From positions 4,984-68,983 of the forward strand of contig CAYZNV010000002.1 of assembly GCA_964480125.1 (NCBI GenBank): a stretch of 64,000 bases of DNA, given 5' to 3'. Each line of letters starts with the position of its first letter. Position 1 is the stretch's first letter. The notes under the pieces are model-generated. The model was not told the DNA's origin and ran no database searches. It saw only the letters and a list, made by a program, of their open reading frames with translations. Source of the DNA: an uncultured archaeon (lineage in GTDB: Archaea; Iainarchaeota; Iainarchaeia; Iainarchaeales; VGJJ01). The translations under genes were made by a program, and so were the position numbers. Of this stretch, positions 1 to 64,000 are shown in pieces.

Positions 1-2
1 GA

Positions 3-434
3 TTGTCCGAAGTGATTATGATTTTGGGTTTCGCCGCACTGGTGAAATGGAACCTGGATCTTGCCTCAATGGCTGGAATTCTCGCCGCCGTTGGAACGGG
101 AGTAGATTCCGAAGTGATTATGACGGATGAATTGATGCGCGGCGAAGAAGAACAAGAGGAGAAGGGATGGATTTCTCGCGCCAAGCGTGCATTCTTCATC
201 GTCACGGCTTCCGCCGCAACGAATATCGTTTCCGTTCTTCCCCTGCTATTCTTCGGATCGGGATTAGGAAAGCTTTCAGGTTTTGCATTAACGACGATCG
301 CGGGAGTATTGCTTGGAATTTTGATTTCCCGACCTGCATTCCAGGAAATCATCAAGACCATCCTCGTCAATAAGACCGCTCACAAGCACGCGCACGGAGA
401 AGGAGGTCACTCGACTTCCGCTCCTGCGCAGTAG
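3..434 (+). CDS. SecD/SecF-family protein-export membrane protein, C-terminal fragment (5' end outside window)
   Basis: ORF is open at the window start. Polytopic C-terminus with an 'AILAAVGTGVDSEVI' motif resembling the SecD/SecF/RND transmembrane signature. A T-rich tract follows the stop. Confidence 0.4.
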   Translation: MSEVIMILGFAALVKWNLDLASMAGILAAVGTGVDSEVIMTDELMRGEEEQEEKGWISRAKRAFFIVTASAATNIVSVLPLLFFGSGLGKLSGFALTTIAGVLLGILISRPAFQEIIKTILVNKTAHKHAHGEGGHSTSAPAQ

Positions 435-469
435 TTTCTTTTTATTTTTAATAACGCATTTCCCAAACG

Positions 470-1012
470 TTATCGCAACAATTCTTGTGCTAATTCTTTT
501 CCATTTTCAAATCCATAGCGTTGCATGAGGAAGTAACGCCATCCCAAGATGATAATCCCACTCAACACGAACCAGCTAATGGTGTGCGCGAGCTCAACAG
601 CGGCAAGGGGATAGGTCTTTCCCCAATGCACAATGAGCATGACGCGGAAAAAGTTGATGAGTAGAATGGCGATACTTCCCCATACTGCGAGCGCGATCTT
701 TTCTTTCTTCTCTGGGAGCTTAAATCCCCATAACAGTCCTAGCCAAATAGCAATGCTCGTGATGCCCGTGCATAAAGGAGTGATCTCAAATGCGGTGGGT
801 CGCAGCAAGAGCAAACTTCCTTCCACAGGAAGTGAGAACATCCTTCCCAGGACTTGTGCCATGGCGTTCTGTAAAAAATGCAGGGGAGTGAATACTGCTA
901 GTACTTGGAATGCAAAAAATACCAGCAGGAAGCAGATAACGAATGTGCGCACGCGCGGATTGGAATAGAAGGAATGGGATTGCTGTTTCTTTTTAGTGGA
1001 AGGAATGGGCAT
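470..1012 (-). CDS. exosortase/archaeosortase-family-like polytopic membrane protein (putative)
   Basis: 180 aa with about six TM helices. An 'EITPLCTG' motif resembles the exosortase/archaeosortase active-site Cys motif, and there is a conserved Arg in 'NFFRV'. Assigned from memory only. Confidence 0.3.
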   Translation of the reverse strand: MPIPSTKKKQQSHSFYSNPRVRTFVICFLLVFFAFQVLAVFTPLHFLQNAMAQVLGRMFSLPVEGSLLLLRPTAFEITPLCTGITSIAIWLGLLWGFKLPEKKEKIALAVWGSIAILLINFFRVMLIVHWGKTYPLAAVELAHTISWFVLSGIIILGWRYFLMQRYGFENGKELAQELLR

Positions 1013-1018
1013 TCCTCA

Positions 1019-1621
1019 TCACCATGGGACATTCTTGAGCTTGAGCAAGAATGCAATGCGATTGGCCAAGGAATGGATGAGTGGCGTGATGAGAATCAGC
1101 ACGAGCACTTGCACCACGTCGGGTTGGAAGTAGACTAATCCCAATACTAATCCCCCGATGACGAAATCGAGCTGGTCCAATAATGGGGCTTGTTTTCCTC
1201 GTTCGATGTTCATTCGGCGTTTGATGAAGCTTCCCACCATATCCCCTGCAATTGCACCAAGCGCCAGGAGGAAAGCGTAGGAAGGATACTCGCTCGAGAG
1301 CAATGCGGCTTCAGCGGAAAAGAAGTTCCAAATGAGCAGTCCCGCGAATGTTCCTAGCAAGACACCCATCAGCGTGCCCTTCCAGGTCTTTCCCTTTCCA
1401 AGGAGGGGTTTTCCATCCCAGAAGTGCTTGCCTCCATCAATGGGGGTTTTTCCCCCGAATATCATCGCAGAGGCATTCGCCACATACATGGGGGCGGCCG
1501 TTAATGCGATGTAGAGCATGAGGGTAAGCATCATAGGAGAAGCGCTGAATCGGGTTAAAATACATTCCTCGGAGCAATACGTGATATATGCCTCAAAAAG
1601 CCCCTTCTCAAAACCACCCAC
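1019..1621 (-). CDS. carS: CDP-archaeol synthase (CarS/DUF46 family)
   Basis: 200-aa membrane protein. Motif 'DGGKHFWDGKPLLGKGKTWKG' matches the CarS signature DGG(K/R)xFxDGKxxxGxGKTWxG. Confidence 0.55.
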   Translation of the reverse strand: MGGFEKGLFEAYITYCSEECILTRFSASPMMLTLMLYIALTAAPMYVANASAMIFGGKTPIDGGKHFWDGKPLLGKGKTWKGTLMGVLLGTFAGLLIWNFFSAEAALLSSEYPSYAFLLALGAIAGDMVGSFIKRRMNIERGKQAPLLDQLDFVIGGLVLGLVYFQPDVVQVLVLILITPLIHSLANRIAFLLKLKNVPW

Positions 1622-1680
1622 CAGGGGTGGATCCGCATATTACGCCTTGGGAGGACAATTCGGGGTTGCCGCACAAACGC

Positions 1681-2637
1681 ATGCACGCGGGAAACCCCTC
1701 TCCTAAAAATCGCTCATTGCAGGATTGGCTCGTGCTGGCAGCAGGAGTGATGCTGGGGCTGTATGTGCTGAGCTTTTTGCTTTTTGGAGCAGAAGAAGGC
1801 ACTAGTAACTCGAGTGGTTTTTCTTTCAGCGGAGGAGGAGTGGTTTCTATTATTCCCATCCAAGGAGAGATTTCCAATTATGCAAGCGATGAGAGTGTGC
1901 ACTACTTGGATGTGATTGCGTCCCTGGAAGAAGCCAATGCTGATCCCACTACAAAAGCTATTCTTTTGGACATTGATTCCCCGGGCGGTAGTGTGGTTTC
2001 CACCAAACAAATCGTTGATTACATCCAAACCAAAGTCGACAAACCCATTGTTTCATGGATCGGGGAAGTAGGGGCGAGCGGCGCATATTATGTCGCTGCG
2101 TCCACGGATTACATCATGGCCGACAATGATTCCATCACGGGAAGCATTGGCGTGCGCTCGGAAGTGACGAACGTGAGCGGGTTGCTCGAGAAACTCGGCA
2201 TCAAAATTGAAGACATCAACGCGGGAAAATTCAAAACCATTGGGTCTCCATACAAAGAACTCACGGCTGAAGAGCGTGCGATGCTCCAGGCGATTGTGGA
2301 TCAAACCTTTGGGCATTTCAAAGATGATGTGATTGCATTTCGCCAAGACAAGGGAATGGATATCGATTCATTCAACACCTACGCGGATGGACGCATCATC
2401 ACGGGGCAGCAGGCCTTTGATGCCAAGATGATTGATGCCGTGGGAAGTCGAAGAGAAGCTATTTTGAAAGCAGGCGAGTTAGGAGGAATTGAAGGCGAGC
2501 CTGAAACCCAAACCATTGCGCAAGAGCATTTTTCCTTGCGCAGTTTGTTCTTTTCCGCTGGAAAGGATTTAGGGCAAGGGTTTGTGAGTGGAGTGCAATC
2601 CCCACAATCAAAATCAGGAACAATTGAGATAAAATAA
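1681..2637 (+). CDS. sppA: signal peptide peptidase SppA (S49 family)
   Basis: 'LLDIDSPGGSVV', 'GASGAYYVAASTDYIMA' and 'ITGSIGV' are S49/ClpP-fold motifs. There is an N-terminal signal anchor. The ORF track starts at 1588 and overlaps carS; the internal Met at 1681 is the likelier start. Confidence 0.75.
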   Translation: MHAGNPSPKNRSLQDWLVLAAGVMLGLYVLSFLLFGAEEGTSNSSGFSFSGGGVVSIIPIQGEISNYASDESVHYLDVIASLEEANADPTTKAILLDIDSPGGSVVSTKQIVDYIQTKVDKPIVSWIGEVGASGAYYVAASTDYIMADNDSITGSIGVRSEVTNVSGLLEKLGIKIEDINAGKFKTIGSPYKELTAEERAMLQAIVDQTFGHFKDDVIAFRQDKGMDIDSFNTYADGRIITGQQAFDAKMIDAVGSRREAILKAGELGGIEGEPETQTIAQEHFSLRSLFFSAGKDLGQGFVSGVQSPQSKSGTIEIK

Positions 2638-3597
2638 TTAATTCGCACGGGCAGACTTGAGCGTTGTAATCGGCCTGCTCTGCGTAATGTAAAATTTTCC
2701 TTTTTCGAATGCCCATTCCACGTCCACGGGAAAACCATCATGGTCTTCAATGCGCAGAATCAATTTCCCTAATTCCATAATCTGTTTTTCGGAGATCTTT
2801 TGCTTGGTTCCTTCCGAGGCGGGAATGTCCTTCCATTCATTCCCTCCTCCTTTTTGGCGGAAAATCCCTTTTCTTTGCATGGAAACATTTTTCTCAATGA
2901 TGACAAGCGGCTTTTTTTCCAACACATACGAGTCTGGAGTGATTTGCCCTGAAACGATGGCTTCTCCCAATCCAAATCCTGCTTCGATAATCATTTGATT
3001 GTAGTCTTGCGTGACTGGGTGTACGGAAAAGGCGACCCCAGATATTTCCGACTGAACCATTTTCTGCACCACGACGGCAACAGAAATATGGGTTTTATGT
3101 AAGCCCTTCTCGAAGCGATAAAAGATAGCCCGCGGCGTGAAAAGCGAAGCCCAGCATTTTTGCACATTTTGCAAGAGCGTTTTCTCCGTAGTGTTGAGGA
3201 AAGTGTCGAGTTGTCCTGCCCATGCAGCTGCCGATGAGTCTTCTGCCGTCGCCGATGAACGAACCGCCACAAATTCCGCTTTCAATTCCTTGAAATATTT
3301 TTTGATTTCATTCGCAATGTCTTTGGGCATCTTTGCGGAAAGAATGAGTGCCTGAATCTCTTCGGAAGCACGTTCGACGGATTCCATTTCTTCTTTTTTT
3401 ACGCGATGCAAGATAGAATCGATTTCAGCTTTGAGTTTGGTTTCTTCGATGAAACGATCAAACGTGGAGGCCAGCACCACATACCCTGGAGGCACGGGAA
3501 TGCCTGCTTGCGTCATTTCCCCTAAAGAAGCGCCTTTTCCTCCAGCAATAGAGGCATCGTGCTTGGAAATCGAGCCAAAAGATCGAATAAAGCCCAT
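2638..3597 (-). CDS. standalone PEP-synthase/PPDK N-terminal ATP-grasp (nucleotide-binding) domain protein
   Basis: 'IAGGKGASLGEM..GIPVPPGYVV', 'VAVRSSATAEDSSAAAWAGQLDTFLN' and 'GVAFSVHPVT' match the PPDK_N domain. The gene is only 319 aa, with no swivel or TIM-barrel domain. Confidence 0.7.
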   Translation of the reverse strand: MGFIRSFGSISKHDASIAGGKGASLGEMTQAGIPVPPGYVVLASTFDRFIEETKLKAEIDSILHRVKKEEMESVERASEEIQALILSAKMPKDIANEIKKYFKELKAEFVAVRSSATAEDSSAAAWAGQLDTFLNTTEKTLLQNVQKCWASLFTPRAIFYRFEKGLHKTHISVAVVVQKMVQSEISGVAFSVHPVTQDYNQMIIEAGFGLGEAIVSGQITPDSYVLEKKPLVIIEKNVSMQRKGIFRQKGGGNEWKDIPASEGTKQKISEKQIMELGKLILRIEDHDGFPVDVEWAFEKGKFYITQSRPITTLKSARAN

Positions 3598-3634
3598 ATA
3601 TTCACTATTATCGCAGCAAAATAAGAATGAATAA

Positions 3635-3651
3635 GTTGTTTATGAAACAAC
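3635..3651. promoter_or_regulatory. 17-bp inverted repeat GTTGTTTATGAAACAAC in the divergent promoter region, candidate operator
   Basis: Perfect 7-bp arms with a 3-bp spacer. It lies between the divergent start codons (3597 minus, 3690 plus) and just upstream of the TATA-like 'cttttaag'. Confidence 0.3.
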
Positions 3652-3689
3652 TATATTGTCTTTTAAGCTATTTGTGTGAACCAGTTGGT

Positions 3690-5462
3690 ATGGATCTCTC
3701 AAAACTGTTCAATTCATCCCGCAGAGCAGCAGTCTTAGAGTCATTGCTCGCGGAGCCTCAAGGCCTTACCGCTTCCGAGTTGGCACGTGGAAAAAGTATT
3801 GATTTGGCTGGAATCACGCGCGAATTAAAAGAATTACAACGCATGCACATCGTTGAAAGTCACACAGTAGAAGGCAAGACTATCTATCAATTCAACAAGC
3901 ACCCAAGCATAGCCGCATTGCAACAATTCATTGGCCAAGCAAGCGTGCAGGATGTATTTACGGAGTTAGAACGCCTACCCAATGGATATTTTCCGTATCA
4001 ATACGAAGCAGCCGACTATGCGCGCATCACGCCAATTGTGAAAGAGTATGTGGGCGTGAATGATTTTACGGCATTTTTCCAATTCAATGAGCAGCGAACC
4101 TATTTGCACGCAGTGAAGAAAAATGAACGCCGTGCGTATGGGAAACGCGCCTATGATAAGCTTTGGGAAAATCCTTCGCGATTGGACCGCGTATCCGATG
4201 AGGTTGAAAAGTTGATTGCAATAGTAGAAAAAAACGCCTCTTCCATCAAAGCAATGAACATCAATGCGCTTCCGACAAAGCAATTGTTATCACTCTTCAC
4301 CAAATATAACAAAGATGCAACCTATTTGTTCCGTTGGGGCTGGGTCCAGAATGCGGATATAGTGGGAGAAGGATGGACCACTCCACTCGTGGCATTTATC
4401 GAATCAAAAATGAAAGGAAAGTCATTTGATAAGAAACCCATTGAAGTGTTTACAACGCTCGTGACCCCTACACAATTATCAAAGTCCCAATTGGACCAAG
4501 CCGAATTGCTTCAGCTCTTGCATGAAATCACTAAAAATAAAGAATTAAAGAAAAAGTTTGAGTTGGATGATGATCACGTAGAGTTTGCACTGCGAAATGA
4601 CCCCATTCTCTCTAAAATCATGCACCACACCAATACGTTTGGGCACTTGACATATGGAACGGGAGGCCCGGGCAATTCTCATCGCGAATATCTAGCGATT
4701 TTATCAGGCTTGGTCAAAAAAAAAGTGGATGCGAGTAAATTAATCCAACAAGAAGATGCCAAAGTGGCCACGCTCAAGAAAGAAATCGCACGCATTGAAT
4801 CGACATTAGCTTTTGATCCAAAGGAATTGGCTTTCTTCAAAGCATTCCGACGCAATACCTTTCTGCGCGCCCTGCGTAAAGACACACTATTCCTTTGGTT
4901 CTCTGCGGCAGATAAACTATTGACCGAATTAGGCAAGCGCTTTGATCGAAGCCTGGATCAAATGCGTTTTGTCGTGCAAGAGGAGTTCATGCAAGGCATT
5001 CCGGATGTACATACACTCCAAGAACGCATGCAAGCCATGGTGTATTACACCACGGAGACGCAAACCATCATTCTGCAAGGAAAAGAAGCCCAAGCATTCA
5101 TGCGTGAATTGCCATTTGAGAAGGACACCGCCGAAAAAGTACAGGAGTTGTATGGGAATTGTGCCTGTCCTGGAATCGCAAAAGGAACAGTCAAAATCAT
5201 CAATACCACGGATGACATCAAGAAGATGAATCAAGGAGATATTCTCGTTTCCTATGCGACCATGCCGGACTTAATGCCAGCAATCCGCAAAGCCGCGGCA
5301 ATCGTGACGGATCAAGGCGGGATTACATGCCATGCGGCTATTGTTTCACGCGAATTAGGCATTCCGTGTATCATTGGCACGAACAAAGCGACTAAAGTGC
5401 TCAAAGACGGCGATTTAGTTGAGGTGAATGCATCTCATGGACGCGTAAAGTTAATGCAATAA
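3690..5462 (+). CDS. wHTH-domain protein with central domain of unknown function and C-terminal PEP-utilizing phospho-His swivel domain
   Basis: C-terminal 'GGITCHAAIVSRELGIPCIIGT' is the PEP-utilizers mobile-domain signature with the His retained. The N-terminus 'LTASELARGKSIDLAGITRELKELQRMHIV' is wHTH-like. The ORF track starts at 3627; Met22 at 3690 fits the promoter spacing better. Confidence 0.6.
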   Translation: MDLSKLFNSSRRAAVLESLLAEPQGLTASELARGKSIDLAGITRELKELQRMHIVESHTVEGKTIYQFNKHPSIAALQQFIGQASVQDVFTELERLPNGYFPYQYEAADYARITPIVKEYVGVNDFTAFFQFNEQRTYLHAVKKNERRAYGKRAYDKLWENPSRLDRVSDEVEKLIAIVEKNASSIKAMNINALPTKQLLSLFTKYNKDATYLFRWGWVQNADIVGEGWTTPLVAFIESKMKGKSFDKKPIEVFTTLVTPTQLSKSQLDQAELLQLLHEITKNKELKKKFELDDDHVEFALRNDPILSKIMHHTNTFGHLTYGTGGPGNSHREYLAILSGLVKKKVDASKLIQQEDAKVATLKKEIARIESTLAFDPKELAFFKAFRRNTFLRALRKDTLFLWFSAADKLLTELGKRFDRSLDQMRFVVQEEFMQGIPDVHTLQERMQAMVYYTTETQTIILQGKEAQAFMRELPFEKDTAEKVQELYGNCACPGIAKGTVKIINTTDDIKKMNQGDILVSYATMPDLMPAIRKAAAIVTDQGGITCHAAIVSRELGIPCIIGTNKATKVLKDGDLVEVNASHGRVKLMQ

Positions 5463-5516
5463 TCCCACTTGTAAGAACAGGCTTACTTTTTATACTTTTT
5501 GGATTGTAGATAGTAT

Positions 5517-5756
5517 ATGAGTGAAGTCGCCATTGTTACTGTCTCCGAGAAAGGTCAAATCGTTTTGCCCAAGAAAATAAGAGATATGTTGAAAATTGGA
5601 GAAGGAACAAAACTTTTTGTGGAAGAAAAGAGAGGACAAATCACGCTGCACAAGATTGAAAACATTGCAGCAGATGCGCCATATTTGCTCTCGCACGAGG
5701 CCCTGGCTGATGATTGGCTTTCCAAGGAAGATGAAGAGGCATGGAAAGATTTGTGA
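5517..5756 (+). CDS. AbrB/MazE/SpoVT-family antitoxin
   Basis: 'VTVSEKGQIVLPKKIRDML' is a swapped-hairpin AbrB-type motif. 79 aa. A TATA-like 'ttttatac' lies about 25 bp upstream. The 3' end overlaps the next gene. Confidence 0.65.
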   Translation: MSEVAIVTVSEKGQIVLPKKIRDMLKIGEGTKLFVEEKRGQITLHKIENIAADAPYLLSHEALADDWLSKEDEEAWKDL

Positions 5757-6067
5757 AAGGAGACGTGGTTGTTCTCCCTTATCCCTTTACGGATTCGTCT
5801 CAAACAAAACGCCGACCTGCACTCATTATCTCGAATCAAGTCAATGAAGATATTATTGCATGTCAAATCACATCCCGAAGTGGGAACAATGCCATTGCAT
5901 TAGGAAAAGAGCATTTTGAGAAAGGAAATTTATCAGCAGAGAGTTACATCAAGCCATTCCATATATTTACCATCAAGACACGCAGAATCTATTACAAAGT
6001 AGGCCAACTCAAGAAACCAAAATGGATAGAAGTATCGAAGGCACTACAAGAATTATTTTCCCCATAA
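5741..6067 (+). CDS. mazF: MazF/PemK-family toxin (endoribonuclease)
   Basis: 'GDVVVLPYPFTDSSQTKRRPALIIS' is the PemK/MazF N-terminal signature. 108 aa. It overlaps the upstream antitoxin gene by 16 nt. Confidence 0.7.
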   Translation: MERFVKGDVVVLPYPFTDSSQTKRRPALIISNQVNEDIIACQITSRSGNNAIALGKEHFEKGNLSAESYIKPFHIFTIKTRRIYYKVGQLKKPKWIEVSKALQELFSP

Positions 6068-6073
6068 ATCGAA

Positions 6074-6751
6074 TCAAAACAACAGCGCAAAAATAATCCC
6101 AACAATCAATGCAGCCACGAAGTTGGTAGAGTTATTATCTGTAAAGCCGTCTTTTTGGAGCGTGGCACCGATGTAGCTATCCACGGCACTTCCCACGACT
6201 CCCGCGAGCAGCATGATGGGGATCCATATCCAGTTTTGTGAAACGACAAACGAAATCAGTCCGAATAACAATCCCCCAGCAGCGGCTGCGATGAATCCCA
6301 GCAGCGAAACGGCTCCATCTTCTCCGGCCGTAGCGGGTTTCAGATTTGTAATGAGTAAGGGTCTTTCTTTGGACAAAACGCCAATCTCGCTTGAAAGCGT
6401 ATCTCCAAATGCCGCAGCAAGCGATCCAAAGAATGCCACGTTGAATGCAACCGGATTGAATGCGAGCGCAATGAGTGCAGGCCCAATGTTGCCTACAATG
6501 TTCACCGTGGAACGTCGTTCATGTGTTTTGCGATGATGCCACTTGCGCGTGTAGCGAGTGATGGCTTCCCCGACTAAGAAAAAGACAATAATGGCAAAGA
6601 AACTTCCTAACCCACCCTTCTCGGCAACGAAAATGCTCACGATGAATCCGATGAGGATTCCCATCATGTCCAGGAGGTTCTTTCGAATGGAAAGAAGGGC
6701 AATGAGTAGTAGCACAGCTGCTACTACTCCCCATTCCCAGATTTGCAGCAT
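6074..6751 (-). CDS. integral membrane protein (possibly DUF92/TMEM19-like)
   Basis: 225 aa with 6-7 predicted TM helices and Gly/Ala-rich helices. The family assignment is tentative. Confidence 0.3.
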   Translation of the reverse strand: MLQIWEWGVVAAVLLLIALLSIRKNLLDMMGILIGFIVSIFVAEKGGLGSFFAIIVFFLVGEAITRYTRKWHHRKTHERRSTVNIVGNIGPALIALAFNPVAFNVAFFGSLAAAFGDTLSSEIGVLSKERPLLITNLKPATAGEDGAVSLLGFIAAAAGGLLFGLISFVVSQNWIWIPIMLLAGVVGSAVDSYIGATLQKDGFTDNNSTNFVAALIVGIIFALLF

Positions 6752-6773
6752 AGTTCGTTCCTTCCGAAGAAGA

Positions 6774-7403
6774 TTACGATCGCAGCTTGATGGCCTTTAC
6801 CACGTCCACGCGCTTGAGTGGGACGATTTTCTTGGCGACGGCCATGAGTTCATTTCCTCGTTCGCTGATGACGAGGTCGTGAATCAAGTCTTCGTAGGCG
6901 AAGTCTTTGGCGATGCGCGCGACTTCTCCTTTGATGGCAGCACGAATGCCAGCTTCTTGGGCGCGCGTGACTTTGTAGGCGCACATGGCGATGCTTTTGA
7001 TGCGCACGCGCGTGCCGTCTTTACAAACGACATTATCGATGCTTTCCACTTTACTCGAGCGGCGGCGGACCAAGCGCTTGGTTGCAGATGGCTGGATTTG
7101 CAGCGAGTGCAATTTCGTGTTGGCATTCAATCCTTGCACATCATTGACTTGGAAGCGCACCATCAATTGGTTTTTCTTGATGTTTCCGGTCAAGTCGCGT
7201 GCGTTCATGGCGACAACGCGCCCCATCACGGCTTCTTCGTCGATTCCGGGCGTTTGAGCTAATTCGATGTGATTGAAGTGCTTGGATGCGATGACTTTGT
7301 ACCACTTCTTGCTCTTCCATTTGTCGGGACCCTTTCGCTTGCTTTTGACAGCAGTCGTTGCAGCCCCTTTCATGTCTTTTGAATCAATTTCGATGTTTGC
7401 CAT
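6774..7403 (-). CDS. rps3ae: ribosomal protein S3Ae (eS1)
   Basis: 'KGPDKWKSKKWYKVIASKHF' is the archaeal S3Ae N-terminus. 209 aa. Confidence 0.85.
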   Translation of the reverse strand: MANIEIDSKDMKGAATTAVKSKRKGPDKWKSKKWYKVIASKHFNHIELAQTPGIDEEAVMGRVVAMNARDLTGNIKKNQLMVRFQVNDVQGLNANTKLHSLQIQPSATKRLVRRRSSKVESIDNVVCKDGTRVRIKSIAMCAYKVTRAQEAGIRAAIKGEVARIAKDFAYEDLIHDLVISERGNELMAVAKKIVPLKRVDVVKAIKLRS

Positions 7404-7418
7404 AGTGTTTTCCCCCTA

Positions 7419-7826
7419 TCACTTCACCAACAGCGCCGCGGTCTCGGGCGTGTAGCGCCAATCGGCTGGCAGCTGGCCATTTGTCACATAATAGTCCACC
7501 AAGCGGCGGATCTTGGAAACGGTTAATTGGTATCCGCGTTTCGAGGAAAAATCTTTGGAGTTCTGTTGCATGTGTTTCTGCAGCGCAACGCTTCTGCGGA
7601 TTAAATTCAATAGATCGCGTGGAATGTCGGATGCGAGTTTCTTTTCCGTGAGGATTTGGTTCACGCGTTTCTTTGTAATAGCTTTCACATTTGGAACGCC
7701 GTACTGGTCGCGCAAGGCCATTCCGATCTGGGCGGGACCCATTCCTTGATTGGAGAGGTTGACGATTAAGTCTTCTATTTCTTGGGGGTTGTAGTCCACC
7801 CATTGGGTTCTTTTGGCTTCAGCCAT
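7419..7826 (-). CDS. rps15: ribosomal protein S15 (uS15, S13e type)
   Basis: 135 aa. The N-terminal S13e-type domain and C-terminal S15 helix-bundle region 'GYQLTVSKIRRLVDYY' are both present. Confidence 0.85.
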   Translation of the reverse strand: MAEAKRTQWVDYNPQEIEDLIVNLSNQGMGPAQIGMALRDQYGVPNVKAITKKRVNQILTEKKLASDIPRDLLNLIRRSVALQKHMQQNSKDFSSKRGYQLTVSKIRRLVDYYVTNGQLPADWRYTPETAALLVK

Positions 7827-7949
7827 AGTTGTTCAACTCCTATTTTTTAGGATTTCAAAACCGCCTTCTTCGTGGAAAAACGGTACCGGCGCCGTCTGTT
7901 TGGGAGCGGCACTAGCTTGGGATTAGAACCAACCCAAAACCCCTGAAAA

Positions 7950-7965
7950 ACCTTTATAAATAAAG
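7950..7965 (-). promoter_or_regulatory. TATA-like box (TTTATAAATAAA) upstream of rps15; a hairpin terminating bud32 lies adjacent at about 7968-7998
   Basis: AT-rich box in the 185-bp gap. The CCCCCTA...TAGGGGG hairpin directly follows the bud32 stop. Confidence 0.3.
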
Positions 7966-8011
7966 GGCTTGGAGTGAATAAAACCCCCTAAAAAGGCAAT
8001 TCTAGGGGGGG

Positions 8012-8653
8012 TTAAGCATACCGTATTCGCGCTTCGACTTCTTTCAATTGCTTCAAAACGGCTTCTTTTCCGCCATTTCCAAGATATCCTTGCACAATCA
8101 GCTCCCATCCATTTGGAATCGTAGAGTGGGTAGCAGAGAATGTTTTTTTGAGATTGACCAAATCAACGGCCATATCTTCCAGTTTATGCGAAACAGTCGA
8201 CAAACCAAAGTCGATGAAAGTAAGCGTTGGAGAATTTGTTTTTTCTCCTTGCACCAGCACATTGCTCGTCGTTAAGTCTCCATGCACGATGTGATGAGCA
8301 TGCAGTAGCGCAATCTGCTTTCCCAATTGCTCGCAGAGTCTTTCATGTATTCCTTTTTTGTTTTTCTGCAGCAACGCATGTTTCATGCGCGGTGCGTTAA
8401 TGTATTCCATGTAGATAGCCATTTCGTTCTTGTCGAGCGCATACACGAGCGGAGTGTGAATTCCCATCCCTTTCACGGCATGCAACATTTTTGCTTCGTG
8501 CGTCATGCGTTCTTTGCGTAGCTTTTCATCTAACAAAGAATGTCGATACCCTTTTGGAATGCGTGTTTTTTTGATGCAGTCTTTCCCGAATGCCTGAATG
8601 CGTTCGATAGTCGCTTCGGCGCCGCGTGAGATGATGGCTGATTTAGAAGGCAT
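8012..8653 (-). CDS. bud32: Bud32/PRPK kinase (KEOPS subunit)
   Basis: 'HIVHGDLTTSNVLV' is the catalytic loop and the small RIO-like kinase lobes are present. The ORF track extends to 8752 and overlaps the upstream gene stop; the internal Met at 8653 is preferred. Confidence 0.75.
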   Translation of the reverse strand: MPSKSAIISRGAEATIERIQAFGKDCIKKTRIPKGYRHSLLDEKLRKERMTHEAKMLHAVKGMGIHTPLVYALDKNEMAIYMEYINAPRMKHALLQKNKKGIHERLCEQLGKQIALLHAHHIVHGDLTTSNVLVQGEKTNSPTLTFIDFGLSTVSHKLEDMAVDLVNLKKTFSATHSTIPNGWELIVQGYLGNGGKEAVLKQLKEVEARIRYA

Positions 8654-8691
8654 ATCAAAATAATCCATCCAACAGAATAAATGGATTCGTA

Positions 8692-8746
8692 TCAGGTGCC
8701 AATTGCAATTGACACCTGTTCTCGGCCCAACCGCTCGAAAGCGGTT
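8692..8746. repeat. double-hairpin repeat element, copy A (tcaggtg..cacctgttctcgg..ccgctcgaaagcgg)
   Basis: Shares the conserved flanks TCAGGT/ACCTGTTCTCGG and a tcgaaa-loop second hairpin with the copies at 20744, 20802 and 29804. The stems differ but remain palindromic. It overlaps the stop of the minus-strand lipoprotein gene. Confidence 0.5.
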
Positions 8747-9305
8747 AAACACAATTCTGTCGAATCTGTTCTAACGTGTTTGTCACGGAAATGGAAATAT
8801 TTTCTGTAGTCGAAGCGGCATTCGTTACATATTCAGCCCCTAACGCATTCGTGAGCGCGATATCTTTTTGCACCAACAAAAATGAAGCATGAACGGATTC
8901 GCTGCGCGTTTGGGCGGAGCGTAATTGTTGCATGGCTAAATCCGCAGGCGTTCCGGCATTGCAGTTGAGTGTTTCGGCTTTGACGCGTTGCAATAAGGAG
9001 AATGCCCCGTTGATTTCTTCTTGCATGGTAATGGATTCAAGGCTTGCATCGAAATAAGCCAAGAGCGTGGATTTTCCTTCTCCCACTCCGCTTACTTTGG
9101 ATCGGAGTTTGATGAGGTTCACGCGATAGTCTTGTCTTCCTTGCTCGGTGGGAGGAGCGATTAACCCGAGTGGAACGTATTGTTCGCGCAAGGAAGCCAG
9201 TTCATTGGCGACGGCAAAACGGTCATTTCCCACGATACAGCCAGATAGCAGCAAGACGGCGAGCGCGAGCAGGATGGGAAATAGTCGCGGGATCATAGCA
9301 TGCAC
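8745..9305 (-). CDS. secreted lipoprotein-like hypothetical protein
   Basis: The N-terminal signal 'LLALAVLLLSGC' has a lipobox-like Cys. A TATA 'tttaaata' lies about 30 bp upstream. Confidence 0.4.
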   Translation of the reverse strand: MHAMIPRLFPILLALAVLLLSGCIVGNDRFAVANELASLREQYVPLGLIAPPTEQGRQDYRVNLIKLRSKVSGVGEGKSTLLAYFDASLESITMQEEINGAFSLLQRVKAETLNCNAGTPADLAMQQLRSAQTRSESVHASFLLVQKDIALTNALGAEYVTNAASTTENISISVTNTLEQIRQNCV

Positions 9306-9374
9306 CGGGTAAAAATCCTATTTAAATGCGTTCGGGAAGGGTTCCAAACAGGGGTGGAAATGGCAATTCACGCA

Positions 9375-11771
9375 CTATAATTCCACGGCAATCGTGCTAC
9401 CATATGTAATGGTTTCAATGGAGTGTGCCAATTTGATATCGCGTTCCAATACCTTGAGCGCAAGCGGCAACTGCGCGTGACGAATGGGTGCTTTCAATGA
9501 AAGTCCTTTTTCTTTCTTGGCTTTCCATAGCGCAGAGTTGGCTTGCATGAGGTCTTCGGCGGAAAACAAAACAGTGAATGCGTGTTCGCTTTCTGGATAG
9601 GAAGTGAAATGCACATCCATTTCGTGCAGCGCGGAATAAAGATACGAAGTGAAAATAGGGATAATGGGTGCGTAGAGTTGTAGGAGCGTGTCCAGGCAAT
9701 AGTGCAGCGTGTAAAGTGCTCCATTTTGTTCTTCGATAGAAAAGGTGCCTTGTTCGTTGTACGCGCGATTCTTTACTAATTCCAAATAATGCGAGGCGAA
9801 TGTTTCCCACAAAAAATAACGCAGCTGTGTGGAGGGAGTAAACACATCATAGCGCTCGAATCCTTCTCTGCAGGTTTGGATGAGTCTGGATAGCTCCATG
9901 AGCGCCCATTCATCTGCGGGAAGTAATTTGATTTGTCCTTCGGGGTTCTTGAATGAGGAAACGAAGCGCGCGACATTCCAGAATTTCGTCAGCGTCTTTC
10001 CCGCTCCTTCAATGCGTTCGAAGCTGCACATTAAATCGGTGCGTGCCAGGTTTCCTTCCATTCCCACCCATAATCGAAAGGGTTCCGCTCCGAATTTTTG
10101 GAGTATTTCAGCGGGATCGATGACATTTCCAAGGGACTTCGACATCTTGATTCCTTTTCCATCGAGAATGTGATTGTGAATGAATGCATTCTCGAACAAG
10201 GGCTTTCCGTGGAGCAAGTAGTGCTTGAGCAGTGAATAATACAACCACGTGCGCACGATTTCTTTTCCTTGCGGGCGTAGCGTGCAAGGAGTGTGTTTCA
10301 GGAAGAAGTCGTTTTTCCTTCCTTTTCCGAGCACATACGCGGCCGAATTAGAGGAGTCGAACCACGTGTCAAACACGCGTGTTTCTCCTTTCCATTCAGT
10401 CGAGTGACATTGCGGGCACTCTTCAATAGGGCAAGGGTCTTTCCAGGGTTGGTGGTATTTTCCTTTTGGGGGGACGAATGCATAATTGCACTTCCCACAA
10501 TACCAAATGGGGATTTCCGTTCCGTAGTATCGGCGTCGAGAAATAGGCCAATCAATTTTCACGTTCGCGATCCAGTCCGTGAGGATTTGTTTGGACTCAG
10601 GCGCATGGAATGTGAGTTGGTCCGCGATTTTTTTCATTTCTTCTTTCACGTGGAGCTGCTTCACATACAGTTCGGGCATGGAGATGAATTCAATTTGGTC
10701 TTTGCTACGCTCGCAGATGGGAACGGAGTGCATGATCTTCTTTTGCTGGTGCAACAACCCTTCTTCTTTTATTTTTTCGATTATTTTCTCGCGTGCTTCT
10801 TTTGTTTTCAATCCCTGCAAGAAACCCGCTTCTGCCGTCATGCGGCCCATTTCATCAATGCACCCTTGGGCTTCAATTCCTTGTTCAATCAAGAAGCGAA
10901 TGGCTTCCGTGTCCCCTGCGGAACGAGACATGTATGCGAGGCCCGTTCCAAAATTAGGGTCGGCCATCGTGTGAGGGATGATGGGGATTTCGAATCCATA
11001 TATTGGGACAATGGCTTTCTTGTCTTTGAGGTGCTGATAGCGTTCATCGGTTGGATTGTAGATGATAACGGCTGCCGTACACAAAAGCTCCGGTCGCGTC
11101 GTGGCGATAATGAGTTTTTCCTTCGTAGTGGTTTCGACAAAAATAATTTCATTCAGGAATGTTTCTTTTTCTTTTCTCTCAATCTCACTATCACTCAATG
11201 TCGTGCGACACCCCGGGCAATAGTTGTTGAGGCGCTTGGCTTCATACACGAGTCCTTTGTGCCAGAGATCGATGAACGTGTCCTGCGTAAGCGTTCGATA
11301 TTCTTTGGAATCTGTTTCATACATTTGCCCGAGTTCTTCGCCCACTTTCCATTCGTTGAATCCAATCCCTGCGTGGAAGAATGTTTGCAAGCTGTGCGTC
11401 CCAGCTTCTTTCAACATTTGCGCGCAGTATTCCAAGAATTTTTCGCGGGGCGTTTCGTGCAAGCGGATGTTGTATTTTTTTTCCGCGGCCATTTCAATTG
11501 GGAGACCATTGCGATCCATTCCAAGTGGAAAAATGACATTATGTCCAGTCATGCGCTTGTAGCGCGCGAACATGTCCATAATCACATACGTGGAAGCATG
11601 CCCGATATGCACGGGCGCGTTAATGTAAGGAGGTGGCGTGTCAATGGAGAAAATGGGCAATTGGGGGTTGTGTTTGAATTTGTAAGCCGATTCGTCTTTC
11701 CAGCGCTGAACGATGGGCAATTCCAATTCCTTGGACCAGCGCGTCTCAGTCAAACCAGGCATAATACCCAT
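9375..11771 (-). CDS. valS: valyl-tRNA synthetase (class I aaRS)
   Basis: 'PPPYINAPVHIGHA' is a HIGH-motif variant and 'KMSKSLGN' is the KMSKS motif. Size (798 aa) and the editing domain fit compact archaeal ValRS; LeuRS or IleRS is less likely at this size. Confidence 0.7.
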   Translation of the reverse strand: MGIMPGLTETRWSKELELPIVQRWKDESAYKFKHNPQLPIFSIDTPPPYINAPVHIGHASTYVIMDMFARYKRMTGHNVIFPLGMDRNGLPIEMAAEKKYNIRLHETPREKFLEYCAQMLKEAGTHSLQTFFHAGIGFNEWKVGEELGQMYETDSKEYRTLTQDTFIDLWHKGLVYEAKRLNNYCPGCRTTLSDSEIERKEKETFLNEIIFVETTTKEKLIIATTRPELLCTAAVIIYNPTDERYQHLKDKKAIVPIYGFEIPIIPHTMADPNFGTGLAYMSRSAGDTEAIRFLIEQGIEAQGCIDEMGRMTAEAGFLQGLKTKEAREKIIEKIKEEGLLHQQKKIMHSVPICERSKDQIEFISMPELYVKQLHVKEEMKKIADQLTFHAPESKQILTDWIANVKIDWPISRRRYYGTEIPIWYCGKCNYAFVPPKGKYHQPWKDPCPIEECPQCHSTEWKGETRVFDTWFDSSNSAAYVLGKGRKNDFFLKHTPCTLRPQGKEIVRTWLYYSLLKHYLLHGKPLFENAFIHNHILDGKGIKMSKSLGNVIDPAEILQKFGAEPFRLWVGMEGNLARTDLMCSFERIEGAGKTLTKFWNVARFVSSFKNPEGQIKLLPADEWALMELSRLIQTCREGFERYDVFTPSTQLRYFLWETFASHYLELVKNRAYNEQGTFSIEEQNGALYTLHYCLDTLLQLYAPIIPIFTSYLYSALHEMDVHFTSYPESEHAFTVLFSAEDLMQANSALWKAKKEKGLSLKAPIRHAQLPLALKVLERDIKLAHSIETITYGSTIAVEL

Positions 11772-11852
11772 AAAACGGCAAGAAAGAGGTTTTAAGGCTA
11801 GGGCTGCGAGTGGTGAATACTTATTTTTAAGTGAGAGTAAAGTATTGGTTAT

Positions 11853-11999
11853 ATGGCTTCAATAAATTTTCGAGAAGTAGTTGTCCCAATGGCATTGACC
11901 ATCATTATCATGGGGGCAGTTATCGCTTTTTTTTGGAGTATATTAACGGGCATTGGAATTGGACTCATCGGACTTACCGTTGCAATTGTAAATGGATGA
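11853..11999 (+). CDS. 48-aa hydrophobic micro-protein (two TM-like helices)
   Basis: MASINFREVVVPMALTIIIMGAVIAFFWSILTGIGIGLIGLTVAIVNG. Its stop lies 3 nt before the start of the next membrane-protein gene. It is below the ORF-track length cutoff. Confidence 0.25.
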   Translation: MASINFREVVVPMALTIIIMGAVIAFFWSILTGIGIGLIGLTVAIVNG

Positions 12000-12002
12000 T
12001 CT

Positions 12003-12521
12003 ATGACTACTACTTGGGCTAAAGAGTCTGCAAAGCTCAGATATGATAAAGTCATGAAGTTCACTACTATTTTTACTGTGACAATGCTTGGAGTATTGGC
12101 AGGAATTGTAACACAACATGATGAGGATATTTCTATAACTATTCTCAGAAATCAAAACAGAGATATGTTATTTGCAATAGCTGCCTTTACACTAATTATT
12201 GGATTAATCTTTTCATTATGGAAACTTAGAATGATTGAAAAAATAATGTCAGATGATAAATCCAACGAGTTCAACTCAAAATCAAAAAGACCAACCATCG
12301 GATTAAAGGAATTTTCCGGCTCACTGGTTAACGCAGCAGTTAACGGAATTGAGGGGCTGCAACCAGTAATTTTTCTAATAATTGTTGGACTGTTTTCATT
12401 CGTAATAAGTTTTTCTGGGATACCAAAAATATCCGATTCAGGAGTTTATGTAACAGTGACAGTACTAGCTGCACTTCTAGTTGGATTGGTTTCAGCTTAT
12501 CGACAGTTTGCTGATTATTAG
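12003..12521 (+). CDS. hypothetical membrane protein
   Basis: 172 aa with 3-4 TM helices. It sits in an AT-rich stretch with no recognisable motifs. Confidence 0.4.
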
Positions 12522-13699
12522 AACCCAAATATCCCTTTCTTTCCTTTCTTTGATTTCTTTGAAGTGGATTCAGTAGCAGTATCTTTCCCATGCAGCTCGG
12601 ATTGAAGTTCTTCCAATAGCTCTTTCTGGCGCGACGTGAGGTGAGTAGGAACGTCAATGCGCACGCGCACGAATTCATCCCCATATTCTTCGCTGTTGAG
12701 TTGCTTGATTCCTTTTTCGCGTAGTCGAAAAACTTTTCCATTCTGCGTGCCAGGAGGAATAGTCATCGTGACAGTCCCTCCCAAAACGGGAACGTCGACT
12801 TCTCCCCCCATTGCGGCGAGTGGAAATGAGATGCCTTGTTCCACATACACGTCCGCGCCATCGCGTTTGAATGTTTCATGAGGAGCAACGTGGATTACCA
12901 CATACAAGTCCCCTTGAGCCCCTCCTCCGGGAGTGAAATTTCCCTGATGGGGGACGCGCAAATGATTTCCCGTATCGATGCCCGCAGGGATTTTGATTTC
13001 AATGGAAGAGGTTTTACTCTGAGTCCCTTTTCCTTTGCAGCGCGTGCAGGGTTCTTTGATGATTTCTCCTTCTCCGCCGCATTTTGAACACGTCGCAGTC
13101 GTTTGAAATAATCCAAATGGCGTTCGTTGCGTGCGAGTTTCCATTCCTCTTCCCTTACAAGTAGGGCATTTTTCTTTTTTGCTTCCTTTTTCTGCACCCG
13201 TTCCGTCGCAGTGCTCACATGCGCGCAAGTGGGGGATGGAAATCGTCTTCGTAGCGCCAAAAGCCGCTTCTTCAAAGCTCAATTCCAGGTCATAGCGTAA
13301 ATGTTGGGCTTGGGAGGCACGTCGCGTGCGCGTTCCTCCTCCAAATTGCCCCCCAAATGCTTCGCGCAGCAAATCTTCCATTCCGGGGAAGCCGCTGGCG
13401 CCGCCGTTGAACATATCCGAGAAATCGAATCCTCCCATTCCACCGGGAAAACCCCCTGCTCCGCCGCCCATTCCGGATTTGAATGATTCCGAGCCGAATT
13501 GGTCGTATTGCGCGCGCTTGTTGGCATCAGAGAGAACGGAGTATGCCTCGTTGACTTCTTTGAACTTTTCAGTTGCCTCAGGGGCTTTGTTGATGTCCGG
13601 ATGCCATTTCTTGGCCATTTTCTTGTAGGCGGATTTGAGTTCGTCCGCGGAAGCATTCTTGCTCACCCCTAAAATGGAGTAATAGTCTTTTTCGGCCAT
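12518..13699 (-). CDS. dnaJ: chaperone DnaJ (Hsp40)
   Basis: J-domain '[11 protein letters not shown]', G/F-rich region and four CxxCxGxG zinc-finger repeats. The ORF track extends to 13750; Met18 is the likely start. Confidence 0.9.
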
Positions 13700-13825
13700 A
13701 GTGGAATCACGTGATAATGGAATAAAAATGCGGGCATGCGCGAAGCGCAAACACTCCCATTAGATTAGTAGCATCAAGCCGCAGTGAATGGGCGCGTGCG
13801 CTGAAGCACGGCCTTTCCATTGCGT

Positions 13826-15691
13826 CTAATGATCTTTAACTTTGAATTCCGCATCGACGGAATCAGTGGGGTTTGAATCATCATTGCCTCCTTCGTTGCT
13901 TTCTTCATTCGACTGCGCTCCTGCATTAGGAGAAGCACCTTGTTTTTGATAGATTTCTTGTCCGACTTGCTGCACAGTCTTGTTGAATTTCTCCAATGCG
14001 GATTTGATTTCCTTGAAGGGTTTGGGTTCTTTTCCGAGCAAGTCCTTCAATTCTTTCAATCCGTCTTGGATTTTCTGCTTCGTGGAAGCGGAGATTTTGT
14101 CCTTCATGTCTTCCAGCATCTTTTCGGTTTGGTAGACAGTGGAATCCGCTTGATTCACTGTTTCGACTTCTTCGCGTTTCTGCTTATCTGCCTCCGAGAA
14201 TTCTTCTGCCATCTTACGCATGTGCTCGACTTCTTTTTCATCGAGCTTTTGTGCAGCAATGATTTGGATCTTTTGCTCTTTGCCCGTTCCCATGTCCTTC
14301 GCCGTCACGTGCAAAATTCCATTCGCATCGATGTCGAACGTCACTTCGATTTGGGGAACGCCACGCGGAGCAGGTGGAATCCCTTGCAGCGCGAATGTTC
14401 CAAGGAGTTTATTGTCGTGCGCCATGGTTCTTTCTCCTTGGAATACTTTGATGTCCACTGCAGGCTGGTTGTCGGCAGCCGTGGAGAATATTTGGCTCTT
14501 CTTGTGGGGAATAGTGGTGTTGCGCTCGATGAGCTTGGTCATCACTCCTCCGAGGGTTTCGATTCCCAGCGAGAGAGGGGTTACATCTAACAGCAACACA
14601 TCCTTGACTTCTCCCGAGAGCACGCCAGCTTGTACAGCCGCCCCCATCGCGACGCATTCCATGGGATCCACGCCGCGCTCGACTTTCGTCCCTAAAATCT
14701 TTTCCACAAATTGTTGCACGATAGGCATGCGCGTTGGACCGCCAACCATGATGATTTTGTGGATGTCCCCGGGCGTGAGTTTTGCATCCGCAATGGCCTG
14801 CATCACGGGCTTTTCGCAGCGCTTCACAATGGGAGAGATTAATTCTTCCAGCTTGGCGCGGTTGAATTTCATGACGAGGTGTTTAGGCCCAGATGCATCC
14901 GCGGTGATGTAAGGCAGATTGATGTCCGTTTCCAGTGTAGTGGAGAGTTCGATCTTTCCTCGTTCGGCTGCCTCGCGTACGCGCTGCATCGCAGTAGCAT
15001 CTTTAGTCAGATCGACTCCATCCGTGCGCTTGAATTCCGCCACCATCCAGTCGATAATGACCTTGTCCATATCCGTTCCGCCGAGTTGCGTATCCCCGGA
15101 GGTCGATTTGACTTCGAAGATACCATCGCCGAACTCCATAATCGTGACGTCGAGCGTTCCCCCGCCTAAATCGAACACGAGAATTTTCTGTTCGGCATTT
15201 TTCTTGTCCAGTCCATAAGCTAAGGAAGCGGCCGTGGGTTCATTCACGATGCGGATAACATCCAATCCCGCAATCTTTCCTGCATCTTTAGTGGCTTGGC
15301 GTTGGTTATCATCAAAGTAAGCAGGAACTGTAATCACGGCTTTCTCCACTTTTTCTCCCAAGAACGCTTCGGCGTCCTTCTTTATTTTCTGCAAAATAAA
15401 GGCAGAGATTTGCTGGGGAGTGTATTCTTTTCCGTGCACCTTGTACGTGTGATTCGTCCCCATCTTTCGCTTGGCAGCCATAATCGTCCCATTGGGATTG
15501 GAAACGGCTTGTCTTCGCGCGGGTTCTCCCACAAGGAGCTGACCATCTTTCGTGAATGCAACAACCGAGGGAAAGGCCTTTCCATAGAGCGTGTTCCCTT
15601 CCGCGGATGGAATAATGCGTGGCTTTCCTGCTTCTAATACCGCGGCAGCGGAGTTGCTGGTTCCTAAATCGATTCCGATAATCTTACTCAT
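13826..15691 (-). CDS. dnaK: chaperone DnaK (Hsp70)
   Basis: '[15 protein letters not shown]' and 'DLGGGTLDV' are Hsp70 signatures. The internal Met at 15691 sits 1 nt from the grpE stop. Confidence 0.95.
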
Positions 15692-15692
15692 G

Positions 15693-16286
15693 TTAGTTTC
15701 CCCCTTTGGTTGCGTCGTGCGACGCGTGAGCGTTTGTTTCTTTTTCATTTACTGCATTTACTTTTACTTTGGCCGTGCGCAGCACGTGGTCGTTGAATGT
15801 GTATCCTCTCTGGAATTCCTCCAATACGATTTCATCTCCCTGCATGGGATCATTTCCCTGCATGAGGCACTCCTGCGTCTCGGGATTGAATTTCTTTCCC
15901 AGCGCAGGAATGGTTTTGATTCCATTGCGCTCGAGTATCTTCATCAACTGCACGCGCAGGTTTTCCAATCCCTTGCGATGATCATCCTTCACATGCGCAA
16001 TAGCCGCGTCGAATGAGTCGATGAATTCGAGGACTTCCTTGAACGCTAATGATTTTCCATATTGGATGGATTGTTCTTTTTCTTTGGCCGTGCGTTTCTG
16101 GTAATTCTCAAATTCCGCTTGCGTGCGCTTGAGAGTATCAATCAAATCCATTTTCTCATTCTGCAGTGTTTCGACTGCGAGTGGTTTTTGATTTTTCTCG
16201 TTTGCTCCAGAGACATTTCCATTTGGCGCGGGATTTGTTTTCGCTGTTTCTTTTTCTGTCATGGCATTCAGCTCCAATCCATCCAA
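15693..16286 (-). CDS. grpE: nucleotide exchange factor GrpE
   Basis: 197 aa with a coiled-coil N-terminus and a C-terminal GrpE beta domain. It lies directly upstream of dnaK. Confidence 0.85.
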
Positions 16287-16664
16287 CTACCGCACCATGC
16301 GCGCATCGGGAATGTCTACTTCAGGCATCATTTGTCCCATGGGCATCGCGCTCTTCATTTGTTTCTTGCGGAATGCAAGGTAATTTTTTTGTCGCTTCCA
16401 GGCTTCTTCGCCTTGCTTGGTTTCGAGGATTTTGATGATTTGGTTTTCGGGCACTTGAGGAGAGTGGAATCCATACTCCACGAGCACCACTTGGTCTTTG
16501 GCGATTTTATCGGAGATGGCCGCGTGCACATCAAAGGTGAGGATATTTTCATCCCACATCTCGAGATGGGCCTGGACGCTGGTGTCGGCAGCGATGGCCT
16601 TTCCGCTGCGGGAAAACACATCTAATACTTTGGCGAGGTGGTACATGCCATTCATGAGGGTCAT
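16287..16664 (-). CDS. hypothetical protein, first gene of the hsp operon
   Basis: 125-aa ORF whose stop abuts the grpE start. No recognisable motif. Confidence 0.4.
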   Translation of the reverse strand: MTLMNGMYHLAKVLDVFSRSGKAIAADTSVQAHLEMWDENILTFDVHAAISDKIAKDQVVLVEYGFHSPQVPENQIIKILETKQGEEAWKRQKNYLAFRKKQMKSAMPMGQMMPEVDIPDARMVR

Positions 16665-16684
16665 CTCCGGGCAAAAGCCCTATT

Positions 16685-16705
16685 TTGTCTAAAATTTTTA
16701 GACAA
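16685..16705. promoter_or_regulatory. perfect 21-bp palindrome TTGTCTAAAATTTTTAGACAA overlapping the hsp-operon TATA, with an extra half-site TTAGACAATT at 16717-16727
   Basis: 10-bp perfect arms. The central TAAAATTTTTA lies about 30 bp upstream of the 16664 start codon. It sits between the hsp operon and a divergent wHTH gene. Confidence 0.45.
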
Positions 16706-16748
16706 TTACAGTCTTTCTTAGACAATTCCTTTAAAAGCCTAACTTTTC

Positions 16749-17189
16749 TTGGTTTGGAGTATCATGCCTGACATCATTCGGCACACCTCTTTCCGTGTGG
16801 AGATCCGACGCGTCGAGCCGCCATTTGCCCGGGACAAGGACAAGGAAATCGAGTGGATTTGCCAGTCGCTTGGACTAGCTCCCGCAGGAGAGAAGAACCA
16901 CCCCTCTATCTTGATCTTCAAGGAGATAGTGAAGAGCACGGAAGCCAATCAAGGCATTACCTCCACGGAGCTCGCCGAAAAAGTGAGTATGTCGCGCGGC
17001 GCTGTCATCAATCAACTCAATAATCTCCAGCGTTCCGGCCTGATCCTGAAGCAGGGCCGACTGTATGTGGCGCGCTCCCGCAGCATGGTGCGGACCATCC
17101 AGGAAGTGGAAGAGGACATCAAGCGCATCTTTGATCGCATGGAGCGCATCGCCATGGAAATGGACAAGGAGTTTCGCTCCGAACAGTAG
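16749..17189 (+). CDS. winged-helix transcriptional regulator (candidate heat-shock repressor)
   Basis: 'ITSTELAEKVSMSRGAVINQLNNLQRSGLILKQG' is a wHTH. It is divergent from grpE-dnaK-dnaJ. The true start may be Met6 (16764). Confidence 0.5.
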   Translation: MVWSIMPDIIRHTSFRVEIRRVEPPFARDKDKEIEWICQSLGLAPAGEKNHPSILIFKEIVKSTEANQGITSTELAEKVSMSRGAVINQLNNLQRSGLILKQGRLYVARSRSMVRTIQEVEEDIKRIFDRMERIAMEMDKEFRSEQ

Positions 17190-17252
17190 TTTTGTCCCAA
17201 GAAGACATGCATTTATCCTTTCCCTTGCACCTAATGCTATCGAGGCATTGCC

Positions 17253-17789
17253 ATGGCAAGATCAATGAGTGTTTCTTGGATTGATCTCCTTTTTCCAGGA
17301 GTAGTCGTGCATGAAGCCGCGCACGCACTAGCATGTTATGCGTGTGGCGTGAAAGTGCACACCATTTCGGTGCACCGCAGCAGTGGAATGGTCGTCCATG
17401 ACAAGACGAGCGCTCGCGCATCCCTGCTGATTGGATTATTTCCCCTGATCGTAGGAGGGGGAGTCGCTATTGCATTATTCCAGTATGCCTCCCGCACGCA
17501 AGCGGACTCTCCATTGCTTTCGCTGCTGTTGCTCTGGATTGGTTTTTCGGTCGCATTCCACGCAATCCCTTCCACGCAGGACGTGCAGAACATTGTAACT
17601 TCCACGGAGAGGCGTTTCGGGGAGATGTGGAAGGGACCCCGCAACATATTCACAAAACTCCTCAAATCCGGGGGATACGCTATCGCTTGGATTGGGAGTT
17701 GGTTTCTTCTAGTAGTAGCCATGCTCGCGAACGCCACCATCCTTACGCGCATTGCCTTGGGGATAGGCCTCTTATTGGTCAGCGGATGA
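17253..17789 (+). CDS. membrane-embedded zincin-like metallopeptidase (HExxH)
   Basis: 'VVVHEAAHALACYACG' is an HExxH motif at the start of a 4-TM protein, similar to DUF3267-type zincins. Confidence 0.4.
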   Translation: MARSMSVSWIDLLFPGVVVHEAAHALACYACGVKVHTISVHRSSGMVVHDKTSARASLLIGLFPLIVGGGVAIALFQYASRTQADSPLLSLLLLWIGFSVAFHAIPSTQDVQNIVTSTERRFGEMWKGPRNIFTKLLKSGGYAIAWIGSWFLLVVAMLANATILTRIALGIGLLLVSG

Positions 17790-17814
17790 ACCATTAAATA
17801 GCGGCGCAGGCTCT

Positions 17815-19650
17815 TTGCTGCATATGATTTCTCGCGTCGTAATAGTGGCCCTCTTGGCCGCAGTAGGGAGTGCAGGCTGCTTGGACTTCATTTATACGGA
17901 TTCAAATGGGGGAGGGAATCAAGTCAATTGTGCTATTTTGTCCGATGCCCGTGCGCAGTCGCAGTGCTACCTCGACAAGGCCATTGCCGCCAACGACCCA
18001 GGGATTTGCTCAAGCGTTAGCGTGCAAGAGTTCACCGACACCTGTTATGAGCGGTTAGGGCAAAATACCAAGCGACTCGATGTCTGCGTCAAGGTCATTG
18101 CTATCGCAAAAGAGAATGCGTGCGTGGACGCATTAGGCGCCTCAAATCTCACTGAGATCGCATGCGAGTCCATTGCATCCCCTGATGAGCAAGTGGATTG
18201 TTATCGCCAACTCGCCCGTTCACAAAAGCAAACCGCCTATTGTGATCGCACGGGCATGCAGAAAGACACATGCCTCGCGGAAGTTGCAATCGCCGCGAAA
18301 TATCCAGATATCTGCGATCGCATTTCAGATGAAGGGGTGCGCGACACATGTATTGTTGACGCGGCCGTTGCTGCGCGCGACGGGAGTAGTTGCACTCGGA
18401 TTGTAGACCCTGCCAAGCGCGACCAATGCCATTCTCAAATCGCAGTTCTGCAACGAAACTCCAGCCTCTGCGTGAAAGTGGATGCCATTGCGGAACGAAC
18501 GGCATGCTACGCACAGGTAACAGAAGCGATTGGCAATGATTCCTCATGCGTGAATAGTTCGGATTTGTCCGCGCAAGATGCCTGTTATCTCAGCCAGGCC
18601 AAATCGGAGAAGAAAGTGGATCTCTGCACCAAAATTGCTAGCCAGCAGCGTCGAGATGATTGCTATTCCTACTTGGCGGGAAATTTTTCGGACCCCAGCC
18701 TGTGCGATTCCATCCTCATTGAGAGCAATCGCATTCCATGCATTGAGGGGGCTGCAGCCTCGACAGCGGCAGTAGAATCATGCAATGCCTTATCCGGAGT
18801 GTTGCGCGATAGCTGCATTACTAGCAACGCACTCACGCGCAAAGACCCTTCGCTTTGTTCTCCGCTGCGCGTGATTACTTCAGAAAAGAATTACCGTGAT
18901 GCCTGCTATCACGATGTTTCCATCGTGGCGCTGGCGCCAGAGAGTTGTGTGAATATTGCAGGAGAAACACTGCGCGACGACTGTTATTTCAACACGGCCT
19001 CGGACATGAACGCCAGCCCCTGGTGCGAGCGCATTGCAGGAGCGGAAACAAAGGATGATTGCTTCCGCGTGATTGGATCCACTATTGGAGATGTCAGCGT
19101 GTGCGAGCAAATCGTGGAAGAAGAAACCAAGTATGCGTGCATCGCAGCAATTGCACAGAAGGCAAAACAGCCCAGGTTGTGCGCTAGCATCAAAGACGCC
19201 GGAGTTCGCAATGATTGTTATTTCGATGTGGCAGTAGAAGTGGACCAAAAAGGGATTTGTGAAAAAATAAACCTGAGTTCCACCAAGTATGCATGCTATA
19301 AGGAAGTTGCGATTGCGCTGAACGACTGGGTGTACTGCAATAATATTCCCGTTGGGCAGTTGCTCTTGCACAACACTTGCCTTGAACCCATTGCCCATGC
19401 CACACGCAACATGGAAGCTTGCAACGCGATGTTTGGTAGTGCCGCAAAGGGACAATGTTATGGAGTGGTAGCAGCGCGCACGAATAATATTTCTTTTTGC
19501 CAGAACATTCCACTGGCACTAGTGGAAGATGCCAATCAGGCGCACGAGACGCGCGACTATTGTTATTCCGCGCTCGCGGGAGAAACAAATGACGGGAGCT
19601 TCTGCGCATCCATTTATTCGTATCCCATCAAATCCAATTGTGGACCGTGA
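17815..19650 (+). CDS. Cys-rich tandem-repeat lipoprotein (about 22 repeats of C-x13-C-x11)
   Basis: Signal peptide with lipobox 'GSAGC'. The repeats fit the pattern RDxCYxxxAxxxxDxxxCxx(I/V) across the whole 611 aa. Confidence 0.5.
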   Translation: MLHMISRVVIVALLAAVGSAGCLDFIYTDSNGGGNQVNCAILSDARAQSQCYLDKAIAANDPGICSSVSVQEFTDTCYERLGQNTKRLDVCVKVIAIAKENACVDALGASNLTEIACESIASPDEQVDCYRQLARSQKQTAYCDRTGMQKDTCLAEVAIAAKYPDICDRISDEGVRDTCIVDAAVAARDGSSCTRIVDPAKRDQCHSQIAVLQRNSSLCVKVDAIAERTACYAQVTEAIGNDSSCVNSSDLSAQDACYLSQAKSEKKVDLCTKIASQQRRDDCYSYLAGNFSDPSLCDSILIESNRIPCIEGAAASTAAVESCNALSGVLRDSCITSNALTRKDPSLCSPLRVITSEKNYRDACYHDVSIVALAPESCVNIAGETLRDDCYFNTASDMNASPWCERIAGAETKDDCFRVIGSTIGDVSVCEQIVEEETKYACIAAIAQKAKQPRLCASIKDAGVRNDCYFDVAVEVDQKGICEKINLSSTKYACYKEVAIALNDWVYCNNIPVGQLLLHNTCLEPIAHATRNMEACNAMFGSAAKGQCYGVVAARTNNISFCQNIPLALVEDANQAHETRDYCYSALAGETNDGSFCASIYSYPIKSNCGP

Positions 19651-19660
19651 GGATGATAGC

Positions 19661-19966
19661 ATGATGACTACGCGCAGAAAGAAACCCCTGACGGCATGGA
19701 ATGCATTGAATTCAATTTCTTTTTCAGAAGTCATTCATTTCCAAGTGCGCAAGATCAAGCAAGATTGGAGGATTCCCCTGCTATGGATAGTGGAGCTCAT
19801 CTTGGCCATTGTTTTGGCAGGGAGCATTGCGATCTATTTGGATCCTGAAATCAACGTGGTCCCTTTCCCCTGGAATGCGGTGGCATTCGCAATAATAGCA
19901 GGGATTTCGGTCTACTTGTATGGATTTACTCGCCCATTCCGGATAGCCCGGAGAATCCAAAAATAG
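19661..19966 (+). CDS. small membrane protein
   Basis: The ORF track starts at 19529 inside the previous gene; 'MMTTRRKK' at 19661 is preferred. Two TM helices. Confidence 0.3.
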   Translation: MMTTRRKKPLTAWNALNSISFSEVIHFQVRKIKQDWRIPLLWIVELILAIVLAGSIAIYLDPEINVVPFPWNAVAFAIIAGISVYLYGFTRPFRIARRIQK

Positions 19967-20060
19967 GCATTAATGGCCATTAAACCCTCAAAAACGAGAA
20001 AAGAACACAAAAATGAGATTCGCGGCCATTGACCGCGAATAAAAAATATCAGCAGTAGAA

Positions 20061-20177
20061 CTAGCGGCGGCGCGTAGCTTTTCTGCGCGTCGTGCGGGTC
20101 GTCTTGCGAGCCGTAGAGCGGCGAGCGGTTCGGCGCTTTGTTGTTCTTTTTGCTGCTGCTTTTCTTCTTGCTGCCAT
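20061..20177 (-). CDS. 38-aa Arg/Lys-rich basic micro-protein (MAARRKAAAKRTTKRRTARRSTARKTTRTTRRKATRRR)
   Basis: GGAGG lies 9 nt upstream of the ATG and a TATA 'atttaaatag' about 55 nt upstream. The stop is followed by a hairpin tcgcggtcaatggccgcga plus a T-tract. It sits in a GC-rich island in the 298-bp gap. Confidence 0.35.
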   Translation of the reverse strand: MAARRKAAAKRTTKRRTARRSTARKTTRTTRRKATRRR

Positions 20178-20261
20178 AATTTTTTTCCTCCATTGGAAAA
20201 GTTTTTTCTAAGAGCGAGAAATGAACTGTGCTATTTAAATGTTTGCTACATGCGTTATAGC

Positions 20262-20726
20262 ATGAAAATGACGCAATCAACGAAAAAATTACACAAAAAA
20301 GTGCACAAACATGCGCGTGTGATGGCGTTTGGAACGTTTGATATTTTGCATCCAGGACATTTGCATTACTTGAATGGTGCAAAAAAGTTTGGAGATGAAT
20401 TGATTGTTGTCATTGCGCGCGATTCGACCGTAAAAAAGTTGAAAGGAAAACTTCCCACCAACAATGAAAAGACGCGCAAGCAAATTATTTCTGCGATGCG
20501 CTGTGTCGACAATGCAGTGATAGGAAATGAAGGCGTCATCTATGATATTGTTGCAGAAGTCAAGCCGGATATTATTGCGCTGGGATACGATCAGCATGTC
20601 GACACGGAAAAATTGGAACGCGAGTTAAAGAAAAGAGAATTAAAATGCAAAGTTATCCGCTTGAAACCATTCCATGCAAAAAAATTCAAATCCACTATTA
20701 TCAAGGAAAAGATTCGCAAGCGATAA
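20262..20726 (+). CDS. ribL: archaeal FAD synthase RibL (CTP-dependent FMN adenylyltransferase, cytidylyltransferase fold)
   Basis: 'VMAFGTFDILHPGHLHYL' is the (H/T)xGH nucleotidyltransferase motif. 154 aa. The TATA 'ctatttaaat' at 20231-20240 fits a leaderless start at 20262; the ORF track begins at 20193. Confidence 0.7.
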   Translation: MKMTQSTKKLHKKVHKHARVMAFGTFDILHPGHLHYLNGAKKFGDELIVVIARDSTVKKLKGKLPTNNEKTRKQIISAMRCVDNAVIGNEGVIYDIVAEVKPDIIALGYDQHVDTEKLERELKKRELKCKVIRLKPFHAKKFKSTIIKEKIRKR

Positions 20727-20743
20727 AGAAAAAATTCATCAAA

Positions 20744-20795
20744 TCAGGTATTGCTCGCAATACCTGTTCTCGAACCCTTGAGAAGGGTTCAACCA
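20744..20795. repeat. double-hairpin repeat element, copy B1
   Basis: tcaggtattgctcgcaatacctgttctcga + aacccttgagaagggtt. Same architecture as copies A and C. Confidence 0.5.
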
Positions 20796-20801
20796 AGGAA
20801 G

Positions 20802-20875
20802 TCAGGTGCTGCGCTCAGCACCTGTCCTCGGCGCCACCGGTCGAAACACGGTGAGTGACCGCCGCTCGAAAGCGG
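20802..20875. repeat. double-hairpin repeat element, copy B2, plus an extra tcgaaa-loop hairpin abutting the kae1 stop
   Basis: tcaggtgctgcgctcagcacctgtcctcggcgccaccggtcgaaacacggtga, then gccgctcgaaagcggc ending 1 nt before the kae1 stop codon. Confidence 0.5.
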
Positions 20876-21850
20876 CTACCAGAACACATCCACTTGGTCC
20901 GTGCGATAGCGTTGATCCACGTTCGTTTCTGAGAATGATTGTTTTCTTCCCGCGCGGTGCTCAATCATTCCCTGCCACGCAATCATTGCCCCATTATCCA
21001 TGGCATATTCGCGGGGAACGATGAATAAATCCGCTCCTCTTTCGATGCATAGTTTTTCTAGCATAGCTGCGAGAGCTTTGCTCGCCGCCACGCCCCCTGT
21101 AACAAGGATTTCTTTCTTTTCCGTATGTGCCAACGCGCGCTCGGCGACTTCACACACCATGGCAAAAGAGGTGTGCATGAGCGAGTAACACAAATCGATC
21201 TCATCCACTTTCCCTATTTTCTTCTCTGCTTCGGTGAGGAGTCCTGCAAAGACCAGGTCCATTCCCTTGACCGAATATGGAAGTGGAATGAGTTGCTTTC
21301 CTTGGAAATAGCGTTGGTCGATGATAGGCCCTGCGGGAAATCCCAATCCGAGTTTCCTTCCAAACGTATCAAGGACATTCCCCACTCCCATGTCCAGCGT
21401 CTCTCCGAATACGCGGTATTTTCCATTTTCTAATCCAATGATTTGCGTGTTCGCGCCAGAAGTGTAGACGACAACAGGGTCTCGCGCGCGTGTCTTTTTC
21501 TTTCCAATCTCCACGTGTGCCACGCAGTGGTTGACTCCTAGCAAGGGCTTGCGATACTTTGAAGCGAGATAGCGTGCCGTAATGGCTCCCACGCGCAGGC
21601 AAGGACCCAACCCCGGCCCCTGGGCAAAGCTAATGGTGTCAATATCTCGCATAGAAATTTTTGCTTGTGCGAGTGCTTGCTGTAATACTTTTTTCCCGTT
21701 TGCGAGATGGAAGTCAGCTGCCAATCGGGGGTGGATTCCCGCATCCGTATTGGTGTAGGCCATTTTGGCGTTAGCGAGGACGTTGCATTTTTCATCCACA
21801 ATGCCAATTCCGAACGTGTGCGCGGTCGATTCGATTCCAAGTGCGTACAT
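20876..21850 (-). CDS. kae1: Kae1 tRNA N6-threonylcarbamoyladenosine synthase (KEOPS catalytic subunit)
   Basis: 'MYALGIESTAHTFGIGIV' and the HxxH/ASKH-fold motifs are present. 324 aa. Confidence 0.9.
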   Translation of the reverse strand: MYALGIESTAHTFGIGIVDEKCNVLANAKMAYTNTDAGIHPRLAADFHLANGKKVLQQALAQAKISMRDIDTISFAQGPGLGPCLRVGAITARYLASKYRKPLLGVNHCVAHVEIGKKKTRARDPVVVYTSGANTQIIGLENGKYRVFGETLDMGVGNVLDTFGRKLGLGFPAGPIIDQRYFQGKQLIPLPYSVKGMDLVFAGLLTEAEKKIGKVDEIDLCYSLMHTSFAMVCEVAERALAHTEKKEILVTGGVAASKALAAMLEKLCIERGADLFIVPREYAMDNGAMIAWQGMIEHRAGRKQSFSETNVDQRYRTDQVDVFW

Positions 21851-21870
21851 ATTTTTTTCCTCGCGTGAGA

Positions 21871-22416
21871 CTAGGCGATTTGGATGAGGATGAATACGAC
21901 TGCGAGATTATATAGGGCGTGGGCGACAAACCCTGGAAAGATGCTAGCTGCGCGTTCGCGTGCACGAAAGAGAATATATCCTGCAGCGAATGCTCCGATG
22001 ATTTGGATGATGGAAAAATATCCCCCGTGCGCGAATGCGAACAAAAAAATCGAAGGCCATTTCCCAATTTCGTTGAACAACACTCCTCGAAAGAACATTT
22101 CTTCGGCGAGCGCGCTCACCACGAGGAAAACGATTGCTGTAAGCGGAATGCTGGACAGAAGTGTCGCCGTGGCCACGACAGCCGTTGTGTCATTCACTTG
22201 AAAAAAGAATGCAAGCCAGTCAAGTAGGATCCCGGCAAGCAAAAGCAATGCGAGTGTTTGTGCGATTAGAAGCAGTTGCCCCCCGGAGAGTGTGGGAATT
22301 TTCCCGAAGAATTTTTTTTCTTTCTTTTGGGAGTGAGCCCAGATGAGACTAATAGAGAAAAAAAGTAATGGGAATAACCATGCTGCGGCGCTTAAGCCGT
22401 AGATTTGGTTTTCCAT
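21871..22416 (-). CDS. CPBP-family (CAAX/Abi) intramembrane metalloprotease
   Basis: '[10 protein letters not shown]' is the EExxxR motif, followed by 'FAHGG' (FxxxH). 181 aa, polytopic. Confidence 0.6.
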
Positions 22417-22595
22417 TCGGTGTAGCCGCAGTTTCCGCAGGCTTCGCGGGTCGCGTGCTTAGCTAGATAGACCCCTGGACCGCATTTGGGGCAGGATTTG
22501 TTCTTGCGCACCGTTGCACCTTTGGTGTCGAACAAGGTGGATTTAGAGAATTTCTTTTCCGCTTTTGCGGCGGGTTTTCCTTTTGCGTCGGCCAT
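22392..22595 (-). CDS. rps27ae: ribosomal protein S27ae (eS31)
   Basis: 67 aa with a zinc ribbon 'CPKCG...CGNCG'. Confidence 0.8.
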
Positions 22596-22614
22596 ATCAC
22601 ATCACCTGTTTCCC

Positions 22615-22923
22615 TTATTTCTTCTCAGTCTTGGCTTTCTTTTCGCCGGTCTGCTTGCGCACCATGTGTTCGGCTTCCAATTGCTTCAATGCTTCGGGGG
22701 AATCATAGAGTTTGGCGAAGCCCGTGACAACGGTGCTTCCGAATTCGTGTTCGATTTCATCGACGATCAAGAGTTCTTCTTTTGCGCCGAGCTGTGCCGC
22801 CAGTTTTGAGCGGATTTCTTTTCTCGTGGGAGTGGATTTGATGTTGAGGACCTCAAATTGGATCTCTTCGCGCTGTAACAGCGAGTTTTTGTGTCGTCCT
22901 TCGATTTCAATATTCATATCCAT
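22615..22923 (-). CDS. rps24e: ribosomal protein S24e
   Basis: 102 aa. 'NSLLQREEIQFEV' is the S24e N-terminus. Confidence 0.85.
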   Translation of the reverse strand: MDMNIEIEGRHKNSLLQREEIQFEVLNIKSTPTRKEIRSKLAAQLGAKEELLIVDEIEHEFGSTVVTGFAKLYDSPEALKQLEAEHMVRKQTGEKKAKTEKK

Positions 22924-22937
22924 TTTCCCCCTTTGTT

Positions 22938-23129
22938 TTAGCGGCTCAAGCGCACGGCATATTTTCCTGTACCGGTTACGCCCATTTTCTGGGCGATTGC
23001 GCTTTTCTCCGCGTTGACAAAGATAACGAAGCCGGACCAGAACGTGGTCATATCACTACTGTTACAAGCGGGACAGACCTTGACGTCTTCCGATATCTTG
23101 TGACAGACGCGACATGCTTTGTCCTTCAT
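22938..23129 (-). CDS. spt4: Spt4 / RNA polymerase subunit E''
   Basis: 63 aa with a zinc ribbon 'CRVCHKI...CPAC'. It lies immediately downstream of rpo7. Confidence 0.75.
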   Translation of the reverse strand: MKDKACRVCHKISEDVKVCPACNSSDMTTFWSGFVIFVNAEKSAIAQKMGVTGTGKYAVRLSR

Positions 23130-23722
23130 GCTTCGTCTCCTCCTTTAGGGGCTTTGGGTTTCGATGATTTCTGTGTCTTTACGACTGCTTTCATCTTGGC
23201 CCATTCTTTCTTTCCTAATCCTGGCTGTCTCATGGTGAGACCGATTTTGCTGTCTGCGACTGTATTCTTCATACTCACGCTAACGATGCGTGCGACGACT
23301 TGATCGCCGATCTTCAATGTCTTTTTGGTATCGCGGCCTACAAATCCAGGCAGCTGCGCGTCATAGGACACGAAGTCGTCTGCGATTTGAGAAACGTGAA
23401 TCAATCCTTCTACGGGGCCGGTCTTGATGAAGGCACCGAACTCAGTGGCTTCCGTGATAGCACCTTCAACGATTTCGTTGACAATAGGTTTGTATGTGAG
23501 TAAAGAGATTTCGGAGTCGAAGTAAGCGCTGGCATCTCCAGGAATGATTTTTCCTTCTCCGAGTTTGCGGGCATCCGTGACAGCGACAACGATGCCGACT
23601 TCTGCGTCCGTGAGTCCTTCCATGTCCTCGCGGCAAATATCCAAGATGGACTTGTCCAAGTTGCTGGAGAACTTGGTTGGCGGAACGCGGATGGTGTCTC
23701 GGATTTTAGTGATGAAGTACAT
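23126..23722 (-). CDS. rpoE: RNA polymerase subunit E' (Rpo7) with S1 domain
   Basis: 198 aa. The Rpo7 N-domain is followed by the S1 fold 'GDQVVARIVSVS'. Conserved archaeal synteny with spt4. Confidence 0.8.
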   Translation of the reverse strand: MYFITKIRDTIRVPPTKFSSNLDKSILDICREDMEGLTDAEVGIVVAVTDARKLGEGKIIPGDASAYFDSEISLLTYKPIVNEIVEGAITEATEFGAFIKTGPVEGLIHVSQIADDFVSYDAQLPGFVGRDTKKTLKIGDQVVARIVSVSMKNTVADSKIGLTMRQPGLGKKEWAKMKAVVKTQKSSKPKAPKGGDEA

Positions 23723-24170
23723 GGGATTTCACGCTCGAAAAGCCTTGATTCCAATCTACATACTTAGATTGGCGTATAATCAAAACCCCCTGTGGAGCGT
23801 TTTTAAGGCTTTGTTTGAGTTTGGCGTCAGAGGTAGCAATAATCGCCCCTTTACGGCAAAGCAGTTCCAGTGCCGCGTCCCCTCCTCTTGCTTTCCCGGG
23901 GAGCACCTTGACCCCATAGATTTCTAATGCCAATAATGCCACTTTGGCCGCAATGGAGTGTTTGCCTTTTTCGGTTGAGATTCCTTCCAGTTCTTTCTTG
24001 ACCTGAAAAGGGACCACTAACTGAGCATTCGGGACTTTTTCCCTGATTTGAGCAAAAATATCAATCTTGAGGCGCACCATGTCCATCAAGAAATTGGTGT
24101 CCAGTGCCACCATCATTGTTTTTGCAGCGGGCATAACCCAAATAAAGCCTTGGCGTTTAAATCCTTGCAA
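23706..24170 (-). CDS. PIN-domain protein of the conserved archaeal PIN-Rpo7-Spt4 cluster
   Basis: 'MVALDTNFLMDM' begins the PIN N-terminal acidic strand. 154 aa. The synteny supports the call. Confidence 0.6.
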   Translation of the reverse strand: MQGFKRQGFIWVMPAAKTMMVALDTNFLMDMVRLKIDIFAQIREKVPNAQLVVPFQVKKELEGISTEKGKHSIAAKVALLALEIYGVKVLPGKARGGDAALELLCRKGAIIATSDAKLKQSLKNAPQGVLIIRQSKYVDWNQGFSSVKSHVLHH

Positions 24171-24208
24171 GGTCGCTCAGGAAATGAGCGGATGAGGAGA
24201 GGAGAAGT

Positions 24209-24835
24209 ATGGTGGACATCATGGATTATTTTCAGATCATATTGAAACCCGACGCGACGATGCAGCGCCTGGTAAAAAAGCCAGACATGAAGGCAGCAGA
24301 TCAGGCCTATCTCTTATACGGCGGAATCATTGGATTGGTTTTCGGCCTGGTGGTTGCGTTGTTGGCATCGGTTGTTTCCGCTATCGCATCGGTCGCAGGA
24401 GAAGGAGTCGTTGCGCTCATCGCAGGACTCGGTTTCTTGGCCGTCATCATTTTCCCCATTTTGTTTGCAATCGTTGGATTAGTAGGGGCAAAAATCTCCT
24501 ATTGGATTTTTCACCAAGTGATGGCGCTATTGGGAGGAAAAGGAACATATGAGCAGTCATTTTGGATTGGATCCCAGTTGTTATGGCCCATATTGTTCGC
24601 ACAGATTATTGTTTGGATTCTGGGCGTCATCCCAATCATTGGAGCGCTAATTTCGATTGCGTGGTTTTTGTATTCAGTCTATCTCTTCGTAGTGTTGTTT
24701 TCCATCGTGCATAAATTTAGCAAATTGCGCGCATTAGTCGGATACATTGCTGGAATTATTGTGATTCTCATTATCGTGGTGATCATTTTCGCGATAATCG
24801 GAGGAGCAATATTCAGCGGAATTGGATACAACTAA
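24209..24835 (+). CDS. polytopic membrane protein (Yip1-like?)
   Basis: 208 aa with five TM helices. The family is tentative. Confidence 0.3.
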   Translation: MVDIMDYFQIILKPDATMQRLVKKPDMKAADQAYLLYGGIIGLVFGLVVALLASVVSAIASVAGEGVVALIAGLGFLAVIIFPILFAIVGLVGAKISYWIFHQVMALLGGKGTYEQSFWIGSQLLWPILFAQIIVWILGVIPIIGALISIAWFLYSVYLFVVLFSIVHKFSKLRALVGYIAGIIVILIIVVIIFAIIGGAIFSGIGYN

Positions 24836-24843
24836 ATAGTGGC

Positions 24844-24886
24844 ACGGCACCGCGTGGTGCCGTTATTTCTTTTTTTTATTTTTTCT
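24844..24886 (+). terminator. hairpin (8-bp stem ACGGCACC/GGTGCCGT) followed by a T-tract
   Basis: It directly follows the stop at 24835. 'tatttcttttttttattttttct' is an archaeal-type oligo-T terminator. Confidence 0.5.
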
Positions 24887-24890
24887 AAAA

Positions 24891-26318
24891 CTAGAGCGCA
24901 ATCCCATATCCCGCTAAGCGCCAAGCAGCGGTCTCGCGGCGGGAAATGGCAATCTTTTGTCCTTTCTCGATGGTCATTTTGCTTTTCAACGCCAAATCAA
25001 TTCGTCCTTTTTTGACGTTCAATACTTCTCCCACAATGGTGTTGGTTCCAATCGTAAGAACCATGAGCTCATGCACGTGAGGGAATGGGAGTTTGTTTCC
25101 CAGCAAGCGATCTAATTCGAAGAAGTCAATCGCCAATTTGTCAGTGGGCGCAGGCAATGTTCCGGGAGCACAGAGAATTTGTCCTTTGAATTTGTCCATC
25201 GACGTGATGCCAGGATCCAGTTTCGTTCCTGCGGCGATGAGTCCGCGTGGGAATGCTTTTTCGAGTTCTCCATCGGCGTTGCGCACGGATGCGATCTCTA
25301 TGTGAATGGGCTTTCCGTCGATTCCAGGAGTGAGTTCGACTTTTTGTCCTTTCACGAGCGTTCCTTGGGAAATACTTCCTCCCAATACGCCGCCGAGCAT
25401 TTTTTCTAGTTCCGTTCCGGGCTTATTCACATCGAAGCTGCGTGAGATATACATCTTGAATGGTTTTTCCACTTCGCCTTTTGGAGTGGGAATGTGCTCT
25501 TGGATGGTTTGGATGACGGCGTCCACATTCGCGTTGAAGTTAGCAGAAACGGGAATGATGGGAGCACTCGCATAACCATAATCGGCGAGGAATTTTTTGA
25601 TTTCGTTATATGATTTGAGCGCATTTTCTTTTGTGACTAAATCCACTTTGTTCTGCACCACAATGACATTCTTGATCCCGCCGATCTTCAATGCCATTAA
25701 GTGTTCCGCCGTTCGTGGCTGAGGGCATGTTTCGTTCGCAGCGATGACGAGCAATGCCCCATCCATTAATGCGGCGCCGGAAAGCATCGTGGTCATCAGC
25801 GTTTCGTGGCCAGGCGCATCAATGAAAGAGACTTTGCGTAAAATCTTTCCTTGCTTTCCTTCTTTTTCTTTGGAGGAACCAAATCGTGCAACGCCTTCGA
25901 GGCCGGGATATTCATAGAATAGGGCATCCGCGTAACCCAGGCGAATGGAAATTCCTCGCTTCAATTCTTCGGAGTGAGTATCAGTCCACTTTCCAGTAAG
26001 TGCTTTGGTGAGAGACGTCTTGCCATGATCCACATGCCCCGTCATGCCGATGTTGATTTCGGCTTGCAAAACATGCGACTTGGACGATTTTGAATCGTGT
26101 TTGGTTTCGTGTGCGGTTTCGGCAGGCACGGCCTTCTCATGTTTGGCAGCCGCTTCTGTTTTGGTTTCGGTTTTTGCTTTTTTAGCACGCGTCTTTGTTG
26201 GTTTTTCCACAACAGCAAGAGAAGTCGCTTCTGCTGTTTCAGGTGTAACGGCAACAACTTCTTCTTTTGTTTTTTTAGTGCGTGGAGCCATAATAGAAAA
26301 TCCCCTTAGTGGGGGCAA
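24891..26318 (-). CDS. eif2g: translation initiation factor aIF2 gamma with a Lys/Ala/Glu/Thr-rich N-terminal extension
   Basis: 'GHVDHGKTSLTKALTG', 'DAPGHE' and 'NKVD' are G-domain motifs and domains II/III follow. About 85 aa of low-complexity sequence precede the canonical 'EINIGMTGHV' start region. Confidence 0.85.
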   Translation of the reverse strand: MPPLRGFSIMAPRTKKTKEEVVAVTPETAEATSLAVVEKPTKTRAKKAKTETKTEAAAKHEKAVPAETAHETKHDSKSSKSHVLQAEINIGMTGHVDHGKTSLTKALTGKWTDTHSEELKRGISIRLGYADALFYEYPGLEGVARFGSSKEKEGKQGKILRKVSFIDAPGHETLMTTMLSGAALMDGALLVIAANETCPQPRTAEHLMALKIGGIKNVIVVQNKVDLVTKENALKSYNEIKKFLADYGYASAPIIPVSANFNANVDAVIQTIQEHIPTPKGEVEKPFKMYISRSFDVNKPGTELEKMLGGVLGGSISQGTLVKGQKVELTPGIDGKPIHIEIASVRNADGELEKAFPRGLIAAGTKLDPGITSMDKFKGQILCAPGTLPAPTDKLAIDFFELDRLLGNKLPFPHVHELMVLTIGTNTIVGEVLNVKKGRIDLALKSKMTIEKGQKIAISRRETAAWRLAGYGIAL

Positions 26319-26345
26319 TAACTACTCGAGGTAGGGAAAGGCACT

Positions 26346-26753
26346 TTAAGCCTTCGCCTTTTCCTCTTTCTTTTCTTCCTTGGGCTTGCCTAAAGTGGCT
26401 TCCAAGTCCATATTTCCGTAGTGCGTCAACTTGACATTCAATTGGTGGATGTCGTTTGCGATGACGTTTCCGCGCATGGGACGTTTCTTGCGTTCGCCTT
26501 TTTCTCCTTTCTTGAAGCCGATTCCGGGATATACGAGGAGTTTCTTTCTCGCGGTGCCGGGAAAACGAGCCATCATGGGGGTTCCAGTCTTGTCGCTTCC
26601 GCCAGTCAAGACTCCCTTATAGCCGTCCAATCCCAACTCGGAAAGGTCCACTTCATCTCCCAGTTTCTTGCCCTGAAAAGGCATGGTTTCGACCGCTTTT
26701 GCGTACGCGCGTCGTGTCTTGGGATCGGATATTACGATATTCATTGTCATCAT
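26346..26753 (-). CDS. rps6e: ribosomal protein S6e
   Basis: 'MNIVISDPKTRRAYAK' is the S6e N-terminus. 135 aa. Confidence 0.85.
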   Translation of the reverse strand: MMTMNIVISDPKTRRAYAKAVETMPFQGKKLGDEVDLSELGLDGYKGVLTGGSDKTGTPMMARFPGTARKKLLVYPGIGFKKGEKGERKKRPMRGNVIANDIHQLNVKLTHYGNMDLEATLGKPKEEKKEEKAKA

Positions 26754-28567
26754 TCCTCCTGTATATTTGTCAGCGATGACTGTAAGTTGGTGATTTTTTG
26801 TAAGAGCTCTTTTTCTTCTTCCGAGAGCTTGGATTCAATTTTCTTGAGAAGCGTTAGCATTCCGGGTGTTGGATTCGTGTAAAGCGTGTCGTTTTCAAAC
26901 ACATTTCTTCCCACGTTTCCTCCATCAATCGAGACGGCGACTTCGTCATTCTTTTCGGCGAGATCAATATTTTCTTTTTCTTGCTGGATTTGCGCGACTT
27001 TGCCGATGACTTCACCTTGCTTGTTCATCAACTCGGTGCCGACGCGCAGTCTTCCTTCCACGACGCGCACGCCGATAACCGCGGGCTTGGTATTGCGAAA
27101 CGTGTGATTAGGCAAGAAGTGTAATTCGCACGGGAAGATGGCCTTCTCCATGAGTGCTTTGTTCTTGTTTTCTTCCGTTTGCTTGACCCACTGCTGGTAT
27201 TGCTCCGTTAGCGCATACACAATGTTGCCCGAAATGATGTGCACTTGTTGCAGTTCCGCGTCTTTCTTGACTGCATCGATGATGGGCGCATTGAATCCCA
27301 GAATGCATCCAGCATAGATGTCTTTTGCCTTCAGCGCGGCCGCTTCTAATACATCGCGGCGCGTGATTTCTCCTACATCCGCGCGCTTGATTTTGATTTG
27401 ATGAGAATGCAAGAGTTGAATGAGCGCTTCTAAACTTCCAAGTGTGTCGGCTTTCACAATGATTCCAATCGCGTCGGATTCAATCTTGATACGATTCACT
27501 TCATTCTGAATCAGCGTGGCCTCATTGCCTGTTTTTTCTTCGAGAATGGGGCTTCCCGCAATGGCGTCATCCAATCCAGGCGCGGCGATCTTGATTCCCG
27601 TTGCAGCGTGGGCTTCTTTCATGGAGATGAATTTTTCTGCGACGCGAATGTCTGTCATCGTGTTGGGACGAAGCAACGCGCGTACTTTGGTGCGAATGAC
27701 CCCATTCTTTCCTGCAAGCACAATCGTATCTCCTGTCTCTAAACTTCCATCGTACAAAATCACATCAATCGTCTTTCCGAATCCGCGTTCGTCGCGCACT
27801 TCCAAAACAGTTCCCTTTGCCGGCCCTTCGACAGCGAAATTGAGTTTTTGTTCCAGGAATTTTTGAGCCAATCCTGCGAGGAACATCAATAATTCGGGCA
27901 TCCCTTCTCCTGTGTGAGAGGAAATGGGAATCATGGCGATTTCTTTTGTAGGGTCTTTCACGCGATCGAAGCGTTCGCTCTGGAATCCGGTTTCAAATAT
28001 TTGTCCAACAATCGTGTAGAGTCGTTCATCCAATTTTGCTTTTGCTTTTTCTGTTTGTTGGGAGAGATTGCCCAAAAAAGAACCGGCTTTTGATTCATAG
28101 TCATCGATTAAATCTAATTTCGTGAGTGCAATGGCGAATGGGACTTTATAGTTGCGCAAAATGGTAATGGCTTCTTTGGTTTGGGCTTGTAGTCCTTTAT
28201 TGACATCCACTACGAGCACAGCTAAATCCGCAATGCTGCTTCCGCGCTCGCGTAAGTTGGTAAATGCTTCATGTCCGGGCGTGTCGATGAATAGGAGTCC
28301 AGGGATATTGAGATTGAATCCGAATTTGTGAATCAGGGGACCGGCAATCTCTTGCACGAGTTTGATGGGAATTTCGGTTGCGCCGATGTGTTGCGTAATG
28401 CGCCCGGCTTCTTTTTCGACAACATTAGTTGAGCGAATCTTGTCCAAAAGAGAAGTCTTTCCCGCGTCGACATGTCCTACTACTGCGATAATGGGGGTGC
28501 GAATAGCTTTGGTCATACCATCAATTTCCCGTAACGAGTCATGCAGCCAGAAACCTTTTGGAAGCAA
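26750..28567 (-). CDS. infB: translation initiation factor aIF5B (IF2 homolog)
   Basis: G domain 'GHVDAGKTSLLD', 'DTPGHEAF' and 'NKLD'. 605 aa. Conserved infB-rps6e-eif2g order. Confidence 0.85.
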   Translation of the reverse strand: MLPKGFWLHDSLREIDGMTKAIRTPIIAVVGHVDAGKTSLLDKIRSTNVVEKEAGRITQHIGATEIPIKLVQEIAGPLIHKFGFNLNIPGLLFIDTPGHEAFTNLRERGSSIADLAVLVVDVNKGLQAQTKEAITILRNYKVPFAIALTKLDLIDDYESKAGSFLGNLSQQTEKAKAKLDERLYTIVGQIFETGFQSERFDRVKDPTKEIAMIPISSHTGEGMPELLMFLAGLAQKFLEQKLNFAVEGPAKGTVLEVRDERGFGKTIDVILYDGSLETGDTIVLAGKNGVIRTKVRALLRPNTMTDIRVAEKFISMKEAHAATGIKIAAPGLDDAIAGSPILEEKTGNEATLIQNEVNRIKIESDAIGIIVKADTLGSLEALIQLLHSHQIKIKRADVGEITRRDVLEAAALKAKDIYAGCILGFNAPIIDAVKKDAELQQVHIISGNIVYALTEQYQQWVKQTEENKNKALMEKAIFPCELHFLPNHTFRNTKPAVIGVRVVEGRLRVGTELMNKQGEVIGKVAQIQQEKENIDLAEKNDEVAVSIDGGNVGRNVFENDTLYTNPTPGMLTLLKKIESKLSEEEKELLQKITNLQSSLTNIQEE

Positions 28568-28674
28568 AAAGCTTTGCCAAAAAAGGCTTTGGGCCCAGCG
28601 ACATGAGTATAGAAGAAAAAGTCCTTGAAAAGGGTTAAAAATCGCCCTCTTGGAAGGGAGAAACAGCCAAAATG

Positions 28675-29274
28675 CTAGTTTTCGCTGGTTTTGCGCTTTT
28701 CTTGAGCCAGACGAGACGCTACAGGACCAAATTGCCCATGGTATTTGGTGTCGGGCTTCTTGTTATAGGGCGTTTCAGCTGGAGAGGTCATTTTGTAGAA
28801 GCACAGCTGGCAAACGCGTTGGTAGGGGCGTAATAACAAGGGTTGGTTGCCGATGTTCTGCATTTCAAGGGTGATCTGTCCCTCAAAACCGGGGTCGATG
28901 AATCCTGCGGTGGCGTGGATGATGAGTCCTAATCTTCCCAGGGAAGAGCGCCCTTCTAGTCTTGCCACCAAATCGGTTGGAACCTTTACCGCTTCGAGTG
29001 TGCTTCCCAGGATGAATTCCCCAGGGTGTAAAACAAACCCTTCTTTTTCATCAATCATCACACGCCGCATACGTGGAGGAATTTTTTCGCTCAAATCAAT
29101 AATGCGCATGGCGTGATTGTCAAACAAAAGCACTTCCGGAGCCAAGCGCAAATCAATCGATGAAGGGCCTAGCTGTAAATCCAAATCAATGGGGTTTTTG
29201 TCCGTTGGAACATAGACTGCTCCTTGGGCCACCATTTCTTTGAGATCACGATCCGAGAGAAGCATATGAATCAT
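28675..29274 (-). CDS. dcd: dCTP deaminase
   Basis: 199 aa with a dUTPase-like fold. The N-terminus 'MLLSDRDLKEM' is dCTP-deaminase-like. Confidence 0.75.
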   Translation of the reverse strand: MIHMLLSDRDLKEMVAQGAVYVPTDKNPIDLDLQLGPSSIDLRLAPEVLLFDNHAMRIIDLSEKIPPRMRRVMIDEKEGFVLHPGEFILGSTLEAVKVPTDLVARLEGRSSLGRLGLIIHATAGFIDPGFEGQITLEMQNIGNQPLLLRPYQRVCQLCFYKMTSPAETPYNKKPDTKYHGQFGPVASRLAQEKRKTSEN

Positions 29275-29321
29275 TCGTCCAGGGGGGTATTAAAACGCAA
29301 TCCAAAAATTACCAAAAATCC

Positions 29322-29747
29322 TTAGTGTAATCCCGTGCTACCAAAACCGCCTTCTCCTCGAAGGGTGGAATCCAATTCTTGCACTTCTTCGATGGAAGGA
29401 TGCAAGATAGGTTGAATCAGCAATTGGGCGATCTTTTTTCCTTTTTCAATGGTGTAAGGGGAAACGCCAAAATTGCAAATCATAATCATCAATTCCCCAC
29501 GATAGGTTTCATCAATCACGCCAGCAAACGTGTGCAAGTGGAATTTCACGGCCATCCCACTCTTATCCCATACCAATCCCACGTGCCCAGGAGGAATGGC
29601 TAATGCAATACCAGTCTTTACCGCGTGCTTTTGATTGGGTTGCAGGGTAATCGTTTCATTTGCATAGATGTCCATTCCCGCGTCCCCGGGCAGAGCGAAT
29701 TTGGGAGTGATGGCATCTGGAGAAAGTTTTTTGATGAGTAGACGCAT
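29322..29747 (-). CDS. dut: dUTP diphosphatase (dUTPase fold)
   Basis: 141 aa. 'GDAGMDIYA' and 'GVIDETYRGEL' are dUTPase motifs. Confidence 0.7.
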   Translation of the reverse strand: MRLLIKKLSPDAITPKFALPGDAGMDIYANETITLQPNQKHAVKTGIALAIPPGHVGLVWDKSGMAVKFHLHTFAGVIDETYRGELMIMICNFGVSPYTIEKGKKIAQLLIQPILHPSIEEVQELDSTLRGEGGFGSTGLH

Positions 29748-29803
29748 AAAGAAAAATGGACTTTAATCGTACTAAAAGCTTTGCATGAAAAAAAGAATAA
29801 ATA

Positions 29804-29857
29804 TCAGGTATCGCATTGCGATACCTGTTCTCGGCGCCACCGGTCGAAACACGGTGA
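29804..29857. repeat. double-hairpin repeat element, copy C
   Basis: tcaggtatcgcattgcgatacctgttctcggcgccaccggtcgaaacacggtga. It ends 1 nt before the ndk stop codon. A T-tract follows on the minus strand (29781-29803). Confidence 0.55.
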
Positions 29858-29858
29858 A

Positions 29859-30368
29859 TTATTTCCCAAAAGTATGCATTTCGTGGACATTCTTGTAGGA
29901 GTGAATTTCCTTTGGAGTGAACCACAATGCAATTTCTTTCTGCGCGTCTTCAATGGAGGAAGAAGCGTGAATCAAATTACGAACAACCATGTCATTGGAG
30001 TCGCACCATGCATAGCTTTGGTGCGCGAAGTCTCCGCGGATAGTGCCAGGAGCAGCGGCTTTTGGTTCCGTGCTTCCGACCATTTTGCGGATGGATTCAA
30101 TACAATTAATTCCTTCCAACACGAGCGCGACAACGGGGCCTTCGCTCAAGAAGTTGGCATTGTATTCCAATACTTTTGCTCCGCGGCGTTGACCGACATC
30201 AAAATAGTGTTCGGCTGCGAACTTTTTGTCCACGTGGACCATTTTCATTCCAATGGGTTTGATTCCTGCGTCTTCGAATCGTTGCAGAATTCTTCCAATG
30301 AGTGCGCGCTGCACTCCATCGGGTTTGATCAAAACAAGGCTTCGTTCCATCATACTTGAATCCCTCAC
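29859..30368 (-). CDS. ndk: nucleoside diphosphate kinase
   Basis: 'ERSLVLIKPDGVQR' and 'NLIHASSSIEDAQKEI' with the NGSD/H active-site context. 169 aa. Confidence 0.9.
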   Translation of the reverse strand: MRDSSMMERSLVLIKPDGVQRALIGRILQRFEDAGIKPIGMKMVHVDKKFAAEHYFDVGQRRGAKVLEYNANFLSEGPVVALVLEGINCIESIRKMVGSTEPKAAAPGTIRGDFAHQSYAWCDSNDMVVRNLIHASSSIEDAQKEIALWFTPKEIHSYKNVHEMHTFGK

Positions 30369-30410
30369 AAATGATTAGAAAAAATAATGAAAAGAGAGAA
30401 GGCGTGAAAG

Positions 30411-30632
30411 TTAGTTTGCCTTCTTTTCTTTTGCGTGTTTCATCGCCGTGATGCGGGTGGCTTTGACTTTCTTGTATTCGACAGTCCAAGCGGTCTCGCG
30501 GGGTTGGCGGTGCAATTTATTTGTGTTCATTTCGCACTTGCGCGTGCAGAAATGCTGTACTTGTCCCGTTTTGCGAGCAAAGATAATGCCCGTTCCTTGG
30601 GGGATTTTTTTACCACAAAATGTGCAGTCCAT
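30411..30632 (-). CDS. rpl24e: ribosomal protein L24e
   Basis: 73 aa. 'CTFCGKKIPQGTG...FCTRKC' is the zinc-binding L24e fold. Confidence 0.8.
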   Translation of the reverse strand: MDCTFCGKKIPQGTGIIFARKTGQVQHFCTRKCEMNTNKLHRQPRETAWTVEYKKVKATRITAMKHAKEKKAN

Positions 30633-30645
30633 ATCATTCCCTCCG

Positions 30646-30855
30646 TTAGTGGGCCTTTATTTCTTTGGCTTCGCGTTCGGTATTCAGTAACACGAGCAAG
30701 TCTCCTTTGCGCAAAAAACCGCGCACATTGCGTCGCTTGACGCGTCCTTTTTCGGGGCCGTCGAGAATCTTACACAATACTTGGGTAATTTCGCCGTGCA
30801 CGCCTGTGCGTTTCACGACTTCAACGACTTCCGCTGGGGTTCCGGTTTCAGCCAT
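30646..30855 (-). CDS. rps28e: ribosomal protein S28e
   Basis: 69 aa. '[19 protein letters not shown]' is the S28e signature. Confidence 0.85.
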
Positions 30856-30874
30856 AGTGCATCAGCCCGTTCCC

Positions 30875-31231
30875 TTATTTCGCCAGCTCGTGTAAGCGCT
30901 TGGCGATCGTGTCGAATTCTTTCTGGGTTTCGCCCAAGTCCGTGACAGCGACAGCGGCTGCTCCGACGGCGATTCCTACTTTTTCTCCTAGTTCTTTCTT
31001 GGTGTCAACATAGGAGAAGGGCACTTTCTTTTCTTTGCAGATCAAAGGCAAGTGCATGACGACTTCCGCGGGGGAGACGTCTTTGGCGACGAAAACGATT
31101 TTGGCGGTATCGCGTTCAATGGCTTTAGTCACTTCATTGATGCCGATGCGCATCTTTCCGTGCTTTTTCTTCAAATCCGAAAGGAATTCGTTCTGTTTCT
31201 CTTTCAGGTCGTTAGGGACTTCGTGTGTCAT
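30875..31231 (-). CDS. rpl7ae: ribosomal protein L7Ae (K-turn binding)
   Basis: 'INEVTKAIERDTAKIVFVAKDVSPAEVVMHLPLICKEKKVPFSYV' is L7Ae/L30e-family. Synteny with rps28e-rpl24e-ndk supports it. Confidence 0.85.
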   Translation of the reverse strand: MTHEVPNDLKEKQNEFLSDLKKKHGKMRIGINEVTKAIERDTAKIVFVAKDVSPAEVVMHLPLICKEKKVPFSYVDTKKELGEKVGIAVGAAAVAVTDLGETQKEFDTIAKRLHELAK

Positions 31232-31342
31232 ATGGTTTCACCTCAAAACTTCCAAGGGAAGCTTTCATTGGCGGCTTTTAGGGCCACTATACCCCAAGAC
31301 CCCTAAAAAAAGCTTATAAATGCAAGGCTTGAAGCCGATAAA

Positions 31343-32212
31343 TTAGCTCCCTCTAAGTTGGGCTAATTTCCAGAACAATAACGGCACGCTCCGTATTCCT
31401 CGTTGGCTACCAGTCATACTTGGCATTTGTGATAAATAGTGACCCATAATCTGTTGAATTTCATGGTATGCCTTTGGGCAGTTTCGACGGAGCCAGAGGG
31501 GACGGATAACTGGGCGGAGTGAGGCCCGAGCATATTCTGACGGATACTTCTCCAGTACAGTCCCCACAATGTTTGGGACACGGTTATGCCGATCCTCATG
31601 AAAGTCAATTAAATCATCAAATATTTGGCAGCCCATTGAGAGATTTGAAAAAGCATCTTCAAGTTGTTTTCTTGCGGAAATTGGAACATTTTCAGCCACA
31701 TTGAGCATTGCCGTGAGCATGCGCGCATCAGCGCCCGAGGTGTTTTCCTTCATGCGCAGCACATTTTCAAGCGTCGGAGGTTGTTTCTCAAATTCGTGGA
31801 GTGATTTCCATGCACTTCGACGAAAATTACCTGCAATGCGAAATAACTCCCTTTTTTGTTCAGGAGTAAGTGGCGTTCCTTTCACCCCCTTAACAAAGCG
31901 CGAAACATGAGCTCGTGCAGCGGAATCCATTCGATAAGCATGCACATCGAATATATCATGCCGTTGTGCCTGGTCGATTAGCTCATCCAAGCGGCTTACA
32001 TACTGTACGAATGCCTCTGCCGGCAAAACACTCGTGGCTCGTGGCATCGAACGATTCCACTTGCGCCAGGCATGTGTGATGAGCACCACGAACCCCGCTG
32101 TTTTACGAGGAGTTTTGGATAAGCGTTCCGGAAGTTTAAGAGCGGTGCTCGGAGCACTAGCTAGAAACTTGACGCCATGCAGCAAGTCTAATCTTCTTTG
32201 TTTGGTGACCAC
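31343..32212 (-). CDS. hypothetical protein, possibly isoprenoid-synthase fold (phytoene/squalene-synthase-like Asp-rich motif)
   Basis: 'QIFDDLIDFHEDRHNRVPNI' resembles the second Asp-rich motif DxxEDxxxxRxYxP. The rest is weak. Confidence 0.2.
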   Translation of the reverse strand: MVTKQRRLDLLHGVKFLASAPSTALKLPERLSKTPRKTAGFVVLITHAWRKWNRSMPRATSVLPAEAFVQYVSRLDELIDQAQRHDIFDVHAYRMDSAARAHVSRFVKGVKGTPLTPEQKRELFRIAGNFRRSAWKSLHEFEKQPPTLENVLRMKENTSGADARMLTAMLNVAENVPISARKQLEDAFSNLSMGCQIFDDLIDFHEDRHNRVPNIVGTVLEKYPSEYARASLRPVIRPLWLRRNCPKAYHEIQQIMGHYLSQMPSMTGSQRGIRSVPLLFWKLAQLRGS

Positions 32213-32236
32213 AGTAGAGAAAACAATATGATGTAT

Positions 32237-32707
32237 TTATCTTTTAGCAAACCTCAGCAGCCGTTGTGGCAGAACCAAGCGCAAATCGCTTGTTTTCATT
32301 TTGACGCTTTCCGTTAGCAGGCCAATATTGAATTCTGCCCATTCGTGGTCGAAAATAGTCTCATCTAAATAGGTGGGAAGTGGGGGATCGAATCCGAAAG
32401 GCGGAACTGACCCCGGCTCGCAGCCTGTCCGTTCGAGTACTTTTTCTTTACTCGCGAGTTTTACTTTTTTGAATCCCATGAGTTTGGCAAACGCATCCAA
32501 ATCCATTTTCAAGTCCGCCGCAAGCAGCGCGAGTACAATCCCACGCTCGGTTTCTAGCACCATGGCTTTCACTCCATTGTGCAATTCCCCCTTGCGTGCT
32601 TGCATGGCTTGCTCGGAAGTAAAAACAGGCTCATGTTTCATGTGCTCGAATGGAATATTCTTTCCTTTCAGGAGATGTTGAATGCGATGAGCTTCAGCAA
32701 CTGACAT
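32237..32707 (-). CDS. YbaK/ProX-family aminoacyl-tRNA deacylase
   Basis: 156 aa. 'NGVKAMVLETERGIVLALLAADLKMDLDAFAKLMG' is YbaK-like. Confidence 0.6.
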   Translation of the reverse strand: MSVAEAHRIQHLLKGKNIPFEHMKHEPVFTSEQAMQARKGELHNGVKAMVLETERGIVLALLAADLKMDLDAFAKLMGFKKVKLASKEKVLERTGCEPGSVPPFGFDPPLPTYLDETIFDHEWAEFNIGLLTESVKMKTSDLRLVLPQRLLRFAKR

Positions 32708-32747
32708 ACACGAATGAAATGAGGAAAACCAAATAAATAGAACGAAA

Positions 32748-33005
32748 TTAAGCTGAGTTCTTTGCTTTCTTCTTGTGCGAGACTAAGTGTGACCGTGTCG
32801 CGTCGATTTCGCTGCGGATTTTCTTGTCCATGGAGAGGATTTCTTTGGCGAGTTTTCCATTCAAATCCACTAATTCATTGTGCTGTTTTTCAAGTGTAGT
32901 CAGACAACTGGCGACTTGTTGATTGGAATAGCGGATCAGATAGACTGCCACCAATAGTGAGACGACGAACAGTCCAACGGTGACGATGATTTCAGAGCCT
33001 AGCAT
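32748..33005 (-). CDS. small single-TM coiled-coil protein, paralog 1
   Basis: It shares 'LFVV.L.VAVYLIRYSNQQ' with the adjacent gene. 85 aa. Confidence 0.4.
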   Translation of the reverse strand: MLGSEIIVTVGLFVVSLLVAVYLIRYSNQQVASCLTTLEKQHNELVDLNGKLAKEILSMDKKIRSEIDATRSHLVSHKKKAKNSA

Positions 33006-33029
33006 TGGGATTTCTCCGGGTAAGGGTGA

Positions 33030-33329
33030 TTATGCTTTCTTGGTAGTAACGGTTGCGACTTGTTCAGTCGTGGACTTTGTTCCGAGATTTCCACGTAATT
33101 GATCCAATTCCTTTCGGATCGCATTCTCATTGGAAATCATCGTCTTGGTGAGGCGTGCGTTCAATTTCATTAATTCCAAGTTCTTATCGCGCAGGCCAGA
33201 CACGCTCGTCATCAGCTGCTGGTTGGAATAACGGATTAAGTAGACAGCAACGGCAAGTTGCACGACGAATAAACCCAATGAAACGATCATTTCGGAGCTA
33301 ACCATAGTCTCACCACTACTCCAACCCAA
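33030..33329 (-). CDS. small single-TM coiled-coil protein, paralog 2
   Basis: 99 aa. Tandem paralog of 32748..33005. Confidence 0.4.
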   Translation of the reverse strand: MGWSSGETMVSSEMIVSLGLFVVQLAVAVYLIRYSNQQLMTSVSGLRDKNLELMKLNARLTKTMISNENAIRKELDQLRGNLGTKSTTEQVATVTTKKA

Positions 33330-35277
33330 GAAGTCGGGATATTAAAGCCTTTCTTTTTTGCTTCTTGCGCTCACGTAAGGGAATGTAGCACTTCTCTAGG
33401 CGCATGAAGCGCATGAACCAGGGCAAATGAGGATAGGGTTTCAGCAATGGATTGGTCGGCGCCACGTGAGTGTGGAGTTTTTTCCATAGCAAGTAGGCCA
33501 ATCCCACCAATAATAGGATTCCTGCCGCATATCCGATGACGGCCAACCCATCGCGCGATAATAATGGGGCTTGTTGTCCCACTAAATCAATCATCGCAGC
33601 CAGTTTCGTCAAGTCCTCGGATATTTTCAGTAGTTGCGTGTTGAGGTTTTCGAATTTCCCCGCAAGAAATGTTCCTTTTGCGCGTGCCAGATCCGTTTGA
33701 ATGTCCAACAGTGCTTGTGCTTCATCCGAGACATCGAAACCACGCTGTTGCAGATCTTTCAGTTTGTCTTCGAGTTGGTCCGCGCGCAATTCCAAATCGG
33801 CGATGACTTGTGCGTAATAATCATTGGGAGAAGATACCTCGAACATCACCTCGCGTGTTTGTGTCTGACCATACGCAGTGATTTCGACTTGCAGAGCGTG
33901 CAATCCCAACACCGCATTAAGTGGGATAAACGCTGCATACGGAAATGAAGCCGTGTCTCCTTTGTTGAGCGTAGTAGTGAAGGTAGATTGACTATACTCC
34001 ACCCCATTGGGATCCATAATGTGCCATGCCACTTCAATATTCGTTTCGTCAAAATCTCCTCCGTTAGAGAGATTAATCGTGAAGGGGAATGTGAGGCCTT
34101 GCGCGCTCTTAGTGGAAGGCGTGGAGAGGTCCACCGTGATGAGGTGCGTCCCTTGCACAGGGAAGGCGCGTTGCAGAGTGGCAAAAGTGGTTTGTCGGTT
34201 GAGCGATTTGGCGGAGACATCAACAATCATCGTGCCCAATTCAGTAGGAGTGTAGGCAGGATCCAATATCACTTTCGTTGGAAGATAAGGCGCTACCGCC
34301 AGAACCGTTTTTTCTCCAATTACAATAGTCCCGGATGGAAGGGTGATTTTGTATTCGAGCAGATAGTCATTGATAGTAGTGGTGAGATTCAACAAGGTGG
34401 CGCTCAATTCCGATGGCTGGTTGCGCGAGGGAGCGGGATCAAGGGCGATGTCGATGATTTGGGCACGACGCGAGCTTCCCCCACCGCCACCGCCGCCACC
34501 ACCACCGCCACCACCTGTGCCGCCAGTAGTTCCTGTGCTTCCAGTGCTTCCGGTTGAAGAAGAAGTAGTTGTGAATCCCCCTGCCGTGTTCGAATCGTAT
34601 CGGTTTCCGCATTGGATGACTGTAGTTACATCATAGTTTCCCGCGGGAGAGGGACCAAAAAAATTATAGGAAAATTCTCCATTCGCGGCTTGAGACATGG
34701 CGCGATTTGCATCGACAACGCTTCCGTTCAATAAAATAGAGGTGTTGGCATTCACATCATAGACTTTGTTGCCATCCTCATTGTAGACGATGTTTTGGAT
34801 TGTCCCGAGGGCTCCGACGGCAATTGAGAAATCATTATTGAGAAAGACAATGTCAAAATCGAGATCACCCAAGTAAACGTAACCATTGGCATCCCCTGGC
34901 GTGACATTATGCTTGAATGCACGGGCTTGGATAAGATACTCTCCATTAAGGTCAAAATTGTAAGTGTATGAATAAGTCCCAGATAGAGTGTTAGTGAAAT
35001 TCACGTCGACACTAGTCGAGTCGGGGCGAAATATGGTGGCAAAAACATTGGCATCAACCACTGTGTTCCCATTGTTTCCGGTAACGGTTGCACTGATGGA
35101 TGTATTTCCAAGCGCAGTAGGGCACAGAGAATAATTGAGTCGAAGTGAATAAGCCGAATCAAAACCCGGGACCCATGTGATGTTGTTGGACGCGTTATTG
35201 GCGCTTACGCTAAGGAAAAACAAGGAGAAAAAAAACAAAAACCCAATCCAAAGCACATGCGTGGGACGCATGTGCAA
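33316..35277 (-). CDS. secreted surface protein with Ser/Thr/Gly linker, 13-residue poly-Gly tract and C-terminal TM anchor
   Basis: Sec-type signal 'FLFFFSLFFLSVSA'. 'STGSTGSTGTTGGTGGGGGGGGGGGGGSS' sits mid-protein. The C-terminal TM 'AVIGYAAGILLLVGLAYLLW' is followed by a basic tail. Confidence 0.5.
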   Translation of the reverse strand: MHMRPTHVLWIGFLFFFSLFFLSVSANNASNNITWVPGFDSAYSLRLNYSLCPTALGNTSISATVTGNNGNTVVDANVFATIFRPDSTSVDVNFTNTLSGTYSYTYNFDLNGEYLIQARAFKHNVTPGDANGYVYLGDLDFDIVFLNNDFSIAVGALGTIQNIVYNEDGNKVYDVNANTSILLNGSVVDANRAMSQAANGEFSYNFFGPSPAGNYDVTTVIQCGNRYDSNTAGGFTTTSSSTGSTGSTGTTGGTGGGGGGGGGGGGGSSRRAQIIDIALDPAPSRNQPSELSATLLNLTTTINDYLLEYKITLPSGTIVIGEKTVLAVAPYLPTKVILDPAYTPTELGTMIVDVSAKSLNRQTTFATLQRAFPVQGTHLITVDLSTPSTKSAQGLTFPFTINLSNGGDFDETNIEVAWHIMDPNGVEYSQSTFTTTLNKGDTASFPYAAFIPLNAVLGLHALQVEITAYGQTQTREVMFEVSSPNDYYAQVIADLELRADQLEDKLKDLQQRGFDVSDEAQALLDIQTDLARAKGTFLAGKFENLNTQLLKISEDLTKLAAMIDLVGQQAPLLSRDGLAVIGYAAGILLLVGLAYLLWKKLHTHVAPTNPLLKPYPHLPWFMRFMRLEKCYIPLRERKKQKRKALISRLLGLE

Positions 35278-35342
35278 AAGGGGTCAAACGCCTTAATAGT
35301 CTTTTTGAGCGCGAGGAGGACACGCGAGTGAGAGTGCACTAA

Positions 35343-36437
35343 TCAACGAACGCTGATGTGCAGTACGATTTGATCTCCTTCTGCGGAGATACTGCCGCGT
35401 CCGTTGAAATACAATCCCTTATGATCGATGGCCCATTTTTCGCTAATATTGGCAGGAGGATTAGAGGGATTGATTCCGATTGAATATTCCCCGGGTGCAA
35501 CGCCTGGTTTCGCACGGACAGTAATAGTGACTTTCTCCGCCCAATTAGGATAAAATCGAGGGAATGTGGGAGAGAGAAGGAAATATGGCTGGGAAGTGGA
35601 GTCGGCTTGGATTTCAATATCGAACAATTCACGCGATTTGGCATCCGCGACGAGCATGAGCCCTTGATAATTCTGGATGTTCCACCCGGCTGAGTAGAAT
35701 ACAACAGCTCGCGCGAGGTTGTCTTTAGTAGTGTCAACGACTCCCCATTGCTCGCTGGGATAAGTCAAGTGACCATTGTCTCCCCAATACTCGAGTTCGG
35801 GCTGCGACCATGCACGAAAGGCGATGCGGCGATTGGCTCCTGCAGTTTCACCGACATGAAAATAGAATTCGGGCTGGAGATAATAGGCAGGAGTGATGTG
35901 GCCTAGTTGCAAGAGGGAACCTGTTGCAATATCATAGGCAACACTTGCAAAGTCGCTTGGAACCGGAGGCAGTGCAGAGAAAATATCCTGTTCGGATTCC
36001 AAATCACAACATTGGAGAAAAAAAGATTTGATTTCGTCATACGTGCTCCCAGTATATTGGGCTGCGGCATCGAACAAGCGATAACTGCTTCGGTCGACAC
36101 GATATAATTCAATAGTATACTTGGCCTTGGAGAGCGTACGTTTTAGTGTTTCATTTTTCTCCACGCGCTGGGTAAATGACAATCCTTCGACACTCGGTTG
36201 TGCGATGACCGCATCATTTGATTTGAGCTCAGTCGGAACCACTGGGGCAGGCGCCGGAGTGGATGATTGTAGAAAAAAGAAAACACCCACAAGGAGAGCG
36301 GCAACTATCACAATGGGAATGATGGGCAATCGAGACGGAGATGACGCCTTGGCAGAGATATGGTGAGTGGAAGGAGAATCACTCTTAGCATCATGAGGAA
36401 CAGCAGTCGAAGAGTGAGATGGGTTATCAGCAGTCAT
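35343..36437 (-). CDS. membrane-anchored extracellular protein (N-terminal TM, type II topology)
   Basis: 364 aa with a Ser-rich N-terminus and a single TM 'IIPIVIVAALLVGVFFFL'. Confidence 0.4.
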   Translation of the reverse strand: MTADNPSHSSTAVPHDAKSDSPSTHHISAKASSPSRLPIIPIVIVAALLVGVFFFLQSSTPAPAPVVPTELKSNDAVIAQPSVEGLSFTQRVEKNETLKRTLSKAKYTIELYRVDRSSYRLFDAAAQYTGSTYDEIKSFFLQCCDLESEQDIFSALPPVPSDFASVAYDIATGSLLQLGHITPAYYLQPEFYFHVGETAGANRRIAFRAWSQPELEYWGDNGHLTYPSEQWGVVDTTKDNLARAVVFYSAGWNIQNYQGLMLVADAKSRELFDIEIQADSTSQPYFLLSPTFPRFYPNWAEKVTITVRAKPGVAPGEYSIGINPSNPPANISEKWAIDHKGLYFNGRGSISAEGDQIVLHISVR

Positions 36438-36535
36438 TGAATCGCCTCAGTTAATCTGAATCCATGATTATGGATTTGGACATTAATAAATGAATGGGAA
36501 TTGTTCGGGCGAAGCCCGAAACAATCGACACTTAC

Positions 36536-37189
36536 TCAGCTGAATTCGCTTCCGAGCTGGTATGTTGCATTGTGATCGCCCGCACTGACAAAGGTGTTGA
36601 AATCACCCGAATAGCAAAGTTGGGTTGAACCAAATACGGCCAAGCTCGAGATGACACGCGAACCCGCAGTGGCATTGGTAGAATTGAATTGTTTACACGT
36701 AGTAGTGTTAGGCGCAGAGGTAGCCCCAGTCACTGAACAATCTTTCTCCCATCCACCCAAGCCGTGCGTTCCACAACCCGTGCTGCCTTGCCAGACTTTC
36801 AATACCAAATTGACATCTGCCCCAGAAAAAGCGGCTGCGAAGTTAGCATCAACATTCACAGTGGCAGTCCCGGAATTGGAGACGGTCATTGATGCCTGAC
36901 TGGAGGATTGGCAGTTCGTGTCACCCACACCAATACGCGTGGACTGTGGCACTACGCGAGCCGCATTCCCGTCCGAATCAGAATCGAATTGGGCATTTGT
37001 CTCGACGAAGAAGAATGCACTGGAGGTGCAAGGAGACCCGTACGACACACTAATCGTCTTCACCGTGGCAACGAACCATGTCATGGTCGTCTGCACAACA
37101 TTCGCAGAAGCGAAAGTAGCCGTCACCAGCAGAACTAATCCCGTTATCGCAATCACATTTAGCAGTCGCATAGTACAAAACCCCAACAC
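36536..37189 (-). CDS. secreted hypothetical protein
   Basis: Sec signal 'MRLLNVIAITGLVLLVTATFASA' (probable start at Met7, 37171). A hairpin gttcgggcgaagcccgaac follows the stop. Confidence 0.4.
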   Translation of the reverse strand: MLGFCTMRLLNVIAITGLVLLVTATFASANVVQTTMTWFVATVKTISVSYGSPCTSSAFFFVETNAQFDSDSDGNAARVVPQSTRIGVGDTNCQSSSQASMTVSNSGTATVNVDANFAAAFSGADVNLVLKVWQGSTGCGTHGLGGWEKDCSVTGATSAPNTTTCKQFNSTNATAGSRVISSLAVFGSTQLCYSGDFNTFVSAGDHNATYQLGSEFS

Positions 37190-37251
37190 TCAATGCTGGA
37201 AGGAACCTTTTGCAGTTTATAAATCTGTGCGCATTTTAGGTTCATGCAACA

Positions 37252-38445
37252 ATGGAAGCAGCAGGCGATTTGATGGTTTTCCAGCAAAAGGCAGAGGAAA
37301 TCACTGTACGCGAAGCGATGACACGCATTGAGTCGGCGCGCGAGCAGGACAGGGAAAGTGCGTTGAAACTAATGGCGCTACGCATGGCTTCTCAAAAATA
37401 TCTGTGGGGGCTTGCCCAAAAGAAGGGGTGGACACGTTTTGTGGATGAATCGCAACATAAAATTCTTTTCCCGGGGACGAGCTCGCAACATTGGATTGAT
37501 TATGCACGTAATGGAATGGATTTTTTCAGTCAGCATGTTGAACCACAGTGGAACCGTGGCACGACACGCATGAACGAGCAAGAAAAGATTTCTTTCATGG
37601 AATGGACGACTGAGTGGAAACAGAATCTGGAAGAACTCCATCGTGTTTGGGCGCAGCGAATCGAATCGGCATGGAGCGAACGAGCACATGGGGCGCTCGA
37701 AAAATTGCAGCAAGAATATGAATCGGAGAATAAGTTGAAAAGCGCGGCTCAGCACGCACGGAGAGAATTCTATCGCACACAGGAAGCAGCAACAGATGCG
37801 GCAAGCCAACTGGCTGCGTTCGAATCCGACCCGCAATTTATGCAGACACGTCGCTTGATCGAGATGCGGGACGCATGCATGAACGAGAAACAAACGCTTG
37901 AGCAACAATGGAAAGAAGAGTGGGAAGCGGTTGCACCCATTTTGGAGATTCTCTCCAATGAAGCGATGACGGTGCAGGAAATGGAGCGATCCCACGTCCA
38001 GATGTTGACTAATTATGTGAAAAATCCTGTTCAAGCACGAGCGCGGGACCCTCACGCGGCAGTATTGAAACGATTGATTGAGTTGGCGCTGCACGAAGTG
38101 GAGAAGAATGAATGGCCGCTTCCCACTGCCCAAATGCAGGAATATGAACGTCGTCTCCGCCACGCATTACAAGAAAAATTCTTCGAACGAATGTTCTGGA
38201 AAGGCAATGAGTTGGAAGTGGAATCCCAGCAGCTGCAGAAAGAATTGCAAGGAAGAGAAGACTACCGTAAATGGATTTCTTTGCGCAGCATCGCAATGCA
38301 ATCCAAAAAAGAAGAAGAAAATTGGAACCAGGCATGGCATGAAGGAGAAGCGCAAGCCGCATTGCAACACAAACGGGCGCAGCACGCAGTAGAGGAGCTC
38401 AATTCAATCCTCGCGGCGCGAGCACACTGGCAAGTGGTTATTTAA
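37252..38445 (+). CDS. coiled-coil hypothetical protein (Glu/Gln/Trp-rich)
   Basis: 397 aa. A TATA 'tttataaat' lies 29-36 bp upstream. No catalytic motif. Confidence 0.4.
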   Translation: MEAAGDLMVFQQKAEEITVREAMTRIESAREQDRESALKLMALRMASQKYLWGLAQKKGWTRFVDESQHKILFPGTSSQHWIDYARNGMDFFSQHVEPQWNRGTTRMNEQEKISFMEWTTEWKQNLEELHRVWAQRIESAWSERAHGALEKLQQEYESENKLKSAAQHARREFYRTQEAATDAASQLAAFESDPQFMQTRRLIEMRDACMNEKQTLEQQWKEEWEAVAPILEILSNEAMTVQEMERSHVQMLTNYVKNPVQARARDPHAAVLKRLIELALHEVEKNEWPLPTAQMQEYERRLRHALQEKFFERMFWKGNELEVESQQLQKELQGREDYRKWISLRSIAMQSKKEEENWNQAWHEGEAQAALQHKRAQHAVEELNSILAARAHWQVVI

Positions 38446-38455
38446 TTTTTGAATC

Positions 38456-39124
38456 TCAACGCACGACGACGGATTGATCCACGAATTGATGCAGCGAATC
38501 CAACACATTCTTGTGTTCGGCCGTATCCAGCGCGAGTAAGATCACAAGAGTGGAGGCGTTCCGGTTTTTGCTGATGACCGTGTGACAGAATTTCTCGACG
38601 GCCTGTGGGGAATTGTACACCAGCAGCGTGGAGACCGAATCAATGAATAGAAATTTTTTGTTGCTGACGATGTTTTGCATGTTCTCAGAGATGGCCATGT
38701 CCATCTCTACTAAAGCAAGTGGGGAGTCGAGATATTGTACGTTTGGAAGTTCAGTAAGGTCTTTTCCTGTGAGTGCGGTGACGACATCCACAAATTTTAT
38801 TCCAGAGAAAGGAGTATTTCCGCGAACGAGATCCAAGTAGGGCCGGTTCACGCACACATATACTCCGGGCACGTTATTTTGTGAAAAATAATCGATGACC
38901 GCGCGCGGGACGGATGCGTATTGTGAAGCGGGGACGACCATCAAAGCACTCGTTCCGGGAGCAAGTTGGGATAATTGTGCGGCGAGTTTTGACTCTTGTT
39001 CTTTTCCGGGCTTCAAGTAGTCCAATATCTTGTCATCGGACCACAACTGATTTCCCACTCCCTTCGTATCGGATGGCATGCATGAAGCACGAGAGTTGAA
39101 ACTAAAAACCTGCGGTTTTGCCAA
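38456..39124 (-). CDS. degenerate KaiC/RecA-fold paralog (Walker A lost: 'APGTSALMV'; Walker-B-like 'FLFIDSVSTLLVY')
   Basis: 222 aa. The fold-level similarity to the KaiC/FlaH-like gene at 39813 is my own judgement. Confidence 0.35.
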   Translation of the reverse strand: MAKPQVFSFNSRASCMPSDTKGVGNQLWSDDKILDYLKPGKEQESKLAAQLSQLAPGTSALMVVPASQYASVPRAVIDYFSQNNVPGVYVCVNRPYLDLVRGNTPFSGIKFVDVVTALTGKDLTELPNVQYLDSPLALVEMDMAISENMQNIVSNKKFLFIDSVSTLLVYNSPQAVEKFCHTVISKNRNASTLVILLALDTAEHKNVLDSLHQFVDQSVVVR

Positions 39125-39149
39125 GAAAAATAATTACGCAACTAGTGAA

Positions 39150-39201
39150 AGAAAAAAAACTGCAAAAAATAGAAAAAAAAAGAATGATGCCCTTGCGGGC
39201 A
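39150..39201 (-). terminator. hairpin ATGCCCGCAAGGGCAT followed by a long T-tract, downstream of the pilin gene
   Basis: On the minus strand: stop (39216), hairpin 39186-39201, then 'cattctttttttttctattttttgcagttttttttcttt'. Confidence 0.5.
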
Positions 39202-39215
39202 TGCATTCAACTGAT

Positions 39216-39680
39216 TTAGATCGTTCCGCGGCACTGAGCTGAGGCGGTCAAACCAGTTAGGTTTCCTGCGCTGTACGTCAAAGAGTATGTTAAGTTATAC
39301 GTACCCGAATTCAAATCGACTGCGGGGTCGACCGTGAAAGTAGCGGTTTCTCCTGCCGTCATCGAGGTAGGGGTTTCTGTTACTGCACCTGAAGTGTAGG
39401 TGCTAGCTCCACCGTGAGTTCCTGTCACGCTGAAGTCCATGGCGCTGACGCCTTGTCCGGTTTGGTTAACCAAAACCAATTGGGCGCTGCCAGCGGCGAT
39501 GTTGGACTGGGTAATAACGAAAGGACCCAGTTTGGAGTCGCACGTGTCTCCCTGAATGTTGCTTGGATTGATTAGAATGACCAACGCTGCAACTGCAATA
39601 ACAATAACGACCAAGGCCCAGCCATAAGTCATCAAGTATTCCAGCGCCGATTGGCCTCGAACACCAAATTTCATACGCAT
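39216..39680 (-). CDS. type IV pilin-like protein with class III (prepilin) signal peptide, candidate major pilin
   Basis: 'MRMKFGVRG|QSALEYLMTYGWALVVIVIAVAALVIL': basic N-terminus, RG cleavage motif, Q+1/E+5, then a hydrophobic helix. An AGGAGG SD lies 5 nt upstream. 154 aa. Confidence 0.7.
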   Translation of the reverse strand: MRMKFGVRGQSALEYLMTYGWALVVIVIAVAALVILINPSNIQGDTCDSKLGPFVITQSNIAAGSAQLVLVNQTGQGVSAMDFSVTGTHGGASTYTSGAVTETPTSMTAGETATFTVDPAVDLNSGTYNLTYSLTYSAGNLTGLTASAQCRGTI

Positions 39681-39812
39681 TCGCTCCTCCTTTCTTAGAA
39701 AGGTTAATGCTTAGCACGGAAAGGATTTGGACGTTTTAAAGGTTAAGTATACCGGAAACCAAAATGCCCCGATAAAACGGTTATAAACCGGCAAAGGTTC
39801 TATGGGAACCGA

Positions 39813-40511
39813 ATGCCAGCGATTACGACCATCGAACGCACCCCCACCGGAGTAAAGGGATTAGATGAATTGATTGAAGGGGGCGTGCCAAAAGGAGCGT
39901 TAGTCGCGTTGACCGGAGATCCGGGCGCGGGAAAGACTATTTTTTGCTTGCAATACCTTTACTCGGGAGCGATGCAGCACAATGATGTGGGAGTGTATCT
40001 TTCGCTGGAAGAAAAACCGGAAGAGCTCATTCAGACTGCCGCAGTATTTGGGTGGGATTACAATCCCCTCATCAAGTCAGGGAAAATTATCATGCAGACG
40101 ATTGAATTGTATGACTTTGATAAGTTACGCGACAGTATTGAAGACCTCGTGACGAAAAGCAAGGCCAAGCGCATGGTCATTGACCCCGGTGTCATTTTTC
40201 ATTTGTATTTTGAAAAAGAATTAGACGCCAGAAAGCGCATTCTTTCTTTGGGAAAGATGCTCAAGAAATTAGGCGTTACCACAGTCATCACCAATGAGAA
40301 TTCAACGCAACAAACGGGTTTGTTCGGCTTGGAAGAATATGTCGCAGATGGAGTCATCCTGTTGTATCACACCCGCATCGAGAACCGCTTCCAGCGCAGC
40401 GTGGGAATATTGAAGATGCGCGAGACAAAGATTTCCGACAAGCTACGACCGGTGCGCATCACGCAAGATGGGATGGAAATTTTGCCCAAAGAAGAATTAT
40501 TCAATGAATGA
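39813..40511 (+). CDS. KaiC/FlaH-like RecA-superfamily ATPase
   Basis: 'GVKGLDELIEGGVPKGALVALTGDPGAGKTIFCLQY' carries Walker A. 'MVIDPGV' is Walker B. 232 aa. Confidence 0.7.
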   Translation: MPAITTIERTPTGVKGLDELIEGGVPKGALVALTGDPGAGKTIFCLQYLYSGAMQHNDVGVYLSLEEKPEELIQTAAVFGWDYNPLIKSGKIIMQTIELYDFDKLRDSIEDLVTKSKAKRMVIDPGVIFHLYFEKELDARKRILSLGKMLKKLGVTTVITNENSTQQTGLFGLEEYVADGVILLYHTRIENRFQRSVGILKMRETKISDKLRPVRITQDGMEILPKEELFNE

Positions 40512-40570
40512 ATAAGCGCATTCTTTTTCGGTTTGGTCTCACAACTAACGCAGGCATGCGCGTGAAAGAT

Positions 40571-41593
40571 TTACTGATTCAATAGCAGGGGACCGAATGC
40601 CGCGTGCATGACGGCGCGTATCAGGAAAAATAATCCAAATGAAACGAGTAGCATGACGGGAAGATATTTCATTCCATCCTTTTCTTTTCCCGTAGCGATT
40701 GCGCCCAAAATAAGAGAAGCAAATACCCCTCCAACGAATAGCATGACTTGCGAAAAGAACACGATGAAATCAGGAGAGATGATACTGGCCTTTCCTCCCA
40801 CGAAACCACTTAATCCCGCAAATCGGCTCCCAGCAGAAGCGATAGCCCCAGGATCGACTGCGGGAGTGGCCCCTGTCTGCGCGGTCATCACTTCAACAAT
40901 GAAAGAGGACACCGCATAGAGTGCTGGCCCCCCGAACGCCGCAGAGAAGAAAATCAGAATGACATAAATGGAAATGGATGCGCTTGCCTCTGATTGTAAT
41001 GCCAGTTGCTTGCGCAGGTTATGCGAGAGCTGCATCAACAGATCCGCAATTTCTCCTCCAGAAGAAATTCCGCGTGCCAATAACCAAGTAGTACGCTCCA
41101 CAAGGGTTGACTTGAGATGTTTGGGAATCTCTAAAATCGCATGCTCCACGGGCGTGCCCGAATAGATTTTGGCCGAAACGCGTCGGAGTTCCGTTTCCAG
41201 TGGACCGAATTCGGGGCGTGCACTCATTAGCAGCGCGCGTTCCGTGGTGAGACCCGACTTGATGTTGCTCGCGATGAGTTGTAGCGCATCCGGAAGAATC
41301 GCTTCCACTTTCTTTCCGCGACCATCGGCAGAGAGATCCAATAACATGTACATGATCCCGATCATGCCGACGACCGTTCCGACTCCTGCGAGAATACTGA
41401 AGAGAATACCGAGATTGAAAGTGGTAATTCCCAAAAATATTGCAATGAGCCCAAGGACGAGGCTGAATATCAGGGTGTTCATCACATACTTGCGCGCTGA
41501 AATCTTCAATCCTAAATACATGAATTGTTTTTCGAATGCCGCGTAGATGCCGCGCAGGAATGGGAGTTCGATTCGGAATCCGGTCATGCGCAT
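40571..41593 (-). CDS. FlaJ/TadC-like polytopic membrane protein (T2SS-F domain)
   Basis: 340 aa with a TM pair, a cytoplasmic helical domain, then TMs again. It is operonic with the secretion ATPase. Confidence 0.6.
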   Translation of the reverse strand: MRMTGFRIELPFLRGIYAAFEKQFMYLGLKISARKYVMNTLIFSLVLGLIAIFLGITTFNLGILFSILAGVGTVVGMIGIMYMLLDLSADGRGKKVEAILPDALQLIASNIKSGLTTERALLMSARPEFGPLETELRRVSAKIYSGTPVEHAILEIPKHLKSTLVERTTWLLARGISSGGEIADLLMQLSHNLRKQLALQSEASASISIYVILIFFSAAFGGPALYAVSSFIVEVMTAQTGATPAVDPGAIASAGSRFAGLSGFVGGKASIISPDFIVFFSQVMLFVGGVFASLILGAIATGKEKDGMKYLPVMLLVSFGLFFLIRAVMHAAFGPLLLNQ

Positions 41594-42486
41594 CAGTCTC
41601 CCAGCAGAGAAGGGCGCTTGCTCTTCACGATTCCCATGTACATGAATTGGCCTATTCCCACAAAAGTGAGCAGAACCCAGAAATAGATATCCGTAATGGA
41701 AATCTGGGGGAATGAAGACAATACGATCAGGAACGTAATCCCGAGCGCTGGAACGATAACTCCTAACATCATGTACACGAGAGAAAGTATTTTCATCTGG
41801 CTCTCATAGTTTCGGATTTGGATGGATTGGGCATCCGTGAGCGAGTCCACGCTTTCAGAGAGGACTTGTGTGATATCTGCGCCGGCGCGCATTCCATTGA
41901 CGACTTGCCAGATGGTTCGGCGGAAATAGATGCTGGGATTGTTTTCCGCGATGCGTTCCAACGCTGCCTCTTGAATAGTTCCCGTATTGATTTGCTCTAC
42001 CGCCTTATGAAACTCTATCGAAACAGCCCCATAATTCCCCTCTGCTACCACTTTCATGGAATCGAAAAGACTGACACCTGAACGCAGTTGCACGAGCAGC
42101 GTGCGCAACGCAAACACGAGATTGCGATCCAAGTCGCGTACTTTCTTTTTGATTTGGATGATGGGGAATGCCACCAGTTGCACCATCACCAAAATACCAA
42201 AGACCCCACTGACCACTAGTGGAAGAATGGGATTGAGCGTCCCGAACACGCGGAAGCTGATCGTGTAGAACACCAAGAAGAAAAATACAAAATAGAATGC
42301 GATAATAACGAGGGACATCGTCGCATACTCTTTCGATGAAACTGGGATGTTGGCACGACGCATATCCGCATCCGAAACGGGAAAAACCTTCCCGAATTGC
42401 GCCCCCACTCCGATGAGTCGCTTGCTGGCCCAGCGCAGCATGGGCATGGGCAGCACATTGAGCGGCATGGAGAAGCGATAAATCAT
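41593..42486 (-). CDS. FlaJ/TadB-like polytopic membrane protein (T2SS-F domain)
   Basis: 297 aa with the same architecture. Its start overlaps the downstream gene by 1 nt. Confidence 0.55.
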   Translation of the reverse strand: MIYRFSMPLNVLPMPMLRWASKRLIGVGAQFGKVFPVSDADMRRANIPVSSKEYATMSLVIIAFYFVFFFLVFYTISFRVFGTLNPILPLVVSGVFGILVMVQLVAFPIIQIKKKVRDLDRNLVFALRTLLVQLRSGVSLFDSMKVVAEGNYGAVSIEFHKAVEQINTGTIQEAALERIAENNPSIYFRRTIWQVVNGMRAGADITQVLSESVDSLTDAQSIQIRNYESQMKILSLVYMMLGVIVPALGITFLIVLSSFPQISITDIYFWVLLTFVGIGQFMYMGIVKSKRPSLLGD

Positions 42487-42498
42487 CTTTTCACCGCC

Positions 42499-43989
42499 TC
42501 AACGAATCCCTGCTTTTTTGAAAATGGTCTCGGGATCCGAATAATATTGCGCGATGGCCTTCCCCACTTCGTTGATGTCACGGATTTTTTCGCGCATCAT
42601 GTATTCGAGCACGCGTTGTTTTTCCGCCAGATTCTGATTGATTTCTTGTGCCGTGTACCCGGTGTGCAGCGCCAATTCATCGAACAAACGAATACTTTCC
42701 GCGTATTTTTCGATTGTATCAGTTTGCGCACGCCAGCGGAATAAAATATTGGGTTTGAGCGTGGTCCCGCCTTGCGCGCCCGATTTCATGGGAACGAATT
42801 CTGCTAGCTGGAGAATTCTTCTCACCCCAAGTCGGCGATTGCGAAACATGACCGCATTCAAGTGCACCGCTTCCAATAGCGAGGGAGCGATTTCAATTGG
42901 AGGAGATGTCAAGCGCTGAATGGTTTCTTCCGCCGTGTTAGCGTGAACGGTAGCATAAACCGCGTGTCCGGTATGCATGGCTTCGAACATCACTTCGGCT
43001 TCTTTCTGCCTTCTTACTTCACCCACAATGATGCGGTCCGGGCGCATACGCAACGCATTCACGAGGAGATCCAGCATGGATATCTGTCCTTTGCCTTCTG
43101 CGTTTGGTTCGCGCGTGGTCATGGGAACCCAGTGCAAGAACTCTGGCAATTGCAGTTCGCGCGTGTCTTCGATTGTCAGCACGCGCTGGTTGGGTTGGAT
43201 GAAGGGCATCATCACATTCAGCAGCGTCGTCTTTCCGCTTCCTGTTCCCCCTGAGACCATGATGTTCAATTCGTATTCCATCGCCAACCAAATCAGCGAC
43301 ATTAGCTCTGCGCTCCCTGTCCCACCATTAATGAAATCCGTTACGGTCCATGGGTCGCGGCGAAAACGACGAATAGTAATCGTATTTCCGCGCGAAGAAA
43401 TGGGATGCAACGAAGCATTGGCACGATCCCCCGTAACGAGGTGGGCATCCAGCAGGGGATTCAGGATTGTGACTTGTTTTCCAACGCGACGCGCGATGAT
43501 GCTCGCATAGTTTTGGATCTCTGCTTCAGGGGAAATGAAGATGTTGCTTTTGAGCCAGCCATATTTCTTGTGGTACACCCACACAGGTTCTTCGGCGCTA
43601 TTGACTACAATTTCTTCGAGATTTCCATCATCCAGCATGAATTCGATGTAGCCTAATCCCACCATTTCGTGGATGATGACAGCAATCAGCTTGTCGCGTT
43701 GCTCTTTGGGAATCTCAGGGAGTTGTGTTTCCATGAGGCTTCGCGCCTTTGTGCGGAAATGACCTTTCATTTCTTCCACAAACTTTACATCCAGGAGTTT
43801 GTCCCCTGCCACATTCACGTCGGAGATGACTTTGCTCTTGAGGTTGTTGAGCATCGCCCGCGTTCCGGGACCGAACTCGGGAACGCGCAACATGTACCGC
43901 TTCACGAAGCCGGCTTCGTCATAGGTGATGTCCACTGCCACATCAATGTCGGACTTGATGGAATAGGACTCGATATTGCCTTGAAACAT
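42499..43989 (-). CDS. FlaI/TadA/VirB11-type secretion ATPase (type II/IV secretion system E family)
   Basis: 'MVSGGTGSGKTTLLNVMMPF' is Walker A. The Asp/His boxes and Walker B 'RIIVGEVR' are present. 496 aa. Confidence 0.85.
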   Translation of the reverse strand: MFQGNIESYSIKSDIDVAVDITYDEAGFVKRYMLRVPEFGPGTRAMLNNLKSKVISDVNVAGDKLLDVKFVEEMKGHFRTKARSLMETQLPEIPKEQRDKLIAVIIHEMVGLGYIEFMLDDGNLEEIVVNSAEEPVWVYHKKYGWLKSNIFISPEAEIQNYASIIARRVGKQVTILNPLLDAHLVTGDRANASLHPISSRGNTITIRRFRRDPWTVTDFINGGTGSAELMSLIWLAMEYELNIMVSGGTGSGKTTLLNVMMPFIQPNQRVLTIEDTRELQLPEFLHWVPMTTREPNAEGKGQISMLDLLVNALRMRPDRIIVGEVRRQKEAEVMFEAMHTGHAVYATVHANTAEETIQRLTSPPIEIAPSLLEAVHLNAVMFRNRRLGVRRILQLAEFVPMKSGAQGGTTLKPNILFRWRAQTDTIEKYAESIRLFDELALHTGYTAQEINQNLAEKQRVLEYMMREKIRDINEVGKAIAQYYSDPETIFKKAGIR

Positions 43990-44066
43990 GACCGAAAAAA
44001 GGAATTGGAGGTTATAAGTGCTATGGGAAAGGAAATTGAATCAGCCAAGGGATGCACTGCAACGCT

Positions 44067-44939
44067 TCACGAGGCGTTCTTGAAATAAATAATGGGTTCG
44101 CCGAACGCGGGATAGCGCACCTCGATCAGGCCATTATCTTCGAGCGTCTGCAGTTCTTCTGCGATTTTTTCTTCGTTCATCGCAAGGCGTTTCGTCAATT
44201 CATCCAGCTTAATGCTCTTCTGCAAGCGCACGATGTCTAGAATGCGATCAAAATTAGTGACAATGGCATTTGGAGAAGAAGGAATGGGAATCTCAACCCG
44301 TGCAGGGGTGGAAGTAGTAGCCACAACAGGAGAAGGTGTCGCAGTAGGAGGCCGCGCAGAAGGAGTTGGAAATTTTACTGGGGTTACGGGTGGTTTTGCA
44401 GGAGAAGCAGGTGCCGTATTGAGTGGCTTTATTACTGGCGCAGAGGGCTTTGACGCAGGCAGTGGAGCAGAAGGAAGGGGAGTAGAAGCATGTGGTGGAG
44501 CAGGCGATACAGCAGCCGAAGGTGATGGGTTCGATTTAATCCATGGAGCAGGAAAGGGCCACACTGCATTTGGAGAAGAGGAAGAAGTGGCACTTTTAGG
44601 CAGGGGCGAGCGCGCGGGAGTAATCGCAGGTGTTGTACGCGGGGAAGGTGGAGTGGAGATAATCGGCTCTGCGCGTGAGGGAGTAGGGGTAACAGCGGTT
44701 CGAGATAGTGGAATAGTTGAAGCCGGCATAACCGCTCGGCGCGCCTCGGGGATGACATAAGGCTTTCCGGCATAGGCGGGAGGAAGTGTGGGAGCGGGCT
44801 CTCCGTCGGAAAGTGACACGGGGCGTGGCGCGGGAGTAACAGGGGTCAACGTTGAAGGAGGAGTGTCAGGAAGCTGATGCAAGTGCAGAATGCGCGAGAG
44901 CGCACTGATGACGCCTGATTTGGGCTTTTCGGGGGACAT
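44067..44939 (-). CDS. Pro/Thr/Ala/Ser-rich low-complexity protein with C-terminal winged-helix domain
   Basis: About 200 aa of PT-rich linker, then 'ILDIVRLQKSIKLDELTKRLAMNEEKIAEELQTLEDNGLIEV'. Confidence 0.4.
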   Translation of the reverse strand: MSPEKPKSGVISALSRILHLHQLPDTPPSTLTPVTPAPRPVSLSDGEPAPTLPPAYAGKPYVIPEARRAVMPASTIPLSRTAVTPTPSRAEPIISTPPSPRTTPAITPARSPLPKSATSSSSPNAVWPFPAPWIKSNPSPSAAVSPAPPHASTPLPSAPLPASKPSAPVIKPLNTAPASPAKPPVTPVKFPTPSARPPTATPSPVVATTSTPARVEIPIPSSPNAIVTNFDRILDIVRLQKSIKLDELTKRLAMNEEKIAEELQTLEDNGLIEVRYPAFGEPIIYFKNAS

Positions 44940-44966
44940 ACCAACGTGAGCAACGCGTTTGAGTAT

Positions 44967-46097
44967 TTAAGTCGCATTCCCTGCAACCTCGACTCCACGC
45001 GTGGGGTCGCTCAAATTGCCCGAAAAATCTTTTGCGCGCACAGTATAGAGGAGCGATTCTGCCGCAGAAGGTAAAACATACTGCGTGGCAGTCACTTCTG
45101 CAAGTATGGAGTAGGTAATGAATTGTTGTGAGCCAAAATTTTGGCGATAAATCACATACCCACTTACATCACCGGAAGAGCTCGCATCCCAGCGCAGGAC
45201 TGCAGAGTCATCCTCTTGTGTTACTCGCACATTAGTCGGAGGAGTTGGGGAAATATCATCGAACGCGATGGCCAACGGAAATGTTTGAGTGGTGGAACCA
45301 AGTAAGGTGTTTGGATTTCCTTCTGGAGTAATGGAATATAGTTTGGCACCAATGCGTGCAGAACGAATGGGGAGTACAACCGTTGCTTGTGTGGTGTAAC
45401 TCGCAGAAGGAGCAACAGAATCCAAGCGCACTTGTTGGGGCACTGAAGCTAGTAGATTTTCGGCATTGTCATATACATCCACGTACACCAAAAATAAACC
45501 ATCTGCCGCAACTGAGGAATTATTTTGTAATGGAATGCTGACTTGTGCCGTGCTCCCTTGGATTACAGAAGCGAGTATTCCGATGTTGAATTGCAATGCA
45601 GAAGAAACACACTGCGTGGATGCACATATTTTTCCGGATGGACACCCACAAGCAGTGCAATTATCCACCAACTTCCCATTCACGCACTGTTGTGGTGGAA
45701 GCGAACACGCGCCATCTTTCGTTCCGTCGAGGCATCGAATCAGCGTATCCGTGACGGCAATCCCACGAGTGAATGCATAGTCATTCACGCGCAAAGATAG
45801 GGGGTGGACCCCTGGACGAGAAAAGACGTGCGTAAAAATCAATTGACATGGATTGGTTGAACAAGGCTGTGTAAGAGTGGCGTCATCGATTGCCAGCGCA
45901 ACGGTTGTTCCTTGGCCATTTGATATGGTAATGGAAACGGAAATCTCATCCCCTACACGTGCAGCAGAAGGCGTTTGCCACTCCACTTGCGGGATTGAAA
46001 TGCTTTGTTGTGTGGGCTGTTGCGTATAGAGGTAATACCCACCCACAAAAAGAGCAACAAGCCCGATTGCCAAGAAAAGTGTTTCGCTTGCATTCAT
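44967..46097 (-). CDS. membrane-anchored secreted protein with Cys-rich module and C-terminal FN3-like domain
   Basis: N-terminal TM. 'CLDGTKDGACSLPPQQCVNGKLVDNCTACGCPSGKICASTQC'. 'PTPPTNVRVTQEDDSAVLRWDASSSGDVSGYVIYRQ' is FN3-like. Confidence 0.45.
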   Translation of the reverse strand: MNASETLFLAIGLVALFVGGYYLYTQQPTQQSISIPQVEWQTPSAARVGDEISVSITISNGQGTTVALAIDDATLTQPCSTNPCQLIFTHVFSRPGVHPLSLRVNDYAFTRGIAVTDTLIRCLDGTKDGACSLPPQQCVNGKLVDNCTACGCPSGKICASTQCVSSALQFNIGILASVIQGSTAQVSIPLQNNSSVAADGLFLVYVDVYDNAENLLASVPQQVRLDSVAPSASYTTQATVVLPIRSARIGAKLYSITPEGNPNTLLGSTTQTFPLAIAFDDISPTPPTNVRVTQEDDSAVLRWDASSSGDVSGYVIYRQNFGSQQFITYSILAEVTATQYVLPSAAESLLYTVRAKDFSGNLSDPTRGVEVAGNAT

Positions 46098-47083
46098 TGG
46101 GGAAACACCACCACATTGCTTTTGTACGTGTCGAATCCGGGCTTAATGATGGAATAATTGGCGTCCTGATAATAGAAAGAAGTGATTGCCCGGCGGAAAA
46201 CGACCTCGAGAGTGACATGGATTGGATTTCCACCATGTTCGAAATAAATTCCATTGTTCAGCGTGATTGTGAATGGAGAAGAGTTGCACGGCGGACTGCT
46301 ACAAGAATAAGTCAATGTATTCGTGTCACTCGGAAGAAAGTAAACGCCAGGATTTTTTTCGTTCGTGGTTAAAGAACAATTCACGCAATTGGCGTCATCG
46401 AAGTGCAATGAGAAAAAGGGATAATTGGAATCGGGAGCATACGTGTCAAAGGGGCACATGTTGCCATTGAAGTCGCAGGTCAAAACATTATAATCATCCG
46501 TCGTCCCGAGCAAGGACACATTGACATCGATGCGTTCAATGCTTGAGATGAGATCGAAAGACGATGAGCAGCCTAGCGTGGAAGAGTTGGAGAGCGAGAA
46601 AGTATTGTCATCGAGCAATTGGTATTGCACGCACGAAGGGAGTAGGTTGAATTTGGCAGTGGAATGAGTTCCACCCCACGCACTGGATTGAGGGACGTTC
46701 AGGTCGATGAGTACTCCATCATAAGTATGTTGGGTATTGTTGTCGGTGGCGAAAATGCGATAAGCATTGAGGATATCGAAATACAGTCCAAGTTTTCCGG
46801 ATGCAAGAGGAAGCCGTTGCGTTGTGCGCAACACATTTCGATCCACCGCATATTGGAATGGCAAGATTCGCTGAGCGATAGAGGGAATTCCTATCCCTGT
46901 GTCCAAGGAAATGATGTCATCCGTCACGTCATCATACTTGGAATTGATGCTGTTCAGCACGCTGACTTCAATCGTAGTCTCGGATTGTTTTTCTTGTGTC
47001 TGGAGGTGGAACGCAATCGCGGTGATGACTACTCCCACGAACAAGAAGGTAAGGAAAGTAAATAATATCCCTTTCTCACGCAT
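46094..47083 (-). CDS. prepilin-leader protein (class III signal 'MREKG|ILFTFLTFLFVGVVITAIAF')
   Basis: Start taken at Met24 so that it does not overlap the upstream stop at 47089. About 329 aa of extracellular domain. Confidence 0.45.
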   Translation of the reverse strand: MREKGILFTFLTFLFVGVVITAIAFHLQTQEKQSETTIEVSVLNSINSKYDDVTDDIISLDTGIGIPSIAQRILPFQYAVDRNVLRTTQRLPLASGKLGLYFDILNAYRIFATDNNTQHTYDGVLIDLNVPQSSAWGGTHSTAKFNLLPSCVQYQLLDDNTFSLSNSSTLGCSSSFDLISSIERIDVNVSLLGTTDDYNVLTCDFNGNMCPFDTYAPDSNYPFFSLHFDDANCVNCSLTTNEKNPGVYFLPSDTNTLTYSCSSPPCNSSPFTITLNNGIYFEHGGNPIHVTLEVVFRRAITSFYYQDANYSIIKPGFDTYKSNVVVFPQ

Positions 47084-47088
47084 GCCCA

Positions 47089-50000
47089 TCATCCTCGGAT
47101 CCATGCCCAGTAATCGAGCGTGAAAAACTGGGTCTGTGGGCGCGAATAGCAATAGATGAAATCCTGATTGTTGTTGCTACATTCGGGGATGGTTCCGCTT
47201 GGATTCACCACGGCAAACAAATCCCCTTCAGCTGGGACATTCTGCACAAACGTATAGCTAGAGGCTAAGCACCCTGGAGATTGTGAACCACACAAGAAAG
47301 GAATGGATTGCGACCCCACCAGCGTCGAGGGAGAAGGATTGCCGCGATAGAATTCCACGTTGGTATTGTTCGTGTCCAGCGTGCCGTGGCTGACGACCTT
47401 AACGGTGAGATCCACATTGTTAGTGCTTATTAGATTGCCAGACTGGATGTCCACATTCAAGTCGCGGTAATTGAATGCAGTGGTGATGAATTCATTCCAG
47501 TCCTTGGTTTGAGGATTACCATTCGAGTCCAGGTATTGGAATTGAGTAGTGCTCCCAGGAACGGATAACAACGTTGAGCTGCATGCTAGTGCCGTCGTGC
47601 AGGGGATGTTGAACGTATAGCTTGATACCCATGGCTGCGGTGCCAGCGTGTTGATGTCGAAGATAATCCCATTCCCCACTAATACCCCGTTTCCATCATC
47701 CACGATGACCGTTCCGCTGTTGAAACTGGTATAGATGTTTGCATCTTGCGCAATCACTTGAATAGTTTGCGCAATCAGCTGGTAAACCGCGCTTAAAGCG
47801 TTCTGATCAGCCGCATAATAATATTGTCCCCCCGTGAGATTTGCGATGTTCGTCAGCTCTGTCGCATCCGCGTCTTCACCGAAACCAATGGTGTAGATGA
47901 TAATCCCATTATTGCTGGCAGTGATGGCAGCAGTAGAGGAGTTTGCTCCCATGTTGGTGAGGCCATCTCCCATTAGAATCTGGAACTTGAGCGCGGAAGG
48001 ATTTGAATATCCCCCGTATGTGATGAAGCGCGCATCCCATCCTGATTGCGCAGTCGTGTTCTGGTATGCCTGTCCATTAGAATAGGGATTGCTCGAGCTT
48101 GCACCCCATTGATAGTAGTTCGAAGCATTGTCCGTTGCCGTGGTCGCAGCAAGATAGTATGTCACTCCTGGACTGACAGCCGTCGTACCAAAATTGGCCG
48201 TGACCAGCGCGTACGTAGTTCCAACCGAAGAAGAAGGAATAGATACGCTGGAGATTGGACTCCCAGAAATGCTCGAGCGCAATTCGAGGACAAGCGGGGA
48301 GGCAGGATTTCCCACTCTCCGGATATAGACATCCGCGCGCGTGAAATAGGGAAGGACCGGTTGATAGGATTGCACGGCGGATTGATTGCTTGAGTTCTGT
48401 CCGATGTAGAGGCTCTGGTTTTGGCTTCCAGAATTGCTAACATCCGTTTGGGACATACTGAAATGCGTCGTGGCTGTATTGATTCCTTCCCCGACAGCCG
48501 TCCCCCCGCTAGCAACAAGATTGCTTACGGATGTCTTCACGGAAGAATAGGTTCGGGTAAGGGATTGATTCAGTGTAGCGCTACTCGAAAAACTAACTAA
48601 CCCTAATTGGTCGTTCGAACTATTCCACCCATTGAAATCGATGAAAGTATTTGCGGATAACTTGGCTTGGTTCAGTTTGGGGCCCACTCGCAGATCGATT
48701 GTGATGAGGCCCGGAATTCCTGAGTCGACGGCGATGTAGGCCCAGTCCCCTTGCACCTCGAGATCGCGATAACTGTAGGGAGTAGCAAAACTATCCACTA
48801 GCACAGGAGATGCTGGAGATGAAATGTTTACGACTTGTAATGAGCTGTCATCTGCAATGATCGCATTGGTGTCCTTGAGACGCACCGTGTAAGCTGTGCC
48901 GGGAGTATTGTATGTTCCCACTAGCGTAGGAGAGGCAGGATTTGAAATATCCACCACTCTCATTCCTTGCGAACCATTTCCGACATACGCGTAACTCCCT
49001 GAAGGCCAGACATCATAGGTGGTGCCACTCGCGATATTACATCCTCCAGTATTGTAGCAATTTGCAACGACGCTGGGTTGCTGGGGATTGGCAATATTGA
49101 ATATGCGAAATCCATTTGTGCCATTTGCCGCATAAGCATAATCTCCTTGCAGGGTGACGTGATAGGGATCTTCTAGCGGAGACGCCCCAATCACACGCGG
49201 AGATGATTTGGTGCTCGTATCCACCACGACTAATCCCGCAACATACTGCGTGCGCAGATACGCATCCCATGTTTGGGATGTAGTATTTTGGTAGGCTTGC
49301 CCTCCAGAATAGGGGTTGCTGCCGCGGGCCTTCCACTCATAATAGTTGGAGTTGCTGTTTGAAGGAGTGGTGAGCACGATGAAATAAGTAGTGCCGCTCG
49401 TGAGCGGAATGACTCCTGAAAAATTCACGTCTACGTAGGCTCCGCTGGAAGATGTTCCAACGGAAGAAGCGGGAATTGTGATTGTATTCAAGTCGCTTCC
49501 AGAAATACTCGTGCGCAAGTGCGCCGTGATGTCTGGAGGACTCCCAATTTTACGCAGGCGCACTCCAAAGCCCGTAATGAAATCCACTCCAGGAGTGAAT
49601 GACTGCCCTCCACTCGCTTGGGAAGAGGTTCGACCGATGTAGATGTTTTGATTTGGACTCCCATTCGTGGTCGTTTCGACATCTTGGGAAGAAGAAGAAA
49701 ACGTCGTGACATACGTGATCGTGTCCCGGCTCGTCACACCATAAGCAGTCCCTCCCACATCGAGTTGCGCAGCAGAAGAGGGTGATGATTTTGTGGTCAC
49801 ATTCACGATGCGCAATCCTGAACTTCCGTCCGCGAGATAGGCATAATTGCCATTTACGTCCACATCGTTTGCCGTCCCGGGAGAATTATAAGTTCCAACT
49901 AGCAGTGGCAGTCCCGGACTATCGATGTTGACATCGCGCAGTCCTGAAGTTGAATCGGCCAAAAATGCATAGTTCTGATCCACTTCCACTCCTAAAGCCG

Positions 50001-50724
50001 ACGTCGAATTCAGTTGCCCGCCCCAACTCATGCTTCCGGAGCGATCGAAAACCAACATCATGTCGACTGGTCGTCGTGTTCCCGAGTTCGTTGTGACGGT
50101 GAGAGAGACGGTGATGTTCTGATCGCACGTCAAAGGACCAGCTGGAAAAATATTCACATCAAAATTGATGTTGGCATCCTCTGCGAAGGCAAGACTTGGG
50201 GTGTAAGGTGAATAGATTCCACTCTTGCGCGGGGAAAGCCCTCCCGTGCATTGCGAGGAAGGTTGTTGCTTGAGGAAAATCCTCCTCCCATGAACGAATG
50301 GAGCAGAGGACGGAAGCGTCGTTCCATAGGTCAATGCCGTGCGATTGGCATCGGGAAAACAAGTGGTAAAGTCTTGCGCGGATTGGCAGGAGTTCACATC
50401 AACAGGATAGCTGGTAAGTTCCACATACAAATCATATTGAGGCGGGAGAAGCGTGCGAATATAGGAATAGATGTTTTGCAATGTTGCGGAAGAAAAACCA
50501 TTGATGTCGATTTCACTCGAAACAAATCCGGAGTGATCCATAGCAAGAAAAATATCATCGACATATTGATCGGCAACGCGTCTTTCTTCCAAGAAAGAAG
50601 TGGGTTGGTTCGGCAAAGAAATGAGTAGCGCAACAGATGAAACAAGGATTAGAGCCAATACCACATCGGCACTGAAGGCAAAACCCCTCGGAGGAGTAGG
50701 AGATAATGAGTAGTCATGCAACAT
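47089..50724 (-). CDS. giant prepilin-leader adhesin with two vWA-like modules and LVIVD beta-propeller repeats
   Basis: N-terminus '...TPPRG|FAFSADVVLALILVSSVALLI'. 'MMLVFDRSGSMSWGG' is a vWA MIDAS DxSxS motif. The repeats 'GNYAYLADGSSGLRIVNV' and 'YAYVGNGSQGMRVVDISNP' are LVIVD-like. A second vWA-like region carries 'GGTAVGEGINTA'. 1211 aa. Confidence 0.6.
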   Translation of the reverse strand: MLHDYSLSPTPPRGFAFSADVVLALILVSSVALLISLPNQPTSFLEERRVADQYVDDIFLAMDHSGFVSSEIDINGFSSATLQNIYSYIRTLLPPQYDLYVELTSYPVDVNSCQSAQDFTTCFPDANRTALTYGTTLPSSAPFVHGRRIFLKQQPSSQCTGGLSPRKSGIYSPYTPSLAFAEDANINFDVNIFPAGPLTCDQNITVSLTVTTNSGTRRPVDMMLVFDRSGSMSWGGQLNSTSALGVEVDQNYAFLADSTSGLRDVNIDSPGLPLLVGTYNSPGTANDVDVNGNYAYLADGSSGLRIVNVTTKSSPSSAAQLDVGGTAYGVTSRDTITYVTTFSSSSQDVETTTNGSPNQNIYIGRTSSQASGGQSFTPGVDFITGFGVRLRKIGSPPDITAHLRTSISGSDLNTITIPASSVGTSSSGAYVDVNFSGVIPLTSGTTYFIVLTTPSNSNSNYYEWKARGSNPYSGGQAYQNTTSQTWDAYLRTQYVAGLVVVDTSTKSSPRVIGASPLEDPYHVTLQGDYAYAANGTNGFRIFNIANPQQPSVVANCYNTGGCNIASGTTYDVWPSGSYAYVGNGSQGMRVVDISNPASPTLVGTYNTPGTAYTVRLKDTNAIIADDSSLQVVNISSPASPVLVDSFATPYSYRDLEVQGDWAYIAVDSGIPGLITIDLRVGPKLNQAKLSANTFIDFNGWNSSNDQLGLVSFSSSATLNQSLTRTYSSVKTSVSNLVASGGTAVGEGINTATTHFSMSQTDVSNSGSQNQSLYIGQNSSNQSAVQSYQPVLPYFTRADVYIRRVGNPASPLVLELRSSISGSPISSVSIPSSSVGTTYALVTANFGTTAVSPGVTYYLAATTATDNASNYYQWGASSSNPYSNGQAYQNTTAQSGWDARFITYGGYSNPSALKFQILMGDGLTNMGANSSTAAITASNNGIIIYTIGFGEDADATELTNIANLTGGQYYYAADQNALSAVYQLIAQTIQVIAQDANIYTSFNSGTVIVDDGNGVLVGNGIIFDINTLAPQPWVSSYTFNIPCTTALACSSTLLSVPGSTTQFQYLDSNGNPQTKDWNEFITTAFNYRDLNVDIQSGNLISTNNVDLTVKVVSHGTLDTNNTNVEFYRGNPSPSTLVGSQSIPFLCGSQSPGCLASSYTFVQNVPAEGDLFAVVNPSGTIPECSNNNQDFIYCYSRPQTQFFTLDYWAWIRG

Positions 50725-51244
50725 ACAAGGTCACGGTCACGGTTGTCTCAATTCCATTCACGGTCACAAAACGTCGTACGACGCTCGATTGCACGGATCC
50801 GATAGGCATCAACCCCATCGAGAGATTCGCTCCACCAGTGAATTCGATGTAATAGTTAAAATGACTGAGCCGTAATTTCTCGCGCACGAGGTAATAGTCG
50901 GTATTTCCCAGGTTGACGAATGCCACGACTTTGTCAGGGTCCAGTACACGATCCCGAATCGCCAAGCCAAAGAATTGCACAGCGTTGTAGTCGGAGAGAG
51001 ATTCCCAGTCAACAGGGGAACCGGGATTTTTCACGAGATATTCAGCCACATTGGCGGCAGTAGTGTCAAGTGTTTTGCGTTCGAATTGTCGTTCGGTCGC
51101 ACCCTCAATCGAGCCTTGGAAATAAAATATGCCGGCAATGATGATCATGAATAATGTAACCGCAAACATCACATCTGGAATCGCCGCTTGAGCACGCGAA
51201 GAGCGGAGCGCATAGCAAGGTGAGAAGTCGGAACGCATGTGCAT
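50714..51244 (-). CDS. prepilin-leader-like small protein ('SRA|QAAIPDVMFAVTLFMIIIAGIF')
   Basis: 176 aa with an RAQ motif followed by a hydrophobic helix. It is operonic (11-nt overlap). Confidence 0.4.
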   Translation of the reverse strand: MHMRSDFSPCYALRSSRAQAAIPDVMFAVTLFMIIIAGIFYFQGSIEGATERQFERKTLDTTAANVAEYLVKNPGSPVDWESLSDYNAVQFFGLAIRDRVLDPDKVVAFVNLGNTDYYLVREKLRLSHFNYYIEFTGGANLSMGLMPIGSVQSSVVRRFVTVNGIETTVTVTLYVA

Positions 51245-52414
51245 TCACCCAAACACCCGCTGCGCCACCACATTTCCAATGGGGTTCACAAGGGTTGCGG
51301 TGACCGTTCCGCCTGACCAGAGCGTGCTCGGAGAATTCAAGTAGATACGCGTGGTCGTATTGGTTCCCGTCCCCGTATGCACGCGCGCAGATCCATCCAA
51401 GATAAACGGATCAGGAAAAGTGATGAGTGGAATCCCATCCCTCAAGAGCGAAAAACCAGATAACTCCAACGACTGCAACGCAGTGAATTCGAGGAACTCA
51501 TTTTGGATATTGCGTTCATCGAATTCAGTCTCGGTAATCACAATCAGGGGTTGCCCAAACGCATCGAATCCTGGATTCACATACCCACAGTCAGCGCTGA
51601 AATAAAGGGGAAGAATTTCATACGCACATCCCTCGTCCGTGCAAAAGTAATTTTGCCATATTTTTGTCGTGGAAGAGCAAGTGTAACTGTCGGCAGGACA
51701 TTGTGCGATTACGCAGGCATTCCCACTGCCAGAACCCCCGACGGAGAGTTCGTTGTCAGAAAGTATTTCTTCTTGAGTGGACTGTGAAGAAAAAGCACTT
51801 GACTCGTTCTGCCAGAGGCGAGAGAAGAGGGATTTGAATAATTCTCGTTCAGTCTCGGTGCGGAGCACGCGGAGACTGGCAGTTCCCTGGGCATTTGTGT
51901 CGGTATTATTTCCAACGAGCTCCGACGTTGCGTCTACGTGCACAAAATTCGTGGCCACAAAATTATTCACGGATTTCACTCGAACGGTCGCGCCTTCAAG
52001 GAAAAACTTAGGATTAAGCGAAGCATCGAGGATGAGCTCCACCTTCACCCCTCGCTTGATGGCCGCGCGCAAGTGGTCGCGAAATATTTTGGGGGCAGGA
52101 GTCCGGAGCACGGCCTGGATTCGTTGCGTAGCAGAATCGATGTGAGTGAGCACCTTTTCGAGACAGTCGGCTTGGGCACAATCGTACGTGACCGCACACT
52201 GCGTCAACGCAATGGATCGCGCCTGATCAGGAGGAATAGTATTTACTTCATTCACTGGCTCTGGGGACGCGACATTCGGCACGATTACCGGAGCGGGTGG
52301 AGGAGAGGGAAATACGATGATAAGTGCAATGGCTAATAGAATCAAGACGAACGGTCCCAGCAACCATTGGAACTGAAATCGTATGGGTGGATTGAGGGAA
52401 TCAGATGAAGGCAT
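51245..52414 (-). CDS. membrane-anchored secreted protein (N-terminal TM), Cys-containing
   Basis: 389 aa with a hydrophobic N-terminus 'WLLGPFVLILLAIALIIVF'. The leader is less canonical. It is operonic (1-nt overlap). Confidence 0.35.
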   Translation of the reverse strand: MPSSDSLNPPIRFQFQWLLGPFVLILLAIALIIVFPSPPPAPVIVPNVASPEPVNEVNTIPPDQARSIALTQCAVTYDCAQADCLEKVLTHIDSATQRIQAVLRTPAPKIFRDHLRAAIKRGVKVELILDASLNPKFFLEGATVRVKSVNNFVATNFVHVDATSELVGNNTDTNAQGTASLRVLRTETERELFKSLFSRLWQNESSAFSSQSTQEEILSDNELSVGGSGSGNACVIAQCPADSYTCSSTTKIWQNYFCTDEGCAYEILPLYFSADCGYVNPGFDAFGQPLIVITETEFDERNIQNEFLEFTALQSLELSGFSLLRDGIPLITFPDPFILDGSARVHTGTGTNTTTRIYLNSPSTLWSGGTVTATLVNPIGNVVAQRVFG

Positions 52415-54000
52415 CAGGTCACCACCAAATTGATGTTGTCGATATAAATCCCCACTCCCTCATTGGAAAGATCCCAGTCCGATAGCGCCCCACCAAATTC
52501 CAGGTAATAACTTCCGCTGCCGCTGACGAGGGAAGCGATATCTTGAATAAAGAATTGAGTTGTATCCGTTGGAGTGTCGGAGAACCATATTTCGGGAGAT
52601 GCATCCCCATCATCATCACTCGCGTCTTGGGCAGATCCAAGGAAGGTCATCCCGCCATTATTGCCGAAGCGCGCTTTTACCCAAACCTCTTCTCCAGCAT
52701 CTGCCGCATTACCCCATCCTGCATCCGCATCGATAGAGTACGCGAAGCTCAATAGCAATTGTTCTCCCCCCTGTATGCGCGACCACATCGTGGAATTGAT
52801 GTCCACTTGGATCCCATACGCACCAGATGCGGCCGCGCCGACAAATGCATTGTCATCCGGCAGCGCCCCAGCAGAAGGCGCTCCTCCACCCATGCGAAGT
52901 TGCAGTTGCTGGTTGAGTGGAACATTCGAATCGGAAATGCTCCCATTGCCATTGGGATCCACGTTGAATTGGACGGCTTCCGAAAATGTCCCACCATACG
53001 TCCCCGCGGACCAATCCCATCCATCGTTTCCGGCATCAGCTCCGAAGGTATTAGCAATGCTATTGACATCCGATCGGAAATCGAGTGGTTGGGGCAAGTC
53101 TGCTCGCATTTCCCACAAGTCCACCGTCTGGCCAATAGAAAGGAAGTTCACATCCAATCGACCATAGTCAATCGAGATAAATGAACCTGAACCATTGGGC
53201 TCATACGTCATGCGAATGCGCGCATTGTTGGCGAGATTGTAATCCGTGATGCAACTTGAGAGGTTGGGACTTTGATAAAGTGCTTCCGTGTAGCTGGGAA
53301 CATAAGCCTCGATGTCCAACCAGGTTGTTCCATTCCAACACTGAATGCGGCGCAAGTTTTCGGATAACCCGATGAGGTTGCCTTGCAGGTGTTTGATGAA
53401 GACACTCACATTCGTAATGGTATTAGCCGGAGTCAGACCCAGATTTGAGAACCGAAACTCCACCCAGTCCGGGTCCACCAGTTGATCGTCCGCGGAGTTT
53501 GCGTAAGAGACATCATCCGCCTGCACCTCGGTAGACCATATTTGGCCCTGATCGTCCGTTAGCAGAACAATGCCAGCAGTAACATTCGAATTGGATGCAG
53601 GAACTTGAATGGGGGGATTGAGAGGAGAATAATTCAAATCATTCGTGAAAATGATGAGCCCATTCACGTCAAAGGCTTTTATGATTCCCCGCGACAAGGA
53701 AACATTCGCCACATTCCCCAAGAAAGGACAAATGCGATCGCCCACAAAAATAACCCCAGAAACGATGTTAGTATCATATTCCAATTCCAAGCGCGTTTCC
53801 GTGTAGGGAGGATTTGAGCTCATGTAGGTGATGATTGAAGAGAGCTTGGTACAAATCCCTTCTTCTTGGAGGTTTCCCTGCAGCGCACGATTGGATACGC
53901 TGCGCGTATGGATAAGGAGGAGCACCACGACAAAGACTAATAACAAAATAAGGATGCTCAGAAGGATTTCAGTCGCCACTTGGGCACGCGTTGCATTCAT
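52414..54000 (-). CDS. large prepilin-leader protein ('MNATRA|QVATEILLSILILLLVFVVVLL', E+5)
   Basis: 528 aa. Class III-like leader with Q+1/E+5, followed by a large beta-rich extracellular domain. Confidence 0.45.
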   Translation of the reverse strand: MNATRAQVATEILLSILILLLVFVVVLLLIHTRSVSNRALQGNLQEEGICTKLSSIITYMSSNPPYTETRLELEYDTNIVSGVIFVGDRICPFLGNVANVSLSRGIIKAFDVNGLIIFTNDLNYSPLNPPIQVPASNSNVTAGIVLLTDDQGQIWSTEVQADDVSYANSADDQLVDPDWVEFRFSNLGLTPANTITNVSVFIKHLQGNLIGLSENLRRIQCWNGTTWLDIEAYVPSYTEALYQSPNLSSCITDYNLANNARIRMTYEPNGSGSFISIDYGRLDVNFLSIGQTVDLWEMRADLPQPLDFRSDVNSIANTFGADAGNDGWDWSAGTYGGTFSEAVQFNVDPNGNGSISDSNVPLNQQLQLRMGGGAPSAGALPDDNAFVGAAASGAYGIQVDINSTMWSRIQGGEQLLLSFAYSIDADAGWGNAADAGEEVWVKARFGNNGGMTFLGSAQDASDDDGDASPEIWFSDTPTDTTQFFIQDIASLVSGSGSYYLEFGGALSDWDLSNEGVGIYIDNINLVVT

Positions 54001-54404
54001 GTGTTGGTCACGCTTGCATTGGTATCTGTCATGCTCACCTGCAAACGATAAAATCCCTCTTCGAAGTACAATTGCTGCGGCGTCACTCGCGCGCGAGTAA
54101 ATGCAAATACCGAGGTGCTCCCCCCAACAGGTGGGAGAAAAGTCATCAGCACATAATTCTGATCCACCAAGAAAGTGGTCACGGAAGAAGGCAGTTTGAC
54201 ATCAATGAGCACGGTATTTCCTGGACCTTTAGCATACACGAAATCCACTGCATTTGCTACTTGATCGACAACGGATTGTCCTTGGGTGACTTGAATCGTC
54301 GTCGAATAGGAGATGAAAGAGTACGCAAAAAGAATCACTGCCACTCCCATCAGAAAAGCCGTGAAGACAATATACTCGAATGCCACTTGGCCGCGCGGAT
54401 GCAT
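53997..54404 (-). CDS. pilin-like protein with class III signal ('MHPRG|QVAFEYIVFTAFLMGVAVIL')
   Basis: Start at Met25 of the track ORF. A TATA 'ctttttatt' (revcomp of 54428-54436) lies about 27 bp upstream. First gene of the operon. Confidence 0.5.
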   Translation of the reverse strand: MHPRGQVAFEYIVFTAFLMGVAVILFAYSFISYSTTIQVTQGQSVVDQVANAVDFVYAKGPGNTVLIDVKLPSSVTTFLVDQNYVLMTFLPPVGGSTSVFAFTRARVTPQQLYFEEGFYRLQVSMTDTNASVTNT

Positions 54405-54518
54405 GTGATGCAAGCAGCAAAACCGCCAATAAAAAGCAAGCACGCAAAAGAAGTGAAATCGCCCCCAATCCCCCATCCAGCCGCATTAAATAGCCCCTTG
54501 CTTATGTATATTCATTAG

Positions 54519-55100
54519 ATGGTGGCAGAAGGAAAGCTCAAGCTATATCGCGTTCTCTTAGAGAAATACGGCGAAATAATTAATGAGAAAGAACAACGCA
54601 CCGTGGGACAGATCAAAGCCCTCATTGATGTCGAGGATCTCAACATCCAGAATCTCATTACACTCTACAAGCCCGAACCCTACCTCTATGAAAAAGATTA
54701 TCTGGACACCGTGCAGAAAATTTACGAATTCATCACGAAAGAAATCCAGTATGTGCCTAACGACCTTAACCTCAATTTTTGGCTTTCACCAAAAGAAATA
54801 CTCAAGAACAAAATCTCAGACGATGAAGATCTTTCCGTACTGCTATGCTCCGCCATGGCCGCGCTCGGAGACAATAACGCATTTGTTTATTTGATGGAAC
54901 TCGAAGACGGAAGCACACACGCAGTGGTGTTGAGCACGATCAACAACGTAACGCTACTACTAGACCCTTGCCTACAGCATGGTTTCTTCAAATACTATGG
55001 AGAAAAAGCATACGTGTTCAAGAAATACCAATTCAACGGGAAGAAAATCAAACGCGCCATCTACCGATTCAATGCCCAAGTGTATGAGCAGTTCGTATAG
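54519..55100 (+). CDS. transglutaminase-like cysteine-peptidase-fold protein (tentative)
   Basis: 'LLCSAMAALGDNNAFVYLMELEDGSTHAVVLSTINNVTLLLDP' shows a Cys...His...Asp order like transglutaminase-like cores. Confidence 0.3.
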   Translation: MVAEGKLKLYRVLLEKYGEIINEKEQRTVGQIKALIDVEDLNIQNLITLYKPEPYLYEKDYLDTVQKIYEFITKEIQYVPNDLNLNFWLSPKEILKNKISDDEDLSVLLCSAMAALGDNNAFVYLMELEDGSTHAVVLSTINNVTLLLDPCLQHGFFKYYGEKAYVFKKYQFNGKKIKRAIYRFNAQVYEQFV

Positions 55101-55156
55101 GCAACAAAAAACAATCCAGGCAAAAGTCAATAAAGTCATTCCAGCAAAAGGATACT

Positions 55157-56026
55157 ATGCCCTCACTCCAATTAACTAGCCAACAACTCCATGCATTCGC
55201 TGAAAAATGGAATGAGGAATGGAAGAATGCCTACTTCAATCAGTTCCGCGCAGTAGGGGAAAATACATTCCAATTCAAGATCAACACCAAGCAAGAAAAG
55301 ATTTCGTTGCTAATCAAACTCCCCAATCTCGTGTGGGTTTCCCAGCGGAAGTGGGATGTATTAGAAACACAACCCCCCATCGTCAACAAAACAAAAACCC
55401 TATTCGAGAACCAAAAAATAATTTCCGTCGCACAACACGGAAACGATCGGATTCTCGTGATTAACTGCGCGAACATCCTACTCATACTCGAGCTATTCGG
55501 CGAGGGCAACATCATTGTTACGGAAAACAACGACTCCAAAAAAATAATCGCCGTGCATGCCGCGCGCGAGTGGAAAGGAAGGACATTGAAAGGCGGCCAA
55601 CCCTATCAATTCCCACTGAATCAAGCCACGATTGAAAAAAAACACGATGAAACGGAAATAAACAAAGAAGAAATAAAGAAATTATTTATTCGGATCGAGT
55701 CAGCTGCCATGGGACAGCAGGACGAAGAACAAGAAAGAGTGGTGCGCGAAACCAAATCACAAATCCAAAAGAAAGCGCTCGAAATCAATCTCGAGCGACA
55801 ACAAAAGCAAATGCACGAATGGGAAAATGAAATGAAAGAGCTGCAACGCAAAGGAGAATGGATTTATTCTCACTTCGCCGAAGTCGAAGCAATCATTCAA
55901 GCGCTACAACGCGCCAAAAAACAAAAAATAAACGAAAAAGAAGCACTTAAAGAATTACAAAATAAAATCAACGGAATCAAAAATATTAATTTTGAAAAAA
56001 CAAGTGTTGAGTGGGAAGCAGAATAA
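55157..56026 (+). CDS. Lys/Glu-rich coiled-coil hypothetical protein
   Basis: 289 aa with a globular N-terminal domain and a charged coiled-coil C-terminal half. Confidence 0.35.
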   Translation: MPSLQLTSQQLHAFAEKWNEEWKNAYFNQFRAVGENTFQFKINTKQEKISLLIKLPNLVWVSQRKWDVLETQPPIVNKTKTLFENQKIISVAQHGNDRILVINCANILLILELFGEGNIIVTENNDSKKIIAVHAAREWKGRTLKGGQPYQFPLNQATIEKKHDETEINKEEIKKLFIRIESAAMGQQDEEQERVVRETKSQIQKKALEINLERQQKQMHEWENEMKELQRKGEWIYSHFAEVEAIIQALQRAKKQKINEKEALKELQNKINGIKNINFEKTSVEWEAE

Positions 56027-56030
56027 CCAT

Positions 56031-56342
56031 TCATTTCTTTTTTGAATAAATAAAACCCCATTTTTCAAGATTCTCAACCGCGGCAGATTTGTTTTCATTA
56101 GAACTGCGAGTAGGAAAACGTTTCTTGAGGCGTTTTATCTCATAATAAAGGGCTTCTCTCGAGCTCAATCCCAAGCGATGATATAAGTCTCCGACATGCG
56201 CGACGCGCGTGTAACCATGACTTTGAGCCCAACGCAATAATCCTCGAAACGAGTGAGGAGTATCCTTCTGATTCAAAAAGCTCAGGGTTACTTCCCCCGT
56301 AGTTCCGCGTTGAATGGAACGATACCGTTTGCGCATTCGCAT
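56031..56342 (-). CDS. hypothetical basic protein
   Basis: 103 aa. It overlaps the 3' end of the PRC-barrel ORF by 55 nt. No motif. Confidence 0.2.
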   Translation of the reverse strand: MRMRKRYRSIQRGTTGEVTLSFLNQKDTPHSFRGLLRWAQSHGYTRVAHVGDLYHRLGLSSREALYYEIKRLKKRFPTRSSNENKSAAVENLEKWGFIYSKKK

Positions 56343-56701
56343 GATAGAAGAGAGAATGAGGAACTAGAAAAAAGAATCCCTGGAAGGGGGTTTGCAAGCA
56401 GTTTCCTACTTGCAATGAATGTAATCCCGTATTGCTGAGAACCTAAGCTGGTAATCTCGCGCTCGTCCACGATGAAAACATCGGAAACGGCCGTAACGGC
56501 TGCGTAAGGGACTTGGATGACCCTTTCCTGCAGGTTGGCTTTCTTGATAACGCGCGACTCGGCGTCGACTTCGACAATCAAGGCCTCAATATTGCCCGTA
56601 TTCTCGTCCACTAACAAGTCGGATAAGCGACCGACCTCGTCGCCGCGATTCGTGATCACGCGTTTCGTAGCCAATTGGCGTGCGATTGCAAATTTGTACA
56701 T
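56288..56701 (-). CDS. PRC-barrel domain protein (with an odd C-terminal extension)
   Basis: 'KRVITNRGDEVGRLSDLLVDENTGNIEALIVEVD' is PRC-barrel-like. The last 45 aa or so are low-complexity and overlap the next ORF. Confidence 0.45.
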   Translation of the reverse strand: MYKFAIARQLATKRVITNRGDEVGRLSDLLVDENTGNIEALIVEVDAESRVIKKANLQERVIQVPYAAVTAVSDVFIVDEREITSLGSQQYGITFIASRKLLANPLPGILFSSSSFSLLSCECANGIVPFNAELRGK

Positions 56702-57077
56702 ATAGGAAACCCCCTTATTGCTGGAGGAACGAATTTCAGATATAAAAACGTTTACCTAAGACAAGGCCAAATACGCAAAGGCGGAGAGCGAATCGCCGAT
56801 TAGTCCTTGGAACGCATCCTTTTCAGAGGTTTTCTTCCAGGGTGCCGGGGAAAAATATCCTTCAATGCCTGTTCCTCGAGAAAGCGGCGTGCCAGGGATG
56901 GAGGCGCGTCCACTTCATCCATGAAACGCTTCTTTTTCTTCAATGGATGGGGATCCTTAGTCAGAGGCATGTCTAAAGAAAGAAATCCGAGTTTATATGG
57001 GTGTTTTGAGCCCAAAATAAGGCCAAAATCCCCTTTTATGTCGTTTATTTTTAACGATTCGGGAGAAAGAAGAGATT

Positions 57078-58253
57078 ATGGCACTCCCCATTCTCCAGAA
57101 TCAACCTACTCAAATAGCCGAAGAGCAGACCGGTGCATTCGATGGAGAACTCATTCAGGTGGGGGGAGAATCAAAACTCCAAGTGGAAGGGACCTATCAG
57201 CAAGAGCTGGAACGCCAGCAATACCGAATGGTGGGAAGCCACTCCGCAGTAAAAGTATGTGGATGGACAAAAAATATGCTCCGCGGCGAAGGCGGTTGTT
57301 ACAAATTGAAATTTTATGGAATTCAATCCCACCAATGCATGCAGATGACTGTGAATTTCAGTTGTGCCAATCGCTGCACCTTCTGCTGGAGAGGGACAAA
57401 AGCGCCGGTAGAGAAAGAATGGAATTGGAAAATGGACTCTCCCTCCTTCATCATCGACGAAGCGCTCAAAGCCCACCACTTGTTGTTGAAAGGATTTGGA
57501 GGAAATCAAAAAGTTCCCCAAGTCATGTTTGAAGCATCCCAGCACGTAGGGCACGTCGCGCTTTCATTGACGGGAGAACCCATTGCATATCCCAAAATCA
57601 ATGAGCTCTGTGAAAACTTTCATCGCAAACACATTTCCACATTCATTGTGACAAATGCTCAATACCCTGAAGCCATCAAGAATCTCAATACCATCACGCA
57701 ACTCTATCTTAGCGTGGATGCGCCCAACAAAGAAGTGCTGAAGCAGCTTGACATCCCTCTTTTTTCGGATTACTGGGAGCGCTACAATCAATCATTGGAT
57801 GAATGCGCCAAAAAAAAATATCGCACTACGGCAAGACTTACAGTAGTAAAAGGAATCAATGACATTGAACCAGAAAATTATGCCAAGCTTATCCGACAAG
57901 GAGACTTTGACTTTATCGAAATCAAAGGATATATGCACGTGGGAGAATCACAGAAGCGCTTGCCCCGGAGCGCCATGCCCGACTTCGCGTACGTCAAAGA
58001 ATTTGGAATGAAAGTCCTTGCATTCCTACAGGGAAATGGGGAAGATGATTATGAGTTTGCCTCGGAGCACTTGCCGAGCGACGTCATTCTGCTTGCCAAG
58101 AAAAAATACCACAAAAAAACATGGATTGACTTCAACCGTTTCTTTGAACTCATGAACATTGAACATCCCCCCAAGAACTTGGAAGCGATGGAATATTCCA
58201 AGGCCCGAGAAGAAGTAAAAGAGAGCGAAAAAGATTTTGGCGTGGTACAATAG
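57078..58253 (+). CDS. taw1: tRNA 4-demethylwyosine synthase Taw1 (radical SAM, TYW1 homolog)
   Basis: 'CANRCTFCWRG' is the CxxxCxxC radical SAM cluster. 'VKVCGWTK', 'KLKFYGIQSHQCMQMT', 'LSLTGEPIAYP' and 'EIKGYMHVGESQKRL' match Taw1/TYW1 blocks. Confidence 0.75.
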   Translation: MALPILQNQPTQIAEEQTGAFDGELIQVGGESKLQVEGTYQQELERQQYRMVGSHSAVKVCGWTKNMLRGEGGCYKLKFYGIQSHQCMQMTVNFSCANRCTFCWRGTKAPVEKEWNWKMDSPSFIIDEALKAHHLLLKGFGGNQKVPQVMFEASQHVGHVALSLTGEPIAYPKINELCENFHRKHISTFIVTNAQYPEAIKNLNTITQLYLSVDAPNKEVLKQLDIPLFSDYWERYNQSLDECAKKKYRTTARLTVVKGINDIEPENYAKLIRQGDFDFIEIKGYMHVGESQKRLPRSAMPDFAYVKEFGMKVLAFLQGNGEDDYEFASEHLPSDVILLAKKKYHKKTWIDFNRFFELMNIEHPPKNLEAMEYSKAREEVKESEKDFGVVQ

Positions 58254-58258
58254 CAGTT

Positions 58259-58648
58259 TTACTTCTTCTTTTTCTTAACACGCGGATCGGAAAAAAATCT
58301 TTCAGTGATGCGCGCGTGCAAGTCACCAGTAAAGTGAAATTCTCTCGTGCGAGATGTCGCGCGCAAGCGAGTGCGTTTTACTTTGTAATCTTTCACGATC
58401 AATCCGATTGGCCTCTTCCCCATGCGTAATTCTCGTATGATTGCGGGCTTGGTCCCTTCCACTTGTACTTCCGAGCGCGCACGCACAATAGGTTTTCCAT
58501 TTACCTCGAATCGCACCACGCGGCGGATTATTTTTGGAGTCACGACTTGTTTTTCGAGAAAAAATTTGGCATCAGGAAAAGTAGAATACACGTGCAGCGA
58601 CGTGCCATTTGAATGTTGCAATAACGGCGCATACCAACGAGGACGCAT
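58259..58648 (-). CDS. hypothetical protein (possibly chorismate-lyase/UTRA-like fold)
   Basis: 129 aa, basic. A weak 'NGKPIVRARSEV...GKRPIGLIV' pattern is present. Confidence 0.2.
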   Translation of the reverse strand: MRPRWYAPLLQHSNGTSLHVYSTFPDAKFFLEKQVVTPKIIRRVVRFEVNGKPIVRARSEVQVEGTKPAIIRELRMGKRPIGLIVKDYKVKRTRLRATSRTREFHFTGDLHARITERFFSDPRVKKKKK

Positions 58649-58755
58649 ACAGAAGGAGGAAAAATGAAGTTCTTAAATAGAACCTAGACCAGGAATTTTT
58701 TCCACCAAGCGCCAAAAAACGAAAGGATATAAACCAAATTTGCTTATCACTTGGA

Positions 58756-59019
58756 ATGGAAGACGAAGCACGCCCTCACAAGAAAGGAAAACCATCCATC
58801 GAGATGATTGTATTCGCACTTATCCTCGTGATTGGCATTATCATCGGAGTTTATTCCGCGCAATACCTCCAAGAATTCGTTTCTCCAGAGCAATACAAGT
58901 TGACGCAAGAAGCCAAATTATTGCGCACACAAAATCAACTGCTAAAAGAAAAAGTGGACTGTCTCACGAATGGAATCAACCAGAATCGCGGGAAAGCCAG
59001 TTTGACGGAATGCGGTTAG
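58756..59019 (+). CDS. small single-TM protein with coiled-coil tail
   Basis: 87 aa with TM 'MIVFALILVIGIIIGVYS'. It lies directly upstream of the giant lipoprotein. Confidence 0.3.
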   Translation: MEDEARPHKKGKPSIEMIVFALILVIGIIIGVYSAQYLQEFVSPEQYKLTQEAKLLRTQNQLLKEKVDCLTNGINQNRGKASLTECG

Positions 59020-59069
59020 TCAAATTATTTTCCCTAGATTTTTAAGTTGAACCCAGGCATGCGGCTTGC

Positions 59070-62000
59070 ATGCAAAAGTTTATCCCGATATTATTGCTCC
59101 TCCTCATCGTCGCGGGATGTTTGGATGCCAAACTCTCCCAAGGCGAAGCAGCAACCTGCATGCGCGCCAGCAGCGCGGAACTGACCCACATTCCTTCATG
59201 CACGACGAGTACGGCATGCCAGAGTGCATTTCGGAAGACACAAGAAAGTGGAATTGGAACGCTAACCGGCAGCAGCACTTTCGTCGAACGCGCAGAGCGA
59301 GAGGCCATCAGCGGGTGGTTACGCGCAACGGATGCGGTTCAACGATTGCAGAAAGTCAGGAACGCATGCGCAAATGGAACCATTGGAGAATTATGGGGAC
59401 AAGCCCAGCAAGCAGGAAGTATATTGGGTGAAACCCTTCTTCACAGCGAAAGAAGTCAAATCTATTCCTGGCAAGCGCTACAGCAGACAATGAAAGAAGC
59501 CGAACGAATGGAACTGGATGAGGCACGGGATTCAAAGGCATTTGCCGCTTTCACGAGCGCGGTAGAACTCATACAAGAAGTGAAAACACACAATCCACGA
59601 AGCGTGTTGGCGCAAAAAGTACAGGCCAATAATCAATATTTTGTTGAACTAGCGAAACGGATAAACGGAAAAGACCCCGCAACGTATGATGTTGACATCG
59701 CTAGCGGGTTCGACTTACTCAAGACTCCAGTGAAGATCCTCGAGCCAGGCAATGCAGGAAAAATAATCATCGCATTCTTCCCAACATGGAATAGTTTCCT
59801 TAATTCCGTGCGAACGCGAAAGAACGCAGTAAAAGGAGTCCAAGTACTAGAGGAATTGGTGGCCAGCGAAATGGTTTACCATGCGGAAGCAGGCATTGCC
59901 CCAAACCAAGGAATACATGCAGCAATAATTCAAAAAATAAAATCCATCGAAGAAGGAATTAGAGAATTACAGCAAGAAGAAAAACAACATGAAGAAGAAG
60001 CCGATCAAAAACTGGCCGCACTTGCAAACTATATTCATGAGACACGCGCGCAATGGAATGAAAATAAGGAAAAATATGAGTGGCTCGAAAGCTGGGGAGA
60101 GAACACCCCACTAATTCCAGAAGAACGAATCAGCGTGCTTGAAGATGCAATAAATTCCCTCTCTTTACAGGCGGAAAAACTTCACGCTGCCCGGGCGGAA
60201 AACACCCATCCAATTGGAATTCGTATTGCCGCATGGAGAGAGTGGAAATTAGAACTGGCGCGAATAAGCGAAGAAGCCGACGCGATTAGTCAGCATCATA
60301 CAACTGCAGAAAAAGAGTGCCGTAACCTTGGAAAGGAACTCATGAGCGAGGACACTGCTTCTCCGGCACGAATCGCGGCAAAAGAAGTCGTTGAAGCGAA
60401 CGATATCAGAGTATGGGAATACTGCACGCAACTAATGACAGTAATGCAGAAAGATGCAGGATTAATTATCTCCCCAGCTATTGCAGTGAAAGAAAAAAAT
60501 TCTCTTGCGGCCTGCGTCGAAAAAACAAATGCATACATCAAAAGCATGCGCATTGGAAATACGATTAGTAGAGAAGAGTGGCTTTCCACCCACTATCAAG
60601 ACACCACACTCGCGCGCGCGGCGTGTGAGAGCACGCTACAGCAAATGGAGGCGGCATATGAGCAAAGCAGCAGCGTGATTGAATGGAATAGAAGCAAAGA
60701 AGAGGCACGCGAATTGATTTCCATCAGCATGCAACTCGAAACGAGAGGAAAAAACCAGTCGACGTTTTCTAGTATCACGAAAAAGATAAAGCAATTATTG
60801 AATGAAGAAAAAAAACCCCTTTCATTTGATGAATTACAAAAAAATAGTTCAGAACTTGAAAAAGCAATGGAGGAAATGAGAGAACACATTAGAGAAACGC
60901 TCCAAGAAATTGCAGAAAAACAACGGTGGAAAGTTGTTTCTCCAGCCATCACTCCAATGAATGCGGAAGTAGAGATGGTGCTGCGTTGGGAGATGAAGAA
61001 CCCAGTTGGAAGAACCATTAGCTTTCCCATAGCATTGTCCATTAATTCTATTCCAGGAATTGAAATTATTGAATCATCAATGGCATGGAATAAAAGTGAG
61101 CAGAGAATTATTGTGACATCAACACAATGGGATGAACCCATTCGAATCATGGCAAAAGCAAAAGGAATCGCTGCGCATGCGATTGAAGAAAAGAGCTTGG
61201 GAGAACTAATCGGAAATCAAGTCCGAACACGCATCACGCTCGATGTACAAGCAAAAGCAGACACGACGTTACGACTGGAAATGCACCCATATGGGATTGC
61301 CCCACAAGATGTCATTGAGATCCGGCGCGACGATGGACAACCTTTTCCATTGACAAGTGGAGAGGCAGTCATTCCACTCTCTGAGGAAAACACAAAAATA
61401 GTGATTGATGCCATGCAGCGAGACGTCATTCGCTCAACCACCAACCTAAAGGAAATCCAGACACGTGAGGGGGTACAAATTACTTCCTATGAAGTGGAGT
61501 GGGAAAATACCTCTGAAAAAGCGTTTCGGCTGAGTGCTAGCACAGGAATACGTACCGACCCAATCGAAACGCTTTCCATTCATGTCGCGGACGAGCTCGG
61601 CGCAGACAGTTCATGGGAATATTCAGAAGGGCAAGGAATTGTTATTCAGTCACAAGAAATTGGAGCCAAGAGCAAGAGAATATTTTCAATAGTCACTACA
61701 CAACCCGCTGGAACGGAAAGCTGGCAAGTGCTCAAGGAGAATCTCCTACAAGAGATTATCCACTACACCTCAAGCCCTTTCTCCAGCATCGCTGCGAAAG
61801 CAATTACGTTGCGTCACCGCGTTGAACAATGGGAAGAGGCAGATGATTCGAAGAAGTGGGCAGAAGGATTACAGAGGTGGCAGTTGGAACTAGAATCCCT
61901 CGCGGCCGAAGAAAATATGCATTGGCAAAAGAAAGCCGCGCTGACGAAAAGAAAAAGTGCCCTCAAAGAAATTGATACCCCAGAATGGAAAAGACAACGC

Positions 62001-62909
62001 GAAGCAGCGGATACATTCATGACAGAAAATAATTTTACTGGAGCCCAAAACGCATTGGAATGGTTAGAACAGCAATCCGAGCACGAACTGTCGCCAGAAC
62101 CAGGAGCGCAAAACGTGGATAATGAGAAAAAGAATGAATTGTTGAGAGAGATCACACAACTCAATCAAAAAGTTTCCATGGCACGCGAATCGAGCACAGC
62201 ATATACGCAAGAGCAAGGGATTACATGCAACAAGTTATTGGAGGTCGATTTTGTTTGTCCGCTTAGTGAGAATCAACTCAAGGATTTGAGAGGAGAATTA
62301 GATGCCATCCAAAAAGAATTACGCGAGAATGAAAAGCGAATATCCAAGGACACTCCAACGAGCACAATGGTTGATTCGAGTTTTGATGTGATGACTCGAC
62401 TCCAAAATCAAATCAACACAATCGACTCACGCATCGCTGGAGCGCGAAAGGCGCTGCAAGAAAATGCAGAGCAAACGACTCGTGCGCTTGGGGAGTATGA
62501 AATTATGGAGGAAGAATGGAAGAACAATGTTCAGAAGGCATCCAATACAATCCAGGAAAGACAATATGGAAAAGCCATTTATGTGGGGAGAAATCTATTG
62601 AATTATGCACAGTCCAAAAAAATAGGGAGCACTGGCCTGTCAATTCTACCGGAAAAAACACTACCAGTGGTTGGAGTAATATTGGTAGTTGGGGGAATAG
62701 GGATAGCGCACTGGTGGAAAAAGAAAAAACAAAAACCTGTTGCACTGAAATCAATTCCGCGAGCAAGCGAAAACGTTATGGATCTTCCAAAACAGGAAAT
62801 AAAAAATGACGAGCCCATGATGCCAAATATGAAAATGGAACCCCCACCAACGCCACCAAACCAAACAGAACCAATACCCCAATCCCGGCCGATGACCAAA
62901 AAGAATTGA
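59070..62909 (+). CDS. giant (1279 aa) coiled-coil surface lipoprotein with C-terminal TM anchor
   Basis: Lipobox signal 'LLLLLIVAGC'. More than 1100 aa of Glu/Lys/Ala-rich predicted coiled coil. C-terminal TM 'VVGVILVVGGIGIA' followed by 'HWWKKKKQK' and a Pro-rich tail. Confidence 0.5.
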   Translation: MQKFIPILLLLLIVAGCLDAKLSQGEAATCMRASSAELTHIPSCTTSTACQSAFRKTQESGIGTLTGSSTFVERAEREAISGWLRATDAVQRLQKVRNACANGTIGELWGQAQQAGSILGETLLHSERSQIYSWQALQQTMKEAERMELDEARDSKAFAAFTSAVELIQEVKTHNPRSVLAQKVQANNQYFVELAKRINGKDPATYDVDIASGFDLLKTPVKILEPGNAGKIIIAFFPTWNSFLNSVRTRKNAVKGVQVLEELVASEMVYHAEAGIAPNQGIHAAIIQKIKSIEEGIRELQQEEKQHEEEADQKLAALANYIHETRAQWNENKEKYEWLESWGENTPLIPEERISVLEDAINSLSLQAEKLHAARAENTHPIGIRIAAWREWKLELARISEEADAISQHHTTAEKECRNLGKELMSEDTASPARIAAKEVVEANDIRVWEYCTQLMTVMQKDAGLIISPAIAVKEKNSLAACVEKTNAYIKSMRIGNTISREEWLSTHYQDTTLARAACESTLQQMEAAYEQSSSVIEWNRSKEEARELISISMQLETRGKNQSTFSSITKKIKQLLNEEKKPLSFDELQKNSSELEKAMEEMREHIRETLQEIAEKQRWKVVSPAITPMNAEVEMVLRWEMKNPVGRTISFPIALSINSIPGIEIIESSMAWNKSEQRIIVTSTQWDEPIRIMAKAKGIAAHAIEEKSLGELIGNQVRTRITLDVQAKADTTLRLEMHPYGIAPQDVIEIRRDDGQPFPLTSGEAVIPLSEENTKIVIDAMQRDVIRSTTNLKEIQTREGVQITSYEVEWENTSEKAFRLSASTGIRTDPIETLSIHVADELGADSSWEYSEGQGIVIQSQEIGAKSKRIFSIVTTQPAGTESWQVLKENLLQEIIHYTSSPFSSIAAKAITLRHRVEQWEEADDSKKWAEGLQRWQLELESLAAEENMHWQKKAALTKRKSALKEIDTPEWKRQREAADTFMTENNFTGAQNALEWLEQQSEHELSPEPGAQNVDNEKKNELLREITQLNQKVSMARESSTAYTQEQGITCNKLLEVDFVCPLSENQLKDLRGELDAIQKELRENEKRISKDTPTSTMVDSSFDVMTRLQNQINTIDSRIAGARKALQENAEQTTRALGEYEIMEEEWKNNVQKASNTIQERQYGKAIYVGRNLLNYAQSKKIGSTGLSILPEKTLPVVGVILVVGGIGIAHWWKKKKQKPVALKSIPRASENVMDLPKQEIKNDEPMMPNMKMEPPPTPPNQTEPIPQSRPMTKKN

Positions 62910-63156
62910 AAGTAGTAGTGGTGTTCCAGACTTGAAAGAAAATAGAAGTGAGAAAGAGAAGCACCACACTCAAGAAAAGAGGGATTAGGGTTAGAACGAC
63001 AACTTCAATGGAATGCAATTCACTCCAAGAAAGCCAGAAGCCGAAGCCGAATGCGAATAACACCAAGGCGTAGAGGCGATAATCTGGGAAAAAATAGAGT
63101 GCAAGAAAAGAAACGAGTGTGAACCACGAAACGAGTTCAAGATAGTTCAATTCCAT
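62776..63156 (-). CDS. hypothetical polytopic membrane protein
   Basis: 126 aa with four TM helices. It converges on and overlaps the 3' end of the giant gene by 134 nt, so its extent is doubtful. Confidence 0.25.
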   Translation of the reverse strand: MELNYLELVSWFTLVSFLALYFFPDYRLYALVLFAFGFGFWLSWSELHSIEVVVLTLIPLFLSVVLLFLTSIFFQVWNTTTTFNSFWSSAGIGVLVLFGLVALVGVPFSYLASWARHFLFPVLEDP

Positions 63157-63162
63157 TTCAAA

Positions 63163-63618
63163 TCACTTTACATTCACGGGCATCAAATAAATACCATTCG
63201 GGTATTGCGCGCGGATGTAGGGGTTTTCCTGGGATAACTGCTCGGCTGGAACATAGGTGAATTCATTGGAAACAAACTCAGGATAAAGATGATATCCAGA
63301 GAGCTTGGCAGTGGAAGCATTCAGTATGATGACAACATCCTGTTCGGTGATAGTTGGATCCACAGAAAATTGAACAGAAGCTCCGCCAGGAAACAATAAC
63401 CCTTGACGACCTGCTTGTTCGACGTAGGCCTGAGGTTCATCACGGAATAATTTTTCTATCGTTTGAGTTAATTTTCCAGTAAAAGGGTTTGAGGGCTCTA
63501 ATACCCCTGTTACAAGACCAGTGGGAGCGGAAAGAGTAGAGGGAGAAAGATAATATACCGCTCCAATCGCCAGCGCAATCAGGACAACAAAACCAATTGT
63601 AAAACGATTCATTTCCAT
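63163..63618 (-). CDS. secreted/membrane-anchored hypothetical protein
   Basis: 151 aa with the signal anchor 'FTIGFVVLIALAIGAVYY'. Confidence 0.35.
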   Translation of the reverse strand: MEMNRFTIGFVVLIALAIGAVYYLSPSTLSAPTGLVTGVLEPSNPFTGKLTQTIEKLFRDEPQAYVEQAGRQGLLFPGGASVQFSVDPTITEQDVVIILNASTAKLSGYHLYPEFVSNEFTYVPAEQLSQENPYIRAQYPNGIYLMPVNVK

Positions 63619-63728
63619 AGTACCCAGGAGAACAGAATCAACTTATTTAAAGGTAGGCAAGAGACAAACAAAAAAAGATGAAAAAATAAGATAGTGTTTT
63701 GCGAAAACGCAAAACAGATACAATGCTG

Positions 63729-63962
63729 CTATTGCGTGGCAACAGCAACTTGCCCTTCAATCGAGGACTTTGGTCGGCGAAAGTTGGCGTAAGGGCGGAA
63801 TTTGGTTTTGGTCCAGGCAGTAGGCTGCTTGGAGCGCAACTTGAATTCCTCTTCAAGCAACTTAAGACGGAGTTCCTCATTTGCGACGAGTTTCATTTCG
63901 ACCCCTTCCCAGTGTGTTTTTGGCTCTTGATTGAAAAAATGTCCCCTTTCGACGCGAATCAA
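63729..63962 (-). CDS. small basic hypothetical protein
   Basis: 77 aa with a charged helical pattern. It is near the window edge. A hairpin gttttgcgaaaacgcaaaac at 63697-63716 follows it. Confidence 0.2.
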   Translation of the reverse strand: MIRVERGHFFNQEPKTHWEGVEMKLVANEELRLKLLEEEFKLRSKQPTAWTKTKFRPYANFRRPKSSIEGQVAVATQ

Positions 63963-64000
63963 AAGAAGAGTAGGAACTAATACATGGGGCTTAAGTAGTA

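Follow-up and report, generated by a model that had tools for sequence, protein, structure and literature searches.

A split vWA protein with a minor-pilin-like scaffold in a conserved pilus operon of an Iainarchaeota archaeon: a candidate pilus-tip adhesin

The large reading frame and its operon

The window, that is the whole 64,000-nt stretch of DNA analysed, contains an ATG-to-stop reading frame of 1211 aa (Table 1). The first-pass annotation had delimited this frame exactly, and its strand is now given as minus. An identical protein, P0001, is held in the public collection, 45 homologues have the same architecture, and the family is present in over 70 genomes of Iainarchaeota and Micrarchaeota (DPANN). 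The host is a tiny DPANN archaeon of the Iainarchaeota. Family members, defined by the N-module, range from 135 to about 2200 aa (the longest has 2207 aa), so that the length of 1211 aa, previously thought unusual, is unexceptional. Serine, threonine and asparagine together make up 30% of the protein, which also carries 20 N-x-S/T sequons and six close cysteine pairs; as read from the sequence, these are extracellular features.

The gene belongs to a strictly conserved 11-gene operon, which also encodes four further pilin-like proteins, a FlaI-like ATPase and a split platform protein. The gene order is kept in more than 50 species-level genomes, and synteny of the family with pilus genes persists down to 30% identity (>50 genomes). 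Overlapping start and stop codons between neighbours indicate one operon: gene 4 overlaps the start of the large gene by 11 nt, and the ATG of gene 6 overlaps its stop codon (ATGA). The start of gene 6 was inferred from homologues; the ORF listing has TTG at 47152. The gene 9 product matched the NCBIfam FlaI model with E 2.7e-86, below the curated cut-off, and the two platform halves cover UpsF positions 34-237 and 257-423.

Table 1. Coordinates of the features in the window (a slash marks a putative cut)
Feature	Position	Strand	Basis
Whole ORF, 1211 aa + stop codon	47089..50724, stop at 47089-47091	minus	ORF listing, homologues
Leader peptide MLHDYSLSPTPPRG, aa 1-14, putative prepilin-peptidase cut after G14	50683..50724	minus	homologue conservation
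Minor-pilin-like N-module, aa 15-170	50215..50682	minus	stand-alone-relative HMM, N-module profile, AF2 secondary structure
β linker leading into vWA, aa 171-219	50068..50214	minus	AF2 strands; conserved in family
vWA segment 1 (β1 + MIDAS D227-x-S229-x-S231), aa 220-238	50011..50067	minus	profile, conservation
LVIVD β-propeller N-terminal part, blades 1-3, aa 239-344	49693..50010	minus	Pfam LVIVD, AF2, Foldseek
DUF4082-like β module A in propeller blade 3, aa 345-497	49234..49692	minus	similarity to module B, Pfam
LVIVD β-propeller C-terminal part, blades 3-7, aa 498-677	48694..49233	minus	Pfam LVIVD, AF2, Foldseek
vWA segment 2 (α1 to α3, MIDAS T742), aa 678-757	48454..48693	minus	Pfam VWA_2 positions 20-93
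DUF4082-like β module B in vWA before β4, aa 758-905	48010..48453	minus	similarity to module A, Pfam
vWA segment 3 (β4 with MIDAS D920, through α6), aa 906-992	47749..48009	minus	Pfam VWA positions 101-171
C-terminal all-β region, aa 993-1190	47155..47748	minus	AF2 secondary structure, weak CARDB match
Conserved C-terminal strand, aa 1191-1211 (..CYSRPQTQFFTLDYWAWIRG)	47092..47154	minus	homology to stand-alone minor-pilin-like proteins
Operon gene 1, 159-aa pilin-like (..PRG/QVAFEYIVF)	53997..54476	minus	
Operon gene 2, 528-aa pilin-like (..TRA/QVATEILL)	52414..54000	minus	
Operon gene 3, 389 aa, N-terminally anchored, weak TrmB C-terminal/PLD-like match	51245..52414	minus	
Operon gene 4, 176-aa pilin-like (..SRA/QAAIPDVMF, D at +6), weak DUF7287 match	50714..51244	minus	
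Operon gene 6, pilin-like, ~331 aa (MGMREKG/ILFTFL, without acidic residue)	46094..47089	minus	
Operon gene 7, 376 aa, N-terminally anchored, Cys-rich, PKD/FN3-like regions	44967..46097	minus	
Operon gene 8, 290 aa, Pro/Ser/Thr-rich, C-terminal wHTH-like region	44067..44939	minus	
Operon gene 9, FlaI/TadA-like assembly ATPase	42499..43989	minus	Pfam T2SSE E 8e-39
Operon genes 10-11, split platform protein	40571..42486 (N half 41593-42486, C half 40571-41593)	minus	Pfam T2SSF both
Putative major pilin, 154 aa (..VRG/QSALEYLMTYGWALVVIVIAV), adjoins operon	39216..39680	minus	
KaiC-like ATPase gene beside putative major pilin	39813-40511	plus	

Leader, scaffold and inserted cargo

The protein begins with MLHDYSLSPTPPRG/FAFSADVVLALILVSSVALLISL, the slash marking the putative cut. 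Its homologues share a class III-type leader, [KR][GA]/FxF[ST]x[DE], ahead of a hydrophobic helix. In the 42 full-length homologues, positions −1 (G/A) and +6 (D/E) are kept throughout, while F is found at +3 in 41 and at +1 in 40, and K/R at −2 in 35; judged by this alignment, the motif is under selection and chance is excluded, which bears out the pilin-like leader seen earlier. Cleavage by archaeal prepilin peptidases is determined by the residues at −2, which is basic, and −1, which is G or A (PMC3387779; PMC4371748). The leader shows both features, next to a hydrophobic helix some 20 residues long; when it is lined up with the [KR][GA]/Q leaders encoded by neighbouring genes, all fall into the same register. 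The Methanococcus peptidase EppA requires Q at +1 (PMC4371748), whereas the large protein departs from the other pilins of the locus in having F there instead of Q; if the host peptidase is EppA-like, the protein might therefore stay uncut. No prepilin peptidase gene was found within the 64,000-nt window; in locus L024 a family member and a Peptidase_A24 gene are 5 kb apart.

The N-module was modelled by AF2 as a hydrophobic α1 (F15..L37, with D20 at +6), further helices and a small β-sheet, and it contains the cysteine pairs 113/122 and 159/200. Its profile matches 186 cluster representatives (135 to 2207 aa), always at the N-terminus. Neither Pfam nor NCBIfam models of pilins or class III signals match the protein, and when the model of the N-module alone (pLDDT 75.5) was compared with the PDB by Foldseek, neither a pilin nor a pseudopilin was matched (best E 1.6).

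Between this module and a conserved C-terminal strand (..FFTLDYWAW) lies a cargo of about 1030 aa. In stand-alone relatives of about 135-173 aa, the N-module runs directly into a strand ending in ..Y..DYW.W. An HMM of these relatives matches aa 12-156 of the large protein (E 3.4e-27) and, colinearly, aa 1196-1209. In a splice test, the true C-terminus ranked 1 of 1033 windows, and it came first in six of eight family members tested. The C-terminal motif is shared by 71 of 99 larger relatives at their ends, and W1208 is invariant among homologues. The minimal form, P0225 (332 aa), consists of N-module, intact vWA and C-strand, and at the Micrarchaeota locus L070 a stand-alone form of 134 aa fills the operon slot of the large protein. 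By these comparisons the minor-pilin-like scaffold is interrupted by the cargo and resumes with its last strand at the extreme C-terminus, and this strand would pair with the N-module sheet. Thus, of the earlier picture of a pilin-anchored modular protein, the leader stands, but the modules are not simply hung on the C-terminus. The nesting of the whole cargo between N-module and C-terminal strand is new here.

The cargo was thought to hold two vWA-like modules. The three vWA pieces (aa 220-238, 678-757 and 906-992) are successive parts of one profile, and, once spliced, they give one continuous match to positions 1-171 of the 174 in Pfam VWA (E 5.7e-20, 72.7 bits). Judged by this end-to-end match, the protein has one vWA domain, cut into three by insertions. 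The AF2 model (mean pLDDT 85.5) places its strands and helices in canonical order and puts the strands of the preceding β linker at mature positions 172-179 and 189-198. The MIDAS-like motif noticed earlier belongs to an intact site: D227, S229, S231, T742 and D920, and the whole DRSGS (aa 227-231), are invariant in 45 homologues. Conservation along the protein is highest in the vWA segments and the C-strand, above all in segment 1 (70-81% identity).

Directly after the DxSxS loop follows the LVIVD propeller, also foreseen by the first-pass annotation. It has seven four-stranded blades in the AF2 model and matched β-propellers in Foldseek; LVIVD (E 8.6e-37, 124.7 bits against a cut-off of 20.2) and VWA (45.1 bits against 23.8) both pass their Pfam thresholds. 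The two DUF4082-like modules are 45% identical to each other (E 2e-42), and Pfam DUF4082 is matched by 14 of 24 homologous modules (best E 1e-8). Homologues carry 0, 1 or 2 copies; module A is absent from those of about 905-939 aa, and module B occurs in only 7 of 45. The C-terminal all-β region, with the cysteine pairs 1042/1048, 1145/1152 and 1182/1192, is modelled probably as two β-sandwiches. A PKD domain had been proposed as something to look for; profile searches found none in the protein, only a weak CARDB-like match in this region (E 0.0088) that is stronger in the relative P0089. The insertion by the MIDAS varies with lineage, being LVIVD, Laminin_G_3 (1-3 copies), a sialidase N-terminal lectin domain or DUF5074. 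Such swapping of modules at one site across related lineages suggests that the site tunes ligand specificity.

Comparison with known pilus systems

Tad-associated vWA proteins and PilY1 had been named as analogues, which is the right neighbourhood; TadG/CpaL (Caulobacter CpaL and Aggregatibacter TadG, of Tad or type IVc pili) is closest in architecture. CpaL has a pilin-like module and one vWA domain split after DxSxS by β-rich domains, and was modelled at the Tad pilus tip (PMC12607857). The archaeal protein likewise has leader, pilin-like N-module and one vWA in the same order, the vWA being split by β-rich inserts right after the DxSxS MIDAS segment, with a full D-x-S/T-x-S/T...T...D MIDAS, an extreme C-terminal β-strand that appears to belong to the N-terminal pilin-like domain, and at least two small minor pilins encoded alongside. 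An Epd-like archaeal system is the presumed ancestor of Tad pili (PMC12607857; 2026 archaeal TFF preprint), and the present locus is of this Epd-like type. No TadE/TadG Pfam model matched the protein, so the likeness is one of architecture and any homology of the scaffolds is putative. Unlike TadG/CpaL, the host is archaeal and the leader of archaeal type (K/R at −2). With about 600 aa, CpaL is half as long. The insert of the archaeal protein is a seven-bladed LVIVD propeller with a DUF4082-like module in contrast to two small β-barrels, and the protein has a second insertion inside the vWA and an extra β-sandwich stalk.

As with the tip minor pilins of the GspK/PilK family, the protein is the largest minor pilin of its set and has an extra domain inserted in the pilin module; GspK, however, carries an α-domain and no adhesin, whereas adhesin cargo is predicted here. 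Assembly licensing needs a terminal β-strand, supplied in cis by GspK or CpaL and in trans by PilY1 (bioRxiv 10.64898/2026.02.14.705861). The C-terminal strand may be likened to the last β-strand that completes the sheet in the GspK/PilK family and PilC/PilY1. PilY1, which is at the pilus tip, also combines a vWA with a β-propeller, but it is a non-pilin whose strand acts in trans and whose propeller is C-terminal and of another family; here the propeller lies inside the vWA, and adhesin and scaffold would share one chain. No PilC/PilY1 Pfam domain was found in the protein. The modular pilin PilB of Streptococcus sanguinis resembles it in class III signal, pilin module and vWA module, the PilB vWA having a functional MIDAS used for adhesion and flanked by 'arms'. 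In PilB, however, the vWA is grafted by a short linker on the C-terminal end of the pilin module, whereas here the chain leaves the scaffold for the inserted cargo and then comes back to it. In the published survey of modular pilins, which relied on the bacterial pilin signature IPR012902, the largest cited example has 860 aa.

A split platform protein, five or more minor pilins and large predicted adhesins are described for the System 1 pili of archaea (PMC4858521). The present locus agrees with these Clade 1/System 1 (Epd-type) pili in its ATPase, two platform-protein genes, at least five minor pilins with class III signals, large predicted adhesin, KaiC-like ATPase and [KR][GA]/Q..E leaders. 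It differs in that the PilY-like adhesins predicted for them have DUF2341, galactose-binding or Ig-like domains, and in its major pilin of 154 aa with a globular C-terminal part, as against the Epd pilin of about 70 aa. The vWA proteins in Makarova et al. 2016 are cytoplasmic regulators only (ArnB with MoxR), and the 2026 archaeal TFF preprint is without any mention of vWA.

Proposed role and competing explanations

We consider it fairly probable that the protein serves this Iainarchaeota (DPANN) archaeon as the large adhesive subunit at the tip of a type IV pilus of the archaeal Epd/'System 1' type. It is probably an assembly-licensing subunit as well, by analogy with bacterial TadG/CpaL or GspK. 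The earlier proposal of a pilus-tip adhesin thus gains from pilus-operon membership conserved in more than 50 genomes, while its two vWA domains and its modules hung on a pilin fall away. The protein would be inserted in the membrane by its N-terminal hydrophobic helix, which is present and conserved, and an archaeal prepilin peptidase would cleave it after G14. Following GspK, TadG and CpaL, the N-module, completed by its own last β-strand, would join the other four pilin-like proteins of the operon in a complex from which the fibre is begun. This complex would come to lie at the fibre tip, while the major pilin is polymerised below it by the ATPase and the split platform protein. The cargo, comprising an intact-MIDAS vWA, the seven-bladed LVIVD propeller, two DUF4082-like modules and a β-sandwich stalk, would be looped out of the scaffold and displayed at the tip. 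The MIDAS face, together with the lectin-like modules beside it, may be where the tip binds a surface or host-cell ligand.

Alternatively, the protein may be a cell-surface adhesin or envelope protein that stays in the membrane by an N-terminal signal anchor left uncleaved; its gene would accompany the pilus genes, yet the product would lie outside the fibre, maybe at the pilus base. The lack of a PDB pilin fold for the N-module, the silent pilin HMMs, F rather than Q at +1, the window without a peptidase gene and the older view, cited by Makarova et al., of TadG as a membrane anchor of the pilus all speak for this. A plain anchor, however, would not be expected to keep G/A at −1 without exception and K/R at −2 almost without exception; the invariant acidic +6 in the hydrophobic helix is common to the neighbouring 176-aa pilin-like protein; the stand-alone versions of 135-170 aa have no cargo to anchor; and the conserved terminal strand parallels GspK and CpaL. 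We regard this explanation as unlikely.

The tip-adhesin reading must also be set beside a structural or regulatory role, in which the protein primes and licenses assembly or senses tension as PilY1/CpaL do. In that case its vWA and propeller would bind other machinery or envelope components in place of an external ligand. In CpaL the middle ~470 residues, including the vWA, are partly dispensable for piliation and the C-terminal strand is required; CpaL also acts in surface sensing, and the high conservation of the vWA core and C-strand agrees with such a role. Lineage-varied lectin-like modules beside the MIDAS, however, are better explained by ligand recognition that diversifies than by a constant partner inside the system, and in Saccharibacteria bona fide pilins carry the same two types of domain. 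As the main function this role seems quite improbable, and it is compatible with the adhesin reading rather than exclusive of it. An unrelated vWA membrane protein (of BatA/BatB type, or an S-layer component), whose position in a pilus locus is functionally meaningless, is close to refuted and hardly credible. The best NCBIfam matches are indeed BatA-type vWA models (E 2.7e-9), but they score 36 bits against a curated cut-off of 380 and cover the generic vWA core only, whereas the synteny with pilus genes holds across the genomes at the low identity given above and the coding region overlaps both neighbouring pilin-like genes.

A single vWA domain split by β-rich insertions

One minus-strand ORF, running for 1211 codons from an ATG to a stop, encodes the 1211-aa protein, and translation of the plus strand over the same interval (47089-50724) gave no ORF and many stops. 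The minus-strand product begins MLHDYSLSPTPPRG FAFSADVVLALILVSSVALLISL..., as the first-pass annotation had read it. Public data contained one identical protein and 44 homologues with the same VWA and LVIVD make-up which, where named, are called 'VWA domain-containing protein' and come from Candidatus Diapherotrites/Iainarchaeum or Micrarchaeota archaea. Among species-level genomes, the nearest is the complete Candidatus Iainarchaeum chromosome CP064981.1 (85% identity). The archaeal source is confirmed by a CDP-archaeol synthase gene within the window. The protein carries 20 N-glycosylation sequons and six closely spaced cysteine pairs, and its composition is Ser/Thr/Asn-rich with low charge, unlike that of the cytoplasmic proteins of the same locus.

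The native protein matched Pfam VWA (PF00092) with 45.1 bits (threshold 23.8, E 1.6e-11), so that the vWA call of the first-pass annotation stands. That annotation had counted two vWA-like modules. Pfam placed VWA_2 positions 20-93 at aa 683-759 and VWA positions 101-171 at aa 909-980, and the DRSGS motif lies far upstream of these pieces (aa 227-231). A construct was assembled from aa 216-238, 680-757 and 908-992, with the inserts removed, and rescored against Pfam. It matched VWA in one stretch over profile positions 1-171 of 174 (72.7 bits, E 5.7e-20). Two separate vWA modules are thus rejected, since the spliced pieces fill one profile end to end; the pieces are successive parts of a single domain. 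A sequence search of the PDB returned weak generic vWA matches and nothing else.

An AlphaFold2 model of the mature protein (45 sequences, mean pLDDT 85.5, pTM 0.62) gave the order β1, insert, α1, β2, β3, α2, α3, insert, β4, α4, β5, α5, β6, α6. As modelled, this is the classical alternating β/α order of a Rossmann-like vWA domain. The MIDAS signature D-x-S-x-S...T...D is complete, and none of its five residues (D227, S229, S231, T742 and D920) varies among the 45 aligned sequences, in which the vWA segments are the best-conserved parts of the protein. What had been noticed as a MIDAS-like motif is therefore, as judged from its residues, an intact MIDAS. A BatA-type protein was rejected, because the NCBIfam BatA/BatB model NF047508 scored 36.5 bits against a curated cut-off of 380. 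A PKD domain, for which the first-pass annotation had named an HMM check, was likewise considered and rejected.

The first vWA insert is the LVIVD region (aa 239-677). LVIVD (Pfam PF08309) matched it in five stretches with 124.7 bits (cut-off 20.2, E 8.6e-37), in agreement with the earlier call of LVIVD β-propeller repeats, and in six stretches when an internal module, module A, was spliced out. In the AlphaFold2 model the region forms seven four-stranded blades with pLDDT above 90, and a Foldseek search with the full model returned generic propellers alone, with DDB1, Tako8 and Fbw7 at the top. On this model the LVIVD region is a seven-bladed β-propeller.

Module A (150 aa) lies inside propeller blade 3 (aa 345-497). 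The second vWA insert, module B (aa 758-905), is 45% identical to it (E 2e-42), a duplication that was missed by whole-protein self-BLAST and detected by targeted comparison. Homologues of about 905-939 aa carry neither module and those of about 1056 aa only the first; both are present in seven. The two modules of the 1211-aa protein itself had no Pfam match at E<=5. DUF4082 (PF13313) was matched by 14 of 24 homologous modules (best E 1e-8), and is precomputed for the public-collection proteins P0006, P0026 and P0041. Because of these 14 matches, modules A and B are regarded as divergent DUF4082-like β modules. After the vWA domain the model shows about 200 aa of all-β structure with weak CARDB resemblance.

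In all other large relatives the Pfam vWA match begins at profile position 15-35, and therefore the domain is split at the same point in each. The inserts at this point vary, and include LVIVD, one to three copies of Laminin_G_3 (a ConA-like lectin domain), a sialidase N-terminal lectin domain and DUF5074.

The prepilin-type leader, the scaffold and the terminal strand

The leader of the protein consists of R13 and G14 followed by a hydrophobic segment from F15 to L37. Among 42 full-length homologues, position −1 is G/A in all and −2 is K/R in 35; +1 is F in 40/42, +3 is F in 41/42, and +6 D/E and +10 A are found in 42/42. Processing of archaeal prepilins is determined by positions −2 (basic), −1 and +1, an acidic +5 being optional (PMC3387779, PMC4371748). 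A basic −2, G/A at −1 and a hydrophobic stretch of about 20 residues, which are the class III criteria of these two studies, are all present. The prepilin-type leader proposed earlier is thus borne out by R13/G14 and a hydrophobic stretch conserved over the 42 homologues. The leader would be cleaved by a prepilin peptidase (FlaK/PibD/EppA). PibD-type enzymes tolerate more +1 residues. The +1 Phe is a caveat to cleavage when set against EppA of Methanococcus, which requires Gln at +1 (PMC4371748). No prepilin peptidase gene was found in the 64-kb window, nor in the 76 loci compared other than L024. In L024, a Peptidase_A24 gene (4282-5097, plus strand; 272 aa, E 1.5e-13) precedes the vWA gene by about 5 kb on the upstream side, and is the only one near any family member among the loci compared.

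A profile of the N-terminal module, built from the first ~205 mature residues and run against 1.84 billion cluster representatives, detected 186 proteins of about 135 to 2207 aa; in every one, the match begins no further than a few dozen residues from the N-terminus. The short members are complete proteins, and their chains stop within 1-4 residues of a strand ..Y.(V/I).(D/E)YW.W; the C-terminus of the 1211-aa protein is ..FFTLDYWAWIRG. An HMM built from 19 of these stand-alone scaffold proteins aligned with aa 12-156 (HMM positions 7-138, E 3.4e-27) and, in a second colinear piece, with aa 1196-1209 (HMM positions 139-152). The second piece is so short that by itself it carries no significance, and a splice control was therefore run, in which the N-terminal part was fused to every 18-residue window of the same protein and each fusion was rescored. 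The true C-terminus ranked first of 1033, scoring 102.5 bits where the mean was 91.7 (sd 1.2). In diverse family members it ranked first in 6 of 8, and 8th of 1062 and 4th of 949 in the others. The terminal-strand motif ends 71 of 99 larger relatives. The minimal loaded form is P0225, a public-collection protein of 332 aa in which an intact vWA domain (E 1.2e-23) lies between the N-terminal module and the terminal strand. The HMM match colinear at both ends, the splice control and the motif in the relatives together indicate that about 1030 aa of cargo are inserted within a small scaffold and not appended to its C-terminus. The last strand would then pair with the sheet of the N-terminal module. 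The first-pass observation was real and its functional guess, a pilus-tip adhesin, reasonable; it miscounted the domains, and the main topological feature escaped it.

Modelled in isolation (pLDDT 75.5), the N-terminal module begins with a long helix that is interrupted by a Pro-rich kink, and has two more helices and a small sheet. Foldseek found no pilin or pseudopilin for it in the PDB, and nothing significant. Pilin HMMs of Pfam and NCBIfam did not match the protein, and the N-terminal region alone had no match in Pfam. The stand-alone scaffold proteins are all annotated 'hypothetical' without a Pfam domain; they gave sub-threshold matches to DUF7288, and the 176-aa upstream neighbour of the 1211-aa protein gave a sub-threshold match to DUF7287. 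We found no mention of DUF7287, DUF7288 or DUF7289 in open-access papers and bioRxiv. When the stand-alone profile was compared by hhalign with the 176-aa and 331-aa neighbours, the leader and helix alone aligned, in register. As this alignment of the operon's pilin-like proteins is confined to leader and helix, it falls short of showing paralogy.

The pilus operon and its surroundings

The gene is the fifth of a tightly packed minus-strand run of eleven genes, with overlapping starts and stops.

Genes of the pilus operon and adjoining genes (nucleotide positions in the window; in leader motifs the slash stands between −1 and +1)
Feature	Product	Position	Strand	Leader or other feature
Operon gene 1	159-aa protein		-	RG/QVAFEY
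Operon gene 2	528-aa protein		-	RA/QVATE
Operon gene 3	389-aa anchored protein		-	weak TrmB C-terminal/PLD-like match
Operon gene 4	176-aa protein		-	RA/QAAIPD
Operon gene 5	1211-aa protein	47089-50724	-	RG/FAFSAD
Operon gene 6	protein of about 331 aa		-	KG/ILFTF
Operon gene 7	376-aa anchored protein		-	
Operon gene 8	290-aa protein	44067-44939	-	Pro-rich, wHTH-like end
Operon gene 9	FlaI/TadA-like ATPase		-	
Operon gene 10	N half of FlaJ/UpsF-type platform protein		-	
Operon gene 11	C half of FlaJ/UpsF-type platform protein		-	
Adjoining gene	KaiC-like ATPase	39813-40511	+	
Adjoining gene	putative major pilin, 154 aa	39216-39680	-	RG/QSALEYLMTYGWALVVIV

Relatives down to 30% identity retain the order of the operon, which was seen in more than 50 of 73 species-level loci; most of these are from Iainarchaeum MAGs, and the complete AR10 genome is among them. 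The vWA protein is thus encoded together with an assembly ATPase, a platform protein and other pilins, an association conserved in more than 50 loci. The N-terminus of the putative major pilin, RGQSALEYLMTYGWALVVIV, is nearly invariant in distant loci, and its C-terminal part is weakly Ig-like. Its gene is always paired with the KaiC-like ATPase gene; KaiC-family ATPases have been proposed as pilus regulators (Makarova et al.). In L070, a locus from Micrarchaeota with a simpler operon (7997-12395), a stand-alone 134-aa scaffold protein (MKG/FAISLD...TWLRKEQ) occupies the slot of the 1211-aa protein. The vWA domain is carried there by a 747-aa Q-leader protein (SKA/QTSFEFLL), and is likewise split after DRSGSMS.

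Several other features of the locus were observed. The product of gene 8 has about 220 Pro/Ser/Thr/Ala-rich residues followed by a winged-helix-like C-terminus with weak MarR/HTH matches; the gene is kept in most related loci, and a structural operon for pili is not where a DNA-binding-like domain would be expected. The genes for the 528-aa and 389-aa proteins (51245-54000, minus strand) are confined to closer relatives, and in distant loci one pilin-like gene of about 120 aa replaces both. A transglutaminase-like/CEP76-peptidase-like gene without signal sequence (54519-55100, plus strand) is divergent from the pilus operon, at a position conserved in about 40 related loci. In a 1279-aa ORF (59070-62909, plus strand), the N-terminus is lipobox-like (..LLLLIVAGC) and a C-terminal segment is hydrophobic, and its product may be an S-layer or surface protein. 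Three minus-strand genes (33316-35277, 35343-36437 and 36536-37189) encode N-terminally anchored or secreted products, namely a 653-aa protein with YtkA-like and filamin-like Ig domains and two proteins without a Pfam match. A scan with bacterial-type promoter and terminator models gave promoter-like counts at chance, such models being uninformative for an archaeon.

Relation to known type IV filament systems and proposed role

The locus matches those of Clade 1/System 1 (Epd-type) archaeal pili, which have one ATPase, a platform protein in two genes, at least five minor pilins with class III signals, large predicted tip adhesins and Q+1/E+5 leaders (PMC4858521). For the function of the 1211-aa protein itself, the nearest model comes from bacteria. 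Tip-complex assembly in type IV filaments is licensed by the last β-strand in the sheet of PilK/GspK-family minor pilins, a strand that PilC/PilY1 provides in trans with its C-terminus and that GspK and Tad CpaL/TadG carry in cis (bioRxiv 10.64898/2026.02.14.705861). [quoted passage not shown] Our protein, like CpaL, has a single vWA domain split after DxSxS by β-rich inserts. Its C-terminal strand probably belongs to the N-terminal module, as that of TadG/CpaL does; the sequence evidence, namely the colinear HMM match and the rank of 1st of 1033 in the splice control, is strong.

Several assignments were weighed for the protein. Membership of PilY1 was rejected, because the PilC domain is absent (PilC/PilY1 was not among the Pfam matches), the propeller is internal and of a different, LVIVD type, and the N-terminus is pilin-like. 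The modular pilins of the S. sanguinis PilB type differ in that their module is appended, and here it is inserted. TadG/CpaL comes closest in plan. No TadE/TadG-like Pfam family was among the matches at E<=1, however, and the locus is archaeal, with relatives in Iainarchaeum MAGs; for these reasons the protein was not filed under TadG/CpaL. It is therefore taken to work like TadG/CpaL without being placed in that family.

On balance, we favour the view that the protein is a pilus-associated adhesin with a pilin-like anchor. In each of its parts it appears to follow the plan of CpaL, but it is twice as large and more deeply nested; because of this, we propose that the scaffold part would cap the fibre and help its start, and that the vWA/propeller/DUF4082 head would be displayed as an adhesive tip. 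After cleavage, the protein would be incorporated into the fibre, with the tip as its likely location, where the head may bind a ligand. The nesting is unusually deep: a DUF4082-like module in a propeller, in a vWA domain, in a pilin-like scaffold.

Cultivated DPANN archaea live attached to other cells. To our knowledge, the means by which they recognise and hold their partners are largely unknown. The family offers a conserved candidate contact point, in which a pilus-tip protein would combine a metal-dependent adhesion site with exchangeable lectin-like modules. Research on type IV filaments would gain from it a counterpart, in archaea, to the design of CpaL/TadG and GspK. We found no description of the family in open-access papers and bioRxiv. 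In Makarova et al. (2016), vWA proteins enter archaeal pilus biology solely as cytoplasmic regulators, a 2026 survey of archaeal type IV filament systems leaves vWA unmentioned, and archaeal systems lie outside the analysis of the strand-complementation study (bioRxiv 10.64898/2026.02.14.705861).

The family forms a natural series from the bare scaffold (~135 aa) through scaffold plus vWA (332 aa) to propeller and lectin-like forms (900-2200 aa). This series mirrors the engineered 'delta-middle' construct of CpaL, and makes an ancestral licensing by the terminal strand testable. The family is also relevant to the proposal that Tad pili originated in archaea. A bolder reading, which we think rather unlikely, is that it is a true archaeal homologue of TadG/CpaL, and not just an analogue, with the MIDAS-adjacent loop as a cassette site in DPANN archaea. 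If so, a self-complementing split-vWA tip minor pilin would predate Tad, in an ancestral Epd-like archaeal pilus, and terminal-strand licensing would be ancestral to the type IV filaments of both domains. Propellers and lectin domains would then be swapped at the MIDAS loop, retargeting the pilus tip to other hosts or surfaces.

A further likeness was seen in L074, a locus of a Candidatus Saccharibacteria (CPR) MAG. Side by side at 9500-12054 are the genes of two bona fide bacterial modular pilins whose G/xxxxE leaders are canonical, one of 481 aa (..KKSG/YAVIEILLA) with an LVIVD propeller and one of 369 aa (..KKG/TTLIEVIL) with a vWA domain, followed by a canonical pilin (RKG/FTLMELLIV). Local identity to the archaeal protein is 30% in the propeller and 47% in vWA segment 2. 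The same domain types therefore occur on pili in both ultra-small episymbiont radiations, and an adhesin toolkit may have been shared or exchanged between CPR bacteria and DPANN archaea.
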